From IMG/VR virus record IMGVR_UViG_3300031455_000001, positions 91,346 to 155,345 of that record: DNA of 64,000 nt, one strand, 5' to 3'. The DNA comes from a virus. How positions within the stretch are numbered: position 1 is the stretch's first letter; each line of letters starts with the position of its first letter. Both the position numbers and the translations under genes were made by a program. Under the pieces are notes generated by a model, which did no database searches, was not told where the DNA came from, and saw only the letters and a program-made list of their open reading frames with translations. Shown piece by piece: positions 1 to 64,000 of this stretch.

Positions 1-9503: not shown

Positions 9504-10398
9504 TGCTAGTAATTCTCTAAATAAGTGATCAAAAACATGTTCATGTACGGTCTTTGTAAAGAGTCATTATAAAATCATGTTGGTCGATATATTTGGTTCT
9601 TAATCCAAAATAGAAAAGGAAATTCATTTGATATCTAAGTATACTATAACTATAATTATGGGGGTACTTTTCAACCTTTTTTGTTCGGCTTTTTTTTGAT
9701 ATCGCATATAGCACTCAAACAACCACACTCTATCCACCTTTTCACTCTAATTTCACACGTTTTACCCTAAGAAAACACCTGTTTTTACATTTGAATAAAA
9801 TCACAACAAAATCATAAAAAATCACAACAGAACCATAAATAAAACCATAATAAAACCATAGAAAAATAATCATCTTTCAAAATTCTCAAACCTCTACTTT
9901 CTCATCAACCTCTTACAAACTCTTCACTCATCTTTCATACAACTATGCTAAAGACCACTCAACATTCGTCTAAATCCCGTTACCAAACGTACTATTTTAA
10001 ACATCTATATTTATCACCTCTAAAACAAACACCCTCTAAATCATCAAGAAATCCCGTTAACAAACCTAATTAACCCCTCCAATCAAGAACACCTATGGGG
10101 CATACCTTAACACCTTTGCATATAATCATACACAAACCCCGTTTGTTAACGCATATTTTTTAGAGCAACCAAAAAACCCTTACCGTACACACGATTTTTA
10201 CCATATTTATACCATAATTTTCCAATATTACTCTTACTCTTGATTTTCAATTTTTCACCACTTTTCATCACTTGTCAATAACTCGATAATCATCCGATCA
10301 TTATTCATCATCCATTAATCATTCACACATTCATTATACAATATAAATATACATTCAGCATTCATCCAATCACAATCCAATTTTCATCTAGACCTAAC

Positions 10399-10454
10399 AA
10401 AAATATGCCAATATATTATCAGCTTTTTACTGAAAAATATATTGGCATATTTTT
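10399..10454. terminator. Long hairpin / bidirectional terminator ending the minus-strand operon
   Basis: AAAATATGCCAATATATT ... AATATATTGGCATATTTT inverted repeat. Confidence 0.65.
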
Positions 10455-10513
10455 ACATAATCATCTATTCTTTCTATTCTTTCTTTTTATATATTTCTTT
10501 CTTTTTTAAACTT

Positions 10514-10936
10514 TTACAATCTAGTTTTAGTCAAACTTAAATTCTTGCCATAACGCAAAAGATCAAAAGAAAATACTAACTCTGTGGGATGGCTCTCTCC
10601 ATAGACCATAGGTAATTTGTACTTACTTAACATGCATGATTTAATCTCAAGAGAAACATCATAATCAAAACCACTATCCACATTTCTAGCAATGGACTTT
10701 CCCTTAATACTAAACTCTTTATCCATTTTACCATTCGAAACCAAATCAATAATATCAAAGTCAATATACGCATCCCGAACTAACAGTTTACCATATACTC
10801 CAGAAAATGTCAACTCAATTGATCCAGCGCTTCTAATATTGATGAAAGTATCGCCATTAGGATGTAAAATTTCTAAATCAAATGTATCTCGACTTGCAAA
10901 TTTATTGCTATCTAAGTTGTCCGTATCATTAAACAT
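10514..10936 (-). CDS. Short paralogue of the major tail-tube protein (start MFNDTD)
   Basis: Block-by-block similarity to ORF 46466-47224 seen by eye; start overlaps the upstream stop. Confidence 0.55.
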   Translation of the reverse strand: MFNDTDNLDSNKFASRDTFDLEILHPNGDTFINIRSAGSIELTFSGVYGKLLVRDAYIDFDIIDLVSNGKMDKEFSIKGKSIARNVDSGFDYDVSLEIKSCMLSKYKLPMVYGESHPTELVFSFDLLRYGKNLSLTKTRL

Positions 10937-11273
10937 TATTTTCACCATGATTATTATCATCAATGTATAAGCCATATTTATCTGTTGAATGATCAACTTC
11001 GCAATCTAATTGTTTTAAAGCCAATATAGAATCTACTTCCTTATATGTAGTTACTAACTTCTTCTCTACAATAGTCAATTCTAAGCCCATTTTTCTCAAC
11101 ATTTCTTTGACATACCCTATATTTTCAAATCCACGAGCATATGGATTATTCTCAAATACAAAGGCATTAAATTCACTATCGTTAAAGGACATTTTCATAT
11201 GATCATATGAAGATAGGTATTTATCTCCCAACTTTAAATAATAAATAATCTCTACCTTTTGCTTTTTACTCAT
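10929..11273 (-). CDS. Hypothetical protein
   Basis: Coupled ORF in operon. Confidence 0.6.
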   Translation of the reverse strand: MSKKQKVEIIYYLKLGDKYLSSYDHMKMSFNDSEFNAFVFENNPYARGFENIGYVKEMLRKMGLELTIVEKKLVTTYKEVDSILALKQLDCEVDHSTDKYGLYIDDNNHGENNV

Positions 11274-11551
11274 TATTTTCCACCTTTTTCCCTCTTGGAT
11301 AAGTAATTCATTAACACAACAAACTTGGAAACATAATAAACTCCAGCATAGTTAATCGCCATGCTAACCTTTTGGTTGTCAGCCAACCCATCCCATTTAT
11401 CAACAACCTTATTGATCCCAGAATTGGTTGATCGTCCTTCCACATGTAAAAAGAATGTTCTAACTACATGATCGCTGTCTCCAGTAGATTTTTTTACATG
11501 CTCAATTGCATCGACATCAAACTTATCGATAATCTGATTGGTATAATCCAC
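11273..11551 (-). CDS. Hypothetical protein
   Basis: ORF with RBS. Confidence 0.6.
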   Translation of the reverse strand: MDYTNQIIDKFDVDAIEHVKKSTGDSDHVVRTFFLHVEGRSTNSGINKVVDKWDGLADNQKVSMAINYAGVYYVSKFVVLMNYLSKREKGGK

Positions 11552-11590
11552 AATTATTCCTTCTTTCTATATTTAAAAAGCCTATTCACA

Positions 11591-11884
11591 CTATCCAACT
11601 AATTCAATAAGCTCATAATAATGTTCATTTTGTATTACATCATCAGCATCAACAGCATCAACAATATCCTCAGAAAACTCAAAGTGATATTTTTGACCAT
11701 TATCTTCTACTTCATACGAAACAACCGAAAATTTAAACCATCTACCATGATCTTCATTCCAATTAGAAACTTCCAGACAACCATTTAACAGGTTTTTAAT
11801 ATCATAATACTTACTGTCACCGACAGATCCTTCACCTAAGCGCTTTCTCAGATTATCAACAACCGAATTGTTCATACATATCAC
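11591..11884 (-). CDS. Hypothetical protein
   Basis: ORF in operon. Confidence 0.6.
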   Translation of the reverse strand: MICMNNSVVDNLRKRLGEGSVGDSKYYDIKNLLNGCLEVSNWNEDHGRWFKFSVVSYEVEDNGQKYHFEFSEDIVDAVDADDVIQNEHYYELIELVG

Positions 11885-12353
11885 CTATTCCGTCTTCTTC
11901 TGAAACAACCTCTACTTCATGACCGCAGTGCCTTATTCCATCAAAGAATCCCTCAATATTTTCAGCAATCCTATCTAATTGTTGTTCACCCATTAAGACC
12001 AAACATTTGTTCTCGTCTAGTAAAGCAACGCACTCACCATTGCTAAAACTAACAATATGGAACTTATAAGTTGTTTTATCATTATTTTTTATACTTGTTT
12101 GAGCAGATTTATCTAAGTTGATATTAACTGCCTGTTCTTGCTCATATTCACTAAGCAATTGAATCTCACCATCAACAAAAAACTCAGTATAGCCATTATC
12201 AAAACGAACAAAGTAATAACATTCTTCAATGCTCTCTACAAATCCTACTAAACCATTAAACACAGCAATGTCATAGTGTTTCACATCTAAAACAATAACT
12301 CTTTCGCCTTTTCGAATAGCAGATTCTCTATTAGTCATTGCTTGCCCCTCCAT
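11856..12353 (-). CDS. Hypothetical protein with SH3/KOW-like N-terminus
   Basis: IRKGERVIV...GLVGFV..I....YFVRFD pattern. Confidence 0.55.
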   Translation of the reverse strand: MEGQAMTNRESAIRKGERVIVLDVKHYDIAVFNGLVGFVESIEECYYFVRFDNGYTEFFVDGEIQLLSEYEQEQAVNINLDKSAQTSIKNNDKTTYKFHIVSFSNGECVALLDENKCLVLMGEQQLDRIAENIEGFFDGIRHCGHEVEVVSEEDGIGDMYEQFGC

Positions 12354-12534
12354 ATAACTGTTTAAGGATTTCTATAATTTCCTCTACACAATCCTTATGC
12401 CCCTTGAAGGCTCTTACATTTCCTAAGCCATCCTCCATCTTAAAACCTACAAGTTCTTCATTGTCTCCTAAGATACGAAGGCATCTGTCGCACATCTTCC
12501 TTAAATCCAAATTACTCATCATTATCCACCTCAA
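12331..12534 (-). CDS. Small zinc-finger protein (CxxC...HxxC), paralogue 1
   Basis: CDRC ... FKGHKDC. Confidence 0.6.
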   Translation of the reverse strand: MRWIMMSNLDLRKMCDRCLRILGDNEELVGFKMEDGLGNVRAFKGHKDCVEEIIEILKQLYGGASND

Positions 12535-12733
12535 AAGTATCCATCAACTTTTTATTAAGCTCAAGCATACAATTCCTATGTCCTTTGAATGTGATCTCTT
12601 CACCATAATCGTCAATTATTTGAAACGCAAAAACCTCTTCGCCCTCTTTGATTAAACCATAGCAACCACTACAAAGTTTTGACAAGTCGATTCCCATTTT
12701 TACCTCTCCCCTAACAAAATAAGGGAAAGGCAA
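12512..12733 (-). CDS. Small zinc-finger protein (CxxC...HxxC), paralogue 2
   Basis: CSGC ... FKGHRNC; likely start MGIDLSK. Confidence 0.6.
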   Translation of the reverse strand: MPFPYFVRGEVKMGIDLSKLCSGCYGLIKEGEEVFAFQIIDDYGEEITFKGHRNCMLELNKKLMDTFEVDNDE

Positions 12734-12750
12734 AGCCTTAACCCTATAGT

Positions 12751-13548
12751 TTATTTATTTTCTTTTTTAGTTGATTTTTTAGCAGGAGCTTTTTTAGGTG
12801 TATCTTTCTTCTTAGCAGGAGTCTTAACTTCCTGTTTATCTTCTACAATTGTATTAGTGTCTGGTTTTTTAACAATTTCTTCTGCAACATTGCTCAACTT
12901 TTTACCAATATTTTGACCAGCTTTTTTAACATCTACATCATTATATTTAAGCATATCTCCAGTAATACGATAAGAAGAAATCATACCAGACGCAAGTGTC
13001 ATAGCTTTACTTGCACCGTCTTCTGTAGCTTTGAAGTCACCAGCAAATGCTCCGCTAATGCCATAACTTTCAGCAGTCTTTACAGCATCAATATTAGCAC
13101 CTAAGAAGATAAATTGCCAATCATACTTCTCTGTCTGGTGTTTAACTTTCTCTTGAATAACTTTTTTATTGTATTCTTTAGATGAATTTTCTTCTCCATC
13201 AGTCATGATAACTACAACAACATTCTCTGGTTTGTCAGCTTCTGAAAATGTGTTTAAGCGTGATCCAAGACCATCCACCGCAACGCCAATAGCGTCAAGT
13301 AAAGCAGTTCCTCCATATGGAGTGTAGGTTTGACCATTAAGATCCTCAACTGTTTCAATATCTGCACTTTCATAAGTAGTTACAACACCTGAATCAAACA
13401 AAACCAAGGTTAGTCGTACTTCTCCTTCTTGCTTCTTTTGATCCTCAACAAAAGCATTAAATCCTCCAATTGCATCCGATTTAATACCATTCATAGATCC
13501 GCTCTTATCTAACACAAAGACAATCTCGGTCAATCCTTTTTTCATCAT
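12751..13548 (-). CDS. von Willebrand factor A (vWA) domain protein with a basic low-complexity tail
   Basis: MIDAS motif DKSGSM, T(ALLDA), TDGEEN; Lys/Pro-rich C-terminus. Confidence 0.85.
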   Translation of the reverse strand: MMKKGLTEIVFVLDKSGSMNGIKSDAIGGFNAFVEDQKKQEGEVRLTLVLFDSGVVTTYESADIETVEDLNGQTYTPYGGTALLDAIGVAVDGLGSRLNTFSEADKPENVVVVIMTDGEENSSKEYNKKVIQEKVKHQTEKYDWQFIFLGANIDAVKTAESYGISGAFAGDFKATEDGASKAMTLASGMISSYRITGDMLKYNDVDVKKAGQNIGKKLSNVAEEIVKKPDTNTIVEDKQEVKTPAKKKDTPKKAPAKKSTKKENK

Positions 13549-13751
13549 TTAATCTCCTTTTTTCTCTCAACAACTTCTACAGATGTATATCCCACTTTGT
13601 GCAGGTTGCTCATTATGTACTCTAATTGCTCGAAAGTCCATCCGCTAATATCCATTGCGTCTTGGATCTTTCTGCATGTAGCAATACTTTTATCATTCAT
13701 ATCAAACAAAAACTCACCTGTTTTAATCCTTAAAACCTTATCATTCATCAT
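13545..13751 (-). CDS. Hypothetical protein
   Basis: Coupled ORF. Confidence 0.55.
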   Translation of the reverse strand: MMNDKVLRIKTGEFLFDMNDKSIATCRKIQDAMDISGWTFEQLEYIMSNLHKVGYTSVEVVERKKEIK

Positions 13752-14049
13752 CTAATCTCCTTTTTATCTCAGCATAGATTTCTTCATCATAAGCCTCTAT
13801 CATCCCAGCCCCTAAAGAATTGTCTATACTAAACTTCAAAGACGAAAAATTACTGATAAGATCAATACTGTTATGTGTATCGCACATCTTTAATGCAGAG
13901 TCAAACACATCTGATTTAAGCAATTCATACGTTTCTTGACTCATCACAAATACGGTGTCTTTTATATTCCCTAAATCCTTCACCCTAATAGCATCCATTT
14001 CGGTAGCTTGCAAACTCCAACATAACCATCTTTTGCTTTGAAGTTCCAA
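13741..14049 (-). CDS. Hypothetical protein
   Basis: ORF in operon; start uncertain. Confidence 0.5.
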   Translation of the reverse strand: MELQSKRWLCWSLQATEMDAIRVKDLGNIKDTVFVMSQETYELLKSDVFDSALKMCDTHNSIDLISNFSSLKFSIDNSLGAGMIEAYDEEIYAEIKRRLDDE

Positions 14050-14149
14050 AATCCTAATATCTCATAACTCTTTACCACGGCATATGTGTAAAGGCTAACA
14101 TAGCAAAATGCCAGATAGCCAAACACTAAAGATAAGGCTTCTATTAACA

Positions 14150-14404
14150 TTACGATTTATCTTCTTCTAAAGATAATGCTTTGATTTTTGTTAGAGTGAG
14201 TTTTCGATAATCTGCATTGAATCTTTCTTGATATAAAGTCAATCCTTTTACTGGAGTGGCACTAGCTAAATCAAACTCAATTCTTCCAGTATCTTTATCA
14301 AATGAAACGTCAGAGATCTCAATGCCATTTGGTAAATTGAATAAGTTTTCAAGCTCTGCCAAATTTACTTGTAGTTTGCTTTTTGCGATCATAATTTCAC
14401 TCAT
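14150..14404 (-). CDS. Hypothetical protein
   Basis: ORF track. Confidence 0.55.
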   Translation of the reverse strand: MSEIMIAKSKLQVNLAELENLFNLPNGIEISDVSFDKDTGRIEFDLASATPVKGLTLYQERFNADYRKLTLTKIKALSLEEDKS

Positions 14405-14457
14405 CCTTTTATTTTTCTAATTTATATTAGAGGGCGGATAAGCCACCCTCATTTATT

Positions 14458-15258
14458 TTACCAAGGCTCACAATCGCAATCATCATTTTGTAGCAGGCAG
14501 TCTTCACAGTTATCTGTTAAGTCTTCACCCTTTTCTTCATCTGACTCTGAAGAATATTTACCTAAGTCTTCTACTTCATCTGATTTACTATTATATGTTG
14601 CACCTGTTACGTAATTAAGCAATTCTTGAGGAGATACTTCTTGAAGCTCGTTATCTTTAATCATTGAATGATACTGGTCATAGCTCAACTCGACACGACT
14701 ATAAGACTCTTCTTTAAGAAGTTGATGACCCATATATAAAACTTTAATCAAATCAACTACTTCATTAGATTTGTCATTGCATGCATAGTAGTATTCATAA
14801 GATCCATCTTTATAAGATTTGACAATATTGACATTGAAGTTAGATTTTTCGTCTTCTTTTTTATCTTGTAATTGAAGAAGCTCAAAAATGTTGCCTCCAT
14901 AAAAATCAACATAAACTCCTAGACTTGAGATTTCGTCAATGGCAATAAGTTCTCCAGCCTCAACTCTGTTGAACTTTTCGTCTAGCAAATGAACTTGTAC
15001 ATTTTTACCATCTTCTTGCAATACAAGTTCGTATTTATCATCACTAATTAATGATTGAACTACATCGCGATCATAAACCATCTCGCCATTGATTTCTCCT
15101 AGTTCCACCAATACCGTTACAGTGTCTCGTTTTACAACATGATGTTTGCCATCAAAATCAACTAGAGTCACTGTATGTTTGATAAAGCTTACTTCAGCAA
15201 TTTCACCCACTAAGTTTAATTCATGCGAATATCCTAATGCATCCTGTTTATTTAACAT
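14458..15258 (-). CDS. YopX-like domain protein
   Basis: NGEMVYDRDVV and GNIFE resemble the YopX motifs NGKEIYEGDI and GNIYE; own promoter and GGAGG RBS. Confidence 0.5.
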   Translation of the reverse strand: MLNKQDALGYSHELNLVGEIAEVSFIKHTVTLVDFDGKHHVVKRDTVTVLVELGEINGEMVYDRDVVQSLISDDKYELVLQEDGKNVQVHLLDEKFNRVEAGELIAIDEISSLGVYVDFYGGNIFELLQLQDKKEDEKSNFNVNIVKSYKDGSYEYYYACNDKSNEVVDLIKVLYMGHQLLKEESYSRVELSYDQYHSMIKDNELQEVSPQELLNYVTGATYNSKSDEVEDLGKYSSESDEEKGEDLTDNCEDCLLQNDDCDCEPW

Positions 15259-15367
15259 TATGTAATTCCTCCATTATAAGTTATGGCGTTTATCATGTTT
15301 TGTTCCTCTACGCCTAATTATAGTATATCATTATTTTTTGTATCTGTCAATTGCCTCTATTACATTA

Positions 15368-17632
15368 TTAAGATGTCTTTACATTAATCTTTTTATTATC
15401 TTCTACTGAATTGAATTTATTAAGCAGTTCATATAAGAAGCTTCTTCTCTCCATATTGGCAAATTTCTTAATTGAATCATTAATTGTTTCTGCTTGACCC
15501 AATACGATCAGGTATTTCGTTGCACGTGAAACACCTGTGTAAATAAGATTGGCATTAAGTTGATACGATGCTGATCTGTCTGTAATTGCAATGACAACTT
15601 TATACTGACTGCCCTGACATTTATGAATAGTCATTGCCCAAGAGTGCATGAGAGTTGTTAGCACTATCTCCCAATCAAGTCTTACGACTATCCCTTCATA
15701 ATCGATAACCAAACATTTTTCTTCTGTATCAATATCAACGATCTTGCCATTATCTCCATTAAATAAATCAGCTTCTCCGCCATTTATCGTCTTAACACCA
15801 TATGTGTTAGAGGTGTTCATAACTAAATCTCCAACTCGATATGTAATTTCGTTTTCTTTCTTGCCAAACTTTTTCTCTTTTTTTAATGAATTTTCTGGAT
15901 TAACAATTGATTGAATGGTTTTATTCATCTCAACCGTTCCTAGTTTGCCTTTGTTCGTAGGAGTTAACAAAACTATATCATCTGAAGAGAATTTTTCTAA
16001 AAGCTTTTTATAGTAGTGGATATATCCATCACGTATATAATTTTGATTCACTAGATGGAATAGGCAGTCATTTCCAATTCGTTTGCGACCTGTTTCATTA
16101 TTATTTAGAAATACAACACCGTTACGAATGTCTGTTGCCACATTCAAGATGCCACCTTTTTCTTGTCTGAATACTTTTTGTAATTGAGAAATTTTAATTA
16201 CTCCACTACGGATGGAGTCGTACAGGAAGCTTCCAACACCAACGCTCGGTAATTGAAAATCATCTCCAACAAATAGAATCTTAGAATTATTGTTCTGAAT
16301 CGCCTTAAACAACTTATCAAGAATAAAAACATCACACATAGATGATTCATCTACAATGATAACGTCTTCATGAATATATTTAACTGCCCCTTCATCGTCA
16401 TCATAAACACCAATTGCTCTATGGATTGTTTGTGCAGGGTGATTGGCATAATTTGCAAGAATTTTAGATGCCTTACCTGTTGGCGAAAGTAAAATAGTGG
16501 TTAAGCTTTTCTTTTTGATTAATTCAAGCAAAATTCTTATTAACCAAGATTTCCCCATTCCACCAGATCCTATTAATAATGAGATATTGTTCTCATTCCA
16601 ATCATGGAAAAACTGTCTTTGTTTTTCTTCTAAGCTAACATTATTCTTTGCACAATAATCATCTAGAAAAACATTTATACACTCCGTTTCAAATGTTTTC
16701 TTTGACTGCAATTTAAATTGAATCATCTTCATCGCTATTCCTTGCTCCGCAAGATAAATATCGTCACGAGTAAACCTACCGTCAAGATTCATAATGCCTT
16801 TTGGGTTGCTGTTTAAAACTTCTTTTATATTATCTTTGCTTATAGCCAGCAAAGCAATACACCTGTTTAAAAGCTGTTTGTCACCCACCCAAGAATGACC
16901 ATTTTTATTCTCTTCTCTAATGGCATAATGAATGCAACTAGTTATTCTGTGAGGCGACAACATATCATATCCGACCGCCTTAGCAATGGCGTCCGCTTTG
17001 AGAAACCCTATACCTTTAATTTCCGTTAATAAATAAGGATTCTGTTCGATCTTCTGGATTACTATTTGAGGACTTTTATATTCTTTAATAAGCTTCTTGA
17101 TCATGTTATATTTTATCCCATATTTAGAAAGAAATATTAAAATCTCACTCATCTCTAGATTAGACAATACTTTATCTCGAAGTTTTTCAAACGTTTTTTC
17201 TCCAAGATTTTTAACTAAGCTATAATCGAACTCTCCCGATTCAATCATTCCTAAGATATCTTGACCTTCTTTATATACTTCAAATATATTTTCTATCTGC
17301 TTTACAGTTAATATTGATTTCAAGAAGTCTTTTTGTTGTTCTACTGTAACTGGCTTATCTCTTCTGATTGAATCAACAATGTAACTTCCTTCATATTGAG
17401 AATTTTTATCAACAGATAGCTTTACAATCCACTCTTCGTTAAGATCCAACCTAGGCATACTGCCTTTAATTGATATATTTCCGTATTTATTTAATTTGAT
17501 TTCAAATTCTGGATTAACCAAATCTTCTTCATTTACACTTGCTCCATATATACCATATGCATCTTCGCTGTTGTAGAAAAGCTCTCTTGTCGCACTGACT
17601 CTGATTTCCAATTGCATCAACTCCTCTGTCAC
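15368..17632 (-). CDS. recD2: RecD2-like SF1B helicase
   Basis: HhH motif GIGFLKAD, Walker A GSGGMGKS, VDESSM, VGDDFQLPSV, FRQ, TIHKCQGSQ, YTGVSRA. Confidence 0.9.
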   Translation of the reverse strand: MTEELMQLEIRVSATRELFYNSEDAYGIYGASVNEEDLVNPEFEIKLNKYGNISIKGSMPRLDLNEEWIVKLSVDKNSQYEGSYIVDSIRRDKPVTVEQQKDFLKSILTVKQIENIFEVYKEGQDILGMIESGEFDYSLVKNLGEKTFEKLRDKVLSNLEMSEILIFLSKYGIKYNMIKKLIKEYKSPQIVIQKIEQNPYLLTEIKGIGFLKADAIAKAVGYDMLSPHRITSCIHYAIREENKNGHSWVGDKQLLNRCIALLAISKDNIKEVLNSNPKGIMNLDGRFTRDDIYLAEQGIAMKMIQFKLQSKKTFETECINVFLDDYCAKNNVSLEEKQRQFFHDWNENNISLLIGSGGMGKSWLIRILLELIKKKSLTTILLSPTGKASKILANYANHPAQTIHRAIGVYDDDEGAVKYIHEDVIIVDESSMCDVFILDKLFKAIQNNNSKILFVGDDFQLPSVGVGSFLYDSIRSGVIKISQLQKVFRQEKGGILNVATDIRNGVVFLNNNETGRKRIGNDCLFHLVNQNYIRDGYIHYYKKLLEKFSSDDIVLLTPTNKGKLGTVEMNKTIQSIVNPENSLKKEKKFGKKENEITYRVGDLVMNTSNTYGVKTINGGEADLFNGDNGKIVDIDTEEKCLVIDYEGIVVRLDWEIVLTTLMHSWAMTIHKCQGSQYKVVIAITDRSASYQLNANLIYTGVSRATKYLIVLGQAETINDSIKKFANMERRSFLYELLNKFNSVEDNKKINVKTS

Positions 17633-17714
17633 CTTTAATATAGTATTATTATATCATAATTTATTGTATCCGTCAAAATATCACACTATATAAAATTATT
17701 TTAAAAAATAGTCA

Positions 17715-17741
17715 ACAAACAGGTTTTAAACACATATAGTA
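17715..17741 (+). promoter_or_regulatory. Sigma-K-like (mother-cell sporulation) promoter
   Basis: AC-16bp-CATATAGTA matches AC-16-CATANNNT; no sigma-A promoter evident on this strand. Confidence 0.4.
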
Positions 17742-17755
17742 AAACTAAGAACAGT

Positions 17756-18604
17756 TTGAAAGGGGTTTTAAAGATGCTTAAAACTGGAGTTATAGCGGTG
17801 GACGATGGTGGTTACTCAACTTGCGTAGTAACTAAGGATAGACAAGAGAAATTCCCATCAATAAAAGGTTCTTATGGGAATAGAACTTTGATCGATGCTA
17901 AAGGAAAGTATGATTACATTGTTGAATATGAAGGTGAAAAGTTTGTAATGGGCACTCTTGCGCAGTACGATTGCAAGTTGCCGATACAGATGCATAGTGA
18001 TTCGAAGCAGAATCTGTTCTTTGATTTATCCGTTCTTGTTGCTATTCATCAATTTGGCTTTTCAACTAACTATCTAGTAACATCTGTTCCTATCGCAATG
18101 CACAGTGAAGAGGAGAAGTTCGGCAGGATAGAAAGACTTGTTGGATCTCATACGATCACAGTTAATGGATATAAAAAAACATTCACCATAATGGAGGCAA
18201 AAGTAGCGCCAGAAACCGCTGTTGCCTTTTGGATCGATGAACCAAGAGGTAAATCGCGTTACATTGATTTAGGATCAAGAACTATTGGGTATGCAACGAC
18301 ATTAAATGAAGATGATGTAACAAGATTTATTGACAGTGAATCTGGGACATTTAAAGGCAAGGGGTTGGAAGCTTTGAACGATGATTATGATCAAAATTCT
18401 TTAGCCGATTATATATGTGGTAGACTGCTTTCCATGTGGGGTTCTGGAGATAATGTATACATTATGGGTGGCGGAGCATTAGATAATGAACTTGTAGATT
18501 TCATTAAAGGTTATTTCTATAAAGCTAAAGTGATTGAAAATCCTCAAATGGCAAATGCAATAGGTATGTATCTTTTGGGTCGAATCGCTTATGACATCTC
18601 TTAA
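17756..18604 (+). CDS. parM: ParM/StbA-family actin-like ATPase
   Basis: Actin phosphate-1 motif AVDDGGYSTC, phosphate-2 motif IDLGSRT, adenosine motif GGGA, ANAIG. Confidence 0.85.
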   Translation: MKGVLKMLKTGVIAVDDGGYSTCVVTKDRQEKFPSIKGSYGNRTLIDAKGKYDYIVEYEGEKFVMGTLAQYDCKLPIQMHSDSKQNLFFDLSVLVAIHQFGFSTNYLVTSVPIAMHSEEEKFGRIERLVGSHTITVNGYKKTFTIMEAKVAPETAVAFWIDEPRGKSRYIDLGSRTIGYATTLNEDDVTRFIDSESGTFKGKGLEALNDDYDQNSLADYICGRLLSMWGSGDNVYIMGGGALDNELVDFIKGYFYKAKVIENPQMANAIGMYLLGRIAYDIS

Positions 18605-18884
18605 GAAAGGAGTAGGGATTATGAGAACAGAAGAAGAGGTTGATAAGTTAATTGAGGGAATGATCGATAGGACAAAAGGGAGGTACATCACTCAGGCTTG
18701 TGCATTCAATAAAACATGCCCTAGACAAATGGACTTACTGAAGAAGGCTTTAATGTCATCTGCCTCCTTCAGTGGCTTAACTAAAGAGATGTTAGCTGTT
18801 CAATTTAGTAGTTCAAGTTCCAATAACAGCATGATTATCCCATCATTTGATAGTGGAAAGAAAAATATTGGGAATTTTATTTAG
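18591..18884 (+). CDS. Putative ParR-like adaptor / DNA-binding protein
   Basis: Small gene overlapping parM; ribbon-helix-like core and disordered C-terminus. Confidence 0.55.
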   Translation: MTSLKKGVGIMRTEEEVDKLIEGMIDRTKGRYITQACAFNKTCPRQMDLLKKALMSSASFSGLTKEMLAVQFSSSSSNNSMIIPSFDSGKKNIGNFI

Positions 18885-19150
18885 TTTTAGACATGTTTTA
18901 AACATATTAACAGTATATATAAATTATGAGAAAACTTTAAGAAAGGTTTAAAACAGTCGGCAAACCCTCAAAAACCAGTGATTCTTCATTAGAAAAGAAG
19001 CTAAGATAGCTAAATTTTAAGACAGGAAGTGTTCAAGAGGGTGTTCAAATTATAATCTGAACACCCAAATCCCTGTTTTCCCCTTATATATCAACGTTTC
19101 TCCACACCTCTATTTTGCCGACTTTATACTTATAAAGGAGTGATAGCTAA

Positions 19151-19636
19151 ATGGCAAATTCAACTTTACAATTCAAAATTAATGATGGTCAATTGATTTT
19201 GCAAAATACAAAATGTATTATCGATGAGGTTAAATCTGCAACTTCATCATCAACAGCGTATATCTTTGACATACCATCTATAAAGAGGTCTATTAAGCAA
19301 TCAACCAAAGGCAAGGCGATGTCTGTAGCACCATTTTTAGTTCTAGGTGTCGGTGCAGGAACAACAGATGGAGTTTTTTGGCAAGTATTTATGCAATATA
19401 TCTTCCCGTGGCTCACTGACATAGCTAAGGTTTACTGTGCAATTAGAATAGCACAAGCGTTTTACCAAGAAAAAAGAGGTGGGCGTGATGAAGGAACAGG
19501 TTTCTCTGCCTTCGTGACGTATGGTAAATGGCTGTTACTTTTCCACATATTGCCATTTGGTGTTGAGTTAATCGATCAGATAGGTGAGAAAATGTGGATT
19601 GATTTAAAGAATGACCACATAAATATCAGTCAATAA
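19151..19636 (+). CDS. Pilin-like (VirB2/TrbC-like) membrane protein
   Basis: Two hydrophobic helices separated by a charged Gly loop; gene context. Confidence 0.45.
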   Translation: MANSTLQFKINDGQLILQNTKCIIDEVKSATSSSTAYIFDIPSIKRSIKQSTKGKAMSVAPFLVLGVGAGTTDGVFWQVFMQYIFPWLTDIAKVYCAIRIAQAFYQEKRGGRDEGTGFSAFVTYGKWLLLFHILPFGVELIDQIGEKMWIDLKNDHINISQ

Positions 19637-19674
19637 TTTGAGTTGTCAATCCAAAAGTAAGGATGTGACATGAT

Positions 19675-20421
19675 ATGAAGGTTAAATTGAATGGAAATGA
19701 TTTCTATGAAATTTCTGCTCCCTTTGGAGATGTGAGTAATATTCATCCCACAGGTCATACTGGAGTTGATTTAATTATGGAGGCAGGGACAAAATTATTC
19801 AGCCCTGTTGATGGAATTGTAGAGAGAATTGTAGATTATGGTAATGAGAATATAGGTAGAGGAATAATAATAAAAACAGATAGTGGTGAGAGCGTCATAA
19901 TGGGTCATCTAAGCGACATTAAGGTCAATATAGGTCAGAGTATTAGTCAAGGTGATTTCGTAGCTCTATCAGGCAATACGGGCTTCTCTACAGGAGATCA
20001 TCTTCACCTTGGATTGAAGGATGAAAACGGAGGGTTCATTGACCCAGATTCACTACTAGAAGTAGATCAGGAAATAAAGTTATTTGAGAAATTCTTGGAA
20101 AACGGTAAAATAAACCAATATTCCAATGACTCGTTAAAAGATAAAGGTATGTGGGAGTTTTTTAACGATTGGAGAAAAGAAGGATTTTTTGAAGCTATGT
20201 ATGACAAACCTTTTTCTGAAGTTTTAAAGGATTTCTTTCTAGATTTGCTTTATGAAATCTCAATGTTCTTTTTGGCTCATGGTAATTTATTCTTGTTATT
20301 CCCAGCTATAGCTATCATGTTTTTAACTTTTCTCATAGGGCGAAATAAATACACTAAGTGGATTATACCTTTATGGTTCGGATACTTTGTAAGTACGGTT
20401 CTTTACAGAATATATGGATAG
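19675..20421 (+). CDS. M23 peptidoglycan endopeptidase with C-terminal transmembrane helices
   Basis: HTGVD and HLH M23 motifs; hydrophobic C-terminus. Confidence 0.85.
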   Translation: MKVKLNGNDFYEISAPFGDVSNIHPTGHTGVDLIMEAGTKLFSPVDGIVERIVDYGNENIGRGIIIKTDSGESVIMGHLSDIKVNIGQSISQGDFVALSGNTGFSTGDHLHLGLKDENGGFIDPDSLLEVDQEIKLFEKFLENGKINQYSNDSLKDKGMWEFFNDWRKEGFFEAMYDKPFSEVLKDFFLDLLYEISMFFLAHGNLFLLFPAIAIMFLTFLIGRNKYTKWIIPLWFGYFVSTVLYRIYG

Positions 20422-20436
20422 GAGTGGGCATTACTA

Positions 20437-20520
20437 TTATTTTTTTATATTGCTCAATTTCAATACCTTAAAATTATTGAATGTCTTGCCAGTTAAATCA
20501 TATTTTCTTTTTCTAGTCAT
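20437..20520 (-). pseudogene. Truncated homing-endonuclease N-terminus
   Basis: MTRKRKYDLTGKTFNNFKV... with AGGAGG RBS and its own promoter; stops after 27 aa. Confidence 0.5.
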
Positions 20521-20541
20521 TCTGCCACCTCCTATGTTTAT

Positions 20542-20570
20542 ATTATACTATAATTTATTGCATTTGTAAA
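20542..20570 (-). promoter_or_regulatory. Sigma-A promoter antisense to the M23 and pilin-like genes
   Basis: TTTACA-17-TATAAT. Confidence 0.65.
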
Positions 20571-20605
20571 ATAAATATGTTAAATACGAAAGGGGATTAT
20601 GAATT

Positions 20606-20755
20606 ATGGAGATGCTTCTTTTAGCTAAGGTTGGTCTTGTTATTGATGGTGTTGTAAAGTGCGGTTATCTGTTGGCGGGGAGCTACCTTGTTAGAACAGG
20701 TGTGAAATATGTTCAAGATTATAAACTATCTGTAGCCAACGAAAGAGGTGAGTAG
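20606..20755 (+). CDS. Small membrane protein (49 aa, not in the ORF track)
   Basis: MEMLLLAKVGLVIDGVVKCGYLLAGSYLVRTGVKYVQDY...; ends 1 nt before the ATPase ATG at 20757. Confidence 0.55.
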   Translation: MEMLLLAKVGLVIDGVVKCGYLLAGSYLVRTGVKYVQDYKLSVANERGE

Positions 20756-23564
20756 TATGACAACAACTATTCAACCTCTGCCGCAATATCAGCTTCCTAT
20801 GGTTATAAAACAACCAAAAAAGAGATCGTTTAAAATCAAGGAGTTTATGGATATGTATAGAGAGCCAGTTATCACTTTTTGTATTACTCCAAATAACGCA
20901 CCTGAAGTTCAGCGTGAAAGAGGGTCTAGGCATAAGAGGTATTCTGATTTTGAAGAAGAGATATTCATGGATAAAACTAAGTCAGACCTCTTACTGAATA
21001 CGATTAATGGTTTATTCGCAAAGTTCTATGCACCAGAAAGAGTAAGACTCTCTAGAGATGGTGTAAGAATAAAAATGAACGATGTCGTCAGTTACAAAAT
21101 TGCCATTAGTAATGGTCAAATGAAGTTTTATTTAACAGTCCCTAAAAAATGGTCTAAAAGTTTTAAGTCTGCAATAATCAGAGATTGGGGTCAAGTGGAT
21201 ATCACAGAGGTAGAAGAGAAAATTATTGAATTTAATCCTTCAAAAGCAAAAGCAATGGAGATCCATTTGCGTCATCATTATGCCTTATCTTTAAAACATG
21301 AGAAAAAACAAGAAGATTCGCTCTACTCCTCTTTAGCATCTTTAGCGTCTACTATGGGTGATGACGACAAGTTACTAATTGATTATAATATAGAACCAAT
21401 AAACGGAGTGTGGAAAGGCAAGGCAATGAAAAAGATTAGAGATTTTAAAAATGGCAAAACACCTGCAAGAGAAGATGCTTTAACAGTAAGTGGAGTTATA
21501 GGTAAAGTTTTTGATGTATTTAATGTCATATTTGATGAATTTATTTTGATGATAGAAGAAATCATGGGATCAAAAGATGAAAAAGCGCTAAAGAAAGATC
21601 AATTATTTGACTTGCAATATAGTGACAATAAAGTACATGCAAACTCCAACGGATACAAAGTCCAAATCAGAGTATTGGGTGAATCTGAAGATGAGAAAAA
21701 AGTAAAATATGCTTTTAGAAATATTGAAAATTCTTTCTCATTACTCAATGGCGATAATAAATTTTCAATAACTCACATCAAAACAAAGCGTGGGATTAAA
21801 TCAATTATCAAAGCAGTAGAAGAAAATAGACCAATACTGAATAGAACTACCGATGTGTATTTTGAAAAGGAAATGAGCAACATTCTTAAAATACCAAGCA
21901 AATCTACTCTCAGAGAGTATGGAAATGTTATTATGCAAGATAATTTTACTCGAACAGAAATAGGTGACGATTTCTTTATTGATGAATTTGGTGCAATTCC
22001 ATTTGGTTACACATTAGAGAAAGAGTCAAGAAGATTGTTATTTGGCGGATATCAACGTGAAGATTGGACTCCAAAAGGTAGATGCGTAAAAGACAAGGTT
22101 GTTAAGTTAGACGATCGTAGTACAGCTACAATGGTGTTCGGTTCAATGGGGTCGGGGAAGACATCTTTATCTGAAAATCAAGCACTTTATACTTTTGGTG
22201 CGCATATAAAAGATTATGAAGAATGGAAAAAACAAAGTAAGTCAGTAGTTGTTTTCGATGTTGCCGATGGAAGCATGGTAAACAATATTTACAACCACAT
22301 TCCAGACCACTTAAAGTCTAGAGTTATACTGTTAAACCATTCTAACTTTAACAATCCAATTGGTGTTAATAATGCTGATTTAGCAGAATTTAACACAGAT
22401 GTTATGAATGATGAAGACTATGCTTATACACTTGCCGAAATGGAAGCTAAATTAGTGTTAGAGATTCTTAAGTCAGACAAGACTATGGCTATGGACAGAT
22501 GGTTCACATCTTCTCTTCAAGCCGTACACTCAGTCAACAAGGATTGGGGCTATATAGAGGCGATGCGAACGCTTATAGATGACGACTTTAGAGCAACAGA
22601 AATCATACCATATTTAGAAAATAAAAGGTTAAAACTGGAGATGAAAACTTACCATAAACTAGCCACAAAGGGAGAAGCAAAAACAATTATTCAAACCATA
22701 GAAAATAGATTTAGCCAGCTGGAAAGAGATCAAAAACTGTGGGATTGCATAGCCCAGAAACCATTAAGAGATGAAGATGGCAAAGTTAAATTAAATTTTA
22801 GAAAAATGATGGATGGAGATGAAGATGGCGCATATATGATACTCGTTTACATCCCTAAATCAGGAGTATCTAATTTGTATAGAAAATTCGTATTTTCTCA
22901 TTATTTCACTAAAGTTTGGAACGTCTTATTGTCAAGAGAAGTAGGATTTGGAGGTCGAGAATACAGACCAGAAACATTAATCATAATAGATGAAATTCAT
23001 CAGATAGTCGATATACCAATTGTGGCAAAGCTGTTTGTTGATTTATTTAAAGAGCCTAGAAAATACTCTGGACGATACTGGTTTACGTTGCACGGCTGGT
23101 CATCCCTTGCCAAGGCTGGTCGAGGTTTAGAGGGTGATATAAAACAGTCTATCATGGACAATGGTTGCAACTTGATAATGCTCAAAGGTGGAGGAGAGGC
23201 TTTTAGCAGTCTGTCCGACTTCCTACAACCAATGACTATAGCAGATTTTAACAACCTCATGAACATGGAGTTTTGTGGAATATTCGCTCTCAGATGGGCA
23301 AATAAAAATCACGTTTTTCAAGCAAGAATGTTGCCTGATCTAAAGGAAAACAAAGACTTTAAAAAATTCAGCAATGCTGATTCTGACTTCCTAACCAAAT
23401 ACTCATCCGAATATGGATTGTCAAAACAAGAAGTTCGTGATGATAACCTTGAGCGTAGCTATTCTATGATTGAAAATTCTATTGTGAACAGCTTTGCAGA
23501 AGATGTGAGTGAGCAAGATTTAAGTCAATTAGAAAGTATCGGAAAAGAGGGCTTCAAAAAATAG
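20748..23564 (+). CDS. VirB4/VirD4/HerA-superfamily ATPase
   Basis: Walker A GSMGSGKT, VVVFD, Walker B IIIDEIH, KEPRKY arginine-finger-like motif. Confidence 0.8.
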   Translation: MSSMTTTIQPLPQYQLPMVIKQPKKRSFKIKEFMDMYREPVITFCITPNNAPEVQRERGSRHKRYSDFEEEIFMDKTKSDLLLNTINGLFAKFYAPERVRLSRDGVRIKMNDVVSYKIAISNGQMKFYLTVPKKWSKSFKSAIIRDWGQVDITEVEEKIIEFNPSKAKAMEIHLRHHYALSLKHEKKQEDSLYSSLASLASTMGDDDKLLIDYNIEPINGVWKGKAMKKIRDFKNGKTPAREDALTVSGVIGKVFDVFNVIFDEFILMIEEIMGSKDEKALKKDQLFDLQYSDNKVHANSNGYKVQIRVLGESEDEKKVKYAFRNIENSFSLLNGDNKFSITHIKTKRGIKSIIKAVEENRPILNRTTDVYFEKEMSNILKIPSKSTLREYGNVIMQDNFTRTEIGDDFFIDEFGAIPFGYTLEKESRRLLFGGYQREDWTPKGRCVKDKVVKLDDRSTATMVFGSMGSGKTSLSENQALYTFGAHIKDYEEWKKQSKSVVVFDVADGSMVNNIYNHIPDHLKSRVILLNHSNFNNPIGVNNADLAEFNTDVMNDEDYAYTLAEMEAKLVLEILKSDKTMAMDRWFTSSLQAVHSVNKDWGYIEAMRTLIDDDFRATEIIPYLENKRLKLEMKTYHKLATKGEAKTIIQTIENRFSQLERDQKLWDCIAQKPLRDEDGKVKLNFRKMMDGDEDGAYMILVYIPKSGVSNLYRKFVFSHYFTKVWNVLLSREVGFGGREYRPETLIIIDEIHQIVDIPIVAKLFVDLFKEPRKYSGRYWFTLHGWSSLAKAGRGLEGDIKQSIMDNGCNLIMLKGGGEAFSSLSDFLQPMTIADFNNLMNMEFCGIFALRWANKNHVFQARMLPDLKENKDFKKFSNADSDFLTKYSSEYGLSKQEVRDDNLERSYSMIENSIVNSFAEDVSEQDLSQLESIGKEGFKK

Positions 23565-23577
23565 CTTTTTATTCTTT

Positions 23578-23606
23578 ATTATATCATTATATTTTATGAT
23601 TGTCAA
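23578..23606 (-). promoter_or_regulatory. Consensus sigma-A promoter antisense to the ATPase gene
   Basis: TTGACA-17-TATAAT with extended TG. Confidence 0.7.
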
Positions 23607-23612
23607 GAAAGG

Positions 23613-24476
23613 ATGCTATATAATATGAAAAAGAGGGCATCTTGGAATGAGAGAGAACATGTGGATAGGATAACTTTAGATTGGGTAAAGACTAATTGCA
23701 GGTTGACAGGGAGAGAGATTAGTCTATTGCAATTAGTCTATGACCGCAAGCTAGTGAGAAGAGATCATTTGGAAATAATAAGCGAACAATACCGTAACAC
23801 AGGTGACAACAGAAGCATTTTATTAAATAGGGCAATAAGGAAAATGTATCGTTGCATGTGTCTTGATAAGGTTCATGAAAAACAAGAAATAGGAAAAGGG
23901 AACAGTCCTTGCATAGTAGCGTTGGACAGGGCGGGTTCACTGCTATTAAATGTTTCTCATAGGAAGAGAATAGCACAGCGTAAAGTTACTCACAAGGGGA
24001 GAACTTATGTTCTTAGAACATTACCTTTGAACTATAAACACATAAATGGAGTCAATCAAATTGAGGTAGATACAATATTATCTGGTAATAAAATAGTTCA
24101 ATGGAGACATGAAATTGGAATAAAATTCTTATATGGTGATGAGGAGATACTTGTGATATCAGATGTCTTAATGGAGTTAAAAGTTAAAGAAAAATCATTA
24201 TTTATTTTCTTAGAGTACGATACTGGATCGGAAGATATGGGGAATCGAAATACTTTTCCAACAATCCACGATAAATTGATCAAATATAGAAAATACAAGA
24301 ACTCACAATTATGGAGTGAGAATTATCCTTATTTCCCAATAATCCTGCTTGTTACAGAAGATGGCAATCGTATACCCTACTTCAATCAAAAATGTAAAGA
24401 ATTGGGTTTGCAAGGCTTTGGTGTTTATCACAAAAATTATGTAAATTTCTTAAGGCACTTAGTGAATATCATTTAA
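23613..24476 (+). CDS. Replication-relaxation (Replic_Relax) family protein
   Basis: N-terminal wHTH, H-x2-G-x-N, SD, FLEYDTGSE and KLIKY motifs. Confidence 0.8.
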   Translation: MLYNMKKRASWNEREHVDRITLDWVKTNCRLTGREISLLQLVYDRKLVRRDHLEIISEQYRNTGDNRSILLNRAIRKMYRCMCLDKVHEKQEIGKGNSPCIVALDRAGSLLLNVSHRKRIAQRKVTHKGRTYVLRTLPLNYKHINGVNQIEVDTILSGNKIVQWRHEIGIKFLYGDEEILVISDVLMELKVKEKSLFIFLEYDTGSEDMGNRNTFPTIHDKLIKYRKYKNSQLWSENYPYFPIILLVTEDGNRIPYFNQKCKELGLQGFGVYHKNYVNFLRHLVNII

Positions 24477-24485
24477 GTGCCTTAA
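24450..24485. terminator. Hairpin between convergent genes
   Basis: TTAAGGCACTTA/TAAGTGCCTTAA. Confidence 0.6.
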
Positions 24486-24591
24486 ATTTGCGATTTAAAC
24501 CATTATTTTTTGTTTTAATACTTAGGTATTCAAATCTATTTAAAATTCAACCTAGACCCCTTAGAATCGATTTAAAGGGCATATAGGGGTA

Positions 24592-25632
24592 TTACATAAC
24601 CCCTAGCTTTTGCAACAACTTAATCTGCGTTGTTCTATCTACGTTCTTAATTAGCCCTAAAAGGTCGTCAGTTGACAGTCGATCAAACTCTTCCACGGGT
24701 ATTTTAGTATTAATATCAACTGTTACAAGCTCCTCTAGATTCTTCTTAGCCATATAATCATTCAGAGTAGTAGAGACATTATTGTGATCTCCATGTTGTT
24801 GCATGGCTTTAATATCTCCGCCTGTGATAATATTTACTTCGTTGATTGATGCCTTCTTGATTGAGTGGAAAACAATCTTCCTGTTACCAAAGTCAATGTT
24901 ATCTCTGATATACTTCATCATCTTAGATATTGTTTTATCCGTCAACTCGAATATATTATCGCTATCTTTAGTTCTAGCCTCCTTGTAGCTCATCAAAGCT
25001 TTATACAGGTCGTTTGAGATCTTCTTATGTGACCACTTATTACCCTTCCCTAAAACCTTCATAAACCACACACCATCGATGTTTATAATCTGATCCCATT
25101 TTGCTGTGCGAATAGAATCCTTACGGAAGGCGGTAGCATAAGCAACTCTCACCAATAGTGATTTCTCCAAGCCTTTACGAGTGGTTGACACCAGATTAAT
25201 TATGGCTAATATTTCTTCATGTGTGAGCGTATCATAGCTCTCAACATCATGTTTACCATAGCTCTCAACATCGAACCAAGCTCTTCTAACTTTGAATCCA
25301 TCATCCTCAAACCTTTTGTATAACTCCCTCAGTGATGAAAATGTATTATTTACAGTCCCACCTTTGTACTGCTCCTTTAACGCAACTTGATACGATCCAA
25401 TTTGGCTAGGAGTAAATATTAAATCATCTGGGTTTAAATCCTTTAACTCCTTACCTCTCATTGTTTTAAAAAAATCACGTATTGATCTTTCATATGTTCC
25501 TCTTGTGTTCTCACTATTCTGCGCCTTGCGTGAAAGGTAGGTATGAATTGTTGCATAAACATTTTCTCCTTCAGTTTTCGGATTCAATTGTCTCACTGCA
25601 CCTAGTTTAGCCATTACATCAATCCTCCTCAA
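24592..25632 (-). CDS. Tyrosine-recombinase-fold protein (likely start MAKLG at 25614)
   Basis: TAFR, KGNK, FHSIKK (HxxR changed to HxxK), GDH, DY; own TTGACA-17-TATAAT promoter at 25653-25681. Confidence 0.8.
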   Translation of the reverse strand: MRRIDVMAKLGAVRQLNPKTEGENVYATIHTYLSRKAQNSENTRGTYERSIRDFFKTMRGKELKDLNPDDLIFTPSQIGSYQVALKEQYKGGTVNNTFSSLRELYKRFEDDGFKVRRAWFDVESYGKHDVESYDTLTHEEILAIINLVSTTRKGLEKSLLVRVAYATAFRKDSIRTAKWDQIINIDGVWFMKVLGKGNKWSHKKISNDLYKALMSYKEARTKDSDNIFELTDKTISKMMKYIRDNIDFGNRKIVFHSIKKASINEVNIITGGDIKAMQQHGDHNNVSTTLNDYMAKKNLEELVTVDINTKIPVEEFDRLSTDDLLGLIKNVDRTTQIKLLQKLGVM

Positions 25633-25703
25633 ATTATATAAATCATAATTTTATTATACTATACTTTTTGTTAATTGTCAATGAAAAATTGATGCTATTT
25701 TTA

Positions 25704-25855
25704 GCAGGTAGTCTAGGTATCGTAGATATCAATATACTTAAGATTATATATATTATATTTATATATACTATATTTTTATATATTATATTTATTATAATTA
25801 TATATATTATATATAGGTATAGTATATTGATATTTACGATACCTAGACTACCTGC
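25704..25855. repeat. 35-bp inverted repeat flanking an 82-bp almost pure A/T core
   Basis: Arms 25704-25738 and 25821-25855 differ at 1 of 35 positions. Confidence 0.9.
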
Positions 25856-25866
25856 CTAATTTGCTA

Positions 25867-26733
25867 TCAAATACCCCTCCAAATATATTCGTTAGGACTC
25901 ATTTGGTGATCAGTATTACCCCCTCTGTTTGCCACCCATCCAGAATGGTTAACGGATATATATTTCTTCTTTTTCAACTTTTTCAAATGACAATAAAATG
26001 TTCTGTTGCTGATTCCTGTCTCTAACAATATTTTGTATAAAGTTATGGCTCTTAGATTGTTTTTGTACCCTTTGCATTTCGACTTGATATAGCAGTACAA
26101 CATTAGATCAGTGTTGTCGAGGTCATCGCTGAATACAATAGATAAAAATTCATGTATGTTAATGCTGTGTGTATTTTCGAAACTGTAAAGAGTTCCATAG
26201 TCATTTTCTCCATATGCATCTGTCGTCATGAATAAAGGCTCTTTAACTTCATAGTTGCGATTCTTGACAAGTGACCTGTATGAATTATAATTTATGTCGT
26301 TAGCTGAATCATCAATACAAACAAACTCCAACAATGACACACCATTGATTTTCTCATCTTCGCGACTATAAGATCTTACTGGATAATTCTTTATGGTATT
26401 AGTGATCTGTAGTTGATCCAGCAGTCCTCCCTTTTTTATAAGTTTATCTACACTCTTTGTTTTTCTGCTATAACCCAATATTGATTTGATGTCACCATTT
26501 TGTACATAGGTATGATTCTCTACGTCAACAAAATGGCAATATTTATACAGGAACGACACAGTTAATATATAAGCGTAAGAGAATGCTATTTGCTGAGCAT
26601 TTACATTATTGTTTTCATCCTTATTCATTCCCGACAATGTTTTGAAGATACTGTTGGGAATCCTCACATTCGCCTCTCTGCCGTATAGATACTTTAAATT
26701 TTCAAAGTGTTCTCTCATTCCATACTCCCCCAT
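25867..26733 (-). CDS. Putative replication-initiator-like protein with C-terminal wHTH
   Basis: LYCYIK...ETGISNRTFYCHLKKLKKKKYI HTH pattern; abuts the inverted repeat. Confidence 0.5.
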   Translation of the reverse strand: MGEYGMREHFENLKYLYGREANVRIPNSIFKTLSGMNKDENNNVNAQQIAFSYAYILTVSFLYKYCHFVDVENHTYVQNGDIKSILGYSRKTKSVDKLIKKGGLLDQLQITNTIKNYPVRSYSREDEKINGVSLLEFVCIDDSANDINYNSYRSLVKNRNYEVKEPLFMTTDAYGENDYGTLYSFENTHSINIHEFLSIVFSDDLDNTDLMLYCYIKSKCKGYKNNLRAITLYKILLETGISNRTFYCHLKKLKKKKYISVNHSGWVANRGGNTDHQMSPNEYIWRGI

Positions 26734-26813
26734 TTTTCTGTAAACCTTTTTGTATTATATCATTATTTTTTGCTAATGTCAAGGGTTGGAAAGGATTTAT
26801 GTAGCATAGTTCT

Positions 26814-27233
26814 TTGACAATTGAAACAAATAATGATATAATAATATTAGAAGGTAAGACTTCTAGAGAGGAAGTGGGGATTATTGGAGTCAAATTAGAT
26901 GATGAATTAATCGTCACTTACGACAAACTCTACAGAGACAATGTTAGCATTGATTACATTGATAAAAAAAATATCATAAATGAAAAAAATGCAGTATTAC
27001 TTTCCCGACTGTATATGTTATCGCAATTAACGATAGGTGAGTTTGTTTATAAATCAATATATATAAAAAGAAAAGAGTTCGATTTGATGTGGAAGACATA
27101 TAAAAGAGTGGCAATTGAAAACAACTTAAGACCCACTGTAGAAAATGGTAACCTCATCTTCAACCATACTTTAAGAAGTCAAATAAGAACTGTAGGGGAT
27201 AAATTTATTTTGAAAGGTGAAAGAGATGAGTGA
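26814..27233 (+). CDS. Hypothetical protein
   Basis: ORF track; start uncertain. Confidence 0.5.
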   Translation: MTIETNNDIIILEGKTSREEVGIIGVKLDDELIVTYDKLYRDNVSIDYIDKKNIINEKNAVLLSRLYMLSQLTIGEFVYKSIYIKRKEFDLMWKTYKRVAIENNLRPTVENGNLIFNHTLRSQIRTVGDKFILKGERDE

Positions 27234-27618
27234 AAGTATTTATAGCAATGTAAACCTTTCTGATACTGATGTTGTTAAATTTTTATTATTAAGCAGATAT
27301 AGCTTAGACAATTACTACAACGAACAATCCAATGATTACTTTGATGTTGCAGGTGTGACAGGGATTGTTGATCAAGAGCTGATGTCTTTGTTCGCATCGC
27401 TAGACGAAATCATAAAAAAATTGGAATTAACAAAAAGACAGATAGCTATTTTGAAATTACTGGAGTGCGGATTTACATTCTCTGATATCGGAAAAAACAA
27501 CTCGACAAAGATGAGAAGAGAAAGTGCAGTAAAGTCATTTAATGCGATATGTGCTAAAATTGTGCAGGAAAATGATTCCAAATGGAAGCAGACAGTCAAG
27601 AAGGGATTAGTAAAATGA
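27217..27618 (+). CDS. Sigma-70 region 4-like HTH protein
   Basis: LTKRQIAILKLLECGFTFSDIG. Confidence 0.6.
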   Translation: MKEMSESIYSNVNLSDTDVVKFLLLSRYSLDNYYNEQSNDYFDVAGVTGIVDQELMSLFASLDEIIKKLELTKRQIAILKLLECGFTFSDIGKNNSTKMRRESAVKSFNAICAKIVQENDSKWKQTVKKGLVK

Positions 27619-28358
27619 AAGAAATTAAGTCAGAAATTTTAATGGAAGAGGGGTTTGTTGGTTATAAATTATCTCTGTATGAAGATGGGACAGTTTCGTT
27701 GTATAACGAGAATGGTAATTTGATAACAGACACCTTTGATAGGAATGGATTTTGTACATATTTTTCAAATGACAGTGGTGAATTTATTTATAAACATATG
27801 CTCATAGTTAAGTATTTATTCAACGGCAGTGACAATTGCAGAGTTAAGTTCCTTGATGGAGACAATACAAACCTCAACATAAATAATATGGTATTGTGTG
27901 ATATGAAGGATTACAGAGCTATTCAGATAGAGTTATCGAAAAATCATGATGAGATGATGGCAGATAGAAAAAAGAAAAGTAGAGAAAAAAAGTTACAAAA
28001 CACAGTCCACAAAGCTACTTACAATGAAGAGGATGTATTTTATCAAGTAAAGCTACCCAATGGAGACAAGCATAAATTGATAAAGAATGTGTCAATTGAA
28101 GAGAAGAAGTTGATTGTTGAGAGTCTTTTAGCGCAATGGGATGATGTCATACTTGAGAATTGGAATAGCAATTCAATCACTTTCTTTCTTGACTCTTTAG
28201 CTAACTATCTAGTCTGGCACAACGACAAAGATGAAATAAGAAAAAGAAATGGCGAGATACTTTCCAATCGCAAAAACAACAAAATGGTTGGGTTGGAGAG
28301 AGATAGTAACCTGTCTTATCTTGAAGCCGATGAAGATAAAAGAGAGAGGTTTTACTGA
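27582..28358 (+). CDS. Hypothetical protein with a degenerate HNH_3-like N-terminal domain
   Basis: VKFLDGDNTNLNINNM lacks the catalytic His. Confidence 0.5.
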   Translation: MEADSQEGISKMKEIKSEILMEEGFVGYKLSLYEDGTVSLYNENGNLITDTFDRNGFCTYFSNDSGEFIYKHMLIVKYLFNGSDNCRVKFLDGDNTNLNINNMVLCDMKDYRAIQIELSKNHDEMMADRKKKSREKKLQNTVHKATYNEEDVFYQVKLPNGDKHKLIKNVSIEEKKLIVESLLAQWDDVILENWNSNSITFFLDSLANYLVWHNDKDEIRKRNGEILSNRKNNKMVGLERDSNLSYLEADEDKRERFY

Positions 28359-28361
28359 GTT

Positions 28362-28655
28362 ATGACAAATGCAAAATTAAATGAAGTATATAGCAAGTTT
28401 AAAAAAAGCGACAATAATGAGATCAAATGGTGTTATGTAAATACAGAAAATGAGTTTGAGTTTTTAGGAAGCACTTACATTATCGATAATACCGTTGAAC
28501 AATATAAAGTATATAATAAATCAGGAGATGTTGAAAACTACACTAATGAGGCTTACATGGAGCAAATTCTAGCAGTGTTAAGTTTCGGTGAACTTCACTT
28601 CTTCGACCAATATGGTGAATGTATAAATAACGATTTAATAGGTATGGTGAGTTAG
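28362..28655 (+). CDS. Hypothetical protein
   Basis: ORF in operon. Confidence 0.55.
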   Translation: MTNAKLNEVYSKFKKSDNNEIKWCYVNTENEFEFLGSTYIIDNTVEQYKVYNKSGDVENYTNEAYMEQILAVLSFGELHFFDQYGECINNDLIGMVS

Positions 28656-28952
28656 TTGAAGTTGTCTGAATTGAAACACAGTGTGTGGGAAGATGAACGT
28701 GTAAGAAAGATGGGAATACGTAAGGGTGAGATAAAAATAATTGTGGATGTAGTCATAGAAAAAATTGTTGAAGGTCTTTTTATTTATGGATGCGTCAAAC
28801 TTAAAGGCTTATTTACTTTAGAAATAAGAAGAGCAAAAGGTCGAAGAATTACAAATCCACAAACAGGAAAAGAAATGCATTCTAAAGATTATAACAAAAT
28901 CGGGATAATACCATCAGAGAAAGTAAAGAGTGGTCTTAAAAATTTCGAGTAA
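28656..28952 (+). CDS. HU/IHF-like DNA-binding protein
   Basis: VKLKGLFTL...R.ITNPQTGKEM arm motif. Confidence 0.8.
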   Translation: MKLSELKHSVWEDERVRKMGIRKGEIKIIVDVVIEKIVEGLFIYGCVKLKGLFTLEIRRAKGRRITNPQTGKEMHSKDYNKIGIIPSEKVKSGLKNFE

Positions 28953-30231
28953 TGGCTATTTGATGAGACAAGGGAGAATGACAATGAAAATGAGAGAAAA
29001 TAACAAGAAGTATTTAGTTGATACAAATGAGCTTTTTAGAAATCCTAATGTGATTGTTGATCACAATGTGGTTATTACATCCCATGTATTGAGAGAAGTT
29101 GAACATTTAGAGTTAACCAAAAAACAGGATAGGGTTTTACAATATCAAATTAGAAGATTTAAAAAAATATTAGATAAACATGACCATGTCCTCTACGATT
29201 TAAAGGATTATGAATTTAATCTAAGAGATGATTGGGACGGGAAATATGTTGATAATATCTTAATACAGGTTATGCTTGAGAACGATTTTGGCTTAATCTC
29301 TAATGATAGATTATTAAGAGAAAAAGCTAGGCTTTACGGTATTGAAATTTTAGAAACAGATTTTAGTGATTATAGTGATTTTGAATATAAAGGATATGTC
29401 GAAGTAGAGATGTCCAGAGATGAATTTTCAGAATTTCATGATAATCGATTGGATAAAAATGAGTTTGAGTTATTGGTCAATCAGTATTTAATAATTCTAG
29501 ATCCAGAAACTAAAGATCCATATGTAGCTCTCAAGTTCGATGGGGAATTTTATATATCAATCAAAGAAAAGGTAATTGACTCATATAGAATTGGAAAATT
29601 TAAAGCAAAAGATTTGTATCAAGCTTGTGTTATTGACTCCTTGATAAACAATAAGATTACCCTAATAAGAGGTAAGGCTGGAACAGCAAAAACTTTAAGT
29701 GCAATGACTTACGCATTGCAACAAATAGAAAAAGGAAAGCATAATAAGCTTGTAGTGTTTAGTAATAGTTTACCAACAAAAGGTGCGGTGTTTCTAGGCA
29801 TGAACAAAGGTAGTCTTAAAGATAAATTACTTCAAGTTTCTATTGGTCATATATTAGCCAGTAAAATTGGTAGTTATGATGAAGTTGAAGCTATGATGTT
29901 AACGGAAGAGCTTTTGGTTTTACCTATGAGTGATATTCGTGGCTTTGATACTACTGGTATGAATGCAGTAATACTTATTACAGAGGCTCAAAACTTAGAT
30001 AGAGAACTGATGAAGTTAGCCATTCAGCGTGTGGGTGAAGATTGTAAGATGATTATTGAAGGAGATAATAAAACTCAACTAGATTCTGAATTATTTGAAG
30101 GCGACAACAATGGTATGAATGCTGTCAGTAATGTTTTTAAAGGTCATGATTATTATGGTGAAGTAGAACTTAAAAATATTTACAGAAGTGAGATTGCTAG
30201 GATGGCTGAGTTGTTGACTCAAGATGAGTAA
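28930..30231 (+). CDS. phoH: PIN-PhoH (PhoH2-type) protein
   Basis: PIN motifs VDTN and SND..LR; GKAGTAKT, IRGFD, EAQN, GDNKTQ, RSEIA. Confidence 0.85.
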   Translation: MVLKISSNGYLMRQGRMTMKMRENNKKYLVDTNELFRNPNVIVDHNVVITSHVLREVEHLELTKKQDRVLQYQIRRFKKILDKHDHVLYDLKDYEFNLRDDWDGKYVDNILIQVMLENDFGLISNDRLLREKARLYGIEILETDFSDYSDFEYKGYVEVEMSRDEFSEFHDNRLDKNEFELLVNQYLIILDPETKDPYVALKFDGEFYISIKEKVIDSYRIGKFKAKDLYQACVIDSLINNKITLIRGKAGTAKTLSAMTYALQQIEKGKHNKLVVFSNSLPTKGAVFLGMNKGSLKDKLLQVSIGHILASKIGSYDEVEAMMLTEELLVLPMSDIRGFDTTGMNAVILITEAQNLDRELMKLAIQRVGEDCKMIIEGDNKTQLDSELFEGDNNGMNAVSNVFKGHDYYGEVELKNIYRSEIARMAELLTQDE

Positions 30232-30234
30232 ACG

Positions 30235-31026
30235 TTGCTGAATGATGATTGCAAAGTTAAAATAAGGTGGAGTTATAAAAATAAATCTTTATATGAGTTA
30301 GCAGGATACTTTTTTACTGCTATTGGAGATGAGTTATATATCTATCCTAGCGAACTAACAAAAGGTAGTAGTATTAGGGTTAACTATACATGCGACAACT
30401 GTGGTAAAAGTGTTGATTTAAAATATAGAGATTATATAAAGAAAGATAAAAGAAATGGTGACATCTGCAATCAGTGTAGTTACATAGTAAACAAAAGAAC
30501 ACCTCCCAAGAAAGTAGAAGATATTATTTTTGAAATAGAGAAGAGTAGCAATTGTGTTTTCATTGGAAACAAAGAAGAATATAAGGATGCAAATTCATCT
30601 ATCACTCTTAAGTGTATATGCGGAGAGATATTTATTACTACTACCTTGCTATTCAGACACGAAGATAAAAAACAATGTGATATCTGTGGGTTAAAACTTA
30701 GAATAGGAGAAAACCACTACAATTGGAGAGGTGGTGTAACTTCTGAAAATTACAGAGCCAGAGCGACATCCAAGTATCACAAATGGAGAGATGGTATTTA
30801 TAAAAGAGATAATTATACTTGTAAAAAATGTGGAGATAAAAAAGGTGGGAATCTTGAAGCTCATCATATTTTAAATTTCTCAGATCATATAGATATCAGA
30901 TACGATCTAGACAATGGTATAACTCTGTGTAAAGATTGCCATAGCAAAGGAGATAAGTCATTTCACAGTATTTATGGCACTCATAACAATACAAAAGAAC
31001 AATTAGAAGAATTTTTAAAAATATAA
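30235..31026 (+). CDS. HNH homing endonuclease with zinc-ribbon repeats
   Basis: RDNYTCKKC...LEAHHI...NGITLCKDCH. Confidence 0.85.
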   Translation: MLNDDCKVKIRWSYKNKSLYELAGYFFTAIGDELYIYPSELTKGSSIRVNYTCDNCGKSVDLKYRDYIKKDKRNGDICNQCSYIVNKRTPPKKVEDIIFEIEKSSNCVFIGNKEEYKDANSSITLKCICGEIFITTTLLFRHEDKKQCDICGLKLRIGENHYNWRGGVTSENYRARATSKYHKWRDGIYKRDNYTCKKCGDKKGGNLEAHHILNFSDHIDIRYDLDNGITLCKDCHSKGDKSFHSIYGTHNNTKEQLEEFLKI

Positions 31027-31035
31027 CATTAACTG

Positions 31036-31213
31036 TTGACAACAACAAAATATTATGGTATAATTAGTTTATGAGTTAGGGAAGACCTCTAAAACTCCCG
31101 ACAAATAAATGGGTGCGCTTCAATGGCGGGGATGATTAGTTGACTACTAATCATCCCAAATTAAAAAGAATGTAAGATAGGCATTTGACAAGTGTAACAA
31201 ATTATGATATAAT
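31036..31213 (+). promoter_or_regulatory. Two tandem consensus sigma-A promoters for the RNA cluster
   Basis: TTGACA-17-TATAAT at 31036-31064 and 31185-31213. Confidence 0.75.
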
Positions 31214-31252
31214 ATGATTACATGTTAAATACTTAATCTATAATCATATTAA

Positions 31253-31324
31253 GTGGATGTAGGCTAGTGGTAAGTCGCTCGGTTTGGGGTCGAGAAATCG
31301 CAGGTTCAAATCCTGCCATCCGCA
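31253..31324 (+). tRNA. tRNA-Pro(UGG)
   Basis: Acceptor GTGGATG/CATCCGC; anticodon arm CTCGG-TTTGGGG-TCGAG; GTTCAAATC T-loop. Confidence 0.9.
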
Positions 31325-31329
31325 TTGGT

Positions 31330-31700
31330 TCTCACACCATAATAAGTGATTGTTTGGCTCAGATGTATTGGTGTAGGGGTTTGCTCCACGTTAAAAAAAT
31401 AAAGCCCATAGTATTCGAGATGTGATGTCTCAACCTTTAGAGAGTTTGGCTGTTGTCTCTGGCTAATAATACAACAGAAAATATAATGCATAGCCAAAGA
31501 CCAAGTGGGCGTGTCAAGTTATTGTAACTTGCTAAAGGTCAAAAATATATCTTACCACCCCTACCTATTGACATGGGTGAGTCGAAAAGTGGGGTTAAAA
31601 GAATGATAGGTGAGCTAAAGATTAAGCTACATTAAAAAAGAATGTCACTTTTTGTAGCACAGGATTCGAACCTGTAACATTGCCTATCCTGCTGATATTG
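31330..31700 (+). ncRNA. Candidate structured ncRNA
   Basis: Stems GTAGGGG/CCCCTAC, TTTGGCT/AGCCAAA, ACCTTTAG/CTAAAGGT crossing GCCCA/TGGGC. Confidence 0.4.
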
Positions 31701-31891
31701 ACTTCGTGGTTATAGATATTGGCGATTGATTTTATAAAAAGACAGTTTTATCTAAAGTCAAGGTATCTTGGATAGAGCCTACGATAAATTTCTGGTTAGT
31801 GCTTGTTAATTCTAAAGCCCTTTTCCTCACACCGATATTGCAACGGTAAAAGCACTGTAGAAAAGTGAGGATTCAATTCGTAGGTTCTATC

Positions 31892-31963
31892 CAAGGTGTG
31901 GCGTAATGGTTAACGCGGTAGACTGTGAATCTACTAATGAGAGTTCGATTCTCTCCATCTTGA
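31892..31963 (+). tRNA. tRNA-His(GUG), lacking G-1/C73
   Basis: Acceptor CAAGGTG/CATCTTG; GTAGA-CTGTGAA-TCTAC; GTTCGATTC. Confidence 0.85.
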
Positions 31964-31969
31964 CTTAAT

Positions 31970-32042
31970 GGATCTTTAGCATAATGGCTAATGCCCTCAT
32001 CTCATAAATGAGCTTATGCTAGTTCGAATCTAGCAAGATCCA
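31970..32042 (+). tRNA. tRNA with CAU anticodon (probably Ile2, otherwise elongator Met)
   Basis: Paired G1:C72 acceptor GGATCTT/AAGATCC; CTCAT-CTCATAA-ATGAG. Confidence 0.85.
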
Positions 32043-32290
32043 CTTCTACCTACCTTGTCGAAAGATAACTAGATGGGCTTCGCTGTGGGAGCGCTGTGAG
32101 ATGTTGGCTAGGCAACTAACCCTAGATACTCATTTCAGACTTCGGGCGCTGGGCGCTGGACAGTTGGCAGGCAACAGAAAAACTTGTGCAAGACTCACTT
32201 CGGAGAAATAACGACACAGAAGATGGCGAGATAGGTACGCATAAGTCCAACGAGGAGACATTTCTTCGTTTGTTATCAATTGATACTTAT

Positions 32291-32362
32291 GGGAGAGTAG
32301 CTGAGATGGATTAGCGAAGGACTGAAAATCCTTAGAGAGTGGATCGTTACCATTTTCTCCCA
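32291..32362 (+). tRNA. tRNA-Phe(GAA)
   Basis: GGGAGAG/TTCTCCC; AAGGA-CTGAAAA-TCCTT; atypical T-loop ATCGTTA. Confidence 0.8.
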
Positions 32363-32379
32363 CTAGGCGACTCGCTACC

Positions 32380-32701
32380 TCAAGTGCGATAAAAGTGCTG
32401 GATAGGTTGATGTTTCGACTTTCAGCAGGGTCTTACTGGTGTGTTAGACCCTAATAAAAAGACACAGACCAACAAGAAAGTCATTGCACATTGTAGCGAA
32501 GTTAGATGGTTGATAACTACAATGAAATACAACCATCGACTTATACTTAATCACATCTCATCTGCAATGTGGGTTGTGATAAATTCCTTGTGTAGCCTTA
32601 CCATTTCTGATGTAGGATCGGTGGTAAAAGTGAAAGATAGATCCTACGCTGATCGCACTTGATACAAGGTTTGAGTGTGATCTAAATTAATTTTTCTATC
32701 C
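32380..32701 (+). ncRNA. Candidate multi-pseudoknot ncRNA
   Basis: Three H-type pseudoknots enclosed by an 11-bp helix 32380-32390/32652-32662. Confidence 0.55.
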
Positions 32702-32967
32702 TTCTGCAAGCCATGCGTGGTGTCATCGACAGAGATGTTAAAGCAGATTAAAATTTTGGAGATATGGAGTTCATGACAGGTTCAAATATCTTACTTATTA
32801 TTTTAAAATACCGTCAGTACCACCTGTATCTGGTCTATGATCGAAAACTGACAACCGCAAGCGTCCTCCATACTTAATATATGGTGATACACCAGACAAG
32901 AATCGATAAAAAGTCGAGGGTGTTTGCAAGCTAGGTTGGTTCTTGGTATGAGCCTAGCTATTATAAT

Positions 32968-33042
32968 GTGGGATTGGTCTAATGGCTATGATTCCTGTTT
33001 TCCAAACAGGCGATGAGGTTTCGACTACCTCATCCCACACCA
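32968..33042 (+). tRNA. tRNA-Gly(UCC) with encoded CCA
   Basis: GTGGGAT/ATCCCAC-ACCA; CCTGT-TTTCCAA-ACAGG. Confidence 0.9.
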
Positions 33043-33071
33043 TAAATATAAATATAAATGAGTTGTTTAAA

Positions 33072-33087
33072 TGTTTCACGTGAAACA
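33072..33087. other. parS site
   Basis: TGTTTCACGTGAAACA. Confidence 0.9.
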
Positions 33088-33165
33088 ATTTTATTTTTAG
33101 CTTCACAAATGGAACAAATTGTAATACATAAAATATTGATTCAAAGAGCAAAAAGGGGATATCCA

Positions 33166-33525
33166 ATGAAATCACGTAGAGAACGAAGAGCAGAAGCAAG
33201 AAAAAACAAAGTACCATTCGAGCCTCAATATTCTTCTGGTACAAGAAAATCTCCAGTAGAAGTTAAGGAAAAAGAAGATGGTGGATTTGAAGTTGTTGGT
33301 GGAGAAACCTATACAGTAGGTGGAGAACCTAAGTCTTATGAAGAAATGTATGGCGCAGGCTATGAGCGATTCAATGATAAGCACGTAACTATTAAAGAAG
33401 TAGAAGTATCGGTATCAGAAGATGCTGAAATTAAACTAGAAGAATTGATTAAAGCTACAGAAGGCAAAGAAAATCCTCACTTGGATCAAGACTTTGGGAA
33501 ACCAGAAGGCAAAGAGCTTTTATAA
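33166..33525 (+). CDS. Hypothetical protein (start MKSRRERR)
   Basis: AAGGGG RBS before the internal ATG of ORF 33058-33525. Confidence 0.6.
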   Translation: MKSRRERRAEARKNKVPFEPQYSSGTRKSPVEVKEKEDGGFEVVGGETYTVGGEPKSYEEMYGAGYERFNDKHVTIKEVEVSVSEDAEIKLEELIKATEGKENPHLDQDFGKPEGKELL

Positions 33526-33620
33526 TAGATTAATTCTCGTTTAGGCGAGTGGTCGGGAAGACATTACGAGTCAAGGGCTAAAGCCTTTGGCTTGTTTGTG
33601 TTAAAAAAGGAGAGAATGAA

Positions 33621-34847
33621 TTGAGGTCTTTTAAGAATAAAGATGGAGAAAAGGTAGAAGTAACAGAAGATCATTTAAAGACGGCAATCAAAATCAAAAA
33701 AGAACTTCAAAGACTGTCACCATCAGGAAAGGCGTCTTGGGTTAAACTAGTGAGGATGATGGAGTCAGAAGGATTTTATGATGCTTGCAACAATGAGTCG
33801 TACAGATGTATGATTAAAAGTCACCAGAAATCCATTGGTGAGCTACCAGAAGTCGCCAAACATGCTGAAATGGTTTCAGATAATAAGTTACAGTCAATTA
33901 AAGAAGCTGTAGGAGAAATGGCATACGCAAAGCGTGATGCGCAAAATGAGTATAGAAATCTTAGTAAGTTGAGAAGAGAAGTTATTGACACAGCTCTCTT
34001 TATAGAAGAAGTAAAAAGTGAATTGAGCAACTTGAATTTTGATAATATATCATTTAGCTACGACAGACTAGAAGAGACAGAGAATGCAATGACAGTTATG
34101 ATGACTGATTGGCACATTGGATTAAGAACATCTAACTACAACTATAGTATAGCATTGGATAGAGTGAAAAGCTATGCACAAAAAATTATACACTATGCTA
34201 AATTATTCAATATTACAGAAGTGAATGTCTTAGGTATAGGAGACTTAGTGGAGGGTGGTTATCTTCGACCACAGCAAGCGTTTGACATTGAATTTACATA
34301 TAGTGAGCAAATAATAAAAGCGACAGAGATTGTTAATGCTTTTCTAATTATGCTATCCGAAGAGTTGAATGTAGTCTATTTGGGTAGCGTTCTAGGCAAT
34401 CATAGCAGAATGTATGATAAAGGAGCTACCATATCTGGTGATAGTGCAGAAAATATTGTAGACGCAACAGTTAAATCATTTATAAATTTATTAGGAAACA
34501 AAAGGATATCTATAGATGATAAGAAGGTCACTAATTATGATATAGTATTTGAATTAAATAACAAAAAAATAAAAGCTGTACATGGAGATTTGTTAAGAAA
34601 ATCATCCAATGAAAAAATAGTAAAATTTATATCGTCAGACAATGAGTTTTATGACTTATTATTGTATGGACATTTTCATCATACAGACTACAAGGAAGAA
34701 AATCACGGTAGAATGTCTATAGGCGCAGGATGCTTACAGGGCACAACTGATTATAGTAAGCAACTTGGATATGACACTCTACCCTCTCAAACAATAATTA
34801 TATTAGAGGGAGAAAGTATTATTCCAATAAGAATTGTTTTGGTGTGA
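33621..34847 (+). CDS. Calcineurin-like metallophosphoesterase (SPbeta YonJ-like)
   Basis: DWH, GDLVEG, GNH, HGD and GHFH motifs. Confidence 0.85.
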   Translation: MRSFKNKDGEKVEVTEDHLKTAIKIKKELQRLSPSGKASWVKLVRMMESEGFYDACNNESYRCMIKSHQKSIGELPEVAKHAEMVSDNKLQSIKEAVGEMAYAKRDAQNEYRNLSKLRREVIDTALFIEEVKSELSNLNFDNISFSYDRLEETENAMTVMMTDWHIGLRTSNYNYSIALDRVKSYAQKIIHYAKLFNITEVNVLGIGDLVEGGYLRPQQAFDIEFTYSEQIIKATEIVNAFLIMLSEELNVVYLGSVLGNHSRMYDKGATISGDSAENIVDATVKSFINLLGNKRISIDDKKVTNYDIVFELNNKKIKAVHGDLLRKSSNEKIVKFISSDNEFYDLLLYGHFHHTDYKEENHGRMSIGAGCLQGTTDYSKQLGYDTLPSQTIIILEGESIIPIRIVLV

Positions 34848-34852
34848 TATAA

Positions 34853-35002
34853 ATGCCAAAAAAATTAACTTGCAAAGAGTTTTCTGAAAGAATAAAAGAG
34901 AAATATGGAGATAATGATATACCTATGTTGATTATACCATTTTACGAGATCGAAAATATTGATCGTATTTTGATGGATTTTATCAATTCAAATACAGGTT
35001 AA
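34853..35002 (+). pseudogene. Internally deleted homing-endonuclease remnant
   Basis: N-terminus MPKKLTCKEFSERIKEKYG fused directly to a C-terminal IPMLIIPFYEIENIDRIL. Confidence 0.45.
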
Positions 35003-35171
35003 AACTATAATTTTATACAAAAGGTTACAAAAGTGAGTCCATAAGGCTATTTATTATGAAGAGGATTATTTAAAAAGAGCATTGAATGAGACATTTAACC
35101 GTAACTCTCCCTTCGGTTAGATGTTTCACAATGCTCTTTTTTGTTTTTTAACATTTCAGGAAGTGAATATA

Positions 35172-36176
35172 ATGAACCCAAGAAGAAAGACTAAAGAAGA
35201 AATACCTAAGAAAAAATGTACCAACGAGAGTTGCGAAAGAGTAAGAAGCTACACTTTCTTTTATAAAGTAGACAGTCCTATATTTCCAGATGGAATGCTC
35301 AACATATGTAGAGATTGTGTGAGAGATCAAGTAGACATAGAAGATATGGATTCAATTATAGGTTTCCTTAGACAGATCGACAAACCCTTTCATCAAAAGG
35401 AATGGGATAATGCTTTAAAAGCAAAAGGGCATCCTATTGGTGTTTATTTATCTAAGATCAATTCTTTAGTGCAGTATAAGGGTGAAACTTTCAATAACAG
35501 TGATGGATTCAATGGCTTTGGAAAAATTGATTTATCATCTGCTAAAACAAAGGATGAGATCCTTAATTTAAAAGGAGAAAAAATATTTTATTCAGATGAA
35601 CTAGTAGACAAGTGGGGCATCGGATATAAAAAAGAAGAATATCTTAAGATGGAGAAATTCTATCAAGATATGAGATTTACACACGAAATAAATACACCAG
35701 TACATATAGGAAAGTTAATGGAATTAGCTTATCTGCAAATAGAATTAACAAGATTGAGAAAAGAAAGAGCTATCTCTGATTATACAAAGTTAGCGTCTAC
35801 CATTGACAAAATGGAGCAATCATCTGGATTTAGACCTGTTGACCGACAGGGTTTGGATGATGCCACTGGAATGAGAAGCTTTTCTCAGATCTTTGAAGAG
35901 GTTGAAAAAAGAGGATTCAGAATGCCTCCAGTGGTAGAGATTGAAAGAGACATTGTGGATGCAATGATAGTTTCTCTGGGAAATTACTACAATAGAATAG
36001 TTGGCAGGCAGATTCTTGCCGAGATACCAGATGAAATAAAAGAAGAACTTGATGAGTTTTATGAACTAGATGAAACTCCAGTCGAGATAAATGATGAAGA
36101 ATACGAATATTTAGACTTCGGACTGGAAGAAGATTTAGAGCCAGATGAAAATCAAGACAAAGATGAAGATGCATAA
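35172..36176 (+). CDS. Putative terminase small subunit / packaging protein with N-terminal zinc motif
   Basis: Position directly upstream of terL; Cys motif KKC...C...FY...ICRDC; acidic tail. Confidence 0.55.
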   Translation: MNPRRKTKEEIPKKKCTNESCERVRSYTFFYKVDSPIFPDGMLNICRDCVRDQVDIEDMDSIIGFLRQIDKPFHQKEWDNALKAKGHPIGVYLSKINSLVQYKGETFNNSDGFNGFGKIDLSSAKTKDEILNLKGEKIFYSDELVDKWGIGYKKEEYLKMEKFYQDMRFTHEINTPVHIGKLMELAYLQIELTRLRKERAISDYTKLASTIDKMEQSSGFRPVDRQGLDDATGMRSFSQIFEEVEKRGFRMPPVVEIERDIVDAMIVSLGNYYNRIVGRQILAEIPDEIKEELDEFYELDETPVEINDEEYEYLDFGLEEDLEPDENQDKDEDA

Positions 36177-36216
36177 TAGTTGACTAATAGCAAGACTGAA
36201 AGGTGGTGATGCTAAT

Positions 36217-38295
36217 ATGTCTTCTAAGTGGAAAAGTTTTGATGATTTAGAAAATATAAAGGGTACAAATTCAAATAAGAATATAAGTGAAATGCTTCCA
36301 GAGTTCGCTGAGATGCTTTCTTATTTTCAAGTTTACCCAGATAGATTTATTGATTACATACTCCCAGAGGATAGCACGTTTAAACTATATCCTTTTCAGC
36401 GAGTATTTCTAAGAATCATGGCTCGATACAAGAAGATTTATTAGTACATCACCGCGACACGGGGAACTTCTAAATCTTTCTTGAATATATTATCAATGTA
36501 TTTGAAATGTATATTCTTCCCTAATATAAAACTGTCGTTAGTTGCTCCACAAAAGGATCAGGCAAGTCAAATTGCTCAGCAAAATATTGAGCAAATTTGG
36601 AACTTTATGCCCCTGTTGCAGAAAGAAATCAAACCAAAAGGAATGACATTTGCAAAGGATTATACTCGTCTTAAGTTTTTAAATGGCAGTATCCTTGACA
36701 TTGTTGTTGCCTCACAAGGTTCGCGTGGACTTCGTAGGCACGGATTATCATTCGAAGAAATCTGCCAGATGGAAAAACATAGAGAAGTGATTGGCGAGGT
36801 TTTACTACCATTACTAGCTAATAATCGCAAAGGTGCAGATGGTAAAGTTTCAAAGCACGAAATACATAAACAATTAATGTACGTAAAATAAATGCGTCAA
36901 TATATAGTGATATATATTAGAAATCTTGTGAATTGCTAAAAACTCCTTATTGTTTTATATACTACAACGTAACTAGAAATAGTAGGCGTGAATGTTTAAA
37001 AAATATAAAAATCGGACAATCAGCATCCAATCCCCTAAGTTTTATTAGATAAGGGGCAGGTTCAACGACTATTCCAGACATGGAAGTAGGTGTTAAGTAA
37101 CACCGAAGCACAAGACTCTTAAATCATATTTAAGATGAAGATATAGTCTAATCTTATGGGAAACCATAAGCAGTTCTTAGAGAACGGTGCAGTGCTAACG
37201 ACACTGTGCGAATATAAATGAACAACAGCTTCCTCACGACAGTCTTATGCGTGGGAACAATTATATAGTGTCATGCTAGACATGGCAAGAGGTAAAAGCG
37301 CATTTGTTGTCGGAAACGACTTCACATTGCCAGTAATGTTTGAACAATTAGATCCAGATTATATAGATGAGGTTAAGAATGATCCAAGTATGAGTCCACT
37401 GCAATTTGCAAGAGAATACGTGTCCGTCTGGACAGGTAGTAGTGAGAATAGCTTGGTTCAACTTAAAGATCTAGAGAAGTGTCGAGTCCTTACAAAAGCA
37501 GAGTTCAGTGCAGTTAAAAAAGGTGATCATAAATATGTCATATCCGTAGATGTTGCTCGTTCTGAAAGAAAAAAATCAGCAACTACTGCAATTGCGATAT
37601 TTAAAATTTCACCAAGAGGTAATGGAACTTATTACAAACAGCTTGTAAATCTGCACACATATAAAGGAAATATGCATTTTGAAGATCAATCTATATATAT
37701 AAAAGATTTAGTCGAGAAATATGGTGCATCAATGGTATGTGTTGATGGTAACGGTCTTGGTAGAGGTCTTATTGATTATCTTGTGAAAGAAGATAAATAC
37801 AGATCTTATTCAGTTGTTAACGATGATAGTTATGACAAGTATAAGCTTCCAAATTCATTGCCATTGATTTTTAATGTAATGTCAAATACTAAGCAGACAA
37901 ATTCATCTGATATCCATAATAATTTCATGGCTGTTATTTCAAATCATAATTTAAAACTACTCATCTCTGATTCAATTATGAAAGAGAAGATTAAAGGTAG
38001 GACTCAAGAAGATAAAATGGAGAAATTGGAGAAGCTTGCAGAAGAATTGGCTCCCCACATTGAAACTGGATATTTTGTTGATGAAGTTATGAATTTGATA
38101 TATGTAGCAGAAGGAAATAGAACTAAAGTTAAACAGGTTTCTAGAAATATGGACAAGGATAGATATTCAGCAGTGTCCTATGGATTGTGGTACATCTATT
38201 TAGAAGAAGAAAAGAATCAACAAAGAAAGAAACAAACTTTTAATGCTAGAGGAATGATGGCTGTTAAGAAAGCCAAGAATAAAGTTTTCAGTTAA
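36217..38295 (+). CDS. terL: Terminase large subunit; segments 36217-36438, 36445-36884 and 37221-38295 join to ~578 aa
   Basis: LYPFQ, Walker A ATRGTSKS, RGLR, Walker B FEE, coupling motif VTTAS restored by splicing, nuclease motifs SVDVA and KDRYSA. Confidence 0.9.
36885..37220 (+). mobile_element. Group I intron in terL (no ORF)
   Basis: P1 ACGT/GCGT with U-G at the 5' splice site; AATTGCT...AATCAGCAT, TTCAACGACTA and AAGATATAGTC core motifs; terminal G; removal gives YVTTASSRQ in frame. Confidence 0.92.
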
Positions 38296-38311
38296 CAGGA
38301 GGTGAATTTGA

Positions 38312-39793
38312 ATGACGCAAAAAGAGAAAAAAGAAAGACAGAGTATTATGAACTTTAATAAGCATGATTTTTCTAGAATTATAATCAATGATGTATTGAG
38401 TTATAAAGGTGGAAGAGCCTTTCTGAAAAAATACAAACAGAGCGAAGTTCGTGAAATAGTTGAAGGTTATAGATCAGAAGCGAACCAAGATAAACTGGTT
38501 GAAATATCTAGATTGCTGTACGCAAAAAGTCCACAATACAAGAGGTTAGTTAATTACTTTTCTGGAATGGCGTTATTTTCTCACATTCTGTCACCAATCA
38601 AAGACATCCAAAAAGTTAGATCTGATTTAGTGCTGAAACAGTATTCTGACATTGGAGAGCTAACAAGAATGATGAACCTCAGACACGAGATGACAAAAGT
38701 TCTTAAGGTTGCTTTCCGAGAGGATGTTTTTTACGGGTATATTTTTAAAGAAGAAAAATCTTTTTATATACAACCCATCAGCCCATCTATTTGTAAGATA
38801 ACTTCAATCGATGAAGTTTACAATTTTAGTATTGATATGACTTACTTCACTATAAGAGAGAAAGAATTAAAAGCTTACGCAAGTGAAATTAGTGATAAGT
38901 ATTTTCAATGGAAAACCAAGAAGAAACTAAATTCTCAAGTGAGTGATTGGGTTGAGCTTGATTCCAAAAATACTATCTGTATAAAGATTAATGAAGAAAC
39001 ATCAAATGTTTTCCCTCCATTTGCAGGATCATTTGATTCTATTTATGATGTTGAAGGATTTAAACAGCTAAGGAAAGATAAAGAAGAATTAGCTAACTAC
39101 ATGGTTATCACTCAGCACTTGCCAATAAGAGAAGATTCTGAAGATAACAATGATTTCTTAATTGACGAAGACATGATGACTTACTTCCATTCTCAAGCTG
39201 TTGATGCAGTTCCAGAGAATGTGGGTGTTATTACATCTCCTATGAAGGTTGAAGCTCTTAAATTTGAAAGAGACAAAGCAGACAGTGACGGAGTTCTAAG
39301 AGCAGAGCGAGATTTATGGAGTGGACTAGGCGTTTCACAATTACTATTTAATGCAGATAAAACAACTTCTGAAGGATTAAAAGCATCTATTAAAACAGAT
39401 GAGCAGATTGTCTTTAATGTTCTTAATCAAATTCAAAGATGGTTAAATCGTTATTTGAAATATCAGTTTAACGATCTATTTTTTAATGTGAGTATACTTC
39501 CTGTCACATATTTTAACAGACAAGAGATGTTTGATATGTACATAATGGCTGGTCAGTATGGAGTCCCTGTAAAGAGCGCCATTAGTGCTGTTGTCGGTTT
39601 AGACCCTATAGAAGTCATGAATATGGCTTATCTGGAGAATGACCTTCTGAAAATGCATGATGAATTTATACCTCTTCAAAGCTCCCATACTATGAGTGGA
39701 GACGATCCTAATTCTGAAAGTGGTAGACCTAAAAAAGATCCTTCAGAAGAAAGCGATGAAACTGCAAGAGGTCGAGACAAAGCCAATGCATAA
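38312..39793 (+). CDS. Portal protein
   Basis: Position after terL, size, and C-terminal PLQSSHT..GRP motif typical of SPbeta-like portals. Confidence 0.8.
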   Translation: MTQKEKKERQSIMNFNKHDFSRIIINDVLSYKGGRAFLKKYKQSEVREIVEGYRSEANQDKLVEISRLLYAKSPQYKRLVNYFSGMALFSHILSPIKDIQKVRSDLVLKQYSDIGELTRMMNLRHEMTKVLKVAFREDVFYGYIFKEEKSFYIQPISPSICKITSIDEVYNFSIDMTYFTIREKELKAYASEISDKYFQWKTKKKLNSQVSDWVELDSKNTICIKINEETSNVFPPFAGSFDSIYDVEGFKQLRKDKEELANYMVITQHLPIREDSEDNNDFLIDEDMMTYFHSQAVDAVPENVGVITSPMKVEALKFERDKADSDGVLRAERDLWSGLGVSQLLFNADKTTSEGLKASIKTDEQIVFNVLNQIQRWLNRYLKYQFNDLFFNVSILPVTYFNRQEMFDMYIMAGQYGVPVKSAISAVVGLDPIEVMNMAYLENDLLKMHDEFIPLQSSHTMSGDDPNSESGRPKKDPSEESDETARGRDKANA

Positions 39794-39832
39794 AATTAAA
39801 ACAAGAAACTTTGAAGGAGGTGAGAAAAGACA

Positions 39833-41131
39833 TTGAAGAAAAAATTAGTAGATTTTGCATCCAGCATTAGCGATGTAAAGGTGGTAAAAAACTCTCTTTT
39901 CTCCACCTGCAAAGTGAGGGTTATGTACACAGGTCGCAACAGAAACCTTTCAACCATTGAGAAAGATGCTGTTGAAAGAGCGCTCCCTTCATTGATCAAT
40001 ATTCCAATCGTAGGTGAGTTTTCTGTAGATAAAAATGATTTCAAAGGTCACGGTGGGACAATCGATGCTTCATCTTGGGATTTCATTCATACTACAAAAC
40101 CTTATGGTATTGTTCCAGAATCAGCTACTTTTGAATGGGAAATGATTGGTGGACGCGAGTATCTAACTGTTAACGATTGTTTATTGTGGACAGGTAGATA
40201 TCCAGAAGCCTATAGCATAATTGAAGAGTCAAAGAATCAATCTATGGAAATTGAAGTTACTGATGGTGAGTGGTTAGAGGATGAAGATTCTTATAAGATT
40301 AAAGATTTTATATTCTCATCATTGTGTATTTTAGGTGATGATGTCACTCCAGCATTTGAAGATGCTAAGATTTCAGCCTATTCTTTTGAAAATGAGACAT
40401 TCAACAAGGAGTTCTCGATCTTAAAGGAAGAAGTATTAACCTTAGAAAAAGATAAGGAGGTAGACAATGTGTTAAAAGAATTACTTGAAAAATATTCAAC
40501 TAGTGTTGAAGAGCTGACAGCTAAAGGGTTAGTGTTTAGCGAGATTTCAGAAAACGAACTAGAAGACAAGATTATTGAGGCTCTAGCAGTTAAAGAGGAA
40601 AAGTTTTCAGAAGAAGGTAATGAAGATGAAAACAAATCAGAAGAGACTGATAAAGTAGAAGATAATGAGTCAGAAGATAATAAAGTAGAAGAAGACAAGC
40701 CTGAAGAAGAAGATAAGGATGAAGAAGACACTCCTGATGATTCAGATGGTAAAGAAGACTCTGCGGGAAAAGATTCCGAAGAAGACAAGGCTGAAGACAA
40801 ATTCCAAGCTTTGCAAGATACAATTGACAAGCTTGAAGATGAGCTTAAAGATTTGCGTCAATTCAAGTCGGACAGCCTTAAATCTGTTCATGAAGATAAA
40901 GCTAAAGAATTGTTTAGCAATTTCCAATTAACAGAAGAAGATATTAAGGGTTTAGACATTCATTTATTCTCTATTGATGAGATTGAAGAGAAATGCTATG
41001 CAATCTTAGGTAAGAAGTTAGCAGTTAAAAAGAATTTCAGTAAAAATGATGAGAGTCAAAAAGGTATTAAACTGCCTATTATTGACGATAACCAAGAAGA
41101 AGATTCTAGATATGGAAGCTTACTAGGTTAA
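39833..41131 (+). CDS. Prohead protease-scaffold fusion
   Basis: GRNRN, QSMEI, LCILG..V.PAF protease motifs; acidic coiled-coil C-terminal half. Confidence 0.75.
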   Translation: MKKKLVDFASSISDVKVVKNSLFSTCKVRVMYTGRNRNLSTIEKDAVERALPSLINIPIVGEFSVDKNDFKGHGGTIDASSWDFIHTTKPYGIVPESATFEWEMIGGREYLTVNDCLLWTGRYPEAYSIIEESKNQSMEIEVTDGEWLEDEDSYKIKDFIFSSLCILGDDVTPAFEDAKISAYSFENETFNKEFSILKEEVLTLEKDKEVDNVLKELLEKYSTSVEELTAKGLVFSEISENELEDKIIEALAVKEEKFSEEGNEDENKSEETDKVEDNESEDNKVEEDKPEEEDKDEEDTPDDSDGKEDSAGKDSEEDKAEDKFQALQDTIDKLEDELKDLRQFKSDSLKSVHEDKAKELFSNFQLTEEDIKGLDIHLFSIDEIEEKCYAILGKKLAVKKNFSKNDESQKGIKLPIIDDNQEEDSRYGSLLG

Positions 41132-41164
41132 TAAATAAAACTATTTATAGGAGGAAAAAAAATA

Positions 41165-41701
41165 ATGGCTATCGTAAGAAAAGATAAACTCAACTCTGGT
41201 TATCATGGTGTTTTAGAATCTGTAAAGATTTTTAACAATGCTGGTAACAACAAAGTTCAGTCAACTAATGGTGTTTTTGTAGTGTTAGAAGGTTTACTAG
41301 AAGGTCGTGAGTGTAAAAAAGCTCGTCTTGCTTCTGAAGCAGATGCAGATAAGACAATTTTATTCATTCACAATTCAGAGTATATGTACGATGAAAGAGA
41401 TCACAAACTTAAAGACTTCCGTATTGAAGCTGACAAAGTCGCTCGTGCCTACCGTCTTGAAGATGGAGATGTTCTTACATTAACAAACGATCTATTTGCA
41501 GGAGCTACTAAAGATTCAAACAGCGAAAATTATTCAGTTGATTTCGAAGTTGGAGATGTTCTTGTAGTTAAATCAAATGGAAAACTTGGTAAGGTTGATG
41601 ACGCTTCAGACGCTAAATTCAAGTTTACAGTTATCGAAAATTCTGGTTATGAGCTTGATCCAGAAATGGAAGCACATGCAGTAGAAATCTCAGTCAACTA
41701 A
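41165..41701 (+). CDS. Capsid decoration/cement protein (putative)
   Basis: Lies between scaffold and major capsid genes; strong RBS; high-expression codon usage. Confidence 0.55.
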   Translation: MAIVRKDKLNSGYHGVLESVKIFNNAGNNKVQSTNGVFVVLEGLLEGRECKKARLASEADADKTILFIHNSEYMYDERDHKLKDFRIEADKVARAYRLEDGDVLTLTNDLFAGATKDSNSENYSVDFEVGDVLVVKSNGKLGKVDDASDAKFKFTVIENSGYELDPEMEAHAVEISVN

Positions 41702-41750
41702 TACAATTGCAAAAAATAATTATATATAATAATCAAGGAGGAAAAAATAA

Positions 41751-42764
41751 ATGTCAAAATACATTGTTAATTTAGCTAAAGATTTAGCTAAAGGTGAAAA
41801 TATTGTCAGTGGCACTAGAACATTCTCTGCTCTAGAAAGCAACGAAAAACTTCGCAAAGCTTTTGCTGACCTAATGGAGTTCTCTACAGATGGAGACGCT
41901 AAAGAGGCTCGTAAGTTGTTCCGCCGTCACAAAACTGAAATCTTCGAAATCATTGAGGAAATCATTGATGAAACTCTTAACGAAGGTCTTAAAGATCAAT
42001 TTGAAGGATTTGCAGAATATCGTAATCTAGCTTGGGGAGATAAAAACCTATTTGTAACTCCAGGAAATCAGATTTTCCGTGTTGCACTAGTTTCAGATGG
42101 TAACGGGAACATCCGCAGACAGCGCTTACGTGACGGTCAAGAGTTCTCAGTAGATCTTGATACATACGCTATCAAAATCGGTGAAGACTTCCATCGTTTC
42201 CTAACAGGTCGTGTACAATGGGCTGATCTTATGAATGGAATCGCTGTTGCGTTCCAACGTGACTTGACTCAACGTATTCATGATGCAGTAATGGATTCTT
42301 ATGGTCGCTATCATGCACCTTACCACCGCACAGGTACTCTTAATGAAGATCAATTAGTGGAGCTTGCAATGCATATCGAAGCTCGTACAGGTGAAACTGT
42401 TGCTGTTTACGGTACTAAGTTGGCGCTTCGTAAGCTTGCTCCGTCAGCAGGAATGCTTACTGATGAAATGAGAAATTACCGTAACCGTGTTGGTTATTAT
42501 GGTGAAATTTCTGGAATCGAACTTCGTGAAATCAAGCAATCTCATAAATACGGTTCAGATGATTTCGCTATCGATAACAATATGATTCTTGTCCTTCCAC
42601 AGACTGCCGATAAAATGGTTAAAGTCATCAGTGAAGGTAATGCAGTTATTCAAGATCAATCAGCTGGTCAATCGGCTGACATGATGCAAGAATATTTCAT
42701 TGCTAACCGCTTTGGTATTTCTGTTATTACTACGAAGGTTTTCGGCTTCATTAAATTAACTTAA
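41751..42764 (+). CDS. Major capsid protein
   Basis: Size, synteny, strong RBS, high-expression codon usage. Confidence 0.8.
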   Translation: MSKYIVNLAKDLAKGENIVSGTRTFSALESNEKLRKAFADLMEFSTDGDAKEARKLFRRHKTEIFEIIEEIIDETLNEGLKDQFEGFAEYRNLAWGDKNLFVTPGNQIFRVALVSDGNGNIRRQRLRDGQEFSVDLDTYAIKIGEDFHRFLTGRVQWADLMNGIAVAFQRDLTQRIHDAVMDSYGRYHAPYHRTGTLNEDQLVELAMHIEARTGETVAVYGTKLALRKLAPSAGMLTDEMRNYRNRVGYYGEISGIELREIKQSHKYGSDDFAIDNNMILVLPQTADKMVKVISEGNAVIQDQSAGQSADMMQEYFIANRFGISVITTKVFGFIKLT

Positions 42765-42829
42765 TTAAAATTTGGAGAGGCATATGTCTCTCCAAATAAA
42801 TTAAATAGAGATAAAAGGGGAAATAAATA

Positions 42830-43495
42830 ATGAACAAACAAGATTTAATTAAAACTCTAGTCAATGATTATGGTTATGAAAGAGAAGATATTAAAATCTT
42901 TACCAATGCAAAACTTGCAGGTCTTATAAAACAAGAGAAGCTTGACGCTGAAGAGATGGAGAATGATGAAGTTCGTATTTCGGCTCCTAAAAAATCATTA
43001 AATGACAATGACAAAGTAGTTGTTATGAACGGTCTTACAGGCATTTTATTCTATCACTCTGAAAGAACAAATAAATCTTGGACTTTTCAAGAGTTTGGTG
43101 AAAAAGATTCAATTGAATATTCTGAATTAATCGTCATGAAAAACAAACATCCAAAGTATTTTACCGATGGCTTATTGATAGTCTTAGACAAAGAAGTTCA
43201 AGAAGAATTTAAACTTACTGAAATGTATAAGAATATTCTGACTCCAGAAAATGTAGATGAAGTATTCAATATGGATGTTGAGGATTTGGAGAAATTTATA
43301 GATGCATTGCCAGATGGAATGAAAACATCTTTTGTAAATATTGCAATGAAGAAATATGAAGATAAAGAAATCGACAAATTTAGCGTTATTAGCTTCATTC
43401 AAGAAAAATTCAACTTTGACTTTGAAGATAATGCGCCTCGTGAGAATTTAGTATCCACAAGAAAGAAAACTAATGGAGTAATCTATATTGATTAA
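42830..43495 (+). CDS. Conserved virion morphogenesis protein
   Basis: Synteny after the major capsid gene. Confidence 0.55.
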   Translation: MNKQDLIKTLVNDYGYEREDIKIFTNAKLAGLIKQEKLDAEEMENDEVRISAPKKSLNDNDKVVVMNGLTGILFYHSERTNKSWTFQEFGEKDSIEYSELIVMKNKHPKYFTDGLLIVLDKEVQEEFKLTEMYKNILTPENVDEVFNMDVEDLEKFIDALPDGMKTSFVNIAMKKYEDKEIDKFSVISFIQEKFNFDFEDNAPRENLVSTRKKTNGVIYID

Positions 43496-43511
43496 AAAGG
43501 AATGATACAAA

Positions 43512-43955
43512 ATGGAAGAAATTACACATATTTCTGAAATCTATGATAATTTCCTATCTAAAATATCAGATTATAGCTTATTAGATGAATCTCTTACGGC
43601 TACTGAAATAGATGAGGAATTATTTAGCTATTTCAAATCTGCTCGTAATAAGTTTCACAAGTGCAAAACAGATTTGAAAACTGTAGTGGATGATTTTACG
43701 GGTGAACATTCTTTTACAGTAGAACTGCATCCTTATGAAATAGAAATCTTAACAACTCTAATGTTAGTTGAATACATAAGCCCTAATTTAATATCTAGTG
43801 AAACTATTAGACAGACCTTAAGTGATAAAGACTTTAGGATTTATTCACAAGCTAATCAACTAAGAGAGTTGAGGCTTCTGAAGAAAGATTTAAAGTCAGA
43901 GGCAAATAAAATGATTACAAAATATACGTTTTTTGATTTGGGGAAAAATAAATGA
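43512..43955 (+). CDS. Head-tail adaptor (putative)
   Basis: Helical protein; synteny. Confidence 0.5.
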   Translation: MEEITHISEIYDNFLSKISDYSLLDESLTATEIDEELFSYFKSARNKFHKCKTDLKTVVDDFTGEHSFTVELHPYEIEILTTLMLVEYISPNLISSETIRQTLSDKDFRIYSQANQLRELRLLKKDLKSEANKMITKYTFFDLGKNK

Positions 43956-44269
43956 TTAAAGATAAAAAGAAGTTAATTGCCTATTTGGACTCAACTGTAA
44001 GCAGTGTATTCAAAATCTTACCTCTTTATGAAGAAGTCAACATAGGTATAGAAGTTTATGTAGAGTCTCTGTTGTTTGAATTATACGGACTTGAAGAATC
44101 AGTAGAGATAGAACACAGTCCAGAGTACGTTTCTCTGATCAACACATTAGAATCAATCAAAAGAGAAGTAGGTAATGAGGAAAGTAAAAAATCAGTCGTC
44201 AAAAGAGAAGTCTTTAAATGTATCAATATAATCAAACACATGGTTGACAAGCTCAAAGAGGGCGAGTAA
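43952..44269 (+). CDS. Conserved phage protein (FKILPLYEE motif)
   Basis: Synteny; coupled ORF. Confidence 0.55.
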   Translation: MIKDKKKLIAYLDSTVSSVFKILPLYEEVNIGIEVYVESLLFELYGLEESVEIEHSPEYVSLINTLESIKREVGNEESKKSVVKREVFKCINIIKHMVDKLKEGE

Positions 44270-44271
44270 TT

Positions 44272-45015
44272 GTGAATCATATTGATAAATATAAGAGAAG
44301 ACTGAGTCGTAATGGCGATGATGTTGGAGAGGTTTACTCTAACAATACTATAGCCTTTATGGAAAATACATTTCATGTGTCTCCTACTTTTAGAGTATTA
44401 GAGGTTTTAAGCTCAGAGCTTCCATCCTTAAAACAGATAGATTCAAGAGTTGTAGAAGTTGAAAGAATGGGTAATCTTAGAGAGGTTCTTTTTAGACCAA
44501 ATCAAGGCTTACCACTAGGATCGTACGTAAAGTTCGATAGCGAAACTTGGCTAGTATTTGATGAATGGGGAAGCGCTCAATCTACGAAAGTTAAAGTCAT
44601 GGTTCAAAAATGCAATCGATCAATCAGGTGGAAAGATCCATTGGGAAATATCATAGAATATGATTGCATAGCATCTGCGACAGCTTTAGGCTCAAAGTCT
44701 AATCAGGGCAAACCAGATATAGAATGGAATAAATATGATGTGAGATTGCCTTTAGGTCAATTATTCGTCTTTGTTGAAGCTAATCAAATCACTAGAAACA
44801 TCAATATGAATCAGAGATTTATCTTTGGTCAAAGTGTTTATGAAGTATTTGGAATAGATGATGTAACAATGATTAATCGAGATGGTTTTGGAGTAATTCA
44901 ATTGACTATCAAATTAACAACGAAACAAGATGGTGACGACTTTTCAGAACGTATTGCAGTTTATAATCACAAAATATCTGAAGGTGATGCTCAAAAAGGA
45001 GGTCGTGTTTGGTAA
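44272..45015 (+). CDS. Head closure / neck protein (putative)
   Basis: Beta-rich protein; synteny. Confidence 0.5.
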   Translation: MNHIDKYKRRLSRNGDDVGEVYSNNTIAFMENTFHVSPTFRVLEVLSSELPSLKQIDSRVVEVERMGNLREVLFRPNQGLPLGSYVKFDSETWLVFDEWGSAQSTKVKVMVQKCNRSIRWKDPLGNIIEYDCIASATALGSKSNQGKPDIEWNKYDVRLPLGQLFVFVEANQITRNINMNQRFIFGQSVYEVFGIDDVTMINRDGFGVIQLTIKLTTKQDGDDFSERIAVYNHKISEGDAQKGGRVW

Positions 45016-45536
45016 TGAAACTACAATCAATGTCCACAACGATAGTTGCAGTATTGAAACAATTGGCTAAAAACCAAGGGTTGGCAAGACTGTTAGTGAA
45101 TGACATTAGTGATCCTTATAGTCTGCCAGTAAATGAAGAAGTAATGGATGCACTAATTGATCCAAGTTCTCAATTCGCAAGAATATTCCCTTACTCTTTT
45201 GATGCAGAAGCGACCACAAAAGATGGATCTTTTATCAGAGTATATTATAACGATGGAAGATTTAACTCTAATGAGACAATCGCTCAGTCAGATTTACATA
45301 TAGATATTGTAGTTGCTCGTAGTTTATGGCTAGTTTCTGATAAAAGTAAAGACAGGTCTTATGTAAGACCCTATGAAATTGCAGGATTAGTAGTTGATAA
45401 CTTAGGAAGAAATAGTATAGGGTCTTCAGTAAAGTTGAAATTTGACGGATACCAACATATCTATGTTAATACTAAATTCGATGCGATCAGATTGTACGCA
45501 AACTATATGTCGATTGAAACATCCAAGGAAATGTGA
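45009..45536 (+). CDS. Tail terminator (putative)
   Basis: Synteny upstream of the tail tube gene. Confidence 0.5.
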   Translation: MVMKLQSMSTTIVAVLKQLAKNQGLARLLVNDISDPYSLPVNEEVMDALIDPSSQFARIFPYSFDAEATTKDGSFIRVYYNDGRFNSNETIAQSDLHIDIVVARSLWLVSDKSKDRSYVRPYEIAGLVVDNLGRNSIGSSVKLKFDGYQHIYVNTKFDAIRLYANYMSIETSKEM

Positions 45537-45545
45537 TGATTATAA

Positions 45546-46418
45546 ATGGAGTACAAGGAGATAAACCCAATAGATTTAAAACTACTGCTTCTTAGTGGTA
45601 GCCCCATAAAATTAGGTAGCTTAGAAATTGCTCCATATAGACTTGAGGAAATTAAGGATTATGGCTATTCAAAGTATATGGAGAATATTCAATATATCTC
45701 TATAACAATTGATAACTTTATAGAATCTTTTGAAGATGAGAATAAGAGAAATTATCTAACAGAGATTAAAGCTAGTTTGAAAACCTTTGATTTTTATGTG
45801 AAGTTTGCAGGACAAGAGTTTACAGAAGCTTTGATGAACGCTTTGGCAATGATATTTAAAACAGATGACATACACCTTCTCGATGACACAGTAGCGATTG
45901 GTTTTATAGAAAATGGTCTTCTAACAGAGGGTGAGGATGGCAAATTAGCTATCGATCTAGAAATCTTAGAACTCTTAAGTGATGACGAAATAAGAAACCT
46001 GAAGTTTGTGACTAAAGAGAATTTTGATGATCTTGTAGACATAGTCAAGATGCAGAATTACTTGGTGAAAACGTCCTCGAAAATTGAGCCAGAACGTAAG
46101 TTCGAAAGTGAAGAAACTAGATTGCTCTGGGAGCAAATGCAAAGAAATCAGGCGATTATTGAAGCTAAGAAGATGGCTCAGAGAAAAGCAGAGAAAGGCG
46201 ATTCAGATGATACAGATATATCAGATATCGTCAGCGCTGTTAGCTCAAAGAGTAATTCTATCAACAAGTTGAATATATGGCAATTTACTATTTATCAAAT
46301 ATATGACGAGTATGCTCGATTAGAGCTAATCGACAATTATGATTTCAGCATTAAAGCTATGATGGCTGGCGCTGACATTAAAGAAAATCTTAAGCATTGG
46401 TCTAGCAGATTTGAATAA
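45546..46418 (+). CDS. Tail assembly-related protein
   Basis: IWQFTIYQIYD...AMMAGA...KHW C-terminus; synteny. Confidence 0.45.
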   Translation: MEYKEINPIDLKLLLLSGSPIKLGSLEIAPYRLEEIKDYGYSKYMENIQYISITIDNFIESFEDENKRNYLTEIKASLKTFDFYVKFAGQEFTEALMNALAMIFKTDDIHLLDDTVAIGFIENGLLTEGEDGKLAIDLEILELLSDDEIRNLKFVTKENFDDLVDIVKMQNYLVKTSSKIEPERKFESEETRLLWEQMQRNQAIIEAKKMAQRKAEKGDSDDTDISDIVSAVSSKSNSINKLNIWQFTIYQIYDEYARLELIDNYDFSIKAMMAGADIKENLKHWSSRFE

Positions 46419-46465
46419 ATCTGTTTTGATTATATAAAAAAATAAATTAATGGAGGAATTACATA

Positions 46466-47224
46466 ATGTCAAATTTACGTTATGGCTTAAAAGAAGTTGC
46501 TAATGTTATCTTCTTCGATATTAGCACAAACAAACCTGCAATCTTTTTTGATACATTAAAAGTATCAACAATCGAGAATGAGTCAGAATCAGCAGAGGCT
46601 CGTGGAGGTCAAGGAAATGGTAAGCTAATGGCTTGGGATTTCGCACGTGGAGCAACATTGACAATGTCAGACGCTCTTCTTTCAGATAACTCTCTAGCAA
46701 TGCTTGCTGGTACACAGAAGAAAACTGCTGACGTTCGCGTTGTAGGTCGTGAAGCTTTAACAGCTACTGGTACAACTACTGTTAAGGTTACACTTAAAGA
46801 GACGCCAATCGAAGGAACAGTTACTGTCTATAAGATGCAAAGTGGAATCATGACTGATGAAGTAACTACTTTCACAGTAGGTACAGCAGGTCCATCATCT
46901 AAAGAAATTACTTTGACAACAGGCGTAACAGCAGGTCAAAGAGTCGTAGTATTCTATGAGTATGTAGTAGCTACAGGCGCTTCACAAGTTACATTCAATG
47001 CTAACAACTTCCCTGCTACATATCGTGTGGTTGGAGATACTATTATCCGTGGAGAAGATGGAGTGGATCGTAAGATGCAATTTGTTATTCCAAAAGCAAA
47101 ACTTCAATCTTCATTCTCATTAACAATGGATGCAGAAAACGTTTCTACATTCGACTTCAACTTAGAGGTTCTAGTAGAAGCTGGTACAGGTAAGCTTTAT
47201 GACGTTATTCGTCTAGATAGCTAA
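46466..47224 (+). CDS. Major tail tube protein
   Basis: YGLKEV...ARGGQGN...DALLS; Thr-rich Ig-like insertion; strong RBS; terminator downstream. Confidence 0.8.
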   Translation: MSNLRYGLKEVANVIFFDISTNKPAIFFDTLKVSTIENESESAEARGGQGNGKLMAWDFARGATLTMSDALLSDNSLAMLAGTQKKTADVRVVGREALTATGTTTVKVTLKETPIEGTVTVYKMQSGIMTDEVTTFTVGTAGPSSKEITLTTGVTAGQRVVVFYEYVVATGASQVTFNANNFPATYRVVGDTIIRGEDGVDRKMQFVIPKAKLQSSFSLTMDAENVSTFDFNLEVLVEAGTGKLYDVIRLDS

Positions 47225-47252
47225 TCTTACAAAAACAAAAAATAATTATATA

Positions 47253-47293
47253 ATAGGGGTAGAGAACATAACAGTTTTCTACCCCTATTTTTT
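47253..47293 (+). terminator. Intrinsic terminator
   Basis: ATAGGGGTAGAGAAC/GTTTTCTACCCCTAT followed by a T run. Confidence 0.75.
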
Positions 47294-47361
47294 GTGTTTT
47301 AAGACAGAGATAATATTGGCATTTTATCAAATAAATAATTAGAAAATAAGGGGTTTTTACA

Positions 47362-47919
47362 GTGACTAAGGAAAATATTAACAGCAATACAAACAATGTT
47401 AAAAAATTAACCAAGAACGCATTGGTTAAAGAGAATAAAAAATTAGATAAAGTAGACGATTTTTATGTCACTATCAATGATGAAAGCTACCAAGTTACTT
47501 ATGACACATTCTTCCGAAAAACTAAACAGCATGAACTATTAGATGATCTGATTAAGTTTTTCAATGCAGGTGAGAACCGTATTGAATTGTTTGATCTAGC
47601 TACTCCATATACTGCACTTCTTATCATCAAGCATTTTACAAGTCTTGATGTATCTGACGATATTGATGAAGCATTAGAACTACTTCAAGTTTTAATTGAT
47701 CTTAATGTTTTGGATGTTATTATCAACGGTCTTCCAGAAGAGGAAGTAGTAGCAGTTTACGAGCTTCTTAGCAATATGGTTTCTAATCTTGAAAAGAATC
47801 TTGATGAAGCTGAAAGACAGGCAGAAGAGTTGTCAGAGAAAGTAGAAAACGATGAAATCAAAACTTATTTAGAAGTCAAAACAAACAATCATACAGAAGT
47901 TGATGAGGATGGCGAGTAA
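47362..47919 (+). CDS. Tail assembly chaperone (putative)
   Basis: Acidic helical protein after the tail tube gene. Confidence 0.5.
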   Translation: MTKENINSNTNNVKKLTKNALVKENKKLDKVDDFYVTINDESYQVTYDTFFRKTKQHELLDDLIKFFNAGENRIELFDLATPYTALLIIKHFTSLDVSDDIDEALELLQVLIDLNVLDVIINGLPEEEVVAVYELLSNMVSNLEKNLDEAERQAEELSEKVENDEIKTYLEVKTNNHTEVDEDGE

Positions 47920-48460
47920 GCCTACAGGCAGAAATATAACTGGAATTGGATTCTTTGAATCTGAAGTGCAGGCAAGAGCCACCCTGATGCGAGAAGGTGT
48001 GAAGTTAGAAAAGATTGCTAAAAGAGTTTGGAGCGTATATATGAACAGTTACACACCTGTGGAATATGTTAGAACTGGAAATTCTGCAAAGTCATTACTT
48101 CTAGGGAAGCCTAAATACATTGGTGTGGACAGTTTTGGAAATACCGAGTATGGCATTGAACTTACTTGGCGAAACGATCTTGTTTATCATGATTCTTGGA
48201 TATACAAGAAAGGCAAGACATCTGTAAATAGGAAAGGTCACTCAGTCATGCTAATTGGAACTAAGTGGCACGCTCCTAAATTAGAGAAGATATATCGCGC
48301 TGAAGACAGAGGGGTCTACAGACATACCCGATGGGAATGGGAAGGCGCTAATGGAACCAGCCATGACACTTACATTGATGCAGTTATGAATGAATATTCT
48401 AAGATCTCTGATCGTAGAATGTCATTAGAATTGCAGTGGAGTGAGGAGTACGTAAAGTAA
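47900..48460 (+). CDS. Neck / tail completion protein (putative)
   Basis: YTPVEYVRTG motif; synteny. Confidence 0.45.
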   Translation: MMRMASKPTGRNITGIGFFESEVQARATLMREGVKLEKIAKRVWSVYMNSYTPVEYVRTGNSAKSLLLGKPKYIGVDSFGNTEYGIELTWRNDLVYHDSWIYKKGKTSVNRKGHSVMLIGTKWHAPKLEKIYRAEDRGVYRHTRWEWEGANGTSHDTYIDAVMNEYSKISDRRMSLELQWSEEYVK

Positions 48461-48475
48461 GAAGTAGGTGAAAAA

Positions 48476-49480
48476 ATGTCTAAGAGAATAGAAAAAGTAG
48501 CAGATCATTTTTGGGACAACATAGTTAATGAGGATAATAGAGATTTTATAGAAAGCTTTCTAGAGCAACCTCATCTATCTCCAGATTCAGTTGGACAATA
48601 TAGATCAGCGTTGAAGATTTTTGCAAAGTGGATTTATGACAATACATATTCTGAAAATGAAGGCAGAGAAAAGCTAATAACTGAGCTGATTCCCAGAGAT
48701 GCTGGAAAATATCAAGCTTGGCTCAAAAAGAAGGGCTTAAGTTCTGGTTCGATAAGATTCAAGAGGTCAGCAGTTTCTAGTTTGTGTATTTACATAGAAG
48801 GAATGTATGACAAAGAATATCCCAACTTTAGAAACATATTTACTAAAGCAGTAAAACAAATAAAGAAGAGTCCTAAAAAAGAAAAGAATCCTTTAAATAG
48901 TAAAGAGTTGTCTCATCTTGCAGATGTTCTTGAAGAAAAAGGCGAATTGCAAAAACTGGCTTACTTATGGTTTACCTATATCACTGGTTGCAGACGAGAA
49001 GAGTCCAGACAGATAAGAGTAGAGATAGCTGGCTATGATCGTTATGTCAATAAGAAAGGCGATAAAAAAGAGTATTATCAAACTCACACAGTCAGAGCTA
49101 AAGGCGCTGGAGAAGAAGGTAAAATAAGAAGGTTTAATTTTGATCAGAGGGCTATGGATGCCATCACAGCTTGGGTTGAATATAGAAAGACACAAGTTGA
49201 AGACGATGATTGCGAGTTTTTGTTTGTCAGTAAGAGAGGTGGCAAATATCAACAAGTGTCAAAAAACACATTTAATTCATGGTGTCAGAAGTTTAGTGAG
49301 ATCTTAGAAGGAAGACCAGTTCATCCCCATTTAATAAGATCAACTAGAGCCACTATAGCAAAGGTGGAAGATGGAGTTAGTATTGAATCTATCCAAAAGA
49401 TGCTGGGTCACAATTCATCTGAAACTACGAAGATATACATTGTAAATGAAGATGATGACGATGATGACGATTTGTATTAA
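48476..49480 (+). CDS. Tyrosine recombinase within the tail operon
   Basis: Complete catalytic set: GCRREE, KG, HLIR, LGH, IY. Confidence 0.85.
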   Translation: MSKRIEKVADHFWDNIVNEDNRDFIESFLEQPHLSPDSVGQYRSALKIFAKWIYDNTYSENEGREKLITELIPRDAGKYQAWLKKKGLSSGSIRFKRSAVSSLCIYIEGMYDKEYPNFRNIFTKAVKQIKKSPKKEKNPLNSKELSHLADVLEEKGELQKLAYLWFTYITGCRREESRQIRVEIAGYDRYVNKKGDKKEYYQTHTVRAKGAGEEGKIRRFNFDQRAMDAITAWVEYRKTQVEDDDCEFLFVSKRGGKYQQVSKNTFNSWCQKFSEILEGRPVHPHLIRSTRATIAKVEDGVSIESIQKMLGHNSSETTKIYIVNEDDDDDDDLY

Positions 49481-49590
49481 GGCTAAGGATATTTCCTTAG
49501 TCTTTTCCTTATAGTCTATGAATCGGTTCGTAGTTTACAAGGAGAAAGCTAGGGTGAAAGAACCCTATTAGTAAAAGGGGTGTATAGATA

Positions 49591-52500
49591 TTGAGCAAAG
49601 GCAGTAATGATTTAAATCTTTTGTTAAAAGCGAAAGTTGTTAAAATTAAAGTTGAATTAGACGGCAAAGGAAGCAATCTTCCTACCCAAGTGAGGAATAT
49701 TTCTAGAAGTCTAATAAAACATCCTGTTAAATTAAAAGTTCAATTAGACGGCAAAATTGGAGATCTTAATAAGCAGGTGAAATTGATCACTAACACTCTT
49801 AATGCAAGCAAAGGTTTTAAACCTATAAAACTTGCAGTTCAGATAGATGTTGCTGGATCAGCAATGAATATCAAGAGTCAGCTTCAAGGTGTTTATAAAA
49901 CTGTAGAAGATTTTAATAGAAAATACGGTGTACAGCTTGACAAGATGCAAAGACAGACAGCGAAAGCTAGTACATTGGCTGTTGGTGCAACAAGTGGAAA
50001 AGTTCCTATGGATGCAGGTGTCGGGAACTTCAACAACATCAAACAATATGTTAATCAATTAAAAGAAGCAGAAAGAATTATGAAATCAAAATTACCAAAA
50101 GGTCAAAGTGGATTATTCAGTTCTTTTGAAATGAAAGATGCACAAGGTAATTTAAAAGGATTCATTGCAACATTAGAAAGAGCTAATGGTGTAGTTGATA
50201 AGGTTCGTTATAACTTCAACAAGGATAAGAACGCATTCCAAGTAATAGATAGAACGACAGCAAATAACACCGCAAAACTGATAGATCAACAACTGAGAAA
50301 ACTTCAAACATTAGAGCGTCAAATTGACACAACTGGAAGACAAGCAGGACAATTCAGAACAGAGTATAACAGGCTTATCACGGCAGGTGCAACTGGAAAC
50401 CTGAACGCCTCTGAGGTAGCTAATTTTAATAATAAGTTAAAAGAATCTATTTCAGTAACTAAGCAAAGAGAACAAGTTGTTAGATCTCTGACCAAAATGC
50501 TAAGAGAAACTCATCACGTAGAAGGTCTTCTAGGTCAAGACAACATCAAAGCAGTGAGAAATTTAGCTAGTAGAGCTACTTCGACCAATGAATTAGCAAG
50601 AGCGCAAGCAGAGCTAAACAGAATGGTTAAGATGCAAGATGCTAATAAAGATATGGGCAGAAGAGAAAAAGCTTTAAGAAAATTAAAAGAGACAATGATG
50701 GAGGTTTCCCGTGTAACTGGAATGGAAGCGTCAACCATTGAGGCTCGTTATGCTCAACTATCTAAAAGTGTAGGTGGCAACTTAGGAAAGATTACGCAGG
50801 AACTTAAGAAATATGAACGCATAGTTCAGAGAGTTTCAGATCAATCCAGAATAAGCAGTCTGCAAGGCGCAGAAGGCAGTATGGTTAATAGCAAAAATCA
50901 ATTCAGCAATAAGAAGATGAATAGTTTAATTGCTAGCGGCGATGTTAATGCGATGAGGCAATACCTCTCTGACACTCAGAAATTAGATATTGCGATGATG
51001 AGAGTAGGTAAAAATGCTAATGGAGTGACTAAGTTAACTGCTCAACTAGTAGGCACAGGGAAAACTGTCAAACAGGTTTCTTTTGAAGTAGATCGACTTA
51101 GTGGAAAACTTAGAAGACTTCCAGACTCGTTAGTTTTTAACCGCAATGCAAATCTTGGTGTTTTTGAACAATTAAAGATTGCGATGGCTCGTGTCCCTGT
51201 ATGGATGGCAGCTATGACAGCATTTTATGGGACTATTAACCTAATTAGAAACATGTCACGTGAGATATTAGAACTAGATAAATCTCTTACAAACTTGCGA
51301 AGAGTAGCAAGTGGAAATATAAACATCGACACAATGTTCTACGGTGCAATTGATCTATCTAAAGAACTTGGTAACAATATTCACGATGTTATGAAATCAG
51401 TAGAAGAATTGGCTCGTACTTTTGGTACTTTCAATGAAAGACAATTGTTAGACATTACTAAAACAGCTACATTGATGTCAAACGTATCTGATTTAAAAGC
51501 AGATGAAGCAACTCAAACATTAGTGGGAACAATGAATGCTTTCAATATTGAAGCATCTGAGTCAATTAGAATTGTAGACGCATTAAACGAGGTTAACATA
51601 TCAGCCTCCTTGTACAGTAATGTATATGTAAAATGGTGTATATCGGTGAAAATCCTATTTTGTAAATATAAATTATTAATCATATTTTTATATTGGGGAC
51701 AATACCGACAGAAACTCTTGAGATTCAAGAGGACTGCTAGAGACTGCCATCACCTGCCCTATTATTAAGTTAAGGGCAAAGGTACAGTCCGACCTTCCGA
51801 AATAACAACAAATGAAACGGAAGAGTTAAATAGAGATATTTAACCGCTATACATAAGTATAGTCAGTAACCTGATTTAAAGGTGAAAGTAACAGAGTGAG
51901 ATAATGACTACGCAATTTCTACTCAACAACTAGCAACAGGATTGAGGAAGTCAGCTTCAACAGCAAAAACTTTCGGTAGACATACATGCCGATTTGCATG
52001 GCGACATGCATTAGATAAATTTAGCCATATCGGTGAAAATCGCAGGGAAAAATAAGCGACAATACCGAGGAAAGATCGATTTAAAATGTGATAAGAACTA
52101 GGGATTGGTTCTTGCGCAGGGTTTTAGTAGACCAATATAGATAAGTCAAAAGAAAGATACTTAACTAAATGCGGACATACATTAATAAGCATTTGGGAGA
52201 AAGATATCTATAAAAATACAGAAAAACTACTAAACTCAATTTTAAATCGGAATCCGTCACGACTATGTTAATTGCAACAGTAATGTTGCAGTTCTACGCT
52301 AGACATCTTTAAATCCAATTTTCAATTAAAGATGAAGATAGAGTCTGAGCTACACACAATAACCTAGAGGTGTAGAGGTAGGCAGAAATGACCTACCCCT
52401 AACAATTTATACTTATTTGTTAGAGTAACAAAACTGGTGTCATTAGAAGAAAATGTCGGACATATTACTGCAATCGGTGCAGTTACTATGGAATCAGGAA

Positions 52501-55500
52501 ATATTATTGGTAATTCATTAAAAACAATATATTCTCGTATAACAACTTTGGATTCATCTAGAGAGGTTTTGCAAAGTGTTGGCGTTGAGATGGACAATAT
52601 GGACGGTAGTATTAGAGATGTAAGTGATATAATGAATGATCTAGGAGGAAAGTGGAGTTCTCTGTCAAATGAACAGCGACAAAATATCGCTGTTACAGTT
52701 GCAGGTAGATACCAGCTATCGAGATTTTTAGCTCTAATGAACAACTATGATATGTCTCTTGAGGCTACAAATACTGCTGTTCATTCACAAGGGTCTGCTC
52801 TTAGAGAGAATGCTGAATACCTAAAGTCTTTCGAATCACGAATTAACTCCCTTAAGAATGGATTTACAGAATTTTCACAAGCTGTAGGTAATGCAATTTT
52901 AAGTGATAGTATGATGTTGATAATCAACCTTCTTACTAATTTAGCTGAAGGCGCTGTTGCAGTAATACAGAAATTTGGAGTTCTTCCGGGTGTTCTTTTA
53001 GCCGTATTTGGAATAATGAACAAATTTGGAGTCTTCAACAAAATGAAAAACGACATGTTAGCATTTAATGCAGGACTAACTGTGTTTGCCTCTAATTATC
53101 GTAAAGCGTTGAGTGATAATGGAAATGTCGGAAGAGTAAATGCCATGCAAACCGCTTGGGGTGGAGTTACAAGATCAACAGAAGGAGCAACTAAAGCTAC
53201 TAAACTCTGGGCTACAACAGTCAAAGGTGCGATGGTATCTACTGGTGTAGGAGCCTTATTTGTAGGTCTTGGATTCGTTATTGAAAAAGTCGTAAAGAAA
53301 ATGGGAGATGCAAAGCGTAAAGCTGAAGAAGTTAAAGCGACTAATGAAAAAATGGTTACAAGCTTTAGATCTCACAGAGATGGAATGTCTGGACTTGTTT
53401 CACGCTACGAAGAACTTGCAACGAAACAAAAATTGACAACAGAAGAAACGCAAGAATTTAGCAATCTTCAAAAGCAGTTGGCAGAAGAAATACCAACAAC
53501 TGTAGAGTTTATTGACGCAAACGGTGAAGCTCATTTGAAGAATGTTGATGCGATTAAACAGGAAGTTAATCAAGTTAAAGAATTGTCTAAGGCAAATGCT
53601 GAACTTGAATTGATGCAGTTTAATGAAAAACTTGAAGAACAAGCAAAGTCATATGAGAAAATCACTGACAAAATCAAGAAGCTAAAAGATGAGAGAGTAG
53701 CGCTAGAGGAAAGTGACGGCAAAACGACTAAGTCCGATGCAGGCAAAAACACTAATATGAGTAATGTTGGCGTAGGTGGAATTGGAAGAGATATTGTCGT
53801 AGACAACACGCAAAAGATTCAAGAAAATAAAATCGCAACACTAATGGCAGAGTCTGAAAAGACAGATGCAATTCAAAAAACAATTGGTATGGTTAAAAAT
53901 CAAACAATGGCTTATTTTGAAGCCAATAACATGATGAGCAACCTTGGTGAACAACAAGTAAAAGTTATTGAGAACTTCTTGCAATACAATGAATCAATTA
54001 TTAGAAACGCAGATGACACAGTCCAAGCTGGTATTATGATGACTGAAATGGGTAAACAGGTTGGTACTGTTTTCTCAGATTCTACTGATATTCTTAGAGA
54101 TCGCTTAGGAGAAGGTTCAGATGCGTTCATGCAAGTGACAGAATCTATAGGTCATATGTCTAGAAACGTACCGAAATCATTCTTATCTCTTACAGATTCA
54201 CAAGGAAATGTAGTCAAATCAAATACAGATATTATAAACGGTTTAAAAGAGATGATTAACGTTTCGGTTAATCTAGCAGGTGCTGGAGCAGACAATACAC
54301 AAGGGTTTATTGATAGACTTGTAACGGTTGGTCTATCAGCAGATGAAGCTAAAAATCTTCTTTACAGAATGTCTGTTGAACAGCAAAATGTTGAGATACA
54401 ATCCGCTCTTACAGCCGAAGGTATTGATGGTCAAACGGAATCGATGGAGGATCTAAATGAGACTTTAATAGAAGCTATAGATCTTCAATCCAGCTTATTT
54501 GGATTTGGTGGCGGAGAGATTTCTGGTCTGAAGAGTCATATTCAAAACATGGAATTAATAATAGAGACTCATGGAGACGCTGGCAGATCAAGTCAGAGTT
54601 TTATAGAATCTCAAGTAGCTATAATGGATGCGCTTGGATTAACATCGGAAGAATTGGAAAAAAATAAATACAAAATATTTGATGTATTAGAGGTTCTAGA
54701 ACTTTTAGACTTAACATCTTACGATGTGCAAGACACATGGGAAGAGTTTATAAAGAAAAACGAAAACTTAACAGATTCTCAAAAAGAATTGTTACTTGGA
54801 TTCGATGGAACTGCAAGCATTATAACTGGAAAGCTTCATGAGATAAACGAAGGTCAAGATGGAATTGTAGAAGGTGCAAAGTTAGCTAAGGAAGATGTCG
54901 AAAACGTTTGGAACACAATCACTTTAGAACCTATTCGATGGACTCAGATCATGGGGAGTCATCTTGATGTAGGGTTAAGTATTGATCAAATCAGAGAGAA
55001 ACTTGGTTTGTTAGCTGATAAAATCAACACACCAACTGGAGATGTTTATCTAGATGGATTCTTAGAGAAATTCACTACAACAGATGGCAAGATAGACGAG
55101 ACAGAGGCTAACCTATTGTTGTTAAAGCAACTTATTGAGACACCAATTTACGCGAGTATTTTCGATCCTGTGAAAGATGAAGCAGACAAAACAAAAGAGT
55201 CGATTGGAAAAGCAGAGGAAGGCGTCAATACATTCCAAGGTGTCCTTAATACTCCTGTTAATGTATCATCATTCTTCAGCCCTATTCAATCAGGAATAGG
55301 TTTAGTTAACGATGATATCACAGCGTTGAGCGACAACTGGAAAACAACGGGCAACATTCTATCTACACCACTACCAGTGCCTATTCAGTCACCGTTCGAA
55401 GCTTTAAAAACAGACATGTTAAATAATAATAAAACTGCGGAAACTTCTATAACTGCTATTGGCAATGTGGTATCAGCAGGCGCGGGAGTAAATACAGTGA

Positions 55501-58500
55501 CTGGCGATTTGCAGATTATCTCATCAGAAGCTGATGTGACAGTACAAGCTGTTGATAAAGTTAAGTCTGCATTAGGCAATATCGGTGAGAATCTTGCTGT
55601 AGGAATTGTTACAGAGAAGTTTGGAGAAATAGGCAAACTTTCAGATGATACAAAAGCGAAGGTCGATCTTCTTAGAGACGCTATTGCTTTGATAAATGGA
55701 ATAGGTTTTGGTGGTATCAATAACTTCACTGAAGCACTTGGAAATTTGTCTCACAACTTAGCTTCAGTAAAAGATTATGCAACTGATACTGCTGACGCTC
55801 AAAAAGCTGTTATAGACGCTTTTAGAAGAGTGATGGATGAGACCGCTAAATACAACACATCTCTTGTAAACACTGGAACCAACACTACAAGTGCATGGGA
55901 TAGAATGACTGCCGCAATTGAAGCGTGTATTGCTAGAATCGTAGTGGCAATTGGTAAAAATAGTAAAGCCTTAGACATGATGAAAAAAGATTCAAGTGAT
56001 AGTACAAAAGCTATTGTTGCAGATTTCGACAAAGCTTCAAAACAAGTTGTTCAAAAAGTTGAAAATATGGCTGATAGAATGCGAAACGAATTTAGAGGCG
56101 GACTGAAAGATATAGTCGATCAGGCTGGTAATCTACCTAAGAGAATCGGCGATGCAATCAGTAGGAATATTACTGATGCTTCAAGCGCAATGGATGCTCT
56201 TGCAAAAACTATGGTTAGTCGATTTAAGTCTGAACTAGGTATAAGTGGATCTGGTGGCGGTATGGGCGGAGGCATCGGAGGTCAAGTTGCTAAAGGTCTT
56301 GTAGAAGGTCTTGGTGGAGGAGATATTCAAACAGTTGGTAGAAATGCTTTCAAAGGTTTTGCTGATGGCGCTTTCAACTCTACAGAAGCAATACAAGACT
56401 ATTTAAGGTATGGTCAAGACTTCGCTGGTGCAGGCACGGGAGTATTTGCAGGGATGGCTAGAACTTCTGGTTACGGAATGCGGAGCGATCCATTTACAGG
56501 TCAACAAAGAATGCATAATGGAGTAGATTATGCAGGATCTATCGGTACACCTATCTATGCTAGAACAGGAGGTAAGGTTGTATTCTCTGGATATGGTCAA
56601 AGTGGATCTGGTTATGGTGGATACGGGAACATTGTTGTAGTTCAAGACGGTAGTGGTCTTAACCATATGTATGCTCATAATAGTGCAAATCACGTTAGGC
56701 AAGGACAAACTATCTCACCGCGTCAAAGAATCGCAAGCATGGGTTCAACTGGTAATTCAACTGGATCTCATTTGCATTACGAAGTGAGAAGAAACGGCAG
56801 ATCTATATTCCCAGGATTTTACAATGGTGGTTTCATCAAGAAACGCATGATTGCAGAAGTCGGAGAAGAGGGTGCTGAAGCAATTATCCCATTAATTGCA
56901 AAACGTAGAGCAAGAGGATTGGATCTATGGGAAGAAACAGGAAGCAAACTTGGAATTGATCCAGAACTTATCGAATGGGTGAAAAACACCTCTAGTAAAA
57001 GTAGGAAATCTGGTGGAGTTGCAATGGATGGAGGTCACACTGGTCACGCCCACGCACTTAGTGGTATGGGCGGAGGAGAGAGTGGCGGTGGAGGAGACTC
57101 TGGATCTTCTGGAGTAATGAAACCTTCTGCACCAACATTTGTAGGATCGACAAACATGGATGGAAACTATGTAATGAGTACCCTTGCTCTTGCTGAAAAA
57201 GTTAAAATAAATCAAGAAGAGCGTAAGATGGCAATCTACGATGGAAACATAAGAATAAGAGAAACACAATTGCAAGCACTTACTAAGAACACATTAAAAT
57301 ATCGTGATGCTTTGAAAGGTATAATTTATTATGAAAACTTAAACTTGGCACTTGCTAAGAAAGATTTGGCACAAACCAAGAAGCGTAATTCATGGGTTAA
57401 TACTCGTATTCATCAACTTTCCAAGATAACTAAACACACTGAAAAACAAAGAGAAGAATATAACAAGCTTCAACAAGAATATGATCAAAACATCTCTAAG
57501 ATTAAAGGATTGGAAAACACAATTCAAGGCACAATGAACAGTGTGAGAGAGAGATCTCTTGAGATTTTTACAGACTTTATTAGTGAGATAACTTCAAATT
57601 ATGACAAGGCTTTAAAAGTTATTCAAGATAAGACGGATGATTTAGAGTTTAAGGTTGAGGTATTAGGTTATGTTCAACCAGAAAACAAAAAAGAATTACT
57701 TAACTTATTGAATCAGATTGCTCTTGAGGCTCAGAAGCAACAGGCTAATGAAGGCAAAAGAGTTTCAACATTAACAACTCAATATAACTCAGCAGTGAAA
57801 AAACATGGAAAAAACTCTAGTCAAGCTAAATTCGTTAAAGAAGAATTAGACAAGTCTAAGGAAGCTTACGAAGATTACACAATTGCAGTCCTACGTGCTG
57901 AAAAAGAGATTAAAGACACTAGAGCAGATGTTGCTGATCAAGCAATAAAAGAACTACGTGAATATTACTCCAACATGAAAACTATGGCATCAAATGCTAT
58001 AGACGCTGAAATCAATGAACTGAGAAAAGCTCATGACAAAAAGATGGGTCTATATGATGATGAAATTAAAAAGATCAATGACGTATATGACAAAAAATTA
58101 GATGGCATGAACAAAGAACGTGATGCGGAAAGCTATCAAGAAGACCTAAACGAGAAGAATGATAAAAAATCTGACCTAGTAAATAAAATCGCTCTATTAT
58201 CCAAAGATAACACAACGGCAGGTAGAAAACGTTTAGCAGAAGCTGAGAAAGAATTAGCTGAACTAGACAAGGAGATAAGAGAGTTTACAAAATCTCGTCA
58301 AGATGAGTTGCTTCGCCAAGCAATTGAGGATCAGAAGAATGCTCAAATTGAAGAAATCAATAACAAAAAAGAGACTGAGACAGAAAAGTTAGATATTCAT
58401 GTCGAAGGTCTTGAGTCAGAGAAAGAAGCTATCAACAAGCAATATGATGATATCTTGAATAATGATAAGTATTGGGCTGAAATGCGTAATACCGCCATTA

Positions 58501-59540
58501 AAGGTAGCTTTACTCAAATCAAGAACGAACTTGCTATAATGCAAGGTGATTTGAATAACATGAATAAAGGAATTTTTGATGGCTTAACTCAGAGTTTTGC
58601 GAACTTCACAGATGAAGCTAAAAGACAGATTGCAGAAATGAACGCATTGTCAATTGACAATATGATTTATAATTCAGCAGATCCAACGAAGGCTGTCGAT
58701 AGTGCTTGGCAATCTGGTCAATATAAAATGACTGATGGTAAATCAACTGCAAAACCACCTACTGTAACAGTTCCGAAAAATGAAACAACACCAAAACCAA
58801 AAGCAACTCCTGCACCAAAACCAGCTCCAAAACCAGCTCCAAAACCTGCAACAGCCGCGACAGAGTATTATACCATTAAAAAGGGTGATACTTTTGGTCA
58901 CATCGAACAAAGATACAAGCTTCCAAGTGGATCTTTGCAAAAATTAAACCCAAGTCTCGATCCTAAGAAATTACAGATCGGACAGAGAATCGTACTACGC
59001 AAAGCTTCTTCAACAAGTTCTGGAGGAAGCTCTTCTAGTGGTTCTGCTAACAGAAAAACAACAAGCGCACTTAATTTTAGAAGTAGTCCTGCATATGGAA
59101 ATAACATAATCACAAGTATCCCTAAAGATGCTAAGGTGGAATATGTTGGCATGGAAAAGGGTTGGGCTAAAATTAAGTACAACAACAAAACAGGATATGT
59201 TGGAGCCGATTATCTGAAGAAATTCGATACGGGTGGCTATACTGGCAACTGGACTGGCAATGAAGGTAAAGTTGCAATGCTACATAAGAAAGAGCAGGTC
59301 TTCAATAGAGACGACACTAAGAATCTTCTTGATGCAAGTAAATTGCTAAGGAGCATGAAGGATGTACTTCCTATTCTTAATAGAGAAACTATCTCTAAGA
59401 AGATGGCAACAGCTAACACTATAACAACAAACGTAACTTATGGAGACATTAACGTTACTGTTCATGGCGGAGATAAAAAGAAAACAAAAGATCTAGCAAC
59501 AGAGATCGTAAAGAAAATTCAGCAAAAAGGAAAGGCTTAA
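49591..59540 (+). CDS. Tape measure protein; exons 49591-51593, 51899-51977 and 52437-59540 (~3061 aa), with M23, LysM and SH3b domains
   Basis: Splicing restores DALNEVDNDYAIST...AKTFGVSLEE; HNGVD/HLH, YTIKKGDT...LQIGQRI, LNFRSSP...GWAKI. Confidence 0.9.
51594..51898 (+). mobile_element. Group I intron 1 in the tape measure gene
   Basis: P1 GAGGT/GCCTC with U-G; TATCGGTGAA/AATACCGA, AGAGACTG/ACAGTC core; terminal G; reading frame restored. Confidence 0.9.
51978..52436 (+). mobile_element. Group I intron 2 in the tape measure gene, with an endonuclease remnant
   Basis: P1 TCGGT/GCCGA; TATCGGTGAA/AATACCGAG, CGACTA/AAGATAGAGTC core; terminal G; reading frame restored. Confidence 0.9.
52131..52271 (+). 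pseudogene. C-terminal remnant of a Vsr-like intron homing endonuclease
   Basis: DKSKERYLTKCGHTLISIWEKDI, with no start codon or N-terminal part. Confidence 0.6.
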
Positions 59541-59574
59541 TCGCCTTTTCTTTTTTATTTAAGGAGAGAAAGAG

Positions 59575-60357
59575 ATGCCGACAATCAAGGAGAAATTGTA
59601 TTTTAACTTCGATGGAGTCTCATGTAGAAATTTTGGTTTAATGCATGTTAACTTGGACAGTGGAATGTTTGAAGAGCAAATTCATGCAAGCAGAGAGATA
59701 AATGAAACAGCTATAAAAGGCAGTGACACGCCTCTCTTTCACAGTGTTGAAGAGTCACCTTTAGGCATTGAATTAGCATTAGCTTTTACAAGAAAATTTA
59801 CAGATAAAGAACTGGAAGATGTGATTCTGTGGCTTTTCCAAGAATCTTATAAACCTTTATTTTTTGAAGATAAACCAGACAGGATATTTCATTGCCTCGC
59901 GATAGGAGATCCTAAACTATTCCACAATGGTCTAAAAGATGGATATGTAACTATCCAAATGAGATGTAAATCATCAAAGATCGTATCTCCAATGATAGTA
60001 AGCCCTCTTTATGATTTATCAACCAATCAAGGTAAGCACAGGGTAAACATCTCTAACAGTGGTCATGTAGAGATCTATCCAGAAATATCAATTGAAAAAA
60101 TTGGTGCAGGCAATATAACTTTTACCAATGTGTCAAATGGTAATAAGATTTTTGAAATACGTGATCTGACTAATTTAGAGAAAATATACGTTAACTGTGA
60201 AAAAGAGATCATTCAGTCAGATGCAATTGGAGTTTATCGATATGACAAAGTAATCGGTGAATATCTTAATATGATGCTCAAACGCGGCGTCAATAATATC
60301 GACATAGAGGGAAGAGCAAAAATAACATTTAGATATATATATAAGTACAAATTCTAA
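59575..60357 (+). CDS. Distal tail protein (Dit)
   Basis: Position after the tape measure gene; F.FDG.S..FG N-terminus, L.FED.PDR, L.RGVN.I. Confidence 0.8.
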   Translation: MPTIKEKLYFNFDGVSCRNFGLMHVNLDSGMFEEQIHASREINETAIKGSDTPLFHSVEESPLGIELALAFTRKFTDKELEDVILWLFQESYKPLFFEDKPDRIFHCLAIGDPKLFHNGLKDGYVTIQMRCKSSKIVSPMIVSPLYDLSTNQGKHRVNISNSGHVEIYPEISIEKIGAGNITFTNVSNGNKIFEIRDLTNLEKIYVNCEKEIIQSDAIGVYRYDKVIGEYLNMMLKRGVNNIDIEGRAKITFRYIYKYKF

Positions 60358-60365
60358 TGGTGAAT

Positions 60366-60394
60366 TTGACAAATATGCAAAATAATGGTATAAT
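60366..60394 (+). promoter_or_regulatory. Internal sigma-A promoter, probably giving a leaderless mRNA
   Basis: TTGACA-17-TATAAT ends 7 nt before the GTG start; no RBS. Confidence 0.7.
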
Positions 60395-60400
60395 GAAAGA

Positions 60401-60910
60401 GTGAGTAAATTGATAGGTAGTGTAGTGTTTTTTCTGAAAACAGATACTTTTATGTCTAAACTCATATCAAGAATTACAAATAGCGAATACAGTCATGTTG
60501 GTATCATAGTTGGATACAATGAAGAAACACAGGTTGCCACTGTTATAGAATCTGACAGATTCGTTGAAACTAGAGTAAATAGCATAGTGTTGTCAGATGA
60601 TTTACATGTTGTTTTCTCTGTAGGAGATATGACGGACGAAACAAGAGATAACGTTGTAGAATATGCTTTCCGTTCTGTTGGTAAAAAATACGACTATTTT
60701 CAAATAATAGGTCTATTTTTTTCGCTCTTATTTAAAAGGAATAGATTCGCTTATTTTAACAGTGCAAACAAGCTGATTTGTTCAGAGCTAATAGATATGG
60801 CATATTTGTCATCGGGAGTGACGAGAAGACATAGTAAAAATATTGGGAATATAACTCCTCAAGAATTGTTGGAGTTATATGATTTTACTATGATTAAAAA
60901 GGGCGTGTAG
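60401..60910 (+). CDS. Permuted papain-like amidase (YaeF/YiiX, NlpC/P60 superfamily)
   Basis: YSHVGI, GKKYD, CSELI, ITPQEL. Confidence 0.85.
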   Translation: MSKLIGSVVFFLKTDTFMSKLISRITNSEYSHVGIIVGYNEETQVATVIESDRFVETRVNSIVLSDDLHVVFSVGDMTDETRDNVVEYAFRSVGKKYDYFQIIGLFFSLLFKRNRFAYFNSANKLICSELIDMAYLSSGVTRRHSKNIGNITPQELLELYDFTMIKKGV

Positions 60911-60913
60911 TAT

Positions 60914-64000: not shown

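What the first reader, a model, noticed from the sequence alone, without database searches (positions are those of the whole stretch)
10514..10936. Early-region mini paralogue of the phage's own tail-tube protein: possible decoy or assembly blocker
Seen by eye: FASRDTFDLEIL..NGDTFINIRSAGSIEL aligns with YGLKEVANVIFF...NKPAIFFDTLKVSTI; GKLLVRDAYID with ATLTMSDALLS; FSIKGKSIARNVDSGFDYDVSLEIKSCML...ELVFSFD with YRVVGDTIIRGEDGVDRKMQFVIPKAKL...TFDFNLE of 46466-47224. The ARGGQGN loop and the Thr-rich insertion are missing, and the gene is 36 kb from the tail operon. Established: Bacillus DSR2 is triggered by tail-tube protein and blocked by the small phage protein DSAD1. Inference: a non-polymerising tube mimic that acts as an anti-defence decoy or poisons tail assembly of competing phages.
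Basis: partly seen in the sequence, partly recalled or inferred. Interest (0 to 1): 0.75.

Follow-up and report, generated by a model that had tools for sequence, protein, structure and literature searches.

The report
Loop-less mini copy of tail tube
A large soil Bacillus-type phage carries, in its replication-gene operon, a small fast-evolving copy of only the core domain of its own tail tube protein. It lacks exactly the loop that bacterial immune sensors use to fire, so it may be a natural decoy against such sensors, though this is untested.

Summary
Window 10514-10936 (-) encodes a 140-aa protein (P0001) that is a remote paralogue of the tube-forming domain D1 of the phage's own SPR-type tail tube protein (46466-47224).

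- **Homology:** plain BLASTP sees nothing. A profile of 19 family members hits all 24 tube proteins tested, in three collinear blocks. The AlphaFold model (pLDDT 88) matches the solved SPR tube at Z 13.9, rmsd 2.6 Å over 128 residues.
- **What is missing:** the decoration domain D2 and about 21 residues of the beta2-beta3 hairpin (loop 1). All 19 members lack the loop.
- **Context:** it is the last, translationally coupled gene of a RecD2-helicase operon. It is a single-gene accessory cassette, present in Bacillus phage 2S-4 and precisely absent from near-identical phage FADO. It is 30% identical between phages whose tubes are 69% identical.
- **Published data:** an SPR tube without loop 1 still binds DSR2 but no longer activates it. 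FADO is blocked by DSR2 once its NAD-repair genes (NARP1) are deleted. This phage has no NARP1 genes.

Best reading (about 35%, inferred): an early-made, non-polymerising trigger mimic that occupies tube sensors. No similarity to DSAD1 was found. Function is untested.

The parts
10514..10936 (-). Mini-tube gene: 140-aa D1-only paralogue of the tail tube protein, lacking loop 1 (P0001)
   Evidence: ORF and translation. 18 small homologues found by phmmer. AF2 pLDDT 88. VIA Z 13.9 to the SPR tube. hhalign and hmmsearch to the tube family.
46466..47224 (+). The phage's own tail tube protein (252 aa, D1 plus inserted D2), parent family of the mini copy
   Evidence: phrog_2729 at E 3e-77. 70% identity to Tsamsa-like major tail proteins. 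PDB SPR tube at E 8e-9 with the profile.
10398..10455 (-). Strong hairpin followed by a U-run, 59 nt after the stop codon. Likely intrinsic terminator that closes the operon.
   Evidence: Fold gives -27.7 kcal/mol, z -7.3, and 0 of 200 shuffles fold as well. Sequence.
10929..17632 (-). Upstream genes of the same leftward operon. They comprise a RecD2-like helicase (15368-17632), a VWA-domain protein (12751-13548) and six small or unknown ORFs. The last of these overlaps the mini-tube start.
   Evidence: ORF list. Pfam hits. The same gene order occurs in phages 2S-4 and FADO.
17648..17676 (-). Sigma-A-type promoter-like site (TTGACG-17-TATAAT with TG) just upstream of the helicase gene
   Evidence: Consensus scan, 11 of 12 matches. 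The total number of sites in the region is not above the shuffled expectation, so this is a positional hint only.
15322..15350 (-). Second sigma-A-type promoter-like site (TTGACA-17-TATACT with TG), upstream of ORF 14458-15258
   Evidence: Consensus scan, 11 of 12 matches. Same caveat as above.

Best explanation
SHOWN: P0001 is a diverged paralogue of domain D1, the tube-forming beta-sandwich, of the phage's own SPR-type tail tube protein. Two segments are cleanly removed. One is the peripheral D2 domain. The other is about 21 residues at the tip of the beta2-beta3 hairpin (loop 1). The gene is a dispensable, rapidly evolving single-gene cassette at the end of a RecD2-helicase operon, far from the tail genes.

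INFERRED: the protein is made before the late structural genes. Lacking the hairpin that links stacked tube rings, it cannot polymerise. It acts as a trigger mimic. It would occupy the tube-binding pocket of host sensors that detect monomeric tail tube protein (DSR2-like SIR2 NADases) through the retained D1 surfaces: the edge strands, the hydrophobic groove and loop 2. It would not supply the loop that inserts into the sensor's C-terminal solenoid and switches the NADase on. The real tube protein made later would then find the sensor blocked.
For: - **Homology and fold:**
- **The deletion is loop 1:** tube residues 39-64 are skipped. P0002 residue 38 aligns with SPR residue 34, so the gap matches SPR loop 1, Q34-K57. 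All 19 family members have 20-24 residues where the tube has 40.
- **Literature, PMC10981675 section 8:** DSR2 sees only D1 of the monomeric tube. A tube without loop 1 forms a stable complex at the wild-type ratio but gives no toxicity and little NADase activity.
- **Literature, PMC11087589:** loop 35-55 inserts into the DSR2 solenoid ring. Binding needs loop 202-217, and the mini copy shows no deletion at the equivalent position.
- **Literature, PMC12803255:** the unrelated sensor Avs16 also reads the tube beta-hairpin, which is the ring-stacking interface.
- **The clade is under DSR2 pressure:** FADO without NARP1 cannot grow on DSR2 cells. FADO's tube is 69% identical to this one.
- **No NARP1 here:** this phage (94% complete) has no NAPRTase-family or Prs-N match, while FADO, 2S-4, Tsamsa and BcoS-136 all have a NAPRTase-family match.
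- **Accessory nature:** 2S-4 and FADO are 97-99% identical in the flanks and differ by exactly this ~400-bp gene, with RBS-like repeats at the junction. Of three family queries run by tblastn against 50,697 phage records, only P0010 found a family member, in 2S-4. P0001 gave two chance-level hits to unrelated genes (E 5-6) and P0006 gave none.
- **Fast evolution:** the mini copy is 30% identical between the window phage and 2S-4, against 63% for the helicase and 69% for the tube.
- **Placement:** sigma-A-like promoters, translational coupling and a terminator place it in a non-late operon.
Against: - No binding or inhibition has been shown for any member of the family.
- The host is unknown (soil metagenome), so it is unknown whether it carries a DSR2-like sensor.
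- The tube of this phage is only distantly related to the SPR tube (E 7e-5). The mini copy is about 14% identical to the SPR tube in the structural alignment. Conservation of the sensor-contact surface is therefore not established.
- One structural paper describes loop 35-55 as making strong hydrophobic contacts. A loop-less mimic may bind more weakly than the abundant late tube protein it must outcompete.
- 2S-4 carries both a NAPRTase-family (Namat-like) gene and the mini-tube, so the two are not mutually exclusive alternatives.
- The family is rare: about 18 clusters among 1.8 billion representatives.
- Expression timing is inferred, not measured.
Confidence: 0.35

Rival explanations
1. Assembly regulator or minor structural protein of the phage's own tail. 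On this reading a D1-only subunit binds tube monomers, or caps rings. It would act as a chaperone that prevents premature polymerisation, or hides monomers, or serves as a terminator- or initiator-like ring.
For: It shares the fold of the proteins that start and stop tube growth; tail terminators, Dit and baseplate tube proteins appear among the Z 9-11 matches. It retains the lateral edge strands of D1 and could therefore join a ring. Loss of the stacking hairpin is what a capping subunit would need (for the role of the hairpin).
Against: The tail module is complete and syntenic with Tsamsa, including Dit. The gene lies 35 kb away on the other strand, in a helicase operon. FADO is 97-99% identical to 2S-4 in the flanks of this locus, lacks the gene and is a viable laboratory phage. 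The gene is absent from nearly all relatives. 30% identity against 69% for the tube argues against co-evolving assembly contacts.
Confidence: 0.2
2. Weapon against other tailed elements. On this reading it is a dominant-negative subunit that joins and blocks the tube of co-infecting related phages, resident prophages or tailocins.
For: It is D1 without the stacking hairpin, which is the form expected of a chain terminator. It is an accessory, fast-evolving gene.
Against: The closest tube family is the phage's own, so self-poisoning would have to be avoided by timing or specificity, and nothing indicates this. No precedent was found in the literature searches.
Confidence: 0.12
3. Exapted or neutral paralogue unrelated to tails and immunity. 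One possibility is an Hcp-like ring or beta-sandwich adaptor serving the neighbouring replication or recombination genes. Another is a selfish cassette with no benefit to the phage.
For: It sits in conserved synteny downstream of the RecD2-like helicase in both the window phage and 2S-4. Most neighbouring ORFs have no known function. Fold similarity by itself shows no function.
Against: The fold is maintained across 19 members at 22-33% identity to P0001, with enough covariation for a confident model, which argues against decay. The clean, family-wide removal of one functional loop is a specific feature that a generic adaptor role does not explain. Nothing in the protein suggests nucleic-acid binding; 18 of 19 members are acidic, pI 4.1-5.8.
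Confidence: 0.2

Closest known systems
SPR / SPbeta-type siphophage tail tube protein (PF27173, phrog_2729; PDB 9jgi, 9jgh, 8ygm, 8xkn), domain D1
   Same: It has the same beta-sandwich-plus-helix fold (Z 13.9, rmsd 2.6 A over 128 residues). Profile similarity is detectable in three collinear blocks. It has a similar acidic charge.
   Different: It has no D2 domain. About 21 residues of the beta2-beta3 hairpin (loop 1) are deleted. It is not in the tail module. It is accessory, and it evolves much faster.
Engineered SPR tube lacking loop 1 (residues Q34-K57 replaced by a GS linker; PMC10981675)
   Same: It is a D1 with the same loop removed. The engineered form binds DSR2 stably without activating it. 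This is the closest functional analogue.
   Different: That protein is a laboratory construct of a different phage's tube and still carries D2. The natural mini copy is only about 14% identical to it (structural alignment to the SPR tube), and its binding is untested.
DSAD1 (DSR anti-defence 1 of SPbeta / phi3T)
   Same: It is a small, mostly beta phage protein. If the decoy reading is right, both would silence DSR2 by occupying its C-terminal domain.
   Different: The depositors report that DSAD1 has no structural similarity to known structures and that it prevents tube binding allosterically from the open CTD. No DSAD1 chain appears among the structural matches of the model.
Hcp (type VI secretion tube) and contractile-tail tube proteins
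   Same: They share the fold, at Z 9-10.5, and are of similar size (130-170 aa).
   Different: They are more distant than the SPR-type tube. Those proteins form stacking rings and sit in secretion or tail gene clusters.
NARP1 (Adps + Namat), the counter-defence FADO uses against DSR2
   Same: It would answer the same selective pressure in the same phage clade.
   Different: NARP1 is an enzymatic repair of NAD+ after the sensor has fired, not a block of sensing. It is absent from this phage.

Membership tests
Tail tube protein, SPR type (PF27173 / phrog_2729) | D1 beta-sandwich with flanking helix | tested here: met
   VIA Z 13.9, rmsd 2.6 A, 128 aligned residues to 9jgi_G. Foldseek top hits are 9jgh, 9jgi and 8z18.
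Tail tube protein, SPR type (PF27173 / phrog_2729) | Significant sequence or profile match to the family | tested here: met
   P0001 alone has no PHROG or Pfam hit. Three of 19 family members hit phrog_2729. hhalign gives E 4e-5 to 9e-8. The family HMM hits all 24 tubes tested, 10.6-31.6 bits. It is a remote paralogue, not a family member by curated cut-offs.
Tail tube protein, SPR type (PF27173 / phrog_2729) | Long beta2-beta3 hairpin (loop 1) that links stacked hexameric rings | tested here: not met
   A 21-residue gap lies exactly there, and tube residues 39-64 are skipped. All members have 20-24 residues against 40 in the tube. The model shows a tight turn at residues 46-47.
Tail tube protein, SPR type (PF27173 / phrog_2729) | Inserted peripheral domain D2 | tested here: not met
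   Tube residues 89-182 have no counterpart. The protein is 140 aa against 252 aa.
Tail tube protein, SPR type (PF27173 / phrog_2729) | Gene in the tail module, between tail completion genes and the chaperone / tape measure genes | tested here: not met
   It lies 35.5 kb away on the opposite strand, as the last gene of a RecD2-helicase operon.
Tail tube protein, SPR type (PF27173 / phrog_2729) | Abundant virion component that polymerises into a tube | not testable with these tools
   This needs virion proteomics and in vitro assembly.
DSAD1-type DSR2 inhibitor | Sequence or structural similarity to DSAD1 | tested here: inconclusive
   No DSAD1 chain is listed among the Foldseek or VIA matches. 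No DSAD1 sequence was available for a direct comparison.
DSAD1-type DSR2 inhibitor | Binds the DSR2 C-terminal domain and blocks activation by the tube protein | not testable with these tools
   This needs co-expression and binding assays.
Hcp / contractile tube | Tube fold together with a T6SS or sheath gene context | tested here: not met
   The fold is shared at Z 9-10.5. The context is a siphophage replication operon with no sheath or T6SS genes.
Anti-defence accessory gene (operational class) | Dispensable, patchily distributed, fast-evolving small gene in a non-late operon | tested here: met
   Precise presence/absence between 2S-4 and FADO. Among 50,697 phage records, three tblastn queries found a family member only in 2S-4. 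30% identity against 63-69% for core genes. The non-late timing is only inferred.

The most novel reading that the evidence does not exclude
Phages can disarm protein-sensing immunity by making, ahead of time, a stripped-down copy of the very structural protein the sensor looks for. The copy keeps the docking surfaces and lacks the activating loop. This would be a 'trigger-mimic' antagonist derived by duplication of the trigger itself. It would be a counter-defence principle distinct from DSAD1-type inhibitors, signal sponges and NAD+ repair, and the mini-tube family would be its first natural example.
Probability: 0.3. Interest if true: 0.9.

Novelty: new variant of a known kind. Interest (0 to 1): 0.72.

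Why it matters
Bacterial sensors such as DSR2 and several Avs families fire on conserved phage structural proteins. Phages are thought to have difficulty escaping by mutation because those proteins are constrained. A duplicated, loop-deleted copy of the trigger would give the phage an escape route that leaves the structural gene untouched.

The idea can be tested directly with existing tools:
- B. subtilis expressing DSR2.
- Phage FADO lacking NARP1, which is sensitive to DSR2.
- Phage 2S-4, a cultured phage that differs from FADO at this locus by exactly this gene.

Even if the decoy idea fails, this appears to be an undescribed family. No Pfam or PHROG model matches P0001, and the literature searches found no report of tail-tube-fold proteins acting outside the tail module. 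Its role would say something new about how structural folds are reused.

Tried and rejected
- **Complex prediction:** DSR2 (Swiss-Prot DSR2_BACIU, residues 290-1005) with the mini-tube family alignment returned no verdict (score 0.00, controls not run). This is neither support nor evidence against.
- **The look-up of encoding contigs:** Co-occurrence with phrog_2729 tubes rests on 2S-4. There is also a contig-length coincidence: P0010 and tube P0027 both lie on a 127,051-bp Logan contig.
- **The search for related loci:** Single-protein scans of viral and metagenome contigs found nothing.
- **Word-indexed homologue searches:** they found only the protein itself, or four known members.
- **Single-sequence AF2 model:** poor, pLDDT 43; it was replaced by the alignment-based model.
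- **ESM Atlas:** it returned TamB-like beta-rich clusters with low recognition, judged to be chance.
- **P0004 and P0016:** these hits are long repeat proteins and were discarded as false positives.
- **Neighbouring ORFs:** they have no phage-database matches and no PADLOC hits.
- **Sequencing runs:** only the probable source soil metagenome holds the DNA, and no RNA holder is listed.
- **A1 profile on the phage's own genome:** it reported only the mini gene at E <= 1. The link to the own tube comes from hhalign and hmmsearch.
- **Earlier findings:** the sequence look-up returned nothing.
- **Displaced tail terminator or Dit:** considered and rejected. The tail module is complete, and the best structural and profile matches are the tube protein itself.

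Full report
**What is at the coordinates.** The minus strand of 10514-10936 carries a 140-aa ORF (P0001).
- Its ATG overlaps the stop codon of the upstream 114-aa ORF by 8 nt, and a GGTGA ribosome-binding motif precedes it. It is therefore probably translationally coupled.
- A strong hairpin with a U-run follows 59 nt after the stop (10398-10455; -27.7 kcal/mol, z -7.3).
- The gene is the last of a leftward series. The series starts with a RecD2-like helicase (15368-17632) and includes a VWA-domain protein and six small or unknown ORFs.
- Two sigma-A-like promoters with 11 of 12 matches lie just upstream of the helicase and of the next gene. The total number of promoter-like sites is not above the shuffled expectation, so these are positional hints only.
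- The window belongs to a 155-kb viral contig from a soil metagenome, estimated 94% complete.
- The contig is related to Tsamsa-like large Bacillus siphophages such as Tsamsa, FADO, 2S-4 and BcoS-136.

**The tail tube gene.** 46466-47224 encodes a 252-aa protein (P0002).
- It matches phrog_2729 at E 3e-77.
- It is about 70% identical to the annotated major tail / tail tube proteins of those phages.
- It matches the solved tube protein of phage SPR, the activator of DSR2 (E 7e-5 alone, 8e-9 with a profile).
- The surrounding tail module is complete and syntenic with Tsamsa, including a Dit homologue.

**Is the small protein a paralogue of the tube?** Pairwise BLASTP finds nothing, and P0001 has no Pfam or PHROG hit. 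An exhaustive phmmer search found 18 genuine small homologues of 129-192 aa. Two long repeat proteins in that list were discarded as false hits. The evidence for homology from this family is:
- The 19-member alignment A1 has three members that hit phrog_2729 on their own.
- Split halves give prob 94% / E 9e-8 for the C-half.
- An HMM of the mini family hits all 24 tube proteins tested, at 10.6-31.6 bits. The phage's own tube scores 25.8 bits. The match falls in three collinear pieces: profile 3-37 with tube 2-38, 44-67 with 65-88, and 66-120 with 183-237.
- The same profile scanned over the complete genomes of Tsamsa and BcoS-136 hits only their tube genes (E 2e-6).
- With the alignment, AlphaFold gives a confident model (pLDDT 88). 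Its best matches are the SPR tube structures, at Z 13.9, rmsd 2.6 A over 128 of 140 residues, with the chain range spanning the D2 insertion. Other tube and Hcp folds score Z 9-11.6 (Foldseek).

**What is missing.** The two segments skipped by the profile are tube residues 89-182 and 39-64.
- Residues 39-64 are the tip of the beta2-beta3 hairpin, which carries the 'ARGGQGN' motif.
- P0002 residue 38 aligns with SPR residue 34. The gap therefore corresponds to SPR loop 1, Q34-K57.
- All 19 family members have 20-24 residues between the two flanking motifs, where the tube has 40. Loss of the loop is a family trait.
- The second loop (SPR 202-217) shows no deletion in the alignment.

**The gene is accessory and evolves fast.**
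- Three family queries were run by tblastn against 50,697 phage records. Only P0010 found a family member, in Bacillus phage 2S-4. P0001 gave two chance-level hits to unrelated genes (E 5-6), and P0006 gave none.
- In 2S-4 the gene occupies the same position as in the window. It lies downstream of the RecD2 helicase and a conserved 91-aa ORF, and before a convergent zinc-finger gene.
- Phage FADO is 97-99% identical to 2S-4 on both sides but lacks exactly this ~400-bp gene. The junction lies at RBS-like repeats of the form AGGAA(C/T)GGAG.
- FADO is a working laboratory phage, so the gene is dispensable.
- Between the window phage and 2S-4 the mini copy is 30% identical. The helicase is 63% identical and the tube 69%.

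**What the literature adds.**
- PMC10981675 shows that DSR2 recognises only D1 of the monomeric SPR tube, and D2 is not seen in the complex. [quoted passage not shown]
- PMC11087589 shows loop 35-55 inserted into the C-terminal solenoid ring of DSR2. Binding depends on the groove and on loop 202-217.
- PMC12803255 reports that an unrelated sensor, Avs16, also reads the tube beta-hairpin, which forms the interface between stacked rings.
- bioRxiv 10.1101/2024.02.11.579819 shows that FADO overcomes DSR2 only through its NARP1 NAD+ repair genes. The NARP1 deletion mutant is blocked. DSR2 therefore senses this phage clade.
- The window phage has no NAPRTase-family (Namat) or Prs-N (Adps) match. 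FADO, 2S-4, Tsamsa and BcoS-136 all have a NAPRTase-family match.

**Interpretation.**
- *Shown:* this is a D1-only, loop-1-less, accessory, fast-evolving paralogue of the phage's own tube protein, in a non-tail operon.
- *Inferred:* it cannot stack into a tube. It is made before the late genes. It acts as a trigger mimic that occupies sensors of monomeric tube protein without activating them.
- I give this reading about 35%. Nothing has been measured, the host and its defences are unknown, and sequence conservation of the contact surfaces is low. 2S-4 carries both a Namat-like gene and the mini-tube.

**Rivals.**
- A role in the phage's own tail assembly, or as a minor virion protein (about 20%). 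This is weakened by dispensability, location and fast divergence.
- A dominant-negative weapon against other phages' tails (about 12%). This is weakened by the self-poisoning problem.
- An unrelated or neutral role (about 20%). This is weakened by the maintained fold and the specific family-wide loop deletion.

**Comparison with known things.** The protein fails several defining features of a tail tube protein (hairpin, D2, location), so I file it as a paralogue and not as a member. No similarity to DSAD1 was found, and its depositors describe that fold as unlike known structures. If the decoy reading is right, the closest functional analogue is the engineered loop-1-less SPR tube, not DSAD1. 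Literature searches found no report of a natural tube-derived decoy.

**Limits.** The one complex-prediction job gave no verdict. No RNA data exist for this DNA.

Noticed in passing
window 36875-37170 (+): A group I catalytic intron matches Rfam RF00028 (78.9 bits, E 2e-18, full model). It lies between ORFs 36481-36891 and 37273-38295, just upstream of the 493-aa ORF at 38312-39793. It probably splits a packaging or head gene. The flanking ORFs have no Pfam hit.
   Followed up: partly
window 48476-49480 (+): A tyrosine recombinase (Phage_integrase, E 3e-18) sits inside the tail module, between the post-tube genes and the tape measure genes. Tsamsa has an ORF of similar size at the same place (gp227). 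FADO is reported to form lysogens.
   Followed up: partly
window 49591-51768 and 52437-59540 (+): The tape measure region is in two large ORFs of 725 aa (with a PhageMin_Tail match) and 2367 aa, separated by about 670 bp. In Tsamsa it is one 9.4-kb gene. This could be an intervening element or a true split. Rfam reports no intron there.
   Followed up: no
whole 155-kb contig (G000): There is no NAPRTase-family (Namat) or Prs-N (Adps) match, so NARP1 is apparently absent. Four related phages all have a NAPRTase-family gene. The contig is estimated 94% complete, so absence is not certain.
   Followed up: yes
window 9017-10513: A 1.5-kb stretch between convergent operons has only tiny ORFs. It has a terminator after the plus-strand gene (9060-9091) and one promoter-like site with 11 of 12 matches at 9628-9656 (+). 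There is no Rfam match. It could hold a small RNA or small genes.
   Followed up: no
window 7343-9016 (+): A 557-aa protein carries a DnaJ-type CXXCXGXG zinc-finger near its C-terminus (below the Pfam cut-off). It is conserved in Tsamsa, BcoS-136, FADO and 2S-4. In FADO and 2S-4 it appears shorter, with an upstream fragment containing two TAA stops.
   Followed up: partly
window 31253-33042 (+): A cluster of five tRNA genes (Pro, His, Met, Phe, Gly).
   Followed up: no
L007 (phage 2S-4, ON133270.1) 4477-4902 versus FADO NC_073050.1 64019-64040: The single-gene indel is bounded by similar Shine-Dalgarno-like sequences. This suggests gene gain or loss by recombination between ribosome-binding sites of translationally coupled genes.
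   Followed up: partly

What the first reader, a model, noticed from the sequence alone, without database searches (positions are those of the whole stretch)
36430..36483. In-frame TAT-TAG-TAC in terminase: candidate programmed stop-codon hop or 6-nt micro-intron
Seen: the two 5' terL ORFs are in the same frame and read AAG AAG ATT TAT TAG TAC ATC ACC GCG ACA CGG GGA ACT TCT AAA TCT (KKIY*YITATRGTSKS). The amber codon sits in the beta strand leading into Walker A, so neither piece can work alone, yet the rest of the structural module looks intact. The stop is flanked by two Tyr codons. A peptidyl-tRNA-Tyr taking off at UAU and landing 6 nt later on UAC (better pairing) gives KKIYITATRGTSKS, the spacing I recall for related terminases. 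Established: matched take-off and landing codons around a stop underlie T4 gene 60 bypassing. The same six bases (ATT|TATTAG|TAC) also obey group I splice rules (after U, ending in G), and a group I ribozyme lies 440 nt downstream in the same mRNA, so excision of a micro-intron is an alternative. A stem 36429-36440/36471-36483 brackets the site. Inference: a recoding checkpoint on DNA packaging.
Basis: partly seen in the sequence, partly recalled or inferred. Interest (0 to 1): 0.9.

Follow-up and report, generated by a model that had tools for sequence, protein, structure and literature searches.

The report
Six-base ribosome-hop gap in phage terminase
The DNA-packaging (terminase) gene of this uncultured Bacillus-type phage carries a real six-base insert with a stop codon between two tyrosine codons. 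At least nine wild relatives carry 4- to 28-base stop-led inserts at the same spot, often beside selfish nuclease genes, so ribosomes most likely hop over the gap.

Summary
Window 36436-36447 reads ATT TAT TAG TAC in the terL frame.

- **It is an insertion.** All 22 or so insert-less relatives read KK(V/I)Y-ITATRGTSKS with no length variation, so this is a 6-nt insertion, not a nonsense substitution.
- **TAG is a normal stop here.** It ends 21 of 99 long ORFs, the genome has no suppressor tRNA, and no other conserved gene is interrupted.
- **Sister alleles exist.** One IMG/VR relative has TAT TAG G TAC (7 nt, frame-breaking) at the same site. Others have a 25-nt gap (TAT...TAC) and a 28-nt gap (ATT...ATT), both with a GAAA-capped hairpin holding the take-off and stop codons. 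Six alleles carry Tyr-stop-C 4-nt inserts, and one carries a 5-nt insert.
- **Common features.** Every insert begins with an in-frame stop. Every insert of 6 nt or more has matched flanking codons. Removing any insert restores an intact, conserved TerL.
- **Nuclease link.** Free-standing GIY-YIG or LAGLIDADG homing-endonuclease genes sit between terS and terL in 6 of 10 insert-bearing loci and 0 of 19 insert-less loci.

Best reading (about 0.6): a natural "stop-hop" from UAU to UAC, kept as an endonuclease-immunity allele as in T4 mobA/gene 60. The micro-intron idea is not supported. No reads or expression data could be obtained. Earlier notes of this scan describe similar cases on other DNA.

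The parts
35121..36176 (+). terS-like gene directly upstream of terL. Only a 40-nt spacer separates them, so the window has no homing-endonuclease gene here.
   Evidence: ORF list. It is 58-70% identical to the gene upstream of terL in all relatives. That gene is annotated putative small terminase in phage PJN02 and carries Pfam YonG_N in L073 and L076. It hits phrog_3314.
36217..36441 (+). terL coding segment 1a (75 codons), ending with the proposed take-off codon TAT (36439-36441).
   Evidence: The protein database holds it as a 75-aa fragment, with eight other distinct 72-75-aa fragments truncated within this seven-codon zone (after the first Tyr, the second Tyr or the Ile).
36442..36444 (+). 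In-frame TAG, the untranslated gap of the proposed hop. Together with one of the two flanking Tyr codons it forms the 6-nt insert absent from relatives; the register 36439-36444 to 36442-36447 is ambiguous.
   Evidence: DNA and protein alignments. TAG is a genuine stop in this genome, and no suppressor tRNA is present.
36445..36447 (+). Proposed landing codon TAC, read by the same tRNA-Tyr as the take-off codon TAT.
   Evidence: The same TAT...TAC pair flanks the 7-nt allele (L021) and the 25-nt allele (L069).
36445..36884 (+). terL coding segment 1b, including the Walker A-like ATRGTSKS (36454-36477). It ends at the 5' splice site after T 36884.
   Evidence: The first canonical start codon after the TAG is TTG 36481, downstream of Walker A, so an independently initiated C-terminal piece would lack the P-loop.
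36410..36435 (+). 26-nt stretch immediately 5' of the insert that is identical to the 7-nt allele L021. It includes the CGA Arg codon typical of insert-bearing alleles.
   Evidence: It is the longest identical run in the whole terL alignment of window against L021. The Arg codon is CGN in 10 of 10 alleles with an insert at this site and in 2 of 20 others.
36429..36483 (+). Predicted mRNA stem (arms 36429-36440 and 36471-36483) enclosing the take-off, stop and landing codons.
   Evidence: -15.8 kcal/mol, z -2.65. It is not predicted in insert-less relatives or in L021, so its relevance is unproven.
36885..37220 (+). Group I intron without an ORF (336 nt) in terL.
   Evidence: Rfam RF00028 at 36875-37170, 78.9 bits, E 5e-19. 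Boundaries come from homolog alignment: MYV|TTASSRQSYA, 5' exon ending in T, intron ending in G.
37221..38295 (+). terL exon 2 (nuclease half), with the stop codon at 38293-38295.

Best explanation
The TAT-TAG-TAC is a natural, very short translational bypass ('stop-hop') site in the phage's only terL gene. The proposed mechanism, which is inferred, runs as follows. The ribosome decodes Tyr-75 at UAU, and UAG enters the A site. In a fraction of ribosomes the peptidyl-tRNA-Tyr unpairs, the mRNA slips six bases, and the tRNA re-pairs with UAC. AUC is then read, giving full-length TerL with the native KKIYITATRGTSKS spacing. The remaining ribosomes terminate.

The 6-nt allele belongs to a family of stop-led inserts of 4 to 28 nt packed into seven codons (R-Y-K-K-V-Y-I) just upstream of Walker A in this phage clade. 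The window allele and the 7-nt allele look like deletion derivatives of a 25-nt hairpin element. Removing 19 or 18 nt from TAT TAG CCGAAAGGCTAATAAATAG TAC gives exactly TAT TAG TAC or TAT TAG G TAC.

The inserts are most likely retained because they break the recognition site of free-standing homing endonucleases that settle between terS and terL, without changing the protein. This is the logic shown for T4 mobA/gene 60. In the window the endonuclease gene is absent: either it was lost, or only the immune allele was acquired by recombination.
For: Shown by the sequences:
1. The window has 6 extra nt against about 22 distinct insert-less relatives, which have no length variation in RYKK(V/I/T)Y(I/L)TATRG even at about 50% identity.
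2. L021 has TAT TAG G TAC at the same site, which changes the frame, yet both flanking ORFs are intact.
3. L069 has TAT + 22 nt + TAC. L073/74/75 have ATT + 25 nt + ATT, seen on 5 contigs (three of them from different samples). Both contain an 8-bp hairpin capped by GAAA that holds the take-off and stop codons (z -3.0 and -3.3).
4. Six distinct 4-nt alleles have the form Tyr-(TAA/TAG/TGA)-C, and L020 has a 5-nt allele.
5. Every insert starts with an in-frame stop, whereas composition gives a chance of 0.07 per allele.
6. With the insert columns removed, every allele with usable downstream sequence reads as intact conserved TerL apart from alignment artefacts; the short contigs L068 and L069 end or diverge soon after Walker A. 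Insert-bearing lineages are saturated at synonymous sites (pS 0.7-0.9) while pN is 0.04-0.16.
7. TAG is not reassigned, and there is no suppressor tRNA.
8. Homing-endonuclease genes (Pfam GIY-YIG, NUMOD-like, LAGLIDADG_3; PHROG homing endonuclease) lie between terS and terL in 6 of 10 insert-bearing loci and 0 of 19 insert-less loci, Fisher p = 4e-4.
9. A shared 5' haplotype points to spread by recombination or co-conversion: a 26-nt identity with L021 and CGN Arg codons (p = 2e-6). L021 is mosaic, being close to L020 downstream (pS 0.29) but not upstream (pS 0.85).

From the literature:
- Synthetic 'stop-hops' with matched codons flanking a stop work in E. coli, and no natural case was known (PMC5009743).
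- The T4 gene 60 gap has matched codons, a stop after take-off and a take-off stem-loop with a tetraloop, and it protects against MobA (bioRxiv 10.1101/2022.08.31.505936).
- Short UUA-led inserts in the Streptomyces phage Hau3 terminase are candidate bypass sites with partial mass-spectrometry support (PMC10732093).
Against: - There is no protein, RNA or read-level evidence.
- The exact 6-nt allele is known from a single metagenomic assembly (CheckV 94% complete, viability unknown).
- As I recall, synthetic stop-hops are inefficient, about 1%.
- The window lacks the gene-60-like hairpin, and its predicted stem is not conserved in L021.
- The window has no endonuclease gene within 6 kb, so the immunity rationale is indirect here.
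- The 4- and 5-nt alleles lack a fully matched landing codon. They could instead use +1 or +2 frameshifting, so one mechanism may not cover the whole family.
- Insert-bearing lineages are scattered in short, poorly resolved trees. It is therefore not proven that long purifying selection acted with the insert in place.
Confidence: 0.62

Rival explanations
1. The insert is an inactivating mutation. The contig would then represent a packaging-defective phage, or a phage-plasmid or helper-dependent element, whose terL is a young pseudogene.
For: The exact allele is seen in one assembly only. No expression data exist. Viability is unknown.
Against: terL is otherwise intact over 578 codons, and no other conserved gene in the genome carries an internal stop. 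At least ten other distinct stop-led alleles in the same seven codons (plus L020's at codon 45), from unrelated samples, also have intact flanks. Several alleles recur in independent samples. All inserts of 6 nt or more keep matched flanking codons, and all alleles keep a stop, sampling TAA, TAG and TGA. Decay would not maintain either feature.
Confidence: 0.14
2. UAG is read through at low level by a near-cognate tRNA, giving TerL with two extra residues (Y-X-Y) before Walker A.
For: The insert is in frame in the window, so readthrough would give a full-length protein. Low-level UAG readthrough is general in bacteria (established knowledge).
Against: No relative, even at about 50% identity, has any length variation here. 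The homologous 7-nt allele and the 25/28-nt alleles cannot be rescued by readthrough. The genome has no suppressor tRNA, and TAG is used as a terminator.
Confidence: 0.07
3. The six bases are removed from the RNA, either as a micro-intron excised with help from the nearby group I ribozyme or by another editing activity.
For: ATT|TATTAG|TAC fits 'after U, ends in G', and a group I intron lies 440 nt downstream.
Against: No register of the 7-nt allele or of the 4-nt alleles fits the rule. Ten other insert-bearing loci have no Rfam-detectable group I intron. No mechanism is known for excising 4-28-nt segments in bacteria. The matched codons and the leading stop codon have no role in splicing.
Confidence: 0.04
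4. The insert is an assembly or sequencing artefact, or a minority variant fixed in the consensus.
For: There is a single assembly and reads were not available. Other UViGs in this clade show many 1-2-nt frameshift differences that look like errors.
Against: A heteropolymeric 6-nt insertion is not a typical error. The same TATTAG string occurs at the same site in L021 and L069 from other samples.
Confidence: 0.05
5. TA-TTAG-TA is the excision footprint of a TA-duplicating IS630/Tc1-type element. This is a statement about origin only and is compatible with either a dead gene or a hop.
For: The window fits the pattern TA-N4-TA, and L021 fits TA-N5-TA.
Against: The sister alleles TAT|TAAC|AAA, TAT|TGAC|CGC, GAC|TAGGC|AAG and ATT|TAG...GAA|ATT do not fit TA-N-TA. 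No transposase lies near terL. Derivation from the 25-nt hairpin element by an 18- or 19-nt deletion explains both short alleles exactly.
Confidence: 0.05

Closest known systems
Phage T4 gene 60 50-nt translational bypass carried by the MobA homing-endonuclease element (Manning and Atkins, bioRxiv 10.1101/2022.08.31.505936; review PMC5009743)
   Same: In both cases a non-coding insert sits in a highly conserved part of an essential phage gene. Both have matched take-off and landing codons and a UAG directly after take-off. In the longer sister alleles, the take-off and stop codons sit in a tetraloop-capped hairpin. Both are linked to a free-standing homing-endonuclease gene, and both include endonuclease-less 'hit and run' forms.
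   Different: The gene differs (terL, not topoisomerase), as do the hosts (Bacillales-type phages). The gap in the window is only 3 nt between the codons, with no gap Shine-Dalgarno sequence and no gene-60-like hairpin. The endonucleases are GIY-YIG and LAGLIDADG rather than HNH MobA. The endonuclease gene lies upstream of the whole gene rather than splitting it. There is no sequence homology and no experimental proof.
Synthetic 'stop-hops' in E. coli (Weiss et al. 1987, as described in PMC5009743)
   Same: [quoted passage not shown]
   Different: Those were engineered reporters with low efficiency. The review states that no natural in-frame stop-hop was known. Here the site lies in a natural essential gene, with natural length variants of 6, 7, 25 and 28 nt.
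Streptomyces phage Hau3 terminase, with 10-nt UUA-led inserts (7 nt in two prophages), candidate bypass (PMC10732093)
   Same: Short frame-disrupting inserts lie in terL at invariant protein junctions. In both cases bypass was inferred from alignments because extra residues would not be tolerated.
   Different: The Hau3 trigger is a hungry UUA codon tied to host bldA tRNA biology. Here the trigger is a stop codon of any of the three kinds, and the inserts are linked to homing-endonuclease genes.
Mitochondrial 'byp' elements of Magnusiomyces capitatus (81 instances, cited in PMC5009743)
   Same: Many short inserts are neutralised at translation by matched take-off and landing codons.
   Different: Those are 27-55 nt, mitochondrial and spread over many genes. 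Here several alleles are packed into one site of one phage gene.
prfB-type +1 frameshifting at a weak stop (CUU UGA C)
   Same: The 4-nt sister alleles (UAY-stop-C) share the 'stop followed by C' context and could use +1 frameshifting.
   Different: The window's insert is in frame, so +1 frameshifting cannot rescue it. There is no slippery P-site codon, and no Shine-Dalgarno sequence 3 nt upstream.

Membership tests
Programmed translational bypassing (gene 60 type) | Insert absent from homologs, in an essential ORF whose flanks stay intact | tested here: met
Programmed translational bypassing (gene 60 type) | Matched take-off and landing codons read by one tRNA | tested here: met
   UAU/UAC in the window, L021 and L069; AUU/AUU in L073
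Programmed translational bypassing (gene 60 type) | Stop or hungry codon directly 3' of the take-off codon | tested here: met
   UAG at 36442-36444. All 11 alleles start with a stop
Programmed translational bypassing (gene 60 type) | Take-off stem-loop containing the take-off codon | tested here: inconclusive
   Present in L073 and L069 (8 bp plus GAAA, z about -3). The window has only a different, non-conserved long stem (z -2.65), and L021 has none
Programmed translational bypassing (gene 60 type) | Nascent-peptide signal and Shine-Dalgarno-like element in the gap | not testable with these tools
   The 3-nt gap leaves no room for a Shine-Dalgarno sequence. The peptide RIMARYKKIY is conserved for protein reasons in all relatives
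Programmed translational bypassing (gene 60 type) | A single polypeptide spanning the gap is made | not testable with these tools
   Needs mass spectrometry or a reporter
Homing-endonuclease cassette with immunity insert (mobA/gene 60 logic) | Free-standing endonuclease gene next to the interrupted target gene | tested here: not met
   The window has a 40-nt terS-terL spacer and no endonuclease homolog within 6 kb. The feature is met in 6 of 10 insert-bearing relatives and 0 of 19 insert-less ones
Homing-endonuclease cassette with immunity insert (mobA/gene 60 logic) | The insert blocks cleavage by the endonuclease | not testable with these tools
   Needs an in vitro cleavage assay
Group I intron (micro-intron reading) | Ribozyme core within the excised segment, with splice sites after U and ending in G | tested here: not met
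   Six nt cannot hold a core. The U/G rule fails in the sister alleles. Ten other loci have no Rfam group I match
Stop-codon reassignment (TAG as sense) | TAG avoided as a terminator, in-frame TAGs in many genes, suppressor tRNA present | tested here: not met
   TAG ends 21 of 99 long ORFs. Only terL has an internal stop. The five tRNAs include none with a CUA anticodon
IS630/Tc1 excision footprint | TA-Nn-TA scar at a TA target, with a transposase family present | tested here: inconclusive
   The pattern fits the window and L021 only and does not fit the other alleles. No transposase was seen near terL

The most novel reading that the evidence does not exclude
A clade of large Bacillales phages carries a natural allelic series of ribosomal bypass gaps at one site in terL. 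The gaps between take-off and landing codons run from 1 to 25 nt, with and without a take-off hairpin. The series includes the first natural in-frame 'stop-hop' (UAU-UAG-UAC). The alleles spread as target-site immunity against at least two families of free-standing homing endonucleases.
Probability: 0.55. Interest if true: 0.85.

Novelty: new variant of a known kind. Interest (0 to 1): 0.78.

Why it matters
Efficient translational bypassing has long rested on T4 gene 60 and its homologs. Natural in-frame stop-hops were predicted from synthetic constructs, but none was known (PMC5009743). This locus offers a natural series of gap lengths (4, 5, 6, 7, 25 and 28 nt) at one conserved position of an essential gene. 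That makes the rules of take-off, landing and hairpin dependence directly testable in Bacillus.

It also extends an idea from one T4 case to other nuclease families and another gene. The idea is that a homing endonuclease plus an untranslated insert can break a DNA target without changing the protein.

There is a practical consequence too. Gene callers split such terminase genes into a 75-aa stub and a 5'-truncated ORF that lacks Walker A, so annotation pipelines will mislabel them as pseudogenes.

Tried and rejected
- **Close DNA relatives.** A megablast search of the phage collection found no close DNA relative.
- **Pfam.** No Pfam family hit either TerL half.
- **Solved structures.** A profile search of solved structures gave nothing significant.
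- **AlphaFold.** A relative's N-terminal domain was modelled as a single sequence (pLDDT 41.6) and with 13 sequences (pLDDT 48.1, site region below 50). Both were too poor to test the 'beta strand before Walker A' claim.
- **TAG reassignment and suppressor tRNA.** Both were rejected.
- **Genome-wide screen.** A search for other short gene breaks in G000 found only terL plus intron-sized gaps.
- **Hairpin 15-mer scan.** TAGCCGAAAGGCTAA gave 81 hits in viral contigs, which I judged roughly what chance would give for a 15-mer. None looked like a gene break, so there is no evidence for a mini-element that is mobile outside terL.
- **Trees.** Trees of the 5' and 3' parts are short and saturated. 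Insert-bearing lineages are scattered, so the number of independent origins could not be fixed.
- **Split-gene reading.** Two polypeptides were rejected because the first canonical start after the TAG (TTG 36481) lies beyond Walker A.
Full report
**Observation.**
- Window 36430-36477 reads AAG AAG ATT TAT TAG TAC ATC ACC GCG ACA CGG GGA ACT TCT AAA TCT.
- The 75-codon ORF 36217..36444 and the following open frame are in the same frame.
- Both halves of the gene hit PHROG terminase-large-subunit families. Pfam finds nothing.
- A group I intron (RF00028, 78.9 bits) follows. Homolog alignment places it at 36885-37220, after T 36884 and ending in G 37220.
- Skipping the stop and one Tyr codon and removing the intron gives a 578-aa ORF with one terminal stop. 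It is 82% identical over 572 residues to the 579-aa TerL of Bacillus phage FADO.
- The window lies in a 155,345-nt IMG/VR virus record that is linear and 94% complete by CheckV. It is an uncultured phage, and viability is not known.

**It is an insertion, not a substitution.** Five isolated Bacillus siphophages (PK-3, FADO, PJN02, vB_BcoS-136, 2S-4; 82-88% aa identity) have uninterrupted terL and read KKV-YITATRGTSKS. So do about 17 further distinct relatives from IMG/VR, JGI metagenomes and three bacterial genome assemblies (Thermoactinomyces, Halobacillus, a Clostridia MAG). Even at about 50% identity there is no length variation between RY and TRG.

**TAG is a normal stop here.** The whole genome has five tRNAs (Pro, His, Met, Phe, Gly) and no suppressor. 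TAG ends 21 of 99 ORFs of 150 codons or more. A tblastn screen with the ORFs of four related genomes found an internal stop in a well-conserved gene of G000 only at this site. It also found no other short frame breaks.

**Sister alleles.** IMG/VR contig 3300025529_000001 (L021) has AAG GTG TAT TAG G TAC ATT at the same site. That is seven extra bases with the downstream ORF in the +1 frame, and both flanks are intact. Contig 3300031466_000058 (L020) has GAC TAG GC AAG at codon 45, five extra bases.

Searching the 5.8-billion-protein collection with the 75-aa stub returned nine other short proteins of 70-84% identity; eight are 72-75-aa fragments truncated within this seven-codon zone (after the first Tyr, the second Tyr or the Ile). 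Their contigs show these alleles:
- L068: GTT TAC TAA C ATC
- L069: GTA TAT TAG CCGAAAGGCTAATAAATAG TAC ATC
- L070/71: CGC TAT TGA C CGC AAA
- L072: CGA TAT TAG C AAG
- L076: TAT TAA C AAA
- L077/78: TAC TAA C AAA
- L079: TAT TGA C AAA
- L073/74/75 (five contigs, three shown from different samples): TAC ATT TAG CCGAAAGGCTAAATATAATGAA ATT ACA

Aligned, these occupy four slots within the seven codons R-Y-K-K-V-Y-I.

**Regularities.**
- Every insert begins with an in-frame stop directly after the last homologous codon, where composition gives a chance of 0.07 per allele. All three stop codons are used.
- Every insert of 6 nt or more is flanked by codons read by one tRNA: UAU/UAC three times and AUU/AUU once.
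- In the 25- and 28-nt alleles, the take-off and stop codons lie in the 5' arm of an 8-bp hairpin capped by GAAA (z -3.0 and -3.3). This is the arrangement described for the gene 60 take-off stem-loop, where UUCG, UUUG or GNRA tetraloops occur (bioRxiv 10.1101/2022.08.31.505936).
- Deleting 19 or 18 nt from the L069 element gives exactly the window's TAT TAG TAC or L021's TAT TAG G TAC. The short alleles therefore look like shrunken derivatives.
- All six 4-nt alleles have C after the stop. Their landing triplets (AAC, GAC, AGC) match tRNA-Tyr only in part. For these alleles a +4 hop and a +1 frameshift (one extra N, D or S) cannot be separated.
- With insert columns removed, every allele with usable downstream sequence reads as intact conserved TerL apart from alignment artefacts; the short contigs L068 and L069 end or diverge soon after Walker A.
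- Insert-bearing lineages differ at saturated synonymous sites (pS 0.7-0.9) but have pN of 0.04-0.16.

**Link to homing endonucleases.** In L021, L073, L076 and L079 a GIY-YIG gene lies between terS and terL. In L068 and L072 a LAGLIDADG gene lies there. These assignments rest on Pfam hits above the curated cut-offs, a PHROG homing-endonuclease hit at E 1.5e-32 for L021 and tblastn. No insert-less locus has such a gene: 6 of 10 against 0 of 19, Fisher p = 4.4e-4.

The window, L020, L070 and L077 have the insert but no endonuclease gene. This resembles the 'hit and run' forms of the MobA element.

Alleles with an insert at this site share a 5' haplotype. The Arg codon before the first Tyr is CGN in 10 of 10 such alleles against 2 of 20 others (p = 2e-6). 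The 26 nt immediately 5' of the insert are identical between the window and L021, the longest identical run in their terL alignment. L021 is mosaic: it is close to L020 downstream of the site (pS 0.29) but not upstream (pS 0.85). These patterns fit spread by recombination or co-conversion.

**Mechanism.** The best-supported reading is a translational hop. Peptidyl-tRNA-Tyr takes off from UAU with UAG in the A site, lands on UAC six bases on, and decoding resumes at AUC. This step is inferred; nothing here shows the protein.

It is the geometry of the synthetic 'stop-hops' of Weiss et al. 1987. For these, the review PMC5009743 says that matched codons flank a stop, that nine nucleotides specify one amino acid, and that no natural occurrences are known.

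The selective rationale is also inferred. The insert would break an endonuclease recognition site in an invariant coding stretch without altering TerL, as shown for MobA and the gene 60 gap.

The predicted stem 36429-36440/36471-36483 (z -2.65) is real as a prediction. It is not shared by L021 or by insert-less relatives, so I give it little weight.

**Rivals.**
- *Dead gene (about 0.14).* This cannot be excluded for this single assembly. It does not explain the recurrent, rule-obeying alleles.
- *Readthrough (about 0.07).* It is possible only for the in-frame window allele, and it conflicts with the invariant spacing and the 7-nt sister.
- *Micro-intron (about 0.04).* It fails the U/G rule in the sister alleles, and ten other loci have no Rfam group I match.
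- *Artefact (about 0.05).* This is unlikely given the identical TATTAG string in other samples, but reads could not be checked.

**Comparison and novelty.** The closest known systems are T4 mobA/gene 60, synthetic stop-hops, and the candidate UUA-led bypass in the Streptomyces phage Hau3 terminase (PMC10732093). This case works like them but shares no sequence with them. It has a far shorter gap and involves other nuclease families. I class it as a new variant of a known kind.

Earlier notes of this scan describe endonuclease-linked 5-, 6-, 7- and 42-43-nt gaps in terL and dnaE of other phages, so the scan has met the theme before on other DNA. I did not test those notes here.

Noticed in passing
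L021 about 3870-4180: terL of the 7-nt allele carries a second interruption of roughly 270-300 nt at QFAR|EYMSIWTG, a different place from the window's intron. Rfam finds no group I match at the gathering threshold.
   Followed up: partly
window about 51598-51899 and 51978-52436: tblastn with the FADO tape-measure-like ORF shows two intron-sized gaps (302 and 459 nt) around a 78-nt matching segment.
   Followed up: partly
G001 (contig of L020) 4835-9469; homolog of window 16127-18313 (minus strand): In the L020 phage, a 728-aa gene of the window is interrupted three times, by 1236, 824 and 355 nt. That contig also holds several GIY-YIG and LAGLIDADG homologs.
   Followed up: no
G003 (contig of L007) 17741-18914: A gene that is continuous in G000, G002 and FADO has a 1.1-1.2-kb insert containing a LAGLIDADG homolog. 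It may be an intein or an intron-borne endonuclease.
   Followed up: no
G002 versus G003 (L040-L047, L062-L067): These two 95-100% identical UViGs differ by many 1-2-nt frameshifts in small ORFs. These are probably sequencing errors in one of them, a caution for reading single-base frame breaks in this clade.
   Followed up: no
window 36217-38295: This TerL clade (SPbeta YonF-like by the annotations of relatives) has no Pfam match and no sequence-detectable solved structure. AlphaFold with 13 sequences stays below pLDDT 50.
   Followed up: partly
G000 55908-56258 (outside the window): The only GIY-YIG homolog in the window's genome, 32% identical to the L073 endonuclease over 122 aa.
   Followed up: no
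L069 from about 390 onward: In this 715-nt low-coverage contig, homology to terL stops after SFLNI. This could be another insertion or a chimeric assembly, so the 25-nt allele rests on this contig plus the homologous hairpin in L073-75.
   Followed up: no
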